Shown: positions 1 through 24,000 of the stretch, one piece after another
Numbering within the stretch: position 1 is the stretch's first letter
Layout of the letters: every line of letters starts with the position of its first letter
NCBI GenBank assembly: GCA_965200905.1
Contig: CBDAVN010000015.1
Location: forward strand, 112,332-136,331
Direction of reading: 5' to 3'
DNA: 24,000 nt
From: Psychrosphaera sp.
GTDB lineage: Bacteria; Pseudomonadota; Gammaproteobacteria; Enterobacterales; Alteromonadaceae
Position numbers and translations under genes: made by a program
Notes under the pieces: model-generated
Databases searched by the model: none
What the model saw: only the letters and a program-made list of their open reading frames with translations
Told to the model about the DNA's origin: nothing

Positions 1-2799
1 TGAATGGTCGTAGCTCAAAGCCACTGCACTATCGACAATAACAGGTGATTGGTTGATATGAAATTCAATTTCCGCTAACTCAATTCTAAAACCTCTGATC
101 TTAATCTGTTGATCAGTCCTACCTAAACACTCCATATCTACAATCTGGCCAGAGTCATCCGTTAACCAACGAACTTTATCGCCAGTACGATACTTTCTAC
201 TAATTTGCTCACCACACAAAGACAAAGACTGGTACTTTTCCTGATTTAGTTCAGGCCTGTTGTGATAACCTCTGGCGACACCATCACCTGCAATCAACAA
301 TTCCCCGACTACACCTGGAGCAACCAGCTGCATATTGTCATCAACCACATAGAATTGTGTATTGGCAATAGGTAAACCAATAGTGACTTTATCAGTAATA
401 CGTTTAACAGAAGACCACACCGTAGTTTCCGTTGGGCCATACATATTCCATAACGACAAATACTGTTGTTGCAGTAATTGCTCTTTAAGGTCAAGTGGCA
501 TAGCTTCTCCACCACACATAGCCTTAAAGTTACTACGACTTTGCCAACCGTTATTTAACAGCATCTTCCAAGTCGCTGGAGTCGCTTGCATCATCGTGAC
601 GCTATGTTTTTCGAGCAAAGCTGTAAGCAGTTCTGGCGACATCGAATCATCTCTGGACGCGATAACGACTCGAGCACCACATATTAGCGGCAAAAGTAAT
701 TCCAAAACGTGAATATCAAATGACAAAGATGTGATTGCAAGCAAACAGTCATCCTGCTCAATGCCAGGCTGGGACTGCATAGAACAAAGGAAATTAGTCA
801 GATTTTTATGTTCAACTTGTACTCCCTTAGGGTTGCCAGTCGAACCTGAAGTATAAATCATATAAGCTAAACTTGCTGGTTCTACTTTACGATTTAGATT
901 ATCTAAGCCTAACGAACCAAGCTGTTGTTCATTACTAAAATGGTCGAAACATACCAATAACTGTTGTTCAAACAAGCTAGTTGCTGTTTGTTGCTCTGAA
1001 ATAACCCTTTTAGCATTGGCATCTTGTAGCATATAATTGAGGCGTTCTTGAGGATAATCAGGATCTAATGGCAAGTAACATGCCCCCAATTTGTGCAATG
1101 CAATAACAGCAATCAACAAACGTTCTGAACGACTAAGGCAGATCCCTATTGTATCCCCCTTGACTACACCACAACCTTTCAGGTACCTAGCAAATTGATT
1201 AGCTTGTTGGTTCAACTGCTCATAACTCAGAGAATTACTTTGATAGGTCACCGCTACTTGATGAGGTGTGAGTGTAACCTGTCGTTCAAATAACTGATAA
1301 AAACATAGCTTATATGGAGGTTTCCTATCCTTTTGATTCGGCTGTTGAAGTAACTGATATAGACTTTCATCTAGTAATTGGATTGATGCTATGTGTTGTT
1401 CAGGTGACGCAATGATGGCACAGAGTAAGTTTTCAAATACTGCAGACATTTGTTTAATACTGTGCTGGTGAAATAAGTCAGTGGCAAACTCCCAACGCAG
1501 TTGCAAACTTTCTTTTTGCTGTTGAATATCAAGTGTTAGATCGTACTTAGCAACACTATATTTCTGTGTAACAAGTTCACCATACAGCCCAGATAGATCA
1601 ACGACGCTATCCGCTTCGCCTTGCATTGCAATCATCACTTGGAAAAGCGGACTGTAACTAAGTTCACGATTAGGTTTAATCTCATTAACTATAGCTTCAA
1701 AAGGAACGTCTTGATTTTTGAAAGCCCCTAATAATGTCCCATGGTTATTCGCTAGTACTTCTAAAAAGCTTGATTCTGGATTAATTTCATTACGTAATAT
1801 TAGTGGATTTAAGAAACAGCCTATTACTCCTTCATAATCACTGTTCAAACGCTGTGAAGCAGGTGTACCAGTAACAATGTCAGAACTTCCAGTATACTTA
1901 TGCAGGAGCACAGCAAACGCGCTCTGAAGTACTGTAAACAGTGTTGTTTGTTGTTCATTAGCTAGCGCTATAAGCTTTTTATATAAATCGCCAGAAATGC
2001 AGTGATAAATGGACTTACCTCTAAAACTTTGAATATTAGGACGAACCTTGTCTAACGGCAAGTTATGCACTTCAGGCAGTTTATCTAAATGTTTGCGCCA
2101 ATATGCTAACTGATGGTCAAGACGACCATTACTAACTTCAAAATTAATATTATTTGCATAGTCAAGATACTGCTTTTTTGGCGAGGGCAGAGCTTGACTA
2201 GAGCGCTTGAGTAAGCTGTGATACTCAAGTTGTAATTCCTTAAGTAACAACTCTATAGATAAACCATCTGCTGCAATATGATGTAGAGTTATTAACAAAG
2301 CACTCTTATTACCGAATACGATTTGTTTAGCTCTAATCATTAAATCGGTCTGTAAATTGAAGGTTTTAGCAACTTCCTGTTCTGAAGTTTGCTGTAAAAA
2401 TTGTTGCTCTTGTGATTCAGAAAGATCTGATATAGATTCAACAGTCAACTCAAATACAGCATTGTCTAACTTTTGTTGCTGGGCAACTCCAGACTCTTCT
2501 TGATAAACCGTCATCAGCACTTGATGACGTTCTATGATTCGTTGCAAACTCTCTTGCAATAAACGAGGCTGAGGTACTCCATCAAATTTAATCAACAAGG
2601 GAATGTTATACTGTGCACTACCTGACTGGAGCTTATCAAACAGCCAAATCCGCTGTTGAGCTGGAGACAGGTTGCCTTTATGCGAAGCTACTGACGGAAA
2701 TTCCTGAGTAATCATTGATTTTGAGTTTTTATTGGCAGCTAGCAATTTCAGTAGCTTGGCGCGTTTCTGTTCAATCAATGTTGTAGAGTCAGATGCCAT
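1..2799 (-). CDS. Non-ribosomal peptide synthetase, N-terminal part (condensation domain then adenylation domain); gene continues past the left edge of the window
   Basis: Absent from the ORF track because it runs off the window. My translation from ATG at 2799 (AAGGA about 7 nt upstream) reads MASDSTTLIEQKRAKLLKLLAANKNSKS...LSPAQQRIWLFDKLQSGSAQYNIPLLIKF. It contains the C-domain His motif LHHIAADGLS and A-domain cores AYMIYTSGSTGNPKGV (A3), SLSFDIHVLELLLPL (A4), NMYGPTETTVWSS (A5), YRTGDKVRW (A7) and GRTDQQIKIRGFRIELAEIE (A8). The frame stays open to base 1. Confidence 0.9.
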   Translation of the reverse strand, partial: MASDSTTLIEQKRAKLLKLLAANKNSKSMITQEFPSVASHKGNLSPAQQRIWLFDKLQSGSAQYNIPLLIKFDGVPQPRLLQESLQRIIERHQVLMTVYQEESGVAQQQKLDNAVFELTVESISDLSESQEQQFLQQTSEQEVAKTFNLQTDLMIRAKQIVFGNKSALLITLHHIAADGLSIELLLKELQLEYHSLLKRSSQALPSPKKQYLDYANNINFEVSNGRLDHQLAYWRKHLDKLPEVHNLPLDKVRPNIQSFRGKSIYHCISGDLYKKLIALANEQQTTLFTVLQSAFAVLLHKYTGSSDIVTGTPASQRLNSDYEGVIGCFLNPLILRNEINPESSFLEVLANNHGTLLGAFKNQDVPFEAIVNEIKPNRELSYSPLFQVMIAMQGEADSVVDLSGLYGELVTQKYSVAKYDLTLDIQQQKESLQLRWEFATDLFHQHSIKQMSAVFENLLCAIIASPEQHIASIQLLDESLYQLLQQPNQKDRKPPYKLCFYQLFERQVTLTPHQVAVTYQSNSLSYEQLNQQANQFARYLKGCGVVKGDTIGICLSRSERLLIAVIALHKLGACYLPLDPDYPQERLNYMLQDANAKRVISEQQTATSLFEQQLLVCFDHFSNEQQLGSLGLDNLNRKVEPASLAYMIYTSGSTGNPKGVQVEHKNLTNFLCSMQSQPGIEQDDCLLAITSLSFDIHVLELLLPLICGARVVIASRDDSMSPELLTALLEKHSVTMMQATPATWKMLLNNGWQSRSNFKAMCGGEAMPLDLKEQLLQQQYLSLWNMYGPTETTVWSSVKRITDKVTIGLPIANTQFYVVDDNMQLVAPGVVGELLIAGDGVARGYHNRPELNQEKYQSLSLCGEQISRKYRTGDKVRWLTDDSGQIVDMECLGRTDQQIKIRGFRIELAEIEFHINQSPVIVDSAVALSYDHS

Positions 2800-2851
2800 A
2801 GTATTGTCCTTAAAACGTAAGATGTTAAATAAGTTATTAAAATAGAGCGCG

Positions 2852-5800
2852 TTAAAGTAGCTCTAAGTATTTATCTAATTGTTGTTCTGAAAGTTGATTT
2901 AATCTCTCACTAAGTTCTATCTGTTGCGCAACTTCTGTTGCAGAGCTAAGAGCGATTAACGCACCTAACTCTGCTAATTCATCAATATAGGCAGCGATTC
3001 TATGTAATGTTTTCAACTCAAATATTTCAGCAATACTGATCTCAACGGAAAACATTTGTTCAACCTTGGAACAGAGTCGAATGGCTAAAATGGAGTGTCC
3101 CCCAGACTGAAAAAAGTTTGCATTACGGGAGATGGTGCCGCTTTCTTGGTTTAATAATTCAGCCCATAGGCTAGCAAGGGATAACTCAGTAGCAGACTCG
3201 CAAGGTATTATGTGCTCGGGAGCAGCTATAATATCGGGCAACTTCAGCGCTTTACGATCAACCTTTCCGTTAGCATTTACAGGAAATTCCTCCATTAACA
3301 CAAAGCTACTTGGCTGCATATGTTCTGCCAATACCGAAGCTGACAATTGCAATAGGTAATGTGCCGAAAGTGTAGAGTAAGTAGCTGTGACGTAAGCAAT
3401 TATACGAGTCTCAGCTTCATTACGTTGATCTGCAACTACAACTGCAGATTCGATCTCAGGTAAGCTTTGCAACACTTTTTCAATCTCGCCTAGCTCAACT
3501 CTAAACCCCCTGATGTTAACCTGATCATCTGTACGACCGAGAAAGATCAGCTGGTCATTTTGATCAAGTCTAACTCGGTCGCCAGTTCGGTAAATACGGT
3601 TTTGGCCATCACAGCTCCAAGCTAAAGTTGTGAATGCTTTATCAGTGGTATCTTTAAGTCCTAGGTAACCATCTGCGAGTCGAGTTCCTGAAATACAAAG
3701 CTCACCAGACTCCCCAGGAGGAACTAGGTTTAGCTCTTCATTGAGAATATACTGAAAACTATCACCAACGGGGTTACCCAAGGCAACCGATCCTTCGCTA
3801 TTATATATCTCTGCGCTTTCTGCACTATCTAAGCAAGCTAAATGGCTAGTAATACATGCCTCTGTAGGACCATATGCATTAAACAACTTGCACTGTTCAA
3901 AACGATTATAACGCCGCCAAATAGCAATAATTTCAGGTGGAAAAATCTCACCACCTAGTATTACTCGAGATAAGTGGCTTTGCTGCCAAAACTCCTGGTC
4001 TGCAGCTAATCTAGGCAGTACTTCTCTAGCATAGCTGCCAGGTAGGTCAATTGAGGTTACCTCAGTTTGTAATAGCCAGTTTCTGAACTTTTCAGCGCTT
4101 AACAAGTCTGGAGCACGAACCACCAAAGTAGCACCACTGCACAAAGCCGTAAAAATCTGTTCGTAAGCTGTATCAGAGCCAATACTAGCAAACTGTAAGA
4201 TTCGATCTTTACTATTATATTGATATTCAACTACGGCATTATAAATGTGATGAGATAGCGCTTTGTGTCCCATTACAACGCCTTTAGGGCTGCCTGTTGA
4301 ACCAGATGTGTATATCACGTAGGCTGGGTTAACCGATTCGATAAAAGCCGACTTAGACTTGCATTCAAGCGGACTTTGCTTGCAGTCCATTAGAGTTAGA
4401 GTAGAGCAGTCCAGCTGCGTCAATTGGCTATCCCCCTCATTGCTATGCAAAATGAGCGATAGCCCAGCATCTTGCTGAATTGCCTGCAACCTACTCAAAG
4501 GTAGTTTGGGGTCCATAGGCACAAAGCCAAAGCCAGCTTTCAAAACAGCGAGTATAGCTGTTACAAACTCAACACCTTGGGACAAACAAACCCCGATCAG
4601 AGGGGGATTTATAGCGTGAGTATGTATGCAGCTAGCAAGTTCGGTGGCACGTTGATTAAGCTGTTGATAAGAAATCTGTTGTTGTCCGTCCAGAATTGCA
4701 ATTTTTTCTCCAAACCTCTCCGCCTGTGCACTAAACAACTGCTCAATGTTTTGCGAATCACTATTATTACTTAACTGATTGGAAGGCTTTAATAGCTTCA
4801 ATTTTTCGTCTGGTGTGACTAGCTCTATTGCTGCAACAGGAGTTTCTAGTGAAGCATTGCTGACTTGATGAAATATATGAAGTAACCTTTCCGCTAAAGC
4901 TTCACCCTGCTCTGGTGTATAATAATCAAGTCTGAAGTCAACGTTAATCCAATGAGGCTGTTGCTCTCCCCAGTCACAAAGTGAAATCTCCAAAGGATTA
5001 GTTTGGCTGTTACCCTTAAGGTAAGCTATATGTGCAGACTCATCAGTAAATCTAAGTTTAGTATCGTAGCTAATATAGTTAGCATCTACCTGTACGAAAT
5101 TATCAACATCACGGCCATATTTTCTAACCAAACGTTGAATATGGCTTACAGGCATATTAGCGTGGCGCATATACTCGCGAATAGTACGCTTAACACACTG
5201 AAAAAGCTCTCCTATTGTATTGACTTCATTAAAGTCAAAGCAACAAGGCACTACCCCTGAAAACATTCCCATCATATGTCGATATGCCTTAGGCCGACGA
5301 TGCATAGGTATTCCCATCATAAATCTAGGTTGACTCTTTACTTTCCAATAATACAGAGCTACTACAGCAGTATGCACCACGCCTAGACTGACCTTGTTCT
5401 GCCGTGCAAATGACTCTAACGATTGCTGTAATTTGGGAGCAAACGTTTTGGTCACTCGCAAACTATCAAACTCATTGCTCTCTTTGTTGATTTGTTTATG
5501 AATGAGTGGATTTGGCAGCGATGCGAGCTGTGTTTGCCAGAACTCCTGATCTTGCTGATACTGCTCCGAGTCAATATAAGCATTATCCTGTTCATGATAG
5601 CTTTGAAACTTGAGCGGCTCTGGCACAGCCGAAATATCTTCACCATTGAACAGCGCTCTATAATAAGCTTCGACCTGCTTCAGTAAATACAAAATACCAA
5701 AGCCATCCGTCAGAATATGATGAACCTTAGTAACCCAAACATGACGCTCATCAGGTAACCTAATTAAACTAAACTTTATTAATCTATCAGTACCTAAGTT

Positions 5801-6133
5801 AAATGGTTTATTACGACATTCTTTAATCCAGCTATCCAACTTTTGATTGCAATCGTCGGCTGATGAAAAATCAATAACTTCAAATGGAGTATCATTGAAT
5901 TTATCGTAATGCTGAATGCCACTATCACCAAAGACATCAATACCTGACCTGAGCACATCAATGTTATTCACAGCGAAAGTTAAAGCTTGTTCAAACAACT
6001 CAAGTTTAAGGTCACCACGAATATCAGCCATTAGCACTAAGTTATAGAGCGGGCTATCTGGTAAAGTTAACTGCTCAAAATAAATAGGAACCTGAGCTGA
6101 GGTTAGAGGTTGTCGCACATCACGCATTTCCAC
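2852..6133 (-). CDS. Non-ribosomal peptide synthetase, one C-A-T module (1093 aa), first gene of the minus-strand NRPS operon
   Basis: ORF track protein. C domain has HHILTDGFG. A-domain cores are YVIYTSGSTGSPKGV (A3), NAYGPTEA (A5), GELCISGTRLADGY (A6), YRTGDRV (A7), GRTDDQVNIRGFRVELGEIE (A8) and NGKVDRKAL (A10). Carrier domain has FFQSGGHSILAIRL. A helical C-terminal tail of about 55 aa (..LSEQQLDKYLELL) looks like a docking helix, matched by the helical N-terminus of the downstream NRPS. Confidence 0.95.
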   Translation of the reverse strand: MEMRDVRQPLTSAQVPIYFEQLTLPDSPLYNLVLMADIRGDLKLELFEQALTFAVNNIDVLRSGIDVFGDSGIQHYDKFNDTPFEVIDFSSADDCNQKLDSWIKECRNKPFNLGTDRLIKFSLIRLPDERHVWVTKVHHILTDGFGILYLLKQVEAYYRALFNGEDISAVPEPLKFQSYHEQDNAYIDSEQYQQDQEFWQTQLASLPNPLIHKQINKESNEFDSLRVTKTFAPKLQQSLESFARQNKVSLGVVHTAVVALYYWKVKSQPRFMMGIPMHRRPKAYRHMMGMFSGVVPCCFDFNEVNTIGELFQCVKRTIREYMRHANMPVSHIQRLVRKYGRDVDNFVQVDANYISYDTKLRFTDESAHIAYLKGNSQTNPLEISLCDWGEQQPHWINVDFRLDYYTPEQGEALAERLLHIFHQVSNASLETPVAAIELVTPDEKLKLLKPSNQLSNNSDSQNIEQLFSAQAERFGEKIAILDGQQQISYQQLNQRATELASCIHTHAINPPLIGVCLSQGVEFVTAILAVLKAGFGFVPMDPKLPLSRLQAIQQDAGLSLILHSNEGDSQLTQLDCSTLTLMDCKQSPLECKSKSAFIESVNPAYVIYTSGSTGSPKGVVMGHKALSHHIYNAVVEYQYNSKDRILQFASIGSDTAYEQIFTALCSGATLVVRAPDLLSAEKFRNWLLQTEVTSIDLPGSYAREVLPRLAADQEFWQQSHLSRVILGGEIFPPEIIAIWRRYNRFEQCKLFNAYGPTEACITSHLACLDSAESAEIYNSEGSVALGNPVGDSFQYILNEELNLVPPGESGELCISGTRLADGYLGLKDTTDKAFTTLAWSCDGQNRIYRTGDRVRLDQNDQLIFLGRTDDQVNIRGFRVELGEIEKVLQSLPEIESAVVVADQRNEAETRIIAYVTATYSTLSAHYLLQLSASVLAEHMQPSSFVLMEEFPVNANGKVDRKALKLPDIIAAPEHIIPCESATELSLASLWAELLNQESGTISRNANFFQSGGHSILAIRLCSKVEQMFSVEISIAEIFELKTLHRIAAYIDELAELGALIALSSATEVAQQIELSERLNQLSEQQLDKYLELL

Positions 6134-6273
6134 ACTCCTGTAAGAAAATTGGCTTGAATCACTGCTTAACCAAATACTAGAAATTAAGTCTCAAAACTAG
6201 CTAGCAGCGATTACAACTGATGCCTAGTTTGCAAAATTGACTTCGCACTTTACTCCTGCAGTCAATTTTAGAA

Positions 6274-6293
6274 ACCTGCAAGATCTAGCAGTA
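6274..6293. promoter_or_regulatory. lux-box-like 20-bp dyad (ACCTGCAAGATCTAGCAGTA) in the divergent NRPS / aminotransferase-operon promoter region
   Basis: CTGC-N8-GCAG dyad; 14 of 20 positions are self-complementary. It has the ACCTG...CAG architecture of the V. fischeri lux box (ACCTGTAGGATCGTACAGGT). It lies between start codons at 6133 (-) and 6388 (+). A -10-like TAGACT at 6314-6319 would put the dyad centre near -42.5 for the plus operon. TAAAGT (minus strand, 6247-6252) would do about the same for the NRPS operon. Confidence 0.55.
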
Positions 6294-6387
6294 TCGTATT
6301 TCACGGTTATCACTAGACTAAATCTCGATAATTTTTGGAGCACTCCTCCGAAGTTGAGTCCATTACTTTCTAAGACGGGGTCTAGCG

Positions 6388-7692
6388 ATGAACAGGGATA
6401 CACAAAAAAGCAATAACGAAACTGAATTTCACAATATAGAATCAGAGGTCAGGTATTACAGTCGTCAGTACCCAGTCGTATTTGATGGCGCCAAAGATCA
6501 CTTGCTAATAACAGACTCAGGTGAGCAATATATCGACTTCTTATCAGGAGCAGGCTCACTCAATTATGGCCACAATCCCGATAGCATCATGAAAGAAGTA
6601 ATTAGCTATTTACAAAAGTCGAAAGTACTCAATTCACTCGATCTAGATACTAGTGCCAAGCGAGCTTTTATTACTGCTTTGAACGATATTATTCTCAAAC
6701 CTCGAGCCTTAGATTACAAAATTCAGTTTACTGGCCCAACTGGAACTAATGCTATAGAAGCTGCGCTTAAGCTCGCTCGAAAAGTAACTCAACGACAAAA
6801 CATTATCGCCTTTACTAATGGTTTTCATGGCATGACTCTCGGAGCATTAGCTGCTACAGGTAGTAGTGGTAAAAGGCAGGGGGCAGGAATTGGTTTATAT
6901 GGTATTACTCATATGCCATTTGATGGATATTACGGTGAGACAATCAACACCATTGAACTTATAGAACGTCATTTACAGGATACAAGTAGTGGGTTAGAAC
7001 TCCCAGCAGCTTTTCTGGTTGAAACAGTACAAGGCGAAGGAGGCCTTAACACAGCCAGTGACGATTGGTTAAAAGCCCTGTCTCAACTAGCTAAACGCTA
7101 TAACATATTACTTATTATTGATGACATACAGGCTGGCTGTGGTCGTACAGGCAAATTCTTTAGCTTTGAAGGGGCTGGGATCAACCCAGACATCGTCTGT
7201 TTGTCAAAGTCTATCAGTGGCTGTGGGCTGCCAATGGCTATCACCTTATTAAAACCTGAACTTGATATCTGGCAGCCCGGGGAACATAACGGCACATTCC
7301 GTGGCAACAACTTAGCATTTGTTGCGGCTCGAGCAGCGCTTGAATTTTGGAACAACAACATGTTTGAAGCGCAAATTGGTAAAAAATCAGCCCTTGTGCA
7401 TGAACAATTATCAGCAGCAATAGTTGAGCTACCATCCTCTCAAGCTAAAGTTGTAGGAAAAGGGCTATTAAAAGGGGTAGAGTTTCAAGACCCCACTATA
7501 GCCACCCAAGTCATGCATCTAGCGTTTGAACAGGGACTTATCTTAGAAACTTGTGGCTCCTGTGACCAAGTTATTAAATTGATGCCTCCGATCAACATAA
7601 CAGAAAGTGCACTTAATCAAGGCCTTACCATCGCTAGAAATGCTATCACTAAAGCAATAACTCCTCTTATTGAACAAGCAGCAAGTAGTTAA
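6388..7692 (+). CDS. Diaminobutyrate--2-oxoglutarate aminotransferase family (EctB/PvdH/Dat-like class III PLP aminotransferase)
   Basis: 434 aa. The N-terminal IESEVRYYSRQYPVVF signature is typical of DABA aminotransferases. Class III aminotransferase motifs are present: GSLNYGHNP, DDIQAGCGRTG and CLSKSISG (Schiff-base Lys). Confidence 0.85.
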   Translation: MNRDTQKSNNETEFHNIESEVRYYSRQYPVVFDGAKDHLLITDSGEQYIDFLSGAGSLNYGHNPDSIMKEVISYLQKSKVLNSLDLDTSAKRAFITALNDIILKPRALDYKIQFTGPTGTNAIEAALKLARKVTQRQNIIAFTNGFHGMTLGALAATGSSGKRQGAGIGLYGITHMPFDGYYGETINTIELIERHLQDTSSGLELPAAFLVETVQGEGGLNTASDDWLKALSQLAKRYNILLIIDDIQAGCGRTGKFFSFEGAGINPDIVCLSKSISGCGLPMAITLLKPELDIWQPGEHNGTFRGNNLAFVAARAALEFWNNNMFEAQIGKKSALVHEQLSAAIVELPSSQAKVVGKGLLKGVEFQDPTIATQVMHLAFEQGLILETCGSCDQVIKLMPPINITESALNQGLTIARNAITKAITPLIEQAASS

Positions 7693-7713
7693 TAAGCAGC
7701 ATCGGAGAACAAG

Positions 7714-10002
7714 GTGATATTTGAACAAATTGCCAAAACGATTTTACGCCATAGGTTAAAGTCTATTTTACTGACTTTAGCTATCATTGCGGTGCTGTTT
7801 CAGAGCATCGCAAAATTGTCCTTTACTAACGATTATGCAGCCCAATTTGGTGAGAAAAATCCACAATACCTAGCCTATGAAACGCTACTTGCTCAATATG
7901 AAAATACCGATAATATTCTGATCGCAATTAGGCCCTATGATAAAAATGTATTCAGCCAGCAAAGCTTAGAGATAATAACTCGATTAACAAAACTGGCCTG
8001 GAAAACACCTTATTCAAGGAGAGTTGATTCAATTAGTAACTTTGTCTACACCTACGGCGAAGAGGATGATGTCATTTCTGAACCTCTATTTGAACATTAT
8101 CAACAACTAACTGAGCAACAAATCAAAGCAAGGGCTGATTACGCAACTTCAGAGCCAACATTAAAAAATGTTTTGGTGTCTGAAGATGGTAAAACTGCCG
8201 CTGTTAATATCACTGTAGTGCTACCTAAAGCGAACTTTGTCGATGAAGTCTATCAAGCTAACGAATACATAATTTCTACGTTAAAAACCTTACAGCAAGA
8301 GCAACAAAACTTCGACTATTACTTAGCAGGTAAAATTGTCCAAGACAGGGCATTTTTTGATGCTACTGGAGACGAATCAGCAACTCTGTTTCCGATCATG
8401 TTTATCGTAATTTTGCTAGCCATTTTTGCCATTTTGAGAAGCTTAACGGTGACGATTGCTATACTCGCAGTAGTAGTTGGCTCGGTCTTAGCAACGCTCG
8501 GAACCTTGGGTTGGATGAATTTGCAGTTAACACCTGAGGCTCTGACTGCACTAATAATGATAGCCCCTCTGGCAATAGCCGATTGTTTACATATTTACTT
8601 CATCTTTTGTAAAAAGCGAAGAGAAGGTCTTTGCACAGAGCAAGCTTGCATATTTAGCATGCAAAGCAACATAAAACCAATAGTGTTAACAAGTGTCACT
8701 ACCTCCATAGGTTTCCTCAGTATGTTACTAGTAGAGGCTCCTCCCTTTCAACATATGGGCTTAATTGTGGCTATAGGAGTCGGCTATGCACTACTGCTAT
8801 CCTTTATATTATTTGCGCCATTACTGATACTCATTAAACCTTGGCAGACACAGGCACTGTTGATCCCGAAAGTCATTAGTTTATCGGCAAAGATATTTAG
8901 CCACCACTCAAACAGAACAATAGCAGTGCTTTCGTTTCTTATCTTGGTATCACTCATAGGTTTTTGGCAAAACAAAATCGACCAAAATACATCCGAATAT
9001 TTCTCTTCGAAAATGCAATACCGTCAGGATGTAGAATGGATAAATAATAACCTTACGGGTATCAACAACATTCAGTTTTCGATCCATGCTAAACAAGCTC
9101 ATGCCATTACAGACCCTGACTATTTGCAACACCTAGAAGCGTTCAGTAACTGGTTAAGGGCACAGAATGGGGTTGTTTATGTTTCCAGTTTTGCTGACAT
9201 TATGAAACGTCTGAATATGGCTATGCATCAAAATCAGCAACAGTATTACAATTTGCCAACTCAACAAGAACTCTCATCCCAATACTTTACTCTCTATGAA
9301 ATGTCGCTGCCCTTTGGGCTTGGGTTAACCAATAGAGTCGACTTTCAAAAATCGGCAACTTTGGTCACCGTAAATCTGAAAATGTCTTCTAATCAGGAAA
9401 TAGTGCAGTTGGATAAGAGAGCCCAACAATGGATGCAGCAGAACATGCCAGAGTATATGTTTGCTAAAGGAACAGGGCCAGATATCATGTACTCCTATCA
9501 ATTGACCGAGAATATCCCCAGCCTAGTTAAAGGGTTAGCCATATCAATACTGCTGATTGCCGCTATCCTTTGTTACTCTTTGGGCTCTATCAAATTAGGA
9601 CTGATCAGCCTAATACCTAATTTTTTGCCTATTCTGATGGCTTTCGGCTTGTGGGGGTATGTAGATGGAGAAATTGGTTTATCGATTGCAATCGTAATGG
9701 GAATGACACTAGGGATTGTAGTCGATGACACAGTCCACCTAATTAGTAAGTATCGTATCGCTAGGCAACAGCTTAATTATAATCAGTTACAGGCCAGTAA
9801 TTACGCTGTAGAAATGATTGGCCCAGCTGTACTTGCGACAACGTTCATCATAGCTGCAGGCTTCTTAGTACTAACATTTTCACTTTTTACTCCTAGTGTC
9901 GAACTAGGTTTACTTACCGCTCTTATTATCGTTATCGCAGTAATTTTCGATCTGCTAATACTACCAACTATCATTGCAAAAATGGATAATCAACATGCTT
10001 AA
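7714..10002 (+). CDS. RND-superfamily inner-membrane exporter of the MMPL/HpnN (COG1033) type
   Basis: 762 aa with a GTG start at 7714 and GGAG at 7704-7707. Architecture is two blocks of about 6 TM helices, each preceded by a large soluble loop. Its pairing with a LolA-like gene immediately downstream is the usual context for this family. Confidence 0.75.
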   Translation: MIFEQIAKTILRHRLKSILLTLAIIAVLFQSIAKLSFTNDYAAQFGEKNPQYLAYETLLAQYENTDNILIAIRPYDKNVFSQQSLEIITRLTKLAWKTPYSRRVDSISNFVYTYGEEDDVISEPLFEHYQQLTEQQIKARADYATSEPTLKNVLVSEDGKTAAVNITVVLPKANFVDEVYQANEYIISTLKTLQQEQQNFDYYLAGKIVQDRAFFDATGDESATLFPIMFIVILLAIFAILRSLTVTIAILAVVVGSVLATLGTLGWMNLQLTPEALTALIMIAPLAIADCLHIYFIFCKKRREGLCTEQACIFSMQSNIKPIVLTSVTTSIGFLSMLLVEAPPFQHMGLIVAIGVGYALLLSFILFAPLLILIKPWQTQALLIPKVISLSAKIFSHHSNRTIAVLSFLILVSLIGFWQNKIDQNTSEYFSSKMQYRQDVEWINNNLTGINNIQFSIHAKQAHAITDPDYLQHLEAFSNWLRAQNGVVYVSSFADIMKRLNMAMHQNQQQYYNLPTQQELSSQYFTLYEMSLPFGLGLTNRVDFQKSATLVTVNLKMSSNQEIVQLDKRAQQWMQQNMPEYMFAKGTGPDIMYSYQLTENIPSLVKGLAISILLIAAILCYSLGSIKLGLISLIPNFLPILMAFGLWGYVDGEIGLSIAIVMGMTLGIVVDDTVHLISKYRIARQQLNYNQLQASNYAVEMIGPAVLATTFIIAAGFLVLTFSLFTPSVELGLLTALIIVIAVIFDLLILPTIIAKMDNQHA

Positions 10003-10786
10003 GTTTACTTTATCGATCTTATCAATTTTACTTATTTTGCCCGCCTCAATTTATGCTAGTGAACAAGGAGATCCAGTTAGAGGTCTGGAAATAGCTAAAG
10101 CCAGATATAAGAAATTTAATGGTTACTCAGACTACCAAGTTTCGCAAACAATGACCTTATTCAACGCAAACGGTGAAAGCACAGTATTTAAAATGCGGAG
10201 TAAGTCTTTAGCTGTAGATGATGACGGAGATAAAAGTTTATCACTGTTCGACTACCCAAGAGATAAAAAAGGTATTGTAATACTTACCCATACTCGCAGA
10301 TTTGGTGACGATGACAGTATGTTATATCTGCCAGCGTTGAAACGAGTAAAACGGATAGTCGCCAGTAATAAATCAGGACCTTATATGGGTAGTGATTTTG
10401 CCTATGAAGATTTAGGCTCAAAGGAAATAGAAAAGGCTGATTACTTTTATCTAGGGGAAGAACAAATCGACGGACACCCCACCTATAAGATGAAGCGCAT
10501 ACCAAAGTCCCCAAATAGTGGCTACAGCAAAATGTTAGTTTGGACAGATACTGAAAATTTGCGGATATTGCGGGCCGATTACTATGATCGCAAAGGTGCA
10601 TTACTGAAAACGCTAACTTACAGTGACTTTAACCTCCACGAAGAGCGCTTTTGGAGAGCGCACAAGTCAGTGATGGCTAACCACCAAACCAATACTAAAA
10701 CAGAAATTATTATTGATGATATTCAGTTTAACAATGGTTTTTATGCTCAGGAATTCGAGCGAAATGCGCTGAAGCGAGCTCGCTAA
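9995..10786 (+). CDS. Periplasmic LolA-like 'outer membrane lipoprotein-sorting' family protein
   Basis: The ORF track starts at TTG 9974. I prefer ATG 9995, which overlaps the upstream stop (ATGCTTAA) and yields a clean signal peptide MLKFTLSILSILLILPASIYA/SE. It carries the family signature MLYLPALKRVKRIVASNKSGPYMGSDFAYEDL. Confidence 0.75.
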   Translation: MLKFTLSILSILLILPASIYASEQGDPVRGLEIAKARYKKFNGYSDYQVSQTMTLFNANGESTVFKMRSKSLAVDDDGDKSLSLFDYPRDKKGIVILTHTRRFGDDDSMLYLPALKRVKRIVASNKSGPYMGSDFAYEDLGSKEIEKADYFYLGEEQIDGHPTYKMKRIPKSPNSGYSKMLVWTDTENLRILRADYYDRKGALLKTLTYSDFNLHEERFWRAHKSVMANHQTNTKTEIIIDDIQFNNGFYAQEFERNALKRAR

Positions 10787-10797
10787 AGGAAAGTCTT

Positions 10798-12159
10798 ATG
10801 GATAATTCGGCTATTTCGTCAAATAGAACGGACGAACTTTGTGACAATAGTTTATTGAAAAACCGTAACTTTATACTGCACTTTTTCGGTTCAACAATAT
10901 CAGGTTTTGGTGACGCTTTTACGCTTGTAGCGCTTCCGTGGCTTGTACTTGAAGTAACTAACAGTCCAATACATTTAGGTCTCATTATGGCTGCAGCAGG
11001 GGTACCAAGAGCAATAGTGATGCTATTAGGTGGGGCTTTAATTGACAAGGTAGGAGCAGCGGCAACTTTGCTATGGTCACGTGTGATGTTTTTTATTTTG
11101 TTGTCTGTGCTTGCCTCGCTAATTTGGCAGCAAAATCTTGAACTCTGGATGTTGTACGCTTTTTCCTTTGCTTCAGGGGTATTAGGAGCCTTTGCTCTGC
11201 CAGCTGCAGAATCACTGTTGCCTTTACTAGTAAAGCAACTGCAACTACCAAAGGCTAATGGACTGATACTTGGTGGGGAGCAGTTCGGCTACTTGATAGC
11301 ACCTGCTATATCTGGAGGAATGATCTGGTGGGTATCTAATAGTAACCAAGCAACAGGACACGAGTTAGATGGTCTGGCTCTTATCTTTGCTATAGATGCA
11401 CTAACCTTTCTATTCGCCGTTATTTCACTGCTAGCAGTGAAACTAAAGAGACAAAAAAAAGCAACTATCAACTATAGTTTTTGGAAAATGACTATAGATG
11501 GCTTCAGGCATATTAAACAGGATCAATCATTACTGGCATTCACTATATTTTTAATGTTGTTTGGATTTCTCGGCAATGGGCCATTTTTTGGTTTAATGCC
11601 ACTCTTTGCAAAGCAAAATTTTACAGATGGTTCAGCAACATTAGGAGTACTAATGTCAATTAATGGGGCTGGTGCTATTACGGGCATCTTAATTGGGAGC
11701 TTGTTGCGACCCAAGCCTAGCCAATTAGGTCCATTTCTTATGTCAGGATACTTGTTAACAGGTTTAGGTTTTGCCAGCCTTTCAGCTACTGACGGGATGT
11801 TATCGGCTTCAATTACTATATATCTCACAGGTATGGGTTGTAGTTGGTCAATGGTAGCAGGTATTAGTTGGATACAGGTAAGAGTACCAGAGACACTCTT
11901 AGGCCGAGCCATTAGTATCATAATGTTTGCTTTTCTAGGTTTAGTACCTTTATCCATAAGTTTAAATGGATTTATGGCCAACTATTTTAATGTCCAAAAC
12001 GTGATGCTGGTTTACGGTACTTTGTTAGCATTGGTCTCGGTTTTGGCACTCACTCTATCGAGTATTCGCTCTATGGGAGTAACTTCTGGCTCATCAAAAC
12101 AAACATTTCAAGGATCCGGACAACAGGAATTGCTATCAAACGAACAAGGAGTCTTATGA
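10798..12159 (+). CDS. MFS transporter (EntS/DHA3-like efflux pump)
   Basis: 453 aa with AAGGAAA upstream. About 12 predicted TM segments. The N-terminal NRNFILHFFGSTISGFGDAFTLVALPWLVLEVTNSP is typical of the enterobactin-exporter-like MFS subfamily. Confidence 0.8.
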   Translation: MDNSAISSNRTDELCDNSLLKNRNFILHFFGSTISGFGDAFTLVALPWLVLEVTNSPIHLGLIMAAAGVPRAIVMLLGGALIDKVGAAATLLWSRVMFFILLSVLASLIWQQNLELWMLYAFSFASGVLGAFALPAAESLLPLLVKQLQLPKANGLILGGEQFGYLIAPAISGGMIWWVSNSNQATGHELDGLALIFAIDALTFLFAVISLLAVKLKRQKKATINYSFWKMTIDGFRHIKQDQSLLAFTIFLMLFGFLGNGPFFGLMPLFAKQNFTDGSATLGVLMSINGAGAITGILIGSLLRPKPSQLGPFLMSGYLLTGLGFASLSATDGMLSASITIYLTGMGCSWSMVAGISWIQVRVPETLLGRAISIIMFAFLGLVPLSISLNGFMANYFNVQNVMLVYGTLLALVSVLALTLSSIRSMGVTSGSSKQTFQGSGQQELLSNEQGVL

Positions 12160-13040
12160 TGGAGTACGTAATAGATAAAAAACAGCAGATCACTGAGGTT
12201 GAATTTCGCAACCACTATCTAGATAAAAAGCCACTACTGCTAAAAGGTTTCACTACTGAGTCTAGGTGTATACAAAAGTGGTCGCTAGATTATTTTAGCC
12301 AGCACTTTGCTGGCCTGCAAATAGCAACCAAAGAATTTATGCCAGAGCAAATTAAAGTACACCACACTACTATGGGAGAATATATAACGTCACTTCGTAA
12401 CTACTTTGCAAAAATGGAGCAAGGTAAAGCATGCTCTCTCCCACCTTATTGTCATGATATACCTATTTTTAATATAGCCCCAGCACTCATAAAAGATGTT
12501 GAAGGTTTTCCAAGCAATTGGTTACCCAAATGGTACCAAACGAATTGGTGGCTTTTTTGCCAGTTTTTTATGTCTGTCGAAGGCAGCGTTACCCCATTAC
12601 ACTTCGATACTTTACGCACTCATAATCTATTTTTTCAGGTGCAAGGACGCAAACGCTTTACTCTCATCCCGTGGGAAAAGAGTAAAGCGTGTGATCGCAG
12701 AGGGTGGCGTTGGTTTAACGCAGATCCAGAAGCTTCGGAACATAATAACCCTCACAATTTTGATAGTGTTCCACGAGTTATCGTTGACGTTGAACCTGGC
12801 GACATACTCTATATGCCAGCCGGAACACTTCACCATGTCAGAAGTCTCGATTTCTGTATCTCGTTCAATATAGATTTTCACACCCGAGCAAGTTTGCTCC
12901 AAACTGTCCCCGCTATAGCAAATGGTATGCCGCTGGAAAATATTTACTACAACTTACTAAGTGCACTAGGGGTCGTATGTGGTTTGCCTCAAAAGTTGCT
13001 GTTTCCACTTTATAGAAAATATCTAAATTACATCTCTTAA
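12156..13040 (+). CDS. JmjC/cupin-8 type Fe(II)/2-oxoglutarate-dependent oxygenase
   Basis: 294 aa. The start ATG overlaps the MFS stop (ATGA), with AAGGAG upstream. An HxD...H facial triad is visible (TPLHFDTLRTHN ... PAGTLHHVRS), and FFQVQGRKRFTLIP is typical of the JmjC double-stranded beta-helix. Confidence 0.7.
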   Translation: MMEYVIDKKQQITEVEFRNHYLDKKPLLLKGFTTESRCIQKWSLDYFSQHFAGLQIATKEFMPEQIKVHHTTMGEYITSLRNYFAKMEQGKACSLPPYCHDIPIFNIAPALIKDVEGFPSNWLPKWYQTNWWLFCQFFMSVEGSVTPLHFDTLRTHNLFFQVQGRKRFTLIPWEKSKACDRRGWRWFNADPEASEHNNPHNFDSVPRVIVDVEPGDILYMPAGTLHHVRSLDFCISFNIDFHTRASLLQTVPAIANGMPLENIYYNLLSALGVVCGLPQKLLFPLYRKYLNYIS

Positions 13041-13061
13041 AAAATATGTGCGATTCGACCA

Positions 13062-14315
13062 ATGTTGTCCTGTCGCACTATGAAATTAAACTTTAACCAT
13101 GCATTTAATATTATGAAAAATATTCCCCCCTTTAACTTTATTATACTAATCAACTTGATCTTTATTCCTTTAATAAGTAAAGCAAGTACAAATGACTTTT
13201 CAGGTTCAATAGAAGCGCAAAGTTTTATTTTTACTGAATCTCCCCGTTTGGCTGCTCAACCAAGTACTCAATTATCCACTATTGCCGAGCTAGAGTGGTA
13301 CCAAGATTGGAACTCGGGTAGCAGCAGCCTTACATTTAAACCTTATCTAAGGGTTGATAATCGAGATAGCGAACGTAACTTGCTTGATATAAGAGAGCTA
13401 GCTTGGAGATATACACAAAAAAACTGGGAGCTTGGTTTTGGTATATATAAGGTATTTTGGGGGCAAACAGAATCACAACATAGAGTCGATATTATTAACC
13501 AGACAGACACCCTCGCGAGTGTAGATGGTGAAGAAAAGCTCGGGCAACCCATGGTACAACTGTCTTTTTACCGAGATTGGGGCGCACTAGAGTTTTATTG
13601 GCTACCTATATTTAGACCACAACAATTTGCCTCAGAAAAAAGTCGATTTATTCCCGAACTTAGCATCACAAAAGAAAACTCCTACCAATCAGCAAGGAAA
13701 GATAAAGCAATGGATTGGGCTATTCGATGGAGCCAGATGTTAGGAGATCTTGAGCTAGGTCTATCTCACTTCTACGGCACTACAAGGTCTCCTCAGCTAA
13801 ATAAGATTAATCAAGATAACGAAGTGCTATATCAGCCTTACTATAATCGCATTGAACAAAGTGGATTAGATCTGCTCTACTTATGGAATGAGTGGGTTTG
13901 GAAATTAGAGGCAATTCACAGAAGTTTTAAAGGTGGTGCATTTACGGCGGTAACAACAGGGTTCGAATATACTCAAATAGACTTGTTCCAGTCAGCCGTA
14001 GATCTAGGCTGGGTAGTCGAATATTCGACTAACTCCAACCCCAACTTATCAGGCGACATTGCTCAGAATGATATTTTTATTGGTAACCGACTTACATTTA
14101 ATGATGCGGCCGATAGTGAACTGCTGTTCGGCATTAACCAAGATCTAGGTGACTCTTCTTCATACTCAGTAATATTAGAGGGCAGTACCCGCTTAAGTGG
14201 TAGCCTTAGAGCAACATTAAACCTTTATCTATTCAATGCCAGTGACCCTCTAGACCCAATGCATTACTTGGATAAGGATGACTTTATGCAATTAAATCTA
14301 GAGTACTTTTTCTGA
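13062..14315 (+). CDS. Secreted protein, probable outer-membrane beta-barrel (family not recognised)
   Basis: 417 aa. In-frame ATGs at 13080 and 13113 are alternative starts; 13113 gives a canonical signal peptide MKNIPPFNFIILINLIFIPLISKA/ST. It has alternating amphipathic strands and a C-terminal aromatic end ...LNLEYFF, typical of BAM substrates. Confidence 0.6.
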   Translation: MLSCRTMKLNFNHAFNIMKNIPPFNFIILINLIFIPLISKASTNDFSGSIEAQSFIFTESPRLAAQPSTQLSTIAELEWYQDWNSGSSSLTFKPYLRVDNRDSERNLLDIRELAWRYTQKNWELGFGIYKVFWGQTESQHRVDIINQTDTLASVDGEEKLGQPMVQLSFYRDWGALEFYWLPIFRPQQFASEKSRFIPELSITKENSYQSARKDKAMDWAIRWSQMLGDLELGLSHFYGTTRSPQLNKINQDNEVLYQPYYNRIEQSGLDLLYLWNEWVWKLEAIHRSFKGGAFTAVTTGFEYTQIDLFQSAVDLGWVVEYSTNSNPNLSGDIAQNDIFIGNRLTFNDAADSELLFGINQDLGDSSSYSVILEGSTRLSGSLRATLNLYLFNASDPLDPMHYLDKDDFMQLNLEYFF

Positions 14316-15065
14316 ACACACTCTGCTGCTTGTTAGTAGTTGTGAAACTATATATTCTTGGTCATCGTCAATAAAAAAGTGATCACCATTAAAAGTTTTA
14401 ATAGAAGTTTGACCTGTCGTTAATTCGAACCATTCACGCATTTCTTTATCAGATATACAGTCCTCATTACCAAGCCATGCATCAATAGGACAGTTCAGTA
14501 ATTCACAGTGGCTAAACTGGTACTGTTCATTTAGTCGAAAATCAGCACGTATTATAGGCATAAAAAATGCCATCAACTCGTCACTTTCATATATTCTCGC
14601 AGGAGTGCCATTTAACTTTTTCAGCTCAGCTAAAAAAAGATTATCAGGCAGCGACGAAATCGCTGTAGAAGTCAATGGTAAATTAGGCGGCCGTTTAGCT
14701 GACACTATCAACTTTCTGGGACTCTGTAGCCTAGCTCCCTGAATTCTCATAGCTAGCTCATAGCTAATTAACGCTCCTAAGCTATGGCCAAAAAAAACAT
14801 AAGGAATATCCAGCACACTTTGAATATCTTTATACAGAGCTTCAATAAGTTGTGACATTTCTGAACATAAAGGTTCAACAAAACGTCGCTCTCTGCCAGG
14901 GTAACATATAGCAGTTAGCTCAATATCTTTAGGTAGAAAATTAGACCAATTTCTAAATACTGCTGGACTACCTCCTGCATATGGAAAACAGAATATTCTT
15001 AGCTTCGCATCAGGATTCGGATTAAAAGTATCTAACCAGATTGAACTACCGTAATACTTTGACAT
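14298..15065 (-). CDS. Type II (editing) thioesterase of NRPS/PKS clusters
   Basis: 255 aa. It has FCFPYAGGS near the N-terminus, the GHSLGA nucleophile elbow and a C-terminal GDHFF (His of the triad). Its 3' end overlaps the convergent 13062-14315 gene by 18 bp. Confidence 0.9.
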   Translation of the reverse strand: MSKYYGSSIWLDTFNPNPDAKLRIFCFPYAGGSPAVFRNWSNFLPKDIELTAICYPGRERRFVEPLCSEMSQLIEALYKDIQSVLDIPYVFFGHSLGALISYELAMRIQGARLQSPRKLIVSAKRPPNLPLTSTAISSLPDNLFLAELKKLNGTPARIYESDELMAFFMPIIRADFRLNEQYQFSHCELLNCPIDAWLGNEDCISDKEMREWFELTTGQTSIKTFNGDHFFIDDDQEYIVSQLLTSSRVCSEKVL

Positions 15066-15117
15066 ACTATTGCTCAGTTTCGAAAGGTTCAGAGATTTTA
15101 ATAGATTAGTTCATATG

Positions 15118-15145
15118 GTACACCCGTCACATTAGACAGGTGTAC
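15118..15145. promoter_or_regulatory. 28-bp inverted repeat (GTACACCCGTC-N6-GACAGGTGTAC) containing a lux-box-like core (minus strand ACCTGTCTAATGTGACGGGT, 15122-15141) upstream of the thioesterase gene
   Basis: The 11-bp arms have one mismatch. The core matches the lux-box ends ACCTGT/ACrGGT. It sits 57 bp upstream of the thioesterase ATG (15065) and 18 nt downstream of the luxR-family stop. It could therefore also fold as a hairpin without a U-tract at the end of the luxR transcript. Confidence 0.45.
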
Positions 15146-15163
15146 TTATAAAAATAACGTTAG

Positions 15164-15904
15164 TTATAAAGAAGGCTTAACTAAGCCTTGCATAATTGCT
15201 TTAGCAACAGCATGTTGCCGGTTAGATGCGTTAAGCTTATTCATAACACTACTCAAATGAAACACAGCTGTACGTTCTGAAATATTCAAAATGGTAGATA
15301 TTTCCCAGGCTGTCTTCCCCTCACAAGCCCAAAAAATACACTCTTTTTCTCGAGATGACAGTTTAACTTCTTGTTTAGCAAAAGACTCTATATTTATACG
15401 TAGGTAGTTGTTGAGTAGTCTCGTTGCAAAGCTTTGTGCACTAGCCAAGCGATTTGTAAAACCATCTGCAAACACATTACTGTCTGACACAACTAAACTC
15501 AAAGTAGCAATCTCACCACTAGGTGCCTTCATTGGTATTGAGATACCATTTACTAACCCATATTGTTTGGCTTTTTCCATTACTTTGAGATGTTCAGCAC
15601 TACTGTAACCTTCCGACTGAATCAGTTGATCCCATCGAATAGGTACCGTATTTTCGAAGCAATAGTTCACCACGGGGTCATTTTTCTGTAGGTTTTCTGA
15701 AAAGTAGATATCAGTCCAATCCTTTGGATAGTTACTTAATACACCAAGTTTTGGTGATGTTAGCGTTTCAGTATCACAAACACCAAAAAGAAAAAAATCA
15801 GCCCCCAATAGTTTGCATAGTTTTTCACAAATATCCTTGAGCTGTTTTTTATCTACAGCGGTATCAAGATCATCAATTAGCCGCACAAATTCAATATTAT
15901 TCAT
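15164..15904 (-). CDS. luxR: LuxR-family AHL-responsive transcriptional regulator (autoinducer-binding domain + C-terminal HTH)
   Basis: 246 aa with GAGGGAA upstream. Conserved AHL-pocket residues are visible (KDWTDIYF, NDPVV, IRW, GLVNGISIP). The C-terminal LuxR-type HTH reads LSSREKECIFWACEGKTAWEISTILNISERTAVFHLSSVMNKLNASNRQHAV. Confidence 0.9.
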   Translation of the reverse strand: MNNIEFVRLIDDLDTAVDKKQLKDICEKLCKLLGADFFLFGVCDTETLTSPKLGVLSNYPKDWTDIYFSENLQKNDPVVNYCFENTVPIRWDQLIQSEGYSSAEHLKVMEKAKQYGLVNGISIPMKAPSGEIATLSLVVSDSNVFADGFTNRLASAQSFATRLLNNYLRINIESFAKQEVKLSSREKECIFWACEGKTAWEISTILNISERTAVFHLSSVMNKLNASNRQHAVAKAIMQGLVKPSL

Positions 15905-16373
15905 GGTTCCCTCAGACGTTTATTCTTATTGTCATTTCCTTTGCCACATTAAACTTCTCAGACAAACTATTAGCCTTGTATGCTATGTTGAATAAGTTAC
16001 AGTCAAGATAAGATCAAAACAATACTTTTTGTTAACCAAATGAAAATAAAGTTAATTATGGACCACCAAAAATTAAAATATTGCCATTAGAGCTATTTCC
16101 ATTCCCTAGCAAATTTAACGTGAAATAGTATTTCAATATAAATTTATTCCAAAATATTGACTTCCGCCTTAACCAACTATAAATAAAGGGATAGGGCTGT
16201 TCAAACACTTAACATTAGCAATACTCCATCGTGCGAGTTCCAATGTTCTCTTTTTTATGGTTGATTCCTACAACCATCAAAACTTAATTTCTGGGCGAAC
16301 TATTATACTTCTGGGTTGATTTGTATCCATTGAAAAAAACAAGCGATAAAAGATACTGATAACATAAATAAAC

Positions 16374-16388
16374 AAGCCATGACGGCTT
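16374..16388 (-). terminator. Weak hairpin (AAGCC-N5-GGCTT) followed on the minus strand by a T-rich tract; possible terminator of the 307-aa gene
   Basis: Seen by eye about 100 nt downstream of the stop at 16488. The stem is only 5 bp (plus 3 bp after a bulge), and the T-tract is interrupted (TTATTTATGTT). Confidence 0.25.
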
Positions 16389-16487
16389 TGTATTTAGCAT
16401 AGCTAGAAGGTAGACAGCTAATCTTTTTAGCTTTGACAAGCTCCGATACCGTAACAAGTTGCAGCACTAATCCTCATTAGTAAATGA

Positions 16488-17378
16488 TTAAGGCTTTGAT
16501 TGTAGGTGTACTATTAACCCTTGGGTTACCGTTTTTTGATAATTTAAATGCCAGTTTCCCACACGGTCAACAAAAGCAGAAAGCTCGCTGATAACTGCCA
16601 AATCATTTGATTTAGGTAACGCCAATACAATAGCTTCATCAATCAGTTTGTTTTTGATACAAGTAAATAGAAAGTCAATGTCGGTAAATAATGAAACTAC
16701 AGCCTTCTGCTTAGAACCTGTATATTTTTGTAACTTCTGTAAACTGGAAATTGAAGCAATTTCATTGCGTTCAATGACATCATTCATAATATTAAAGCAG
16801 GGAGAGAAATATAAAATATCAGCTTGATTAAAAGTATAAAATATAGCAGAAGACTCAGCTAACGGCTTTAGGGCACTCTCAATGAAACCAAAACTGCTCT
16901 GCATAAGAGAAATTGTGTTGGCATCGAAATTTCCCTGCCAAACCGATATACCAATAGTCCAAGGTCTCCCTCTGAGCTTCAGTGATAGTGCACCAGATAC
17001 CAACCCTTTAGCATGAGGCCTTGACTGTGGAAAAAAGCTGATCTGCCCAGAGTAACTTGAGCTCCAATCGCGAAATATTGGGTCACGGAGATAGTCTGGC
17101 AATTTGTGTGCAATATGAAGTTGTTCACAATTTGATCGAGTAATCATATCCAGCAGCATTTTTGTATTGCAGTTTTCGATAATTGGTTCGCAAGAACAGT
17201 AAAGATAGGCAATTTTCTCACTGTGTTGATTTATCAAATAACTGCTGCGATGTTTTTCGAATCCCGTCATACCAAATTGACTGCCAAGTATGTGGCCATT
17301 TTGATCAACTGCAGTAAATGCAAAGCCAGCACGTAAAGAAATAGAGCAGGCAAGTGACAAAGTATAATCGGATAACAT
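16488..17378 (-). CDS. Hypothetical protein between the luxR- and luxI-family genes (no recognisable motif)
   Basis: The ORF track gives 307 aa from a TTG at 17411. The first ATG is at 17378 (MLSDYTL..., 296 aa). It is a long uninterrupted ORF in an otherwise AT-rich region and has no signal peptide or TM segments. I could assign no family. Confidence 0.6.
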   Translation of the reverse strand: MLSDYTLSLACSISLRAGFAFTAVDQNGHILGSQFGMTGFEKHRSSYLINQHSEKIAYLYCSCEPIIENCNTKMLLDMITRSNCEQLHIAHKLPDYLRDPIFRDWSSSYSGQISFFPQSRPHAKGLVSGALSLKLRGRPWTIGISVWQGNFDANTISLMQSSFGFIESALKPLAESSAIFYTFNQADILYFSPCFNIMNDVIERNEIASISSLQKLQKYTGSKQKAVVSLFTDIDFLFTCIKNKLIDEAIVLALPKSNDLAVISELSAFVDRVGNWHLNYQKTVTQGLIVHLQSKP

Positions 17379-17497
17379 TTTTGACAATGGTTGCGACAAC
17401 GGAGGAAACAATTTACTACAAGCCTAAGCCCGTTTGCGCAAACACAGGCAATAACTAAAATGGCCAGCAAAACTATCAAATCAAGACAACAGAAGAA

Positions 17498-17517
17498 ACC
17501 TGTAACTTCTTACAGTT
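17498..17517. promoter_or_regulatory. lux-box-like dyad ACCTGTAACTTCTTACAGTT (CTGTAA-N4-TTACAG)
   Basis: It has 6-bp perfect arms, and 14 of 20 positions are self-complementary. It lies in the 247-bp divergent region between the 307-aa gene and the luxI-family gene. Its position suits a minus-strand promoter: GATAGT -10-like at 17472-17477 puts the box centre at about -42. Confidence 0.55.
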
Positions 17518-17576
17518 ACCATAAAAATAAAATTTAAGTGATTGTTATCAAAATAAAAAATAAGAAAATAGAGACA

Positions 17577-17596
17577 TACCGCAAGATCTGACAGGT
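17577..17596. promoter_or_regulatory. Second, less symmetric lux-box-like site TACCGCAAGATCTGACAGGT upstream of the luxI-family gene
   Basis: The right half ACAGGT is a perfect lux-box half-site. It shares the 9-mer GCAAGATCT with the box at 6274-6293. The centre is about 72 bp upstream of the luxI ATG, and a -10-like TAGTCT at 17619-17624 would put it near -44. The left half-site is poor. Confidence 0.4.
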
Positions 17597-17658
17597 AACC
17601 ATAGCCTTATTTCCTCACTAGTCTTTTTGAAACAAACTTACGACACGGACAGTGAGAA

Positions 17659-18237
17659 ATGAATAAAGTATATTTTGCGACGTCAAACCAACAAAACCAC
17701 GATTTAATTGAACAGATATATAGCTTACGGCATCAGACGTTTATAAAGAGGCTTGGTTGGGATATTACATCTGATAAGGGATTGGAGCAGGATAAATTTG
17801 ACTTTCTTGATCCTGTTCATATCGCAGTTACCGATACAAAAGACATAGTAAAAGGATGCTGGCGTGCCCTGCCTACGACTGGAGACTACATGTTGAAATC
17901 AGTCTTCCCACAATTATTACAAGGTGAAGATGCTCCCCAACAGGAGGATATTTGGGAGATAAGCAGACTCGCAGTACAAAAGTACTCTTCAAAGCCAGAA
18001 CATGGTTACATTAGTAACATATCTCTCGACCTAGTTCGTTCCTTTTATGACTTTGCTCAACTACATAACATTAGTTCATTTGTAACTGTCACTACAGTCG
18101 CTTGCGAACGAATGCTGAGACAATTAAACGTTACTTTGCGCAGAATGGGACAAGGCAAAGCACTGTGGATAGGCAAAGAATTATCAGTGGCTATTAAGAT
18201 CGAGGTAAATGAATCGTTAAAGATTTACAGAAACTGA
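17659..18237 (+). CDS. luxI: Acyl-homoserine-lactone synthase (LuxI family)
   Basis: 192 aa. It carries LuxI-family conserved blocks: LRHQTFIKRLGWDI, EQDKFD, CWRALPT and WEISRLAV. Confidence 0.9.
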   Translation: MNKVYFATSNQQNHDLIEQIYSLRHQTFIKRLGWDITSDKGLEQDKFDFLDPVHIAVTDTKDIVKGCWRALPTTGDYMLKSVFPQLLQGEDAPQQEDIWEISRLAVQKYSSKPEHGYISNISLDLVRSFYDFAQLHNISSFVTVTTVACERMLRQLNVTLRRMGQGKALWIGKELSVAIKIEVNESLKIYRN

Positions 18238-18330
18238 TATTACTCTAGCCAATGTAATACTGTGAACTAAGCTTTAGTACTACCTAATGTTTAACTAAGA
18301 ACACGCTTAAGCTTTTTTTGTTAATAATAA

Positions 18331-18350
18331 ATATATCAATATTGATATAT
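18331..18350. repeat. Perfect 20-bp palindrome ATATATCAATATTGATATAT
   Basis: Verified by reverse-complementing by eye. It lies about 95 bp downstream of the luxI-family stop in non-coding DNA. Confidence 0.7.
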
Positions 18351-18551
18351 CAGTTAATTACAAATTATGAAGAGAGAACTTTTCCTAGGATAATAAAGCT
18401 TAGTAATCAGATGAAATATGCCCAGCCTTAATGCCAAAATGAAGAAAGCCGCATACCGCTACCACAGAGTGTTATTACTAATTAATCATCAGCAAACTAG
18501 ACATTCACCCAGAATGCATAAACTCCCCCCATACTAGACAGTTAACATATG

Positions 18552-19064
18552 GAAAACATTTAGACATCCCCATGAATGCTAGTATTGCGATAAAATACAT
18601 GGATGTTTTTACAATCACTATGAGGTTAGGAGGCGGAACATAAATGTCTGGAACATTTATCAACAGCTTCAGCTGGCCGCTTGCGGTGAAATACATGGAC
18701 GTATTTCATAATCGAACAGAGCGAAGCTCAGTGAGGTTGCCTTAGTCTCCATTTTACTCCCCCAACGAAAGTACAGGGAATACAGATCTACACAGAAAAA
18801 CTTAAAATAAGAAATTAACTTTGAGAATAAAATATTTGGGGAATTAAATGGTGCCTCGAGGCGGACAAATATTTCTGGAAAATATTTGGACATCCGTACG
18901 GATGGTCGCGAAGCGATAAACGACATGGACGTTGTTTACAATCTATAATGAGAGACGCGGAGAGGCATCTTTACTTCCCATAATTCGCGTACAACAAAAA
19001 CGGTCAGAACAATATTTAAACTTATTTTCAACTATGGAAATTTTAGACTAATTTAGGAAGTAAA
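18552..19064. repeat. Degenerate tandem repeat region: three diverged copies of a unit that begins (tRNA orientation) with the 3' end of tRNA-Phe
   Basis: Unit 18857-19073 aligns by eye with 18628-18856: gaggcggacaaatatttctggaaaatattt vs gaggcggaacataaatgtctggaacattta; ..gcgataaacgacatggacgttgtttacaatc vs ..gcggtgaaatacatggacgtatttcataatc; both end in ..taaatggtgcctc. A shorter third copy lies at about 18552-18627. The conserved roughly 30-bp cores are at 18587-18616, 18683-18713 and 18913-18943. Confidence 0.7.
18849..18865 (-). repeat. 17-nt copy of the tRNA-Phe 3' end (TCCGCCTCGAGGCACCA on the minus strand); att-type direct repeat
   Basis: It is identical to the last 17 nt of the longer fragment at 19065-19110, and the flanking AAA is also shared. 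No tRNA body is present upstream of it. Confidence 0.7.
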
Positions 19065-19110
19065 TGGTGCCTCGAGGCGGAATCGAACCACCGACACGGG
19101 GATTTTCAAT
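19065..19110 (-). pseudogene. Truncated tRNA-Phe (3' 46 nt: anticodon loop GAA through CCA); likely island-distal att direct repeat
   Basis: The minus strand reads ATTGAAAATCCCCGTGTCGGTGGTTCGATTCCGCCTCGAGGCACCA. The first 18 nt and the T-loop are identical to E. coli tRNA-Phe (..GGGGATTGAAAATCCCCGTGTC..GGTTCGATTCC..CACCA). The sequence 5' of it (gggagta) does not continue the anticodon stem, D-arm or acceptor stem. Confidence 0.8.
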
Positions 19111-19479
19111 TACTCCCGATAACAGTAAAAGTATGCATTATCTGTGTGTATTTTCGAATGAACGTTGAATAGCGTACCGTTTCTAGCCCTACGTGACTTT
19201 TCAATAGGTCGTATTAGAGTTGATAAATTTACAAAATATCCCAAGCGTTTTAGTGATACAAAGTTGACTCCTAACTGCACTACTTTCAACCCTGCTGGAA
19301 TATCTCCATAAATTGAAATTACATCCATCACTGTTCAAACAGCTTCTAAAATTCCTAATATTTCATTTTAGGAATAATTAGGAATGAAAGGTTTAGTTTA
19401 CTCGGGATTGTGCTTGACGTGCTGACTCAGCCGGTTACATTAATAAATGTGCTCCTTTTTATTTTTTAAGGAGTAAACC

Positions 19480-19677
19480 ATGATTTTATTAGCTGCGTGT
19501 TTTGTTTTTGCTTTCCTTGCCATTTTTGTTCAAATATTCATCAAAAGAACTAAACATAAAGAGCTGTTGCTCAAAGGCTTTCTTCGTATGAGTTTTATTT
19601 CATTATGTGCCTTTATATTATTAAAGGCACAATTTATGAGTGTCATTCTCGATTTAGCTAAAATTTTAACTCGCTAA
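19480..19677 (+). CDS. Small hydrophobic protein (65 aa, two predicted TM helices)
   Basis: A strong AAGGAG lies 6 nt before the ATG. A plausible sigma70 promoter is present (TTGACG 19414-19419, 16-nt spacer, TACATT). Sequence is MILLAACFVFAFLAIFVQIFI..SFISLCAFILLKAQFMSVIL. No homology was recognised. Confidence 0.5.
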   Translation: MILLAACFVFAFLAIFVQIFIKRTKHKELLLKGFLRMSFISLCAFILLKAQFMSVILDLAKILTR

Positions 19678-19704
19678 TTTCCTTTTATAAGCTCTGAAGC
19701 TACT

Positions 19705-20451
19705 TTACGTTCCAGGAATCAATAAAGGATGTGGGAAAAATCGGTTCATCAACAAATCTACTCGGCGCTTTAATTTTACATATTTAGAATAAACGCTAGG
19801 ATTACCATAATTTTCCTTTAAGAGTTCATCAACATACCTTGAAATTTGATTTAATTTTTCAACACTTTCATGGGATATAAAATTCATTTCGTCTACGCGA
19901 GAATGTTGCTCAAGGGCATCCCCTATTCTTGTTAAACAATCAACTCCCCAAAAACCATCTTGGTAATCATGATAAGCCATTGATGGTAAAGAATTTGAAG
20001 CACTTCGTAAGTGAGTCACGACATCTCGACTAAAAACAACTCTAGGCCAGTCAGCATACTTACTTTCTAGCTGGTAAGCCTCAATCATTGCTTTCCCGAA
20101 AACATTACTTTCTTTATGAAATAGTTCTCCGTATGAGATCCCCCCTCTCAAGCTTATTCTGTGTTCCAAAAATACATCTTCTAGCATTTTAACTGTTGCA
20201 GCTACCAACATATTCAAAGATTTAACAACATCCTCTTCCTTTGCTTCTATAGAAAAAACAATACAATCGCTGAAAGTAGTAGCTTTAGGCTCATATCCTA
20301 TTTCTCTTAATAGCTGTTTGTTATTCATTAGCTCTTGTCGTACTGAGTTAACGATATTTAGCACGAGGTGCCCTTTTTCACTTAGAACCAAATTGCTAAA
20401 GCCTAGAATATCTAAAAATAAACAAAGGTTTTTGGTGTACTTTGTATCCAT
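19705..20451 (-). CDS. Minimal class III nucleotidyl-cyclase-fold (cyclase-homology/GGDEF-palm-like) protein
   Basis: 248 aa. The motif order matches class III cyclases. LCLFLDILGFSNL corresponds to FxDIxGFT (first metal Asp, D14). TTFSDCIVFSI corresponds to KxIGDxxMxxF (second Asp, D62). ISLRGGISYGELF corresponds to lRiGihtGpv. NVFGKAMIEAYQLES corresponds to dvxGxxVNxAaRlES. The start lies 7 nt after the upstream gene's stop. Confidence 0.65.
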   Translation of the reverse strand: MDTKYTKNLCLFLDILGFSNLVLSEKGHLVLNIVNSVRQELMNNKQLLREIGYEPKATTFSDCIVFSIEAKEEDVVKSLNMLVAATVKMLEDVFLEHRISLRGGISYGELFHKESNVFGKAMIEAYQLESKYADWPRVVFSRDVVTHLRSASNSLPSMAYHDYQDGFWGVDCLTRIGDALEQHSRVDEMNFISHESVEKLNQISRYVDELLKENYGNPSVYSKYVKLKRRVDLLMNRFFPHPLLIPGT

Positions 20452-20458
20452 CTATTAA

Positions 20459-21166
20459 CTACTTCTTATATCTTTCAAATATTTTATTAATGATCACAGA
20501 AACAATTTCATAATCACCAACAGCGCCACCATGTAAACAGTTGGAGCCATGAGCCATTATATTTCTAGATCCCGGTAATGTTTCGCACAATACATCTAAA
20601 TAATTGTAATCATATTGAACGCCAGCATAATCTATCTCTGCTTCATCCCACTCGTATGATGATATGTTCTCTTCACTCATTTTTTTTGAAACGTAAAAGC
20701 GATATTCCCTTTCAGCTTTTCGAGCTCTTCCGTCTCGCCATACTTTGAAATCTTCATTCCTGATCAAGTTATGTTCAGAAATATATGCTAAGTTCAGCTT
20801 TAATCCCCTTGAAAATCGCCCAGTTCCTTTCGGTAACTGCTTATTCTTATTTTTGCGATAATTCTCTAGCTCTACAATACCAATGCACTCACGAATTGCT
20901 TGCTCAAGCGTTACAAACAATTGATGTTGTGCTACAGGAAAAAACCTATAAACATAAAACGCGTGTAGGAATAAATTTCGAGCTGTATCAAATTGAATAA
21001 CTAACTCTTCTGGGACATGAGAACCCAACTCATACTTGGCTATCGCTTGATGAAATTGCTCAATCCCAGTGTCACCAAATTCAATATTGCGCACATCGGG
21101 TAACAAAATATTTGACGGTGTTCTAAAGGCCTCAGCTGGAAACTCATCAATGTTTAATTTATTCAT
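20459..21166 (-). CDS. Stand-alone HEPN-like protein (Rx4H motif)
   Basis: The ORF track starts at TTG 21199. I prefer ATG 21166 (MNKLNIDEF, GGAA 6 nt upstream; 235 aa). The motif LPGSRNIMAHGSN (R-N-x3-H) sits about 35 residues from the C-terminus. It is preceded by long helices (VPEELVIQFDTARNLFLHAFYVYRFFPVAQHQLFVTLEQAIRE), as in HEPN/DUF4145/Abi-type four-helix bundles. I saw no CARF, SAVED or cNMP-binding motif. Confidence 0.55.
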   Translation of the reverse strand: MNKLNIDEFPAEAFRTPSNILLPDVRNIEFGDTGIEQFHQAIAKYELGSHVPEELVIQFDTARNLFLHAFYVYRFFPVAQHQLFVTLEQAIRECIGIVELENYRKNKNKQLPKGTGRFSRGLKLNLAYISEHNLIRNEDFKVWRDGRARKAEREYRFYVSKKMSEENISSYEWDEAEIDYAGVQYDYNYLDVLCETLPGSRNIMAHGSNCLHGGAVGDYEIVSVIINKIFERYKK

Positions 21167-21306
21167 TATTATTTCCATTCCTTGAGTTCGAAGAGCCAAA
21201 TCAATGTTGCTCTACTCTCAATTCGATTGACATTAACCATATCGATTCTCTTATAAAGGATTAATATCTAATACAAATCCTCACTCCTCTCGTACAATAA
21301 GGCTCT

Positions 21307-23052
21307 TCAATCTCGCTCAGGCGGCTTTTGTTTACATGAATATCTGCTGTAAAGAGTAGGTATAAAACCTAAACTTAAATCTGAATACTTCAATGATTTT
21401 CTTAACTTATCATGCGTCAGTTTAAGCTCATATTTAGCCATTAAAGGTAAACTTTCCAGTGTTGGGGGAGATTTCCTTTGATCATATAAAACCCACATTT
21501 TAACATTGTAATCTTGCCCTGAAACATCTGAGATATCTTCTTTTATATGCTCAAGAACATCGTCTCTTTTGCTGTGCTTTGATTGTTGAACAAAGTCTCG
21601 AATATCCTCTAGAAAAACATCATCTGATAAAAAAAACTCACAATAAAATCGAGCTTGAGAGAACAAGTAATTGATAGAATCTGAATAACCATTTTTTTTA
21701 ACATGGATAATATTGCCTTTTTTATCATCAGACATTTCAAAAATATCACAGAACTCTTTGTTTTTATTACCAGTACCTATTCTTAACTTTGCTTGATCGA
21801 ATAAGATCGCATTATCATTCAAAGCACAATATTTGGTATTAAAAAGCTCTTCTCTATTTTGCTTTCTACTTGTGCAAAATATATCAAGCCCATGATATCT
21901 CGTATCTACGGCTTCAACCTTAATTTGATTTTCAACAAAATCTGATACTTGCTTATAAAAGTCGGGATCAACTTTTCTCCACTCTCCAGAAGTTAATATA
22001 TAACAGTCATCTTTTAACTCTATTTCAGCAACTAAACAGTCATATATACACCATTTACGATGATGTAAAATCTGACCTTCTTCATGAGAGTATGCATAAA
22101 CATATTTTTTAGTTATATCTGCAAGTTTAATATCGGAGATATTTCGCTTTACTTCTTCTTTTAAATCTTGCACTCGAATGTGGGAGATAATGTTATTTTC
22201 TTTTTTAGGATAATTTGTATAGGTGAAGCTAAACTCATCATCAGGTATGAATTCAGGAATAGATAAGTGTATTTTTGCATAACTTTCGCTTCGAATTAGC
22301 TTTAATAATTCTTCGTCTAGTTCAGAAACTTTCTCTTCGGGTACAGCTGTTAGATTAGGGTAATTAGGAAACCACTTTTTATAATCCTCGCTTCTATAAG
22401 CAAGCAAACTATTAGAAATAAAATCTAACAGCTTATCCCACGTAAATTTATCAGAACCAAGCGCTTTCACAGTAAGACAATCCTTTCCTTGTAAAGTAAT
22501 ATTTGAGTTTGAATTTAAGTGAGCAGATATATATTGAAGCAACTCAGTTTCTGACATCCCTAAATCGAATACTTCAGAAGGCCGACTAAGTTGTCGATCT
22601 ATCATTTGCGAAGTCGAAGCTCGTATAGCACTCTTTGCTTGTCTGACTTCTTCATTTCCACAGAGGTTCATTGCTACTTTGATGCCAAAATCAGACTCCA
22701 TTTGTTTTTTCTTAATCCAAGAACTTCCTCTAGTGCCAAATGCAGCCGCGCAAACTCTGGAGCCTAAATTTATTAATAGTAGTCCACTGCCCCTTTCAGA
22801 AGATGTATTAAAGTTAACTTCTTCTTCACTTGATAGTGACTCATTAACAAAATCCAACCATGGTGGATTATCATGAGAGTTAATGAAAACCTTCTGACAA
22901 AAAAATTTAATATTAAACTGGTTCACAGAAAAGTGTCTGATCTTAAAAGATCCAGTTTCGACACTTGGGATTTTTTCCACATCTACAACATCATCAAAAC
23001 CTTTACCATCTTTTGAAAGGTATATAGTTACCTTACCTAGACAAAATTCCAC
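21307..23052 (-). CDS. TIGR04141/DUF6119-like 'sporadically distributed' protein with C-terminal PD-(D/E)xK-like motif
   Basis: 581 aa with a GTG start at 23052 and GGAAG 7 nt upstream. My recollection of the family features: short N-terminal beta-rich region (KVTIYLSK..F.D), AAAFGTRGSSWI...DFGIKVAMN block, central CYILTSGEWRKVDPDFYKQV block, and C-terminal EFCDIFEMS...GNIIHVKK...INYLFSQARF (D..(E/H)xK nuclease-like followed by a conserved helix). Confidence 0.6.
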   Translation of the reverse strand: MEFCLGKVTIYLSKDGKGFDDVVDVEKIPSVETGSFKIRHFSVNQFNIKFFCQKVFINSHDNPPWLDFVNESLSSEEEVNFNTSSERGSGLLLINLGSRVCAAAFGTRGSSWIKKKQMESDFGIKVAMNLCGNEEVRQAKSAIRASTSQMIDRQLSRPSEVFDLGMSETELLQYISAHLNSNSNITLQGKDCLTVKALGSDKFTWDKLLDFISNSLLAYRSEDYKKWFPNYPNLTAVPEEKVSELDEELLKLIRSESYAKIHLSIPEFIPDDEFSFTYTNYPKKENNIISHIRVQDLKEEVKRNISDIKLADITKKYVYAYSHEEGQILHHRKWCIYDCLVAEIELKDDCYILTSGEWRKVDPDFYKQVSDFVENQIKVEAVDTRYHGLDIFCTSRKQNREELFNTKYCALNDNAILFDQAKLRIGTGNKNKEFCDIFEMSDDKKGNIIHVKKNGYSDSINYLFSQARFYCEFFLSDDVFLEDIRDFVQQSKHSKRDDVLEHIKEDISDVSGQDYNVKMWVLYDQRKSPPTLESLPLMAKYELKLTHDKLRKSLKYSDLSLGFIPTLYSRYSCKQKPPERD

Positions 23053-23314
23053 AATGCACTTCCAAAGTTAACTAAAAATCACTTTACCACTAATAAAAAG
23101 AAAAATTTAAGAATAGCTATGAAGCTTTTTATAGCTCAACTAATTATCGCTTTCTGATCTAATTGTTAGATAAAGATACATTTTTTAATTATTCATCAAA
23201 CTCAAGCTCTTATTCAAATTTAAACGACAAACTAGTTGATTAGGCTCAATATATGTGCAAAATAAATCACTTTACTACAGAGCGTACTAGGCTATTTAAG
23301 ATCGATTAAAATTT

Positions 23315-23785
23315 ATGAGTAGTATCCCTCATCTGTCTAACTTATATAACGATGGTTGGTGGGGATTCATTGTTATTGTAATAATGATTATTCTTTCAGG
23401 AGTAATGTTATCGAATAGCTTTCAAATCCCGCAATCAACGAATCAGAAACTAGTCGTTAACTTAAAAATACTTAAGCTACAAGCAACTGGTAGTGAAGTC
23501 GTGCTTGGTCTGGTTATATATCTGCTCGTAACTTTTTTAACAGGTTTATTCGGTGGCAAAGAACTGACTACATTTATAAATTGCCAATTTGGCCTTACAT
23601 TCTCTCAGTTCAATTCAATATGTATTTTAGGTGGAGTGTTATCTTTAATTGTAAGTGCAGTTGTTTTTTTTATTAAAAACCTACCTGTAATTAGAGACAG
23701 CAAGAACCTCAACAACCAAGAACTCTATGAAGCTCAATTAAAAAAATTATCAGCCTCCAGATCCCAAGGAGAAAAACGTGAATAA
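23315..23785 (+). CDS. Membrane protein, about 3 TM helices with a charged C-terminal tail
   Basis: 156 aa. Hydrophobic segments are WWGFIVIVIMIILSGVMLS, VVLGLVIYLLVTFLTGLFGG and ICILGGVLSLIVSAVVFFI. The RBS is weak. The stop overlaps the start of the downstream ATPase gene. Confidence 0.5.
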   Translation: MSSIPHLSNLYNDGWWGFIVIVIMIILSGVMLSNSFQIPQSTNQKLVVNLKILKLQATGSEVVLGLVIYLLVTFLTGLFGGKELTTFINCQFGLTFSQFNSICILGGVLSLIVSAVVFFIKNLPVIRDSKNLNNQELYEAQLKKLSASRSQGEKRE

Positions 23786-24000
23786 AGGTACTTCTTGTCA
23801 AACTATGGCTATAGTCAGTGGTAAAGGGGGCAGTGGTAAAACAATGCTGACAGCCACTTTAGCAAAGATTTTGGATAGTCAGGGTTACTCTACATTGCTT
23901 GTGGATGCAGATTTTGGAACTGCAGGACTAACTTATTTTTTGGGCTTAAATGAAGTAAATAATATCAGTGTTGGTCTAACTAATATTTTTTCCAGTGACG
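23778..24000 (+). CDS. MinD/ParA-type (deviant Walker A) P-loop ATPase, N-terminal fragment; continues past the right edge
   Basis: Absent from the ORF track because it runs off the window. GTG at 23778 has AAGGAG 6 nt upstream and overlaps the previous gene by 8 nt (in-frame ATG at 23805 as alternative). Translation: VNKGTSCQTMAIVSGKGGSGKTMLTATLAKILDSQGYSTLLVDADFGTAGLTYFLGLNE.., i.e. KGGxGKT plus the hhhDaD Walker A' of the MinD/ParA/FlhG clade. Confidence 0.75.
   Translation, partial: MNKGTSCQTMAIVSGKGGSGKTMLTATLAKILDSQGYSTLLVDADFGTAGLTYFLGLNEVNNISVGLTNIFSSD

Follow-up and report, generated by a model that had tools for sequence, protein, structure and literature searches.

A lux-type box between divergent NRPS and transaminase/export operons and its probable use by both promoters

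Two large operons of a biosynthetic gene cluster diverge from a single intergenic gap, and within that gap lies a dyad resembling the operators of quorum-sensing receptors. The locus therefore raises the question of whether one such operator serves both operons. LuxR-type activators bind 20-bp dyads centred at about −42.5, and several NRPS and PKS products are under AHL control in other bacteria. We addressed the question by sequence analysis of a 24-kb window (the whole stretch of DNA analysed, C15:112332–136331), which was set against the entire 4.75-Mb assembly from which it comes and against an orthologous cluster.

The features of the window are collected in Table 1. The two NRPS genes are followed, in the other direction, by an operon of six plus-strand genes (6388–14315), in which the genes overlap or are separated by gaps of at most 21 nt. 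The cluster is probably silent; it probably makes an N-acylated peptide that contains diaminobutyrate and has a dedicated export route across the envelope. The start of the NRPS operon is most likely the ATG at 6127, which is preceded by a Shine–Dalgarno sequence (AGGAG, 6139–6135) at a spacing of 7 nt and is also the start in the orthologous cluster; the GTG at 6133, which the list of open reading frames gives as the start of the NRPS gene, is unlikely. With the ATG as the start, the divergent gap comprises 260 bp (6128–6387). A preliminary description of this DNA had recognized the divergent layout, which stands, and had placed the left edge of the gap at 6134, which is now moved to 6128. 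No terminators were found in the divergent gap, and no known RNA families were found in the 24-kb window.

Table 1. Features of the 24-kb window, with the positions of orfX homologues in related loci.
Feature	Position	Strand	Remarks
Second NRPS gene (C-A...)	1–2799	−	Pfam; runs off the window; orthologue in L093 has 3716 aa
First NRPS gene (C-A-T, 1091 aa)	2852–6127	−	Pfam; ORF list extends to 6133
Second conserved dyad	6227–6275		Arms 6227–6242 and 6260–6275; 17-nt spacer
Putative −10 TAAAGT, NRPS operon	6247–6252	−	Predicted start near 6240
Lux-type box, proposed LuxR operator (NRPS box)	6274–6293		ACCTGCAAGATCTAGCAGTA
Putative −10 TAGACT, transaminase/export operon	6314–6319	+	Predicted start near 6326
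EctB-type diaminobutyrate transaminase	6388–7692	+	616.6 bits; equivalog cut-off 552.2
MMPL/HAE3 pump, LolA-like protein, MFS, cupin/JmjC, unknown 417-aa protein	7714–14315	+	In this order
Type II thioesterase	14298–15065	−	Pfam
Fourth lux-type box, luxR–thioesterase gap (98 bp)	15122–15141		ACCCGTCACATTAGACAGGT; 13.9 bits
LuxR-type AHL receptor	15164–15904	−	Autoind_bind and GerE
orfX, between luxR and luxI	16488–17411	−	Unannotated; predicted RibD-like two-domain fold
Distal lux-type box, gap upstream of luxI	17498–17517		ACCTGTAACTTCTTACAGTT; rank 4 on literature matrices
Proximal lux-type box upstream of luxI	17577–17596		TACCGCAAGATCTGACAGGT; genome rank 2–3
LuxI-type AHL synthase	17659–18237	+	
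orfX homologue, L087	10718–11689		
orfX homologue, L089	10754–11725		
orfX homologue, L094	10712–11779		
orfX homologue, L096	10721–11722		

The preliminary description had reported a CTGC-N8-GCAG dyad at 6274–6293, and both its sequence and its coordinates were exact. The dyad is self-complementary at 14 of its 20 positions, and its arms, CTGCAAGATCT and AGATCTAGCAG, show 91% complementarity. It has the form of a lux-type box, being an imperfect inverted repeat within the range of 18–22 bp and carrying the CTG-N10-CAG core with its flanks. No other CTGC-N8-GCAG occurs in the 24-kb window; the looser CTG-N10-CAG occurs six times against an expectation of 4.4, which is unremarkable. Identity to the Vibrio fischeri box is 13/20, a level reached by hundreds of sites, and Hamming similarity to that box was dropped as a criterion.

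All 20-mers of the 4.75-Mb assembly were instead scored with a symmetrised matrix of 20 columns, based on ten lux-type boxes known from other genera, five of which were matched verbatim in published or posted texts (PMC4444344, PMC1766932, PMC7048289, PMC10732425 and a 2026 bioRxiv preprint). The dyad was the highest-scoring 20-mer in the genome (20.8 bits), and it kept this rank, at 20.1 bits, when the matrix was restricted to the five verified boxes. With a matrix derived from related LuxR loci it ranked 14th. By the exact score distribution, the score on the ten-box matrix corresponds to p = 4.2e-8 per position, so that 0.2 such sites are expected per genome, 0.001 per 24-kb window and 1e-5 per gap.

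A consensus scan of 6000–6500 found no sigma-70 consensus promoter, and the −35 consensus was absent. This is what activator-dependent promoters that lack a −35 element would look like. On the plus strand, the putative −10 hexamer TAGACT begins 21 nt past the box, which places the centre of the box at −42.5 if the hexamer occupies −12 to −7. On the minus strand, TAAAGT (6252–6247) begins 22 nt past the box, corresponding to a centre at −43.5. These values agree with the earlier claim that −10-like hexamers would set the centre near −42/−43 in both directions. The hexamers are candidates that match the consensus at only four of six positions, and the predicted starts are derived from them. At random positions in the genome, −10-like hexamers are found at such offsets on one side in 4–7% of cases and on both sides in 0.2–0.5%. 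The box would sit halfway between the two predicted starts, which are separated by about 86 bp, and the leaders would measure about 62 nt on the transaminase side and about 114 nt on the NRPS side.

A LuxR/LuxI pair had been noted 9 kb away in the same cluster, and we located it 9–11 kb from the dyad. The genome encodes one LuxR with an Autoind_bind domain and one clear LuxI, both of them in this cluster. Alignments of the LuxR to QscR and LasR showed that the invariant residues of the AHL pocket (W, Y, D, P, W and G) and those of the HTH are present, and the genome thus contains a cognate receptor in which the AHL-binding and HTH domains are intact. QscR, LasR and RhlR are its nearest relatives of solved structure, and its best relatives in the databases are 50–53% identical. 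Exact-sequence look-ups of this LuxR and of one homologue returned no record. The gene between luxR and luxI, orfX, had no match in Pfam or NCBIfam. Its product is predicted to adopt a RibD-like fold with a deaminase and a reductase domain (pLDDT 77; Foldseek E = 1.7e-12 to RibD structures).

The window contains more boxes of this type, including two at the synthase gene. The NRPS box and the two luxI boxes rank 1, 2 and 4 in the genome with the matrix of ten boxes, and 1, 3 and 4 with that of the five verified boxes; the distal luxI box takes first place with the matrix from related LuxR loci. The proximal luxI box and the NRPS box have GCAAGATCT in common. A fourth box, in the gap between luxR and the thioesterase gene, ranks eighth with the matrix from related LuxR loci. 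Its centre is 66 nt upstream of the thioesterase ATG, and a −10-like TAAAAT lies 22 nt beyond it (15100–15095). A multiple alignment of the four box regions revealed little similarity outside the boxes themselves. A box is thus present at each biosynthetic unit (the NRPS operon, the supply/export operon and the thioesterase gene) as well as at luxI and the divergent orfX. The earlier idea that the whole cluster may be AHL-controlled gains from these additional boxes upstream of luxI, orfX and the thioesterase gene, as far as sequence can tell.

The window contains three sites of at least 17.5 bits, where 0.014 would be expected. Across the genome, four sites of at least 17 bits were observed against 3.9 expected, which is the chance number, and the case consequently rests on where the sites are and not on an excess of them. 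Each of the four boxes in the window lies between genes. The sites that rank 3 and 5–15 and lie elsewhere are inside long ORFs, with one exception on contig C33. A large LuxR regulon was rejected, since the counts match chance at every threshold and the other top sites fall within ORFs; from its sites, the regulon looks confined to the NRPS cluster. Within the cluster, the 583-bp AT-rich region upstream of luxR (15905–16487) contained no lux-type box of at least 8 bits, and luxR is therefore probably free of box-dependent autoregulation.

The exception on C33 (184320–184339; ACCTAGCAAATACAGCAGGT; 15.5 bits) is the only other intergenic site with a high score. It lies between two plus-strand ORFs of 876 and 671 aa, and might be an outlying member of the regulon or a product of chance.

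A comparison was made possible by a single orthologous cluster. Among the 5.8 billion sequences searched, the first NRPS protein had one close relative, P0135, which is of equal length and 76% identical. It is encoded on a 28.9-kb Logan contig (SRR22824305_187573; L093/L094), on which the complete cluster is found with its gene order unchanged. The cluster is rare: two copies were found in the databases searched, and scans of genome and metagenome collections yielded no copy. A DNA search of 40 relatives of the genome gave weak matches to the transaminase gene only and no homologous gap. A search of genome contigs with the transaminase returned generic EctB homologues of at most 56% identity, which are uninformative for the promoter, and metagenome contigs gave no match to the NRPS alignment or to the conserved core used as a DNA pattern. 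Between the two copies, the biosynthetic and export proteins are 72–88% identical, with 75–88% for the six genes of the plus-strand operon, which are in the same order.

The 260-bp gap aligns to its counterpart in L093 without indels and with 77% identity (200/260). In the flanking genes, the four-fold degenerate sites are only 45–48% identical and the third codon positions 55–57%. The whole regulatory region is thus under constraint. The NRPS box corresponds to L093 9085–9104, where 17 of its 20 positions are identical and both CTG and CAG are kept (AGCTGCAAGATCTGCCAGTA, in the orientation of the plus strand of the window). The flanking hexamers read TAGAAT on the plus side and TAGAGT on the minus side of the orthologue, at unchanged offsets. 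Just past the plus-side hexamer, conservation drops to 11–13/20 in 6321–6350, as expected at a start site. The conservation is not specific to the box: at 17/20, it is no better conserved than the surrounding promoter core (6240–6325; 67/86). In this back-to-back layout, every base of the core belongs to both promoters. At the thioesterase gene, 18 of the 20 positions of the box are identical in the orthologue (L093 245–264), compared to 9/20 for the adjacent 20-nt spacer, and TTAAA is kept at the −10 position.

We considered the possibility that a dimeric regulator other than LuxR uses the dyad as its operator, or that the conservation of the dyad has a different cause, and that its likeness to a lux box is coincidental. 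The constraint on the entire gap, instead of on the box alone, would be in keeping with this, as would the chance rate of high scorers genome-wide and the fact that the CTG-N10-CAG core is a common one, shared with LexA boxes, which occur in this genome. However, no lux-type site in the 4.75 Mb scores higher than the dyad, the only LuxR is encoded 9 kb away, and 1e-5 such sites are expected in this gap; the dyad has GCAAGATCT in common with the box next to luxI, and no regulator gene other than luxR was found in the cluster. A LexA SOS box (CTGT-N8-ACAG with an AT-rich centre) could be ruled out. The dyad has CTGC and GCAG arms around the centre AAGATCTA, and the AGATCT in the middle contains GC, unlike the LexA/SOS-type sites of this genome, which have CTGT/ACAG arms and an AT-only centre (e.g., TACTGTATAAATATACAGTA). 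An operator of another regulator is therefore improbable.

A palindrome that arose by chance and has no function is more improbable still, to the point of being hard to credit. In its favour, about 0.2 sites of this score are expected per genome; the location of the dyad, the three additional boxes and the flanking −10 hexamers all speak against an accident, as does the retention of CTG and CAG in an orthologue in which neutral sites are 45–48% identical. We consider it highly likely that the dyad is a true site for LuxR, whatever its exact role.

Immediately adjoining the box on the NRPS side is a second conserved dyad (Table 1), whose arms are 88% complementary and whose spacer contains the candidate −10 TAAAGT. 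It is unique in the genome, and the idea that it is a repeated element was accordingly rejected. As a single strand it would fold with −17.1 kcal/mol (z = −2.95). The orthologue retains the dyad, and a C>T/G>A change in its arms is compensatory (AAAATTGACT...AGTCAATTTT versus AAAATTGATT...AATCAATTTT). If transcription starts near 6240, one arm only would be transcribed, which makes a second factor's operator, spanning about −34 to +14, seem more likely than an RNA hairpin. The product of orfX was considered as the factor that binds there, an assignment that is unsupported, as its predicted RibD-like fold is that of an enzyme and not of a DNA-binding protein. The second dyad may mean that the promoter on the NRPS side is laid out differently or answers to an additional regulator.

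These observations bear on whether the box, although a genuine LuxR site, is an activator site for both operons. It could serve one promoter only, most likely that of the transaminase/export operon, or could work on the NRPS side with or against a second factor bound at 6227–6275, either by anti-repression or by repression of the type known from EsaR. The plus side has the canonical offset of 21 nt, its −10 improves to TAGAAT in the orthologue and conservation falls just past that hexamer, as at a start site. The −10 on the NRPS side, by comparison, lies in the spacer of a conserved and compensated dyad that adjoins the box. Nevertheless, the NRPS side also keeps a −10-like hexamer at offset 22, the stretch from the box to the NRPS start holds no second conserved −10 candidate, and the offset of 22 nt recurs at the thioesterase box in both clusters. 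The kinship of this LuxR to QscR, LasR and RhlR also speaks against this alternative. Use of the box by one promoter, or in concert with a second factor, is therefore unlikely, though it deserves more weight than a foreign regulator or a chance palindrome. The reading that we prefer, in which one box confers AHL-dependent activation on both operons, is probable. All sequence-level tests favoured the earlier reading that a single shared box drives both operons, and from them we infer that LuxR binds, that it activates and does not repress, that both promoters are used and where transcription starts.

In the mechanism that we propose, LuxI would synthesize an AHL, which at high cell density would load LuxR. 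A LuxR dimer on the NRPS box would stand in for the missing −35 element of both promoters and recruit RNA polymerase in both directions in class II fashion. The rightward promoter, with TAGACT as its −10 and a start near 6326, would drive the operon for diaminobutyrate supply and export; the leftward one, with TAAAGT and a start near 6240, would drive the NRPS operon. The other boxes would provide positive feedback on luxI and co-induction of the thioesterase gene and orfX. With boxes at the thioesterase gene, luxI and orfX, the cluster would form a small, self-contained quorum-sensing regulon. If this is correct, the AHL encoded in this rare NRPS cluster is also the signal that turns the cluster on, and addition of AHL, or expression of luxR and luxI, would be a direct route to the product of a probably silent cluster.

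Lux-type boxes at about −42.5 and a box shared between divergent operons are textbook cases, and the dyad is, judged from its sequence context, very probably a well-supported but ordinary case of quorum-sensing control of a secondary-metabolite cluster, confirming a known design. Like the lux box of V. fischeri and the las–rhl boxes of Pseudomonas aeruginosa, it is a 20-bp imperfect palindrome with a CTG-N10-CAG core, and in both of those systems, as here, an AHL receptor and synthase are encoded nearby and boxes precede luxI. The V. fischeri box is likewise centred about 42.5 nt upstream of the start, which for our dyad is presumed, and replaces a −35 element; it lies before the synthase gene, whereas the dyad sits between divergent biosynthetic operons.

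In the P. aeruginosa rsaL–lasI bidirectional promoter, a LasR box lies beside an RsaL operator, an arrangement that the lux-type box and adjoining second dyad described here may resemble. An RsaL homologue is absent, however; the predicted fold of the orfX product is enzyme-like and related to RibD, not DNA-binding, and the second dyad has arms of 10–16 nt and a 17-nt spacer. The central AGATCT of the NRPS box is shared with phz boxes (PMC7048289, PMC10732425).

The closest parallel for one LuxR-type operator serving two divergent operons is tra box I of Ti plasmids, from which TraR drives traAFBH and traCDG as class II promoters, each start lying about 45 nt from the box (PMC3907764). The two boxes differ in sequence, the tra box having 18 bp, and the starts at the tra box have been mapped, whereas those in the window are predicted only. 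Relaxosome proteins autorepress the traA/traC region, in which oriT is located as well; the gap in the window has the second dyad. If our reading is correct, the NRPS box would be a second clear case, after TraR at traA/traC, of one box for two divergent class II promoters. More generally, biosynthetic clusters linked to luxR are common in Proteobacteria, with NRPS clusters the commonest type (26%), and 47% of the luxR-linked clusters carry luxI (Brotherton, Medema and Greenberg 2018, PMC5872303). The cluster described here likewise has a luxR homologue embedded in an NRPS cluster, in this case together with luxI, and luxR and luxI homologues are embedded in the orthologous cluster as well. 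Compared to the clusters of that survey (PMC5872303), it combines diaminobutyrate supply, an MMPL pump, a LolA-like protein and NRPS genes, and has a gene with a predicted RibD fold between luxR and luxI in its cassette.

The regulatory genes themselves have diverged much further than the biosynthetic and export genes. In the orthologous cluster (L093/L094), the cassette products are 44% (LuxR), 28% (orfX) and 57% (LuxI) identical to those of the window, and its LuxR is the most distant from the window LuxR among six members of the clade. The cassette is also found at the opposite end of the cluster, on the far side of the NRPS genes and of a PPTase gene and away from the thioesterase gene. 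With a divergent and relocated cassette and boxes that were kept, the cis sites may have survived a replacement of the trans factor; it seems that the quorum-sensing cassette was exchanged or changed its place, whereas the biosynthetic promoters retained their boxes. The comparison of the two clusters thus amounts to a small natural experiment in which operators persist while the regulator cassette is exchanged.

Related LuxRs are found in luxR–orfX–luxI(–thioesterase) units of other biosynthetic clusters in marine gammaproteobacteria, in which orfX is conserved at 22–28% identity. In two of these loci (L087 and L089; LuxR 50–52% identical), the cassette accompanies genes of the trans-AT PKS type, and in Catenovulum sp. 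SM1970 (L096; LuxR 47% identical) stand-alone C, PCP and A genes. A more elaborate design is conceivable, in which the gap is a composite bidirectional switch, with LuxR and a second factor at 6227–6275 jointly gating the NRPS promoter, and in which LuxR, the RibD-fold gene and LuxI make up an exchangeable cassette that plugs into biosynthetic clusters; we put it forward tentatively and as doubtful rather than expected.

All of the related cassettes have boxes of the ACCTGT-N8-ACAGGT type in the orfX–luxI gap. The divergent gap between the biosynthetic genes of L087 and L089 contained no strong lux-type box. In L096, the two best-scoring sites (2678–2697 and 8793–8812) lie in two divergent gaps of the cluster, and a box between divergent biosynthetic genes thus recurs in this receptor clade. 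The L096 cluster also carries acyl-CoA dehydrogenases and an AfsA-like gene.

Follow-up and report, generated by a model that had tools for sequence, protein, structure and literature searches.

A probable integrative element at a tRNA-Phe gene of Psychrosphaera sp., with phage-type replication genes and exchangeable cargo

The described systems closest to the locus reported here are the tRNA islands of the Islander database (PMC4383910), the P4-like, PICI, PICMI and VEIME satellites (PMC10803314, PMC9618062), and temperate marine podophages. Islander recognises an island by an intact tRNA gene, a 3' fragment of that gene in the same orientation, a tyrosine integrase, an empty site in relatives and an atypical composition. 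Among the satellites, marine VEIMEs share primase/helicase genes across modules, and DNA polymerase genes are present in some members of module 6 (PMC9618062). PICMIs are described as small and gene-poor.

The window analysed here is a stretch of 24,000 nucleotides from Psychrosphaera sp., a marine bacterium. Positions are counted from its first letter, and those preceded by C15 refer to the contig. Its last part, 19111-24000, is very probably the outermost part of an integrative element of 24.4 kb that was put in a tRNA-Phe gene by site-specific integration.

Boundaries of the element at the tRNA-Phe gene

An earlier, sequence-only reading had placed the edge of an island at a fragment of tRNA-Phe on the minus strand (19065-19110), described as a 3' part without its 5' half. 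The fragment is real. It is identical, at 46 of 46 positions, to the 3'-terminal 46 nt of tRNA-Phe(GAA), from position 31 (the 5' edge of the anticodon loop) through CCA, and this holds for all three tRNA-Phe(GAA) genes on contig C15. The 5' half is indeed absent, as ARAGORN found no tRNA in the window and Rfam none in 17000-24000. A chance match is excluded, since the 4.75-Mb genome has no other 25-nt tRNA-Phe 3' end apart from those of the three genes. Williams is said to have named the anticodon loop, in 2002, among the classic crossover sublocations for integration into tRNA genes.

The fragment forms part of a 60-nt direct repeat, which is longer than the 46 nt first noticed because 14 nt past the CCA are common to the flank of an intact gene. 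The left copy, attR (19051-19110, minus strand), consists of the 46 nt of tRNA-Phe and these 14 nt (19051-19064). The right copy, attL (C15 155805-155864), lies at the 3' end of the intact tRNA-Phe(GAA). The two copies agree at 59 of 60 positions, with one mismatch, and lie 24.4 kb apart in the same orientation. The intact gene (C15 c[155819-155894], window-equivalent 43488-43563; ARAGORN; Rfam, 69 bits) shares its strand with the fragment and heads a Phe-Thr-Phe-Thr-Phe cluster that adjoins yggX-mutY. The 14-nt extension is shared with this first tRNA-Phe copy only, and is missing at the other two tRNA-Phe genes.

The island interior spans 24,363 bp, from 19111 to C15 155804 (window-equivalent 43473), of which the window holds the left 4.9 kb. 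The expectation that the island would run from 19111 past 24000, with an intact tRNA-Phe and an integrase at higher coordinates, was therefore borne out, as the far repeat and the tRNA gene were found to the right and the integrase inside the bounded segment. The integrase had also been expected next to the tRNA gene, but it is 3.0 kb away, with a two-gene cargo slot between them. An arrangement of two islands in tandem within the 24 kb was considered and rejected, as there are no internal att scars at 17 or 25 nt.

A second scrap of tRNA-Phe, 17 nt ending in CCA, lies at 18849-18865 on the minus strand and matches the tRNA-Phe 3' end at 17 of 17 positions. Together with its flank it is 92% identical, over 36 nt, to C15 155801-155835, and it leads into the native downstream flank at 18631-18848. 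Because this scrap is about 200 nt further left, the history of the site must be more complex than one insertion. Multi-copy intergenic repeats are also present just left of the fragment.

The base composition of the element is atypical. Its interior has a GC content of 0.360, against 0.4085 for the genome (z = -5.3), which is below all 644 genome windows of the same size. For 19111-24000 the value is 0.339 (z = -4.55 against 947 same-size genome windows, 0.1% of which are equally low). The 4.9 kb left of the fragment is low too, at 0.367, and the step at 19.1 kb is only 0.028, which is equalled or exceeded in 10.9% of adjacent window pairs genome-wide (p ~0.11). This step is not significant by itself, since the flank with luxR and luxI is likewise AT-rich. 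On a 24-kb scale, the step at the left boundary is 0.0375, reached in 1% of pairs, and that at the right-hand boundary is 0.066. Consequently, the impression of more AT-rich DNA to the right stands insofar as the right side and the whole island are GC outliers, but not as a marked change at the fragment itself.

The left flank is a biosynthetic and quorum-sensing cluster, as had been read from the sequence, with genes for an aminotransferase, MMPL and MFS proteins, a thioesterase, LuxR and LuxI. This side of the fragment is not conserved core DNA either: apart from short repeats, nothing in the left 19 kb matches the DNA of five congeners.

Related sequences show the site both empty and stacked. 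In two metagenome scaffolds (L051 and L054), mutY-yggX-tRNA-Phe is joined directly, without the island, to a homologue of 18631-18865 (235 nt, 90-92% identity). These scaffolds represent another strain, a relative with 85-88% flank identity in which the DNA further out differs. No empty site of the same strain was found, as an exact look-up of LuxI gave only a twin contig that also bears the island, and a 25-mer from the left flank had no match in JGI metagenomes. In the congener G008, two stacked islands occupy the same tRNA gene, bounded by 26-nt and 51-nt tRNA-Phe fragments. The distal one shares with the element described here a cyclase/helical gene pair (see below) and the attL-proximal 430 nt, at 87-88% DNA identity. 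The size of the tRNA cluster varies, from one Phe gene in L051 to Phe-Thr-Phe in G008 and five genes here. None of the relatives compared has the same DNA more than about 400 nt downstream of tRNA-Phe, and the downstream genes of five congeners lack syntenic counterparts here. The proposed association with tRNA thus recurs among relatives, with the backbone at the mutY-yggX tRNA-Phe/Thr cluster and the G008 pair between tRNA-Phe fragments. All five of the Islander marks listed above were found.

Backbone and cargo genes

The tyrosine integrase (354 aa, C15 151705-152769) matches Pfam PF00589 (3e-29) and PHROG 1 (3e-62). When aligned to XerA and the HP1 integrase, its Arg (G-x-R-x-S-E), H-x-x-R, His and Tyr (R-Y-A-H) match the equivalent residues, which we take to be the catalytic positions of the tyrosine recombinase family. 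The genes between the integrase and attL encode proteins of 222 aa and 542 aa (C15 152822-155233). On the other side lies a conserved 63-aa gene (C15 151328-151519), which is divergent from the integrase and without a family match; no excisionase was recognised.

Further inward is a P4/D5-type helicase with a DUF5906 domain (C15 147418-148905; 2e-14). It also matches TIGR01613, the P4 family, at 3e-15, with a score of 55.9 bits that is under the curated cut-off of 108.7 bits. It is followed by a family-A DNA polymerase (C15 145797-147446), whose family has H-D-A at motif C. As Pol I has H-D-E there, the activity of the island polymerase is not assured. Next come a STAND-like 530-aa gene (C15 144095-145687), a 1022-aa gene (C15 141006-144074), DUF6641 (C15 140049-140531) and RadC (C15 139618-140046). 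Pfam searches yielded no credible match, even at E values as high as 5, for the 63-aa, 62-aa, 308-aa, 184-aa and 148-aa proteins, and one backbone position, of about 290 aa, is too divergent (14-51% identity) for structure prediction. Of ten island ORFs compared with PHROGs, just three had matches: the integrase, the polymerase and the helicase. No relaxase or T4SS families were found among the island proteins.

The backbone, comprising the integrase, the divergent 63-aa gene, three small conserved genes, the helicase, the polymerase, a 62-aa gene, DUF6641 and RadC, recurs in the same order in four other contigs (L042, L044, L045 and L056). Identities are 68-98% for the integrase, 53-97% for the helicase and 37-87% for the polymerase. 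In L042 and L056, the backbone adjoins yggX/mutY and tRNA-Phe/Thr. Cargo, on the other hand, turns over: marine contigs with this backbone bear other genes, including SIR2+HerA, Mrr and restriction-modification genes, and the change can occur between stretches of DNA that are otherwise 87-92% identical. L044, for example, carries SIR2+HerA, which is not present here, and is without the 4.9-kb cassette in which the 530-aa and 1022-aa genes lie. Islands whose integrases are 68-72% identical to this one end in 45-47-nt fragments of tRNA-Thr that start in the anticodon loop too; these homologous integrases, bounded by fragments of the same length, occur in four other genera.

The same adjacent helicase-polymerase pair is carried by a podophage-like contig (L057) with a P22-type portal and a terminase, at 34-37% identity. 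The polymerase was not found in 300 other genomes of the order (at 1e-20), nor the helicase in 400 other genomes of the family (at 1e-30). A search of 72,556 plasmids gave no relative of the helicase, and phage relatives of the backbone were limited to matches at no more than 26% identity. In the literature searched, no paper on this backbone was found, and DUF6641 and DUF6119 are not treated in the relevant papers.

The outer end, which is the part within the window, begins with a 65-aa ORF (19480-19677, plus strand) that gene prediction also reports on the twin contig. It is followed by a 248-aa protein gene on the minus strand (19705-20451), for which structure prediction supports a class III nucleotidyl-cyclase fold. 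For the AlphaFold2 model (pLDDT 86), each of the top 50 Foldseek matches in the PDB is a class III adenylyl or guanylyl cyclase (E ~1e-5). Among 25 homologues, residues in an F-x-D-x-x-G-F-S pattern and an S-D pair are invariant. Homologues adjoin restriction-modification and STAND NTPase genes, with varying partner genes. The neighbouring gene (20459-21199, minus strand) encodes a 246-aa protein that is modelled as helical throughout (pLDDT 85) and has R212-N213-x-x-x-H217 invariant in 21 homologues. This protein is possibly a HEPN domain, going by that one motif and by fold matches that are not significant (Csm6', Csx1-Crn2 and HepT were the best in Foldseek, at E >1). The G008 copies of the two proteins are 82% and 95% identical, respectively.

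Beyond the pair are a 581-aa DUF6119/TIGR04141 'sporadically distributed' protein (21307-23052, minus strand; Pfam PF19614, 9e-100; NCBIfam TIGR04141, 1e-73) and, on the plus strand, a 156-aa ORF (23315-23785) that has no Pfam or PADLOC match and overlaps the start of the next gene. The latter encodes a 346-aa ParA/MinD-type ATPase (Pfam CbiA 2e-12, AAA_31 5e-11, ParA 4e-10), which starts at 23778 and continues past the end of the window to window-equivalent 24818. The description of these genes as sporadic or defence-type was partly borne out, by the DUF6119 protein, the cyclase-fold gene and its R-N-x-x-x-H helical neighbour, but no PADLOC defence model was matched by any of the three. The cargo may act against phages.

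Proposed integration and alternative origins

Very probably, the element's own tyrosine integrase carried out the integration, by recombination between a 60-bp attP core and the 3' end of tRNA-Phe(GAA), the terminal gene of the cluster by yggX-mutY. The core would consist of the last 46 nt of tRNA-Phe, with identity from the 5' edge of the anticodon loop, and 14 nt of flank. The island-borne copy would complete the intact tRNA-Phe at attL, 24.4 kb to the right, and the displaced chromosomal 3' part would be the fragment at 19065-19110 (attR). The element may still excise, and the helicase-polymerase pair, of likely phage origin, would let the excised circle replicate, so that autonomous replication is plausible. 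Exchangeable cargo occupies three slots: the gap between the integrase and attL, the position after the polymerase, and the outer end, which holds the cyclase-fold/helical pair, DUF6119 and the ParA-like gene.

The fragment could instead be debris of a rearranged tRNA array, left by duplication or deletion of Phe and Thr genes, with intervening DNA that did not arrive by site-specific integration. The copy number of the tRNA cluster does differ among relatives, and the 17-nt scrap and multi-copy repeats lie just to the left. This origin was already disfavoured and is very improbable: the repeat starts exactly at the anticodon loop, the 14-nt non-tRNA flank occurs at the two island ends only, the bounded DNA is a composition outlier with an intact integrase inside, and homologous integrases in four other genera are likewise bounded by tRNA-Thr fragments of the same length. 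Also improbable, if less so, is a decayed prophage, that is, a temperate podovirus at tRNA-Phe that lost its structural and lysis genes and received later insertions. The homology of the helicase-polymerase pair to that of the phage-like contig, the placement of the integrase in PHROG 1 (the largest phage integrase family) and the absence of structural genes would suit such a history; no Pfam match to capsid, portal, terminase or tail families occurs in any island ORF of at least 80 aa. However, a backbone free of structural genes keeps intact frames and the same order in at least five independent contigs (37-98% protein identity, at least two chromosomal contexts), which random loss would not be expected to preserve, and phage structural genes are absent within 10 kb in all of these contigs.

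Less improbable, but still unlikely, is a phage satellite at tRNA-Phe, induced by a helper, replicating with its own helicase and polymerase, packaged in helper capsids and carrying anti-phage genes in its slots. The replication pair is common to the podophage-like contig, and the 24-kb size, tRNA target, integrase and P4-family helicase domain suit the general satellite layout. The variable slots of sister elements hold SIR2+HerA, Mrr and restriction-modification genes, and VEIMEs offer a precedent for shared replication genes, some with a polymerase (PMC9618062). Against this, Pfam and PHROGs recognised no capsid gene and no packaging-redirecting gene (TerS, the small terminase; Cpm; Sid/Psu/Delta) or AlpA-type gene in ORFs of at least 80 aa, neither the helicase nor the polymerase family has a relative in IMG/VR, and no helper phage is known.

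Integration of a mobile element by its own integrase remains the preferred account. Beyond it, we tentatively suggest that the element may belong to an undescribed, phage-derived and self-replicating lineage, with an integrase, a D5/P4-type helicase and an H-D-A family-A polymerase. Such a lineage would be specialised on the tRNA-Phe/tRNA-Thr cluster by mutY-yggX in marine Alteromonadales, switch tRNA targets, carry interchangeable anti-phage cassettes, and might be a new phage satellite that brings its own polymerase.

Comparison with known systems

For annotation, the limits of the island are now fixed, and the genes of the cyclase/helical pair, DUF6119, the STAND-like cassette and the ParA-like gene can be marked as mobile cargo and not as core. 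In Psychrosphaera, stacked insertions have a hot spot downstream of the tRNA-Phe cluster by mutY. Less ordinary is an integrase-borne backbone that has its own phage-type helicase and divergent family-A polymerase together with varying defence-like cargo. If the element is a satellite or an autonomously replicating island, the marine mobile elements would gain a polymerase-bearing type. The element would also offer a natural system for the retargeting of integrases between neighbouring tRNA genes, with close relatives that use tRNA-Thr rather than tRNA-Phe.

At the level of single genes, the cargo pair at 19705-21199 resembles Pycsar and CBASS in that the gene for a small nucleotidyl-cyclase-fold protein adjoins a candidate effector gene. 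It differs in matching no PADLOC cyclase or effector model.

As a whole, the element is of a known, ordinary type, from which it departs slightly in its phage-derived replication genes and exchangeable cargo. It has the layout, usual size range and atypical composition of Islander-type islands, but its integrase is 3 kb from the tRNA gene instead of adjacent to it, and its repeat extends 14 nt past the tRNA. With P4-like elements, PICIs, PICMIs and VEIMEs it shares an integrase with a DUF5906 helicase, a tRNA site, a small size and, in sister elements, variable slots with anti-phage genes. Unlike these satellites, it has its own family-A polymerase and is without recognisable capsid-redirecting, terminase or AlpA genes; PICMIs are also much smaller than 24 kb. 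Temperate marine podophages of the L057 type have an adjacent DUF5906 helicase and family-A polymerase in the same order as here. They differ in their portal, terminase, capsid and tail genes, which the island lacks, and L057 has no integrase in the 20 kb read, whereas the island carries its own.

Boundaries and composition of the island

The final 46 nt of tRNA-Phe(GAA), from the base preceding the anticodon loop to the CCA, lie on the minus strand at window positions 19065–19110 and are identical at 46 of 46 positions to each of the genome's three tRNA-Phe genes. No tRNA 5′ half precedes this fragment, and the locus is not called as a tRNA by ARAGORN or by Rfam. Throughout the host assembly (45 contigs, 4.75 Mb, with the window at C15:112332–136331), the only other tRNA-Phe 3′ ends of 17–25 nt are those of the three intact genes and a 17-nt scrap at 18849–18865. 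An intact tRNA-Phe, c[155819–155894], is placed by ARAGORN on the same strand 24.4 kb rightward of the fragment. Beyond it follow Thr, Phe, Thr and Phe tRNAs, then yggX (Iron_traffic) and mutY.

The fragment and the 14 nt past its CCA (attR, window 19051–19110) form a direct repeat with C15 155805–155864 (attL), matching at 59 of 60 positions. The remaining two tRNA-Phe copies have only the tRNA part in common with this repeat. The repeats enclose an island interior of 24,363 bp. At a distance of 3.0 kb from the intact tRNA-Phe, this interior encodes a 354-aa tyrosine recombinase (PF00589, 3e-29; PHROG 1, 3e-62). In alignments, XerA and the HP1 integrase have corresponding residues at its Arg, H-x-x-R, His and Tyr, which we take to be the catalytic positions of the family. 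The sequence-only reading had predicted an intact tRNA-Phe and an integrase to the right of the fragment, and both were found, the integrase within the island.

The island is a clear compositional outlier, because its interior has a GC content of 0.360 against 0.4085 for the genome (z = -5.3, below all 644 equal-size windows), and the portion within the window has a GC content of 0.339 (z = -4.55). The 5-kb bin that covers most of this portion (C15 132332–137331) has a tetranucleotide distance at the 99.6th percentile. The GC step is 0.066 at the right island boundary; at the 24-kb scale, a step of 0.0375 is attained by 1% of pairs. A composition shift had been proposed at about 19.1 kb. This holds for the island as a whole, but the step at the left boundary is unconvincing by itself (0.028, equalled or exceeded in 10.9% of adjacent window pairs), and the 4.9 kb on the other side of the fragment is AT-rich as well (GC 0.367).

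Gene content, backbone and origin

From the attR side, the island encodes a 65-aa ORF, a pair of 248 and 246 aa, a DUF6119/TIGR04141 protein, a 156-aa protein, a ParA-like ATPase, several small ORFs, RadC, DUF6641 and a 62-aa gene. These are followed by a 1022-aa protein, a 530-aa STAND-like NTPase, a 549-aa family-A polymerase, a 495-aa DUF5906 helicase, proteins of 148, 184 and 308 aa, and a 63-aa gene. The integrase and then proteins of 222 and 542 aa complete the attL end. Searches of the island genes turned up no relaxase, type IV secretion, capsid, portal or terminase family, and no excisionase was recognised.

Homologues of the polymerase (L006:9798–11447, L006 being a stretch of C15; C15 145797–147446) are rare, and its identity to solved or phage polymerases is at most 26%. 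Motifs A and B seem to be retained. In all 12 aligned members of its small clade, motif C is H-D-A instead of H-D-E, the usual form, as in Pol I; activity in this clade may be altered.

The contigs that carry polymerase homologues keep one backbone order: integrase, 63-aa gene, three small genes, DUF5906, polymerase, 62-aa gene, DUF6641 and RadC. In the sister element L044, the integrase is 98%, the helicase 96.5% and the polymerase 87% identical to those of the island. This element has SIR2 and HerA where the island has about 1.1 kb with the 308-aa gene only, and 125 nt in place of the 4.9-kb cassette that encodes the 530-aa and 1022-aa proteins in the island. Two further backbones, on L042 and L056, adjoin yggX/mutY and tRNA-Phe/Thr, with cargo unlike that of the island (e.g., Mrr, ORC/CDC6-like proteins with PRTase, and PhoD). 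The replication module is of phage origin, because an adjacent helicase–polymerase pair, at 34–37% identity, is also present on a contig that has portal and terminase genes of the P22 type.

The best reading, which we hold with high confidence, is that the integrase used the 60-bp site to insert an integrative element derived from a phage. Such an element would still excise, its circle would replicate through the helicase–polymerase pair, and three slots would carry exchangeable cargo with defence roles. Transfer between cells as a phage satellite is a tentative proposal; against it, no packaging gene was found in the island and no relative in viromes. Simple decay of a prophage is rather improbable, as it fails to account for a backbone free of structural genes that is kept across 37–98% identity. 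It is very improbable that the fragment is debris of the tRNA array, which would explain neither the flank-extended repeat, nor the integrase, nor the composition.

Of the window's cargo proteins, that of 248 aa folds as a class III cyclase (model pLDDT 86; the top Foldseek matches are all cyclases), and the metal-binding Asp motifs are invariant in its family. Its 246-aa neighbour is built of helices throughout and carries an invariant R-N-x-x-x-H motif; the HEPN fold matches of this neighbour in Foldseek fall below significance. The Colwellia homologue of the 248-aa protein has restriction-modification and STAND NTPase genes as neighbours, and its partners differ. On these Colwellia contigs (L058–L060), the cyclase-fold homologue adjoins a 972-aa STAND NTPase and an N6 methyltransferase, with partner genes of 121, 435 and 531 aa that are unlike the 246-aa helical protein. 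The genes right of the fragment had been described as defence-type; this role is plausible by context and is put no higher, because PADLOC has no model match for any window gene and the HEPN matches are not significant.

The insertion site in relatives

The unoccupied site is known from a relative (metagenome scaffolds L051 and L054), not from the same strain. Both scaffolds have right flanks 85–86% identical to those of the island host, and carry mutY-yggX and one tRNA-Phe only. The last 17 nt of this tRNA and its downstream flank match window 18631–18865 at 90–92% over 235 nt. This comparison puts the native tRNA end and flank at the 17-nt scrap (18849–18865), so that everything from 18866 to the intact tRNA is added material, consisting of a repeat copy of 200 nt, the 46-nt fragment and finally the island.

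In five congeners, nothing matches the DNA left of the fragment apart from short repeats at 18630–18945. These are copies of a 75–110-nt intergenic repeat (core ...CGTCCATGT-TTTATCGC...) that is also found next to tRNA-Ser clusters (contigs C13 and C40) and, in the congeners G002, G003, G008 and G012, downstream of tRNA-Phe. The repeat seems to be a small one, spread through the genus and tied to tRNA arrays. The left flank (1–19064) carries aminotransferase, MMPL, MFS and thioesterase genes, then luxR, a gene of no stated identity and luxI. Its tetranucleotide usage is atypical, and GC drops to 0.34–0.37 around luxR/luxI. This flank may have been acquired earlier at the same hot spot; no att scar was found bounding it.

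The site downstream of the tRNA-Phe cluster is hypervariable, and its genes differ in every congener examined. G008 has two islands stacked at the same tRNA-Phe (G008:C1:2531881–2556130; L048 and L049), in the order mutY-yggX-Phe-Thr-Phe, 12.2-kb island, 51-nt tRNA-Phe fragment, 11.5-kb island and 26-nt fragment. The 12.2-kb island has an integrase that abuts the tRNA and is unrelated to that of the Psychrosphaera sp. island. The distal island, which terminates at the 26-nt fragment, lacks an integrase and keeps both end regions of the Psychrosphaera sp. island. It shares with that island the cyclase/helical pair (82% and 95% identical as proteins), the 430 nt of non-coding DNA adjoining attL (87%) and two short internal segments. 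This distal island resembles a deletion derivative that might still be moved in trans. In G003, a 75-aa integrase remnant, 96% identical to the island's, lies 1.1 kb downstream of the tRNA-Phe cluster. In Thalassotalea castellviae and the congener G012 (L035 and L021), whole tRNA-Phe/Thr units are duplicated 7–8 kb apart with foreign DNA between them, and therefore some of the insertions here have complete tRNA genes, not fragments, at their ends.

Target choice and comparison with known islands

Integrases 68–72% identical to that of the island occur in Colwellia, Thalassotalea, Pseudocolwellia and Psychrobium. Their islands start at the intact tRNA-Thr(UGU) of the equivalent cluster and end 15–24 kb off in a 45–47-nt tRNA-Thr 3′ fragment, in some cases with a second such fragment further on. 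The tRNA-Phe and tRNA-Thr repeats both begin at the 5′ side of the anticodon loop, which suggests that this integrase lineage has kept its crossover position and switched its target between neighbouring tRNA genes. A 47-nt tRNA-Thr 3′ fragment without an intact tRNA also lies near a contig end (L045:79–125), 0.5 kb from a cargo gene adjoining an integrase; this could be the attP or a tandem junction of a related element.

An intact tRNA, a displaced fragment and an internal integrase together form the defining layout of islands integrated in tRNA genes (PMC4383910), and the C15 segment shows this configuration.

Follow-up and report, generated by a model that had tools for sequence, protein, structure and literature searches.

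We analysed a 24,000-nt stretch of DNA from Psychrosphaera sp. (hereafter the window), in which a gene for a 235-amino-acid (aa) protein is followed closely by one for a 248-aa protein (Table 1). The upstream gene ends in TAG (20461–20459) and the downstream gene begins with an ATG at 20451; the original prediction had placed this start 7 nt after the preceding stop, and our reading of the sequence bears it out. A purine-rich AAGAAG lies 8–13 nt 5′ of the ATG, and the mechanically called ORF of the upstream gene reaches a TTG at 21199. Because both proteins are conserved in many homologues, these are real genes, and chance ORFs are excluded. Judging from the sequence, they are probably co-transcribed and may be translationally coupled across the spacer. 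GC content drops from ~0.39–0.43 to 0.31–0.36 past ~19 kb of the window, which also holds two 3′ fragments of tRNA-Phe. The presence of two such fragments on the minus strand indicates that the att scars are real, and the longer one reads as the scar at the island end. The setting originally described, a low-GC island beside tRNA-Phe att scars, was thus recovered. ARAGORN found no intact tRNA, and Rfam and ARAGORN no RNA gene, in the window.

Table 1 Features of the two-gene segment and its surroundings, in window coordinates
Feature	Coordinates	Strand	Description or basis
248-aa ORF	19705-20451	minus	predicted class III cyclase-fold protein, downstream gene
235-aa ORF	20459-21166	minus	putative HEPN protein, upstream gene
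Intergenic spacer TTAATAG, 7 nt	20452-20458	minus	direct sequence read
tRNA-Phe(GAA) 3′ fragment, 45 nt, anticodon loop to CCA	19112-19064	minus	sequence read
Second tRNA-Phe 3′-end copy, ~20 nt, tandem att scar	18865-18846	minus	direct repeat D2 and sequence read
Two-gene cassette common to Psychrosphaera sp. MAG	19701-21174	minus	88% nt identity, blastn

In the AF2 model of the 248-aa protein (pLDDT 87.7), residues ~1–140 adopt a class III cyclase fold and are followed by a C-terminal helical domain. Foldseek against the PDB returned 79 matches at E<1e-3, and all 50 matches listed were class III AC/GC. Weak class III cyclase matches were also obtained with the family profile against PDB sequences (best E 0.0097) and with Pfam Guanylate_cyc PF00211 against the protein itself (E 0.014, under the gathering score). 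We conclude from the model and these profiles that the protein has the class III cyclase fold (palm-like β–α–β–β–α–β), as had been predicted. The prediction had further listed four cyclase motif blocks. The blocks with D14 (FLDILGF), D62 (FSDCIVF) and R102–G104 (LRGGISYG) stood: they are invariant in 31 homologues, across which D14, D62, R102, G103, G104, P136 and K223 do not vary, and D14 and D62 align with the metal-binding Asp positions of bPAC. The fourth block, GKAMIEAYQLES, aligns to the cyclase GDxVNxAxRLE block but without its Asn and Arg. In class III cyclases, the substrate is defined by a Lys that precedes the second Asp by four residues, and helix α4 carries the transition-state Asn and Arg (NxxxR). 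An HMM alignment to 5mbg, which is not a superposition, puts T58 at the Lys position and the family-variable I123 and Q127 at the Asn and Arg positions. Throughout the cyclase-fold family, PanT (see below) included, the metal site persists without the canonical Lys, Asn and Arg; with these residues missing, a canonical cAMP/cGMP reaction is improbable, and the reaction of the 248-aa protein is probably a different one. A search with a single degenerate pattern recovered 289 relatives from species-representative genomes, and the family spans many bacterial phyla and archaea. It is missed by Pfam, NCBIfam and PADLOC, scans of which, over the window proteins and 130 family members, gave only sub-threshold cyclase or HEPN hints and no family-level assignment.

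The 248-aa protein is homologous, essentially over its full length, to YP_293707.1 (phi52237 gp8, PanT), with a BLASTP value of 1e-17 at 25% identity, an hhalign value of 99.8% and a value of 4.4e-42 for the A1 HMM. PanT, from the Burkholderia prophage phi52237, is the validated 'nucleotide cyclase' toxin of the PanAT toxin–antitoxin (TA) pair; expressed alone in E. coli it arrests growth, chiefly transcription and then translation, and in its native context it required an antitoxin, the upstream PanA (Kurata et al. 2022, PMC8832971). Both proteins contain FxDILGF, FSDxIV, RGGI and GPAxxxAYxxES, both lack the canonical Asn and Arg, and each is encoded by the downstream gene of a tight two-gene unit on a mobile element. 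They differ in sequence, with identity at only ~25%, and in the upstream partner, which is a 235-aa HEPN-like protein here and a DUF4065/Panacea antitoxin in PanAT. Pfam gave no DUF4065 match in the 235-aa protein, and phmmer found no homologue of phi52237 PanA in any fetched locus. PanT is the sole characterised member of the cyclase-fold family, and a search for follow-up literature on the cyclase toxin gave nothing relevant. We conclude from sequence comparison that the 248-aa protein is homologous to a toxin validated by experiment and is itself a predicted toxin. This homology, which the original prediction had overlooked, makes a toxin role for the cyclase-fold protein likelier than that of a signal generator or an antitoxin. 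It also qualifies the original claim that the pair fits no described architecture: the 248-aa protein does belong to a kind that has been described, if not well understood.

The AF2 model of the 235-aa protein (pLDDT 88.2) is all-α, with helices at 53–68, 75–95, 189–205 and 215–232 and an insert (96–188) between helices 2 and 3. RNIMAH (R201, N202, H206) shows no variation in either alignment of the family, of 26 and of 80 sequences; D24, N64 and E88 are likewise invariant among the 80 diverse homologues, and R92 is conserved in at least 90% of family sequences. R201-N202-x3-H206 falls at the end of helix 3, ahead of a loop and the last helix, and an Ex3R of HEPN type, E88x3R92, lies inside helix 75–95. 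An RNx3H ending helix 3, an Ex3[KR] in helix 2 and an insert between helices 2 and 3 are the hallmarks of HEPN proteins (Anantharaman et al. 2013, PMC3710099). The RNx3H, Ex3R, long insert and all-α structure are shared with stand-alone and restriction–modification (R–M)-associated HEPNs (PMC3710099), namely AbiD/Abi2, AbiU2, DUF4145 and the PrrC/RloC nuclease domains. Unlike these, the 235-aa family lies below the threshold of every HEPN model in Pfam, NCBIfam and PADLOC, neither fold nor profile searches of the PDB gave a significant match, and the N-terminal region carries an invariant D24/R26 and N64. Signals below threshold comprised 14 matches of the family to five HEPN Pfam families and weak matches to the PADLOC Cas13b, Csm6 and AbiD models. 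Foldseek on AF2 models, put forward with the original prediction as a check on both proteins, identified the 248-aa protein with cyclases but returned nothing significant for the 235-aa model against PDB and BFVD. Comparison of the HEPN-like profile with single AbiU2 and DUF4145 sequences by hhalign was uninformative, and a match of the insert to phage gp21 in the profile search of PDB sequences was rejected as spurious. We conclude from motif and topology that the 235-aa protein probably belongs to the HEPN superfamily. Its family comprises about 1500 clusters at 50% identity.

We surveyed 80 cyclase-family loci from species-representative genomes, including L001, and 80 metagenomic HEPN-family loci. 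A HEPN partner occurred in 1 of the 79 other cyclase-family loci, the near-identical Psychrosphaera locus L001. A cyclase-family gene occurred in one metagenomic HEPN-family locus (L124), where it is non-operonic, with an opposite-strand gene between. No cyclase-family partner was present beside HEPN homologues at 57–67% (L081, L172, L174, L176) or 45–47% identity (L082, L083), and no HEPN partner beside cyclase homologues of ~50% identity. The extent of the shared cassette (Table 1) was defined by blastn of the window against L001/L087; homology to L001 extends from 8 nt ahead of the first ATG to 4 nt past the second stop, and the flanks on both sides are unrelated and have been replaced. With homology ending so tightly and both flanks exchanged, the pair behaves like a single unit within this short span. 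In L001 the spacer is 3 nt, compared with 7 nt in the window, and a tRNA-Phe 3′ fragment again lies downstream of the cassette. DUF6119 was considered as a third component and discarded, being kept beside the pair in neither L001 nor L081; a literature search on it gave nothing relevant. As the pair has been observed independently just twice, genomics can prove neither linkage nor independence. The dedicated two-component system at the centre of the original prediction, which had itself been tied to co-occurrence in other genomes, fails, as the two families are not found together elsewhere. That each family nearly always occurs without the other argues for two independent defence-type toxins and not a new two-part signalling system, and we conclude that the specific pairing of HEPN and cyclase is probably incidental.

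Neighbours of the cyclase family were mostly singletons (177 of 206), and about half of its loci had a tightly linked gene neither upstream nor downstream. Cyclase-family genes of ~50% identity in L004, L006 and L007 have no tight upstream gene, and we looked for a conserved small ORF (antitoxin) beside solo cyclase-family genes and found none. Tight neighbours include type I R–M subunits, MmeI, AbiH, AbiU2 and Fic; AbiU2, a second and unrelated HEPN, lies 41 nt upstream of the family member in L072. Housekeeping genes (HAD hydrolase, tRNA methyltransferase) also occur among the neighbours, and members of the family are carried by plasmids as well as by P2-like prophages of Burkholderia, where they are located between int and the portal gene. 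Three of its clades have three different tight upstream genes: the HEPN-like gene here, one for a 121-aa protein with two transmembrane segments (2-TM) in Rheinheimera/Colwellia, and PanA in phi52237. Such clade-specific upstream partners are the pattern of partner-swapping TA modules. On the side of the HEPN-like family, 30 of 67 loci had no tight neighbour, HsdS or HsdM neighbours recurred in about 10, and the family recurs within type I R–M operons, as do R–M-associated HEPNs.

On balance, we favour the view that two autonomous toxin-type (abortive-infection-like) genes are stacked here in a small cassette and transcribed together, at what would be the distal end of an island integrated at tRNA-Phe. 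The 235-aa protein would be a latent metal-independent RNase that uses E88, R201, N202 and H206 to cut RNA once triggered; the 248-aa protein would bind NTP–Mg2+ via D14, D62 and R102 and then carry out nucleotidyl transfer. This account builds on the folds, motifs, toxin homology, independent phyletic distribution and defence-island contexts described above, and it predicts the enzymatic activities, the triggers and the independent action of both genes. Counted against autonomy were the 7-nt and 3-nt spacings, the exact cassette edges, the clade-specific upstream partners and the antitoxin requirement of PanT. The two genes may accordingly be coupled in a TA-like manner, although we regard as rather unlikely a pair in which toxicity comes, as in PanAT, from the cyclase-fold protein and the upstream HEPN-like protein neutralises that toxin, through direct binding (type II) or through hydrolysis of its nucleotide product. 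Small alarmone hydrolases, which neutralise toxSAS toxins, offer a parallel for the latter route. Gene order and spacing match those of panA–panT (an upstream partner and a gap of 3–7 nt), PanT needs its upstream antitoxin, the cassette has exact edges with swapped flanks, and close relatives have the 121-aa 2-TM protein as another tight upstream gene. However, L004, L006 and L007 lack a tight upstream gene and most cyclase-family members stand alone, which indicates that an antitoxin is not generally required; moreover, a catalytic-type motif is invariant in the HEPN-like family, which, unlike a dedicated antitoxin, overwhelmingly occurs without a cyclase-fold gene.

The reverse assignment, a type VII-like TA pair in which the cyclase-fold enzyme silences a HEPN toxin by nucleotidylation, is improbable. 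As in HEPN–MNT (HepT–MntA, type VII), an Rx4H HEPN adjoins a nucleotidyltransferase-type enzyme; the RNx3H motif and the two-Asp nucleotidyl-transfer site are both intact, the genes are tightly coupled, and loss of the cyclase Lys, Asn and Arg would suit a transferase over a cyclase. Yet the enzyme here has the cyclase fold and no Pol-β NTase is present, gene order is opposite to the typical mntA–hepT, the pairing is not conserved, and PanT is toxic alone in E. coli, which is not antitoxin behaviour. HEPN homologues at 45–67% identity live without a cyclase-fold neighbour, so the HEPN protein does not depend on this antitoxin. We give even less credence to Pycsar-like or type III CRISPR-like signalling, in which infection would lead to a cyclic nucleotide that directly activates a minimal HEPN RNase. 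In type III CRISPR, cyclic oligonucleotides activate HEPN effectors, and Pycsar (PycC cyclase with a cNMP-binding TM/TIR effector) likewise encodes a class III cyclase-fold enzyme within a short operon of a defence-type island; the metal-binding Asp residues, the AbiU2 gene in L072 and the 2-TM partner, superficially like a swappable effector, fit this scheme. Against it, domain scans of the 235-aa protein and its homologues found no cNMP-binding, CARF or SAVED domain, in agreement with the original prediction, whose HEPN assignment also very probably holds. The enzyme lacks the catalytic Lys, Asn and Arg, and the families do not co-occur. PADLOC gave no match to the 248-aa protein at E<=1, Pycsar PycC included, and no Pycsar model among its matches to 50 family members (E<=0.01); it also gave no matching system, consistent with the earlier view that the pair is not an already named one. 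To our knowledge, no signal generator of a known system is toxic by itself, in contrast to PanT. Housekeeping genes among some family neighbours would suit genes with no conflict or defence role, decaying or regulatory passengers of the island. That reading is very unlikely: in bacteria and archaea alike, each family preserves its catalytic-type residues without variation, both families recur in R–M, Abi and prophage-hotspot contexts, and PanT is a validated toxin.

The cyclase-fold family as a whole, including the potent toxin PanT, lacks the Lys, Asn and Arg and keeps its metal site, which argues against a simple toxic cAMP/cGMP-like mechanism; from these sequences, another nucleotidyl-transfer chemistry is predicted. 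Both this family and the ~1500-cluster HEPN-like family slot into R–M operons and defence hotspots, which makes them reasonable candidates for single-gene anti-phage systems. It is doubtful, but conceivable, that the cassette represents a new two-enzyme TA module, in which the HEPN-like protein hydrolyses the toxic nucleotide or oligonucleotide made by the cyclase-fold toxin, or, conversely, the HEPN RNase is silenced through nucleotidylation by the cyclase-fold enzyme. If it did, the cassette would provide a handle on what a PanT-type 'cyclase' makes.

The putative defence pair lies within three successive minus-strand ORFs, running from a DUF6119/TIGR04141 gene through the 235-aa HEPN-like ORF to the 248-aa cyclase-fold ORF. 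The ORF coordinates bear out the 7-nt gap that the original prediction placed between the last two, and its AT-rich island is visible as a drop in GC from ~0.40 to 0.31–0.36 across this region. ARAGORN and Rfam detected no RNA genes in the window. The tRNA-Phe att scars are real, because two tRNA-Phe 3′ fragments are present on the minus strand. Both genes sit at the distal end of this tRNA-Phe-integrated island, which extends past the window, where RadC, ParA-like and other island-type genes follow. Copies of TTGCGATAAAATACATGGATGTTTTT are interleaved with the two fragments and may have been left by successive integrations or represent integrase arm-type sites. The DUF6119 protein, whose TIGR04141 family is described as 'sporadically distributed', had no PADLOC match, and we found no relevant DUF6119 literature. 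Convergent with the cyclase-fold gene is a 65-aa ORF, predicted to have two TM helices and preceded, 7 nt before its ATG, by a canonical Shine–Dalgarno sequence (AAGGAG). Its product could be a small membrane toxin of the hok type or an unrelated small membrane protein. The island is directly bordered by LuxI and LuxR genes, which adjoin thioesterase, JmjC/cupin, MFS and MMPL genes in what may be a quorum-sensing-controlled metabolite cluster.

Features of the island and of compared loci (window positions unless a locus, L, is named)
Feature	Position	Strand	Remarks
DUF6119/TIGR04141 protein, 581 aa	23052-21307	-	Pfam E 9e-100
HEPN-like ORF, 235 aa	21166-20459	-	mechanical ORF reaches TTG at 21199
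Cyclase-fold ORF, 248 aa	20451-19705	-	start 7 nt past 235-aa ORF stop
65-aa ORF	19480-19677	+	
tRNA-Phe(GAA) 3′ portion, 45 nt	19112-19064	-	sequence read
Second, shorter tRNA-Phe 3′ copy	18865-18846	-	sequence read
26-nt repeat, three copies	18585-18936		77-100% identity
LuxI-type AHL synthase	17659-18237	+	
LuxR-type regulator	15164-15904	-	
Possible metabolite cluster	14298-18237		
121-aa protein	L002:7622-7987		overlaps cyclase-fold ORF
121-aa protein	L003:5281-5646		13 nt before cyclase-fold gene
121-aa protein	L005:7632-7997		3 nt before cyclase-fold gene
HEPN-like gene	L082:6001-6720		27 nt before hsdM
HEPN-like gene	L083:6001-6723		27 nt before hsdM
HEPN_AbiU2 gene, then cyclase-fold gene	L072:7192-7947, 7992-8837		HEPN_AbiU2 Pfam E 1e-18; 41 nt apart

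Sequence profiles reach class III cyclases weakly from the 248-aa protein (Pfam PF00211, E 0.014, below threshold; PDB sequences, best E 0.0097). An AF2 model built from a 31-homologue alignment (pLDDT 87.7) gave 79 PDB matches at E<1e-3, and all 50 among the matches listed were class III adenylyl or guanylyl cyclases. Residues F12, D14, L16, G17, F18, S61, D62, R102, G103, G104, G119, P136 and K223 are invariant in the 31 homologues. The model matches and the invariance of D14 and D62 confirm the predicted fold and its two metal-binding aspartates. In the alignment with bPAC, Thr58 occupies the site of the substrate-defining Lys, and in the GDxVNxAxRLE block the transition-state Asn is replaced by Ile123 and the Arg by a variable residue (Gln127 here). 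By inference from these residues, a homodimer could bind NTP–metal yet would lack half of the canonical cyclase machinery.

Searching phage genomes with tblastn placed the family in P2-like Burkholderia prophages. The phi52237 homologue, gp8 (YP_293707.1), lies between the integrase and portal gene Q and begins 3 nt after the end of gp9, which encodes a DUF4065 protein. Homology of the 248-aa protein to gp8 is solid (family HMM, 4.4e-42; BLASTP, 1e-17 across ~225 residues; hhalign, 99.8%). This protein is PanT(Bur. phage), entered as a 'nucleotide cyclase' toxin by Kurata et al. 2022 (PMC8832971), who found that it is toxic in E. coli, blocks chiefly transcription and then translation, and elicits RelA-dependent ppGpp without ATP or GTP depletion, and that the upstream Panacea antitoxin (PanA) neutralises and co-purifies with it. 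Like the 248-aa protein, PanT lacks the Asn/Arg pair. We found no follow-up on its mechanism in the literature.

For the 235-aa protein, the HEPN assignment is very probable: model and motifs agree point by point with the definition of Anantharaman et al. (PMC3710099). D24, N64, E88, R201, N202 and H206 are invariant in 26 close and then in 80 diverse homologues, the latter taken from the 1505 clusters that an exhaustive HMM search found at E<=1e-3. The AF2 model (pLDDT 88.2) is all-alpha, with helices at 53–68, 75–95 (containing E88xxxR92), 189–205 (ending in R201-N202) and 215–232; H206 opens a loop, and a 90-residue helical insert separates the second and third helices.

The two families do not co-occur elsewhere when surveyed from either side, which contradicts the proposal of a dedicated two-gene system. 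One degenerate pattern retrieved 289 cyclase-fold relatives from species-representative genomes, which span archaea and many bacterial phyla; among the best 80 of these loci, the HEPN-like HMM matched only L001, from a Psychrosphaera MAG. About half of the cyclase-fold loci have no tightly linked gene, 177 of 206 operonic neighbours are singletons, and no conserved small ORF was found beside the family. Tight neighbours include type I R-M subunits (between hsdM and hsdS in L069; right after hsdR in L077), an MmeI-type enzyme, AbiH, HEPN_AbiU2, Fic and a few housekeeping genes. The HEPN_AbiU2 case, a bona fide member of its family encoded upstream of the cyclase-fold gene in an Eubacteriales MAG (L072), is a second, independent HEPN and cyclase-fold adjacency, from a different HEPN family. 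Conversely, a cyclase-family gene occurs in one of 80 metagenomic HEPN-like loci (L124), with an opposite-strand gene between the two, and in none of the loci of homologues at 57–67% identity (L081, L172, L174 and L176). Thirty of 67 HEPN-like loci have no tight neighbour, and HsdS or HsdM recurs beside about ten. Alkalimonas and Rheinheimera homologues lie 27 nt upstream of hsdM; in two such type I R-M operons (L082, L083), HsdR carries an N-terminal DUF4145 domain, which we take to be itself HEPN-type. A Burkholderiales version is carried by a Tn7-like element, flanked by trypsin-like and KAP-NTPase genes. In L084–L086, a distant HEPN-like homologue is found in a Tn7-like (TniQ/TniB) element, and its neighbours there are DUF6602, a Trypsin_2 protease, a KAP-family NTPase and two unannotated proteins, an arrangement that looks like transposon-borne defence cargo.

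The most economical reading, and one we consider somewhat probable, is that two autonomous toxin-type defence genes have by chance come to lie together, and to be co-transcribed, in a defence-type island, the 248-aa gene encoding a putative PanT-type cyclase-fold toxin and the 235-aa gene a putative stand-alone HEPN RNase from a family associated with R-M. A toxin–antitoxin-like coupling in which the cyclase-fold protein is the toxin is unlikely, although the one further copy of the pair (L001, the same locus as L087) speaks for it. Over a stretch that begins exactly 8 nt upstream of the first ATG and ends exactly 4 nt beyond the second stop, that copy matches the window at 88% nucleotide identity, and its intergenic spacer is similarly short (3 nt, against 7 nt in the window). 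Both flanks differ: upstream, an unrelated gene for a 517-aa coiled-coil/TM protein replaces the DUF6119 gene, which is therefore separate island cargo; downstream, a 278-aa gene and a RelE/antitoxin pair are inserted before the shared tRNA-Phe scar. The L001 copy is without the 65-aa ORF. Three cyclase-fold clades also have different tightly coupled upstream genes, as partner-swapping toxins would: in the window it is the HEPN-like gene, in phi52237 the PanA gene, and in Rheinheimera and Colwellia a gene for a 121-aa 2-TM protein. The conserved 121-aa protein combines a basic N-terminus with two hydrophobic segments, and precedes a ~50%-identical cyclase-fold gene. Against coupling, other ~50%-identical relatives have no upstream partner (L004, L006, L007), and the HEPN-like family acts as an autonomous module.

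The original prediction offered two further readings. A type VII-like pair, in which the cyclase-fold enzyme would neutralise the HEPN protein, is improbable. We rank weakest, and consider quite improbable, Pycsar-like signalling from the enzyme to the HEPN protein, because PanT is toxic by itself, the enzyme is missing canonical cyclase residues, the HEPN protein carries no sensor domain and the two families do not co-occur.

The cassette itself adds another case of already known kinds. The PanT-type cyclase-fold toxin is one member of a family that is large, unannotated and associated with defence contexts. The family-wide absence of the Lys, Asn and Arg casts doubt on the proposed 'toxic cyclic nucleotide' mechanism, which it also makes testable by experiment.

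Follow-up and report, generated by a model that had tools for sequence, protein, structure and literature searches.

The 581-residue protein examined here, encoded within a 24,000-nt stretch of Psychrosphaera sp. DNA (the window), is a typical intact member of the large uncharacterised bacterial family DUF6119/TIGR04141. We consider that it is best explained, with a probability of roughly 55%, as a self-contained, mobile-element-borne nuclease that serves in defence and is independent of the HEPN-like/cyclase-like gene pair downstream of it. The protein would be complete and autonomous, with its C-terminal 277 residues forming a HamA-like domain of the PD-(D/E)xK type and a predicted metal-dependent phosphodiesterase centre composed of D436, H450-x-K452 and E433/E401, next to which the subsequent helix contributes Q466. 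In view of the lack of a conserved partner protein, we infer that the family-specific N-terminal 300 residues bind or sense the substrate and restrain the nuclease. Genomic islands, plasmids and prophages would carry the gene as a single-gene cargo, and its product would cleave nucleic acid, probably DNA, to act against phages or other mobile elements. The features discussed below are listed in Table 1.

Table 1. Positions in the window of the DUF6119 gene, its parts and its flanking regions
Feature	Position	Strand	Description
DUF6119/TIGR04141 family gene	21307..23052	-	581 aa, GTG start, intact
N-terminal half, residues 1-304	22141..23052	-	Family-specific, beta-rich plus alpha/beta (AF2 and conservation)
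Conserved low-confidence segment, residues 135-173	22534..22650	-	pLDDT 27-50 (alignment conservation)
C-terminal domain, residues 305-581	21310..22140	-	Predicted HamA-like, PD-(D/E)xK-like fold (AF2 and Foldseek)
Putative active-site stretch	21643..21852	-	AF2 secondary structure and conservation in 85 members
Upstream intergenic region, 262 bp	23053..23314	.	Divergent from ORF 23315-23785 (+)
Intergenic gap, DUF6119 gene to HEPN-like gene	21167..21306	-	Weak A/U-rich hairpin at 21256-21282

The original prediction had assigned the protein to DUF6119/TIGR04141 from several sequence blocks, and this assignment was borne out by profile searches against both libraries. The protein scored 335.2 bits against Pfam DUF6119 (PF19614; E = 9 × 10−100, profile positions 1-524 of 524) and 248.4 bits against NCBIfam TIGR04141 (E = 1.2 × 10−73), which is far beyond chance and passes both curated cut-offs (27 and 35 bits, respectively). 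All of the quoted blocks are present in the translation, namely DFGIKVAMN (residues 121-129), ILTSGEWRKVDPDFY (351-365), EFCDIF (433-438), IIHVKK (448-453) and YLFSQ (462-466). The length and the N-terminus of the protein fit those of its homologues (570-585 aa), GGAAG is located 8 nt 5′ of the start codon, and a 1.3-Mb metagenome contig in the public record encodes an identical protein. The family consists of 2,440 clusters at 50% identity, of which 468 are found at E ≤ 1 × 10−30, and its members are mostly 515-620 aa long and share the same full-length architecture. The window protein belongs to a gammaproteobacterial/alphaproteobacterial subclade in which its nearest relatives are 40-57% identical. 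In an alignment of 85 sequences, it carries all of the family-invariant residues (G123, W358, E401, E433, D436, K452 and Q466), and with the same length and architecture as the rest of the family, nothing sets it apart.

The statement in the original prediction that no demonstrated function is known for the family agrees with the literature that we searched, in which no function was reported for DUF6119/TIGR04141, and with the absence of a PADLOC 2.0 model for DUF6119. A search of PADLOC-DB 2.0 with the window protein returned no family at E ≤ 0.1, and DUF6119 is not mentioned among the embedded defence candidates of Payne et al. 2024. Searches of PDB sequences with the protein and the family profiles gave chance-level matches only, and when 22 C-terminal halves and 10 N-terminal halves were compared with Pfam at E ≤ 10, DUF6119 was the sole family found.

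A comparison of 46 DUF6119 genome loci showed no conserved neighbour of any kind around the gene, which has its own flanking gaps and its own upstream region. The most frequent neighbour cluster comprised integrases (11 of 46 loci), and no other cluster occurred in more. Neighbouring genes include type II and type IV restriction-modification (R-M) components, a zeta toxin, DarT-NADAR, HNH and ATPase-Toprim genes, integrases and T4SS genes. The gene is found on plasmids in 20 records, of which 12 are conjugative, and in one Pseudomonas prophage, between two integrases; in V. parahaemolyticus it is located at an island edge with an integrase alongside, and in Shewanella it adjoins umuDC/Tn3/ART. 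A PHROG family also exists for DUF6119. The copy in the window lies within a low-GC stretch (31-36%, compared to ~40%). Overall, DUF6119 travels alone on mobile DNA, that is, on genomic islands, plasmids and prophages. An association of the family with defence islands holds qualitatively, through these defence and mobile neighbours and the plasmid, prophage and island settings, and we claim no enrichment figure for it.

A distant clade of the family is embedded in type I R-M operons. On three plasmids, the gene lies between hsdS and hsdR (hsdS-DUF6119-hsdR), and its reading frame overlaps both of them and is translationally coupled. The window protein is only 21-24% identical to this clade, and no hsd genes were found near the window gene, which lies outside any R-M operon. 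Elsewhere, genes embedded at this position of type I R-M operons have turned out to serve in defence, as in the case of TgvAB of V. cholerae VPI-2, for which anti-phage activity was shown (PMC11411939). PrrC occupies the same kind of slot as TgvAB and the distant DUF6119 clade, but DUF6119 has no sequence relation to PrrC or to GmrSD-like proteins.

The N-terminal half was modelled by AF2 with a pLDDT mostly of 80-95 and contains the invariant or near-invariant residues W65, F122-G123, N129, Q154, G189 and P266. The low-confidence segment within it is strongly conserved at R137, Q138, D152-R153-Q154, P158, G165 and E170, and may become ordered only when it engages DNA, another subunit or some other partner. 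In a Foldseek search of BFVD with the full-length model, phage RdgC-family proteins annotated as 'exonuclease/recombination-associated' ranked first (E ~6 × 10−3, probability 0.95-0.97), and three further RdgC matches were among the top 40, the aligned part of the query not being given by the tool. RdgC and the phage RdgC-like proteins, at ~290 aa, are also close in size to the N-terminal half. At the sequence level, however, Pfam RdgC (PF04381) was not matched by any of 10 N-terminal halves at E ≤ 10. Comparison by hhalign with E. coli RdgC and with an RdgC profile gave probabilities of at most 0.7%, where the profile was a 10-sequence alignment including seven phage homologues. A homologue search with RdgC yielded only relatives at least 85% identical and was of little use. 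RdgC structures were likewise absent from the 50 best matches that the full-length model had in the PDB. We consequently rejected membership of the N-terminal half in the RdgC family and kept RdgC solely as a structural lead.

This lead bears on an alternative in which DUF6119 serves the mobile element that carries it, by way of recombination, processing of replication intermediates or competition with rival elements, and combines an RdgC-like DNA-binding N-terminus with a nuclease. The frequent proximity of the gene to integrases, recombinases, relaxase/T4SS genes and Tn3, together with the PHROG family, is consistent with such a role. We nevertheless regard it as unlikely because the RdgC link fails all sequence-level tests, because DUF6119 is tied to no particular integrase or replication module, and because embedding in type I R-M operons suits defence better than element housekeeping.

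For the C-terminal domain, the AF2 model (pLDDT 91.5, pTM 0.83) was compared to the PDB by Foldseek. The best match was HamA (8vx9_A; E = 0.027, probability 0.77, 256 columns, TM 0.36), followed by weak matches (E = 0.05-0.6) to EndoMS/NucS, EcoO109I, SfsA, Exo5, RecU and Card1, and a 'HamA C-terminal domain' protein was matched in BFVD at a probability of 0.75. DUF6119 lacks iron-sulfur cysteines and other family-specific features of these PD-(D/E)xK nucleases. The full-length model gave nothing usable against the PDB, and its sliding-clamp matches (TM ~0.07) were rejected as noise. The nuclease-like C-terminus proposed from the sequence was supported: nearly all of the top PDB matches are PD-(D/E)xK nucleases and the D and K residues are invariant, but every match has E > 1 × 10−3 and the motif reads D...(H/N/Q)xK. 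The resemblance of the C-terminal half to an enzyme that cuts DNA, and that has a known anti-phage nuclease among its relatives, is supported but falls short of proof.

The candidate catalytic residues map onto an alpha-beta-beta-beta-alpha-beta core in the AF2 model, where they fall on the elements alpha1/beta2/beta3/alpha2; the structural matches for this fold are sub-threshold. In this model, E401 starts a helix (401-411), D419 follows a strand (415-417), E433-F-C-D436 enters the strand 437-440, H450-V-K452 lies within the strand 446-453, and Q466-x-x-x-Y470 lies within the helix 457-476. E401, E433, D436, K452 and Q466 are invariant in the 85 members, which are 18-52% identical, and are kept also in members from Enterococcus, phages and R-M operons; for D419 and H450, conservation is 90% or more across the same diverse set. 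The D and K of the originally proposed active site, taken as D436 and K452, are fully conserved in these members and are predicted to sit where those of PD-(D/E)xK enzymes do. The middle residue of the motif is H, N or Q rather than D or E (H27/N12/Q7 at position 450 in the close clade), and a second acid could come from the invariant E433 and E401. On the helix that follows the xK strand, the conserved Q466xxxY470 resembles the QxxxY of RecB/Cas4/Exo5-type nucleases, although conservation of Y470 is limited to the close clade.

Since H, N or Q takes the place of the usual acidic residue of (D/E)xK, we also considered that the C-terminal domain has a nuclease-like fold without being a nuclease, acting as a binding or regulatory module or as another hydrolase, with the activity residing elsewhere. 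Strict invariance of the five residues over very divergent members is typical of catalysis and would argue against this, as would the lack of any other detectable catalytic domain in the protein, and other PD-(D/E)xK enzymes, such as the MspJI family, include D...QxK variants that are active. [quoted passage not shown]

HamA (DUF1837; PDB 8VX9/8VXY), the effector of Hachiman HamAB, provides a structural anchor for DUF6119 and is covered by the alignment over almost its full length. It has been shown by experiment to be an effector DNase with a D-ExK motif (PMC12278908). The core of HamA, and the predicted core of DUF6119, are of the PD-(D/E)xK type and place D...xK on the beta2-beta3 hairpin; each protein is also found in settings of defence or mobile elements. 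They differ in that HamA has E-x-K where DUF6119 has H/N/Q-x-K, and in that HamA is partnered by the HamB helicase whereas the DUF6119 domain is instead fused to a 300-aa N-terminal extension. The two show no similarity in sequence: DUF1837 was not matched at E ≤ 10 by any of 22 DUF6119 C-terminal domains, there was no PADLOC HamA match, and a HamB Ski2-like helicase was found neither beside the gene in the window nor as a conserved gene in the 46 loci.

DUF6119 may tentatively, at somewhat less than even odds, represent an unrecognised and widespread single-protein immune nuclease, in which a HamA-like effector carries its own sensor or clamp of ~300 aa in place of HamB, and of which one clade was recruited into type I R-M operons as a further layer of defence, placed between hsdS and hsdR with a SprT-like protease coming next. 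With a testable candidate active site (E401, E433, D436, H450, K452 and Q466), the HamA anchor and the recurrent type I R-M embedding, an anonymous DUF becomes a concrete candidate for a single-gene defence nuclease.

The arrangement of the genes downstream was as originally described, with a shared strand, a gap of ~140 bp and only a weak hairpin in between. The two ORFs, 20459-21199 and 19705-20451, lie on the strand of the DUF6119 gene, and the gap is 140 bp when counted from the ATG at 21166 (public assembly call) or 107 bp from the TTG of the longest ORF. The region of the hairpin has a z-score of −1.9, and neither a terminator nor a promoter was found by a consensus scan of the gap. The labels 'HEPN' and 'cyclase' themselves found no library match above threshold. 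The 246-aa HEPN-like protein has no match in Pfam, NCBIfam or PADLOC and carries an Rx4H motif (RNIMAH), and for the 248-aa cyclase-like protein the sole match, to Guanylate_cyc, is below threshold (E = 0.014; 15.4 bits, cut-off 21.9 bits).

The original prediction had left open whether DUF6119 stands alone or forms, as a third member, one cassette with this pair. In such a cassette it could, for instance, be a nuclease effector controlled by a nucleotide that the cyclase-like protein provides as a signal. The co-orientation of the three genes, the gap of 107-140 bp free of any consensus terminator or promoter, and the location of all three in one low-GC stretch would suit a cassette, as would the varying small neighbours with which cyclase-like homologues pair (a HEPN-like protein at locus L048, a PDDEXK_5 protein at L050). 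Among the 46 DUF6119 loci, a HEPN-like gene was found in none and an adjacent cyclase-like gene in none, the only cyclase-like match being weak and 4.4 kb downstream at a single locus (29% identity, E = 2 × 10−11). Conversely, DUF6119 was absent from all seven loci of cyclase-like homologues. Upstream of the pair in its nearest relative (L048/L049, with 93%/82% identity) lies a gene for a 506-aa coiled-coil protein, which we tested as a distant DUF6119 at L048 and found to be unrelated. DUF6119 also has no recognisable nucleotide-sensor domain. On the evidence of these loci, the three-gene cassette is largely refuted by comparative genomics and is very improbable; the stand-alone alternative is supported, with no conserved neighbour. 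Setting the DUF6119 gene apart from the pair means that each can be studied separately.

Upstream of the gene, a sigma-70-like site (TTGAAT-18-AATAAT) is present at 23217-23188 on the minus strand; this is no more than a match to the consensus, in a 262-bp region that contains fewer promoter-like sites than shuffled sequence does. The window copy of DUF6119 is adjoined by ParA, RadC and DUF6641 genes.

The 581-aa protein aligns to Pfam DUF6119 along the whole profile (1-524 of 524) with 335 bits, where the cut-off is 27, and E 9e-100; NCBIfam TIGR04141 (248 bits, cut-off 35) and PHROG 18579, of unknown function (2.7e-63), also match it. The profile matches lie far above the Pfam and NCBIfam cut-offs and far beyond chance. 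The original assignment to DUF6119/TIGR04141 holds, and all sequence blocks quoted for it are present in the translation. GGAAG lies 8 nt upstream of the start codon, and an identical protein is recorded in a 1.3-Mb metagenome contig. The gene belongs, as an ordinary member, to a catalogued, uncharacterised family. A homologue search returned over 250 relatives; identity is 40-57% among the best 120, which are nearly all 570-590 aa long and come from Gamma- and Alphaproteobacteria. When 1.84 billion representatives were searched exhaustively with a profile, 2,440 clusters passed E <= 1e-3 and 468 passed E <= 1e-30, most of them 515-620 aa long and matched over their full length; DUF6119 is a large family with a single conserved architecture. 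A literature search by family names and identifiers returned no functional account of DUF6119/TIGR04141/PF19614, in agreement with the earlier statement that no function had been demonstrated; an association with mobilomes has been noted. PADLOC-DB 2.0 contains no model for the family.

Coordinates of the DUF6119 gene, its predicted structural elements and related features (window positions unless stated otherwise)
Feature	Position	Strand	Details
DUF6119/TIGR04141 gene	21307-23052	minus	581 aa, GTG start
N-terminal part	residues 1-135		beta-rich (AlphaFold model)
Conserved low-confidence segment	residues 135-173; 22534-22650	minus	pLDDT 27-50
Middle part	residues 176-300		alpha/beta (AlphaFold model)
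C-terminal domain	residues 305-581		modelled alone: pLDDT 91.5, pTM 0.83
E401	helix 401-411		first position (C-terminal model)
D419	after strand 415-417		C-terminal model
E433-x-x-D436	leads into strand 437-440		C-terminal model
H450-x-K452	strand 446-453		hairpin partner (C-terminal model)
Q466, plus Y470 in close clade	helix 457-476		C-terminal model
Strand after helix 457-476	515-524		next element; no listed residue (C-terminal model)
Weak hairpin	21256-21282		between DUF6119 gene and pair
Predicted membrane protein	23315-23785	plus	156 aa, divergent from DUF6119
ParA/CbiA-like ATPase gene	L047 8235-9738 (with membrane-protein gene)		346 aa
Secondary-metabolite cluster	2852-15065		NRPS-type
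LuxR-type regulator	15164-15904	minus	quorum-sensing pair
Unannotated ORF	16488-17411	minus	307 aa, flanked by LuxR/LuxI-type genes
LuxI-type AHL synthase	17659-18237	plus	quorum-sensing pair
Coiled-coil protein gene	L048 3700-5220		506 aa
Phage homologue	L055 5800-7509		vB_PaeS-D14B
R-M-embedded copies	L058 4830-6557; L060 4152-5873; L062 4830-6497		DUF6119

The AlphaFold model of the full-length protein has a mean pLDDT of 83.9. Its low-confidence segment contains the invariant or near-invariant R137, Q138, D152, R153, Q154, P158, G165 and E170, and may stay unfolded unless DNA, a partner or a further subunit binds to it. Diverse members of the family, 85 in number and 18-52% identical, were aligned, among them copies from an Enterococcus plasmid, a Pseudomonas phage and R-M operons; G123, W358, E401, E433, D436, K452 and Q466 are invariant, and conservation is at least 90% for D419, H450, C435, C339 and E343. 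In the C-terminal model the predicted elements follow one another as in PD-(D/E)xK nucleases (alpha-beta-beta-beta-alpha-beta), with the aspartate on beta2 and the xK on beta3. Foldseek returned no significant structural match in any library. For the C-terminal domain, HamA of Hachiman ranked first in the PDB (8vx9_A, E 0.027, probability 0.77, 256 columns, TM 0.36), followed, also below significance, by EndoMS/NucS, EcoO109I, SfsA, Exo5, RecU and Card1, all of which are PD-(D/E)xK enzymes. Independently of the PDB match, the full-length model matched a 'HamA C-terminal domain-containing protein' in BFVD (probability 0.75). Experiments have established HamA as a D-ExK effector DNase, which the HamB helicase keeps in check (PMC12278908). 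The nuclease-like C-terminus proposed earlier is upheld as a prediction by residue conservation and a predicted fold of the PD-(D/E)xK type, the structural matches being sub-significant.

Clustering all 794 neighbour ORFs from 46 DUF6119 loci with 10-kb flanks all-against-all revealed no conserved partner, which favours a stand-alone gene. The commonest neighbour clusters were tyrosine integrases (11 of 46 loci), LysR regulators (6) and serine recombinases (4). A family scan of the two closest genes per side (149 proteins, summarised by families rather than by proteins) identified type II methyltransferases and endonucleases, type IV restriction enzymes, HNH and ATPase-Toprim proteins, zeta toxin and DarT1-NADAR, as well as Xre-type HTH proteins, integrases, ParB and a T4SS coupling protein. 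Members of the family occur in 20 plasmid records, of which 12 are conjugative, and in a single phage record, Pseudomonas phage vB_PaeS-D14B, where a homologue (30% identity) is flanked by two integrase genes at the end of the genome, as is typical of accessory cargo. The gene stands at the margin of an island bounded by an integrase in V. parahaemolyticus, adjoins an ADP-ribosyltransferase, umuDC and Tn3 in Shewanella baltica, and is a lone insertion after argH in Aeromonas; on other plasmids it lies near patatin/AAA ATPase, KAP-like NTPase, DUF3800 and AAA/UvrD genes. Most informative is the setting of a distant clade (21-24% identity) with intact putative active-site residues, which occurs on three different plasmids, of Paracoccus, Actibacterium and Mesorhizobium, within type I R-M operons ordered hsdS-hsdM-hsdS-DUF6119-hsdR-SprT-like metalloprotease with overlapping start and stop codons. 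Genes in such embedded slots have repeatedly been shown to be defence genes (TgvAB, PMC11411939; Payne et al. 2024).

From family membership, conservation, predicted fold class, autonomy and contexts, we infer with a probability of roughly 55% that DUF6119 is an autonomous mobile nuclease acting in defence. The protein would be a self-contained enzyme whose C-terminal PD-(D/E)xK centre (D436, H450, K452 and E433/E401) would cut nucleic acid (most probably DNA), and whose N-terminal 300 residues, including segment 135-173, would recognise and bind either the substrate or a trigger and would gate the nuclease, taking the role that HamB has toward HamA. Islands, plasmids and prophages would carry the gene as anti-phage or anti-plasmid cargo. 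As a system, DUF6119 would represent a new form of defence by nuclease, and a large family now has defined residues and contexts for direct experiments.

It is unlikely, though the best-placed alternative, that DUF6119 instead serves its element in recombination or processing. The top Foldseek matches of the full-length model in BFVD were phage RdgC-family 'exonuclease/recombination-associated' proteins (E about 6e-3, probability 0.95-0.97); Pfam searches of ten N-terminal halves gave no RdgC signal, nor did hhalign against E. coli RdgC or an RdgC alignment including seven phage homologues (probability <= 0.7%). The RdgC likeness of the model is a structural lead without sequence-profile support. 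Slightly less credible again is a C-terminal domain that is nuclease-like yet non-catalytic. In contrast to the D/E of the PD-(D/E)xK motif, the family has H two residues before the lysine, replaced by N/Q in some members of the window's clade. D...QxK variants can be active, as in the MspJI family, and the second carboxylate could come from the invariant E433 or E401.

The original observation is confirmed and its interpretation partly upheld: the family and the nuclease-like C-terminus stand, and of the two options the stand-alone gene is favoured. The other option was a third component of a cassette with the downstream HEPN-like/cyclase-like pair, which occupies 19705-21199 on the minus strand. 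That option is rejected as highly improbable because the HEPN-like protein occurs in none of the 46 DUF6119 loci, DUF6119 occurs in none of seven loci of cyclase-like homologues, and an unrelated gene is present at L048/L049, the loci with the closest copy of the pair (93%/82% identical). A cyclase-like match was found in one of the 46 loci (L023; weak, 29% identity, 4.4 kb away). In L048, DUF6119's slot upstream of the pair is taken by a same-strand gene for a coiled-coil protein, and a RelE/MqsA-like toxin-antitoxin pair lies downstream, which suggests a variable hotspot. The neighbours' labels are less well founded: the 246-aa protein has an Rx4H motif (RNIMAH), and the 248-aa protein matches Guanylate_cyc below threshold (E 0.014) and PHROG 23933 at 3e-27, but neither has a match above threshold in Pfam, NCBIfam or PADLOC. 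About 30 cyclase-like homologues at roughly 50% identity were found (Colwellia, Rheinheimera and others), with varying small partners: L048 has a HEPN-like protein, L050 a PDDEXK_5 protein, and L051 and L053 have others. The protein may be an enzyme of signalling whose effectors are interchangeable. Because the pair is absent from the 46 DUF6119 loci and the cyclase-like partners vary, the adjacency reflects co-location in a variable island rather than a conserved cassette. The intervening gap contains a weak hairpin alone, a consensus scan found no terminator or promoter there, and co-transcription may occur.

Window 19000-24000 has a GC content of 31-36%, compared with about 40% elsewhere in the window, and a strongly negative GC skew, consistent with horizontal acquisition. 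Beyond the window edge, the public contig carrying the gene (L047 1-9738) encodes ParA-like, RadC and DUF6641 proteins and one of >1,559 aa. Because the end of the membrane-protein gene overlaps the start of the ParA/CbiA-like ATPase gene, both probably form one operon; the membrane protein has no homologue in the 46 loci. On the other side of the DUF6119 gene lies an NRPS/LuxR-LuxI cluster, whose biosynthetic part encodes a C-A-T NRPS module (1093 aa), a class-III aminotransferase, an MMPL/RND-like exporter, a LolA-like protein, an MFS transporter, a JmjC/cupin hydroxylase, a 417-aa protein without family and a thioesterase. The quorum-sensing region (15164-18237) separates the NRPS cluster from the low-GC island.
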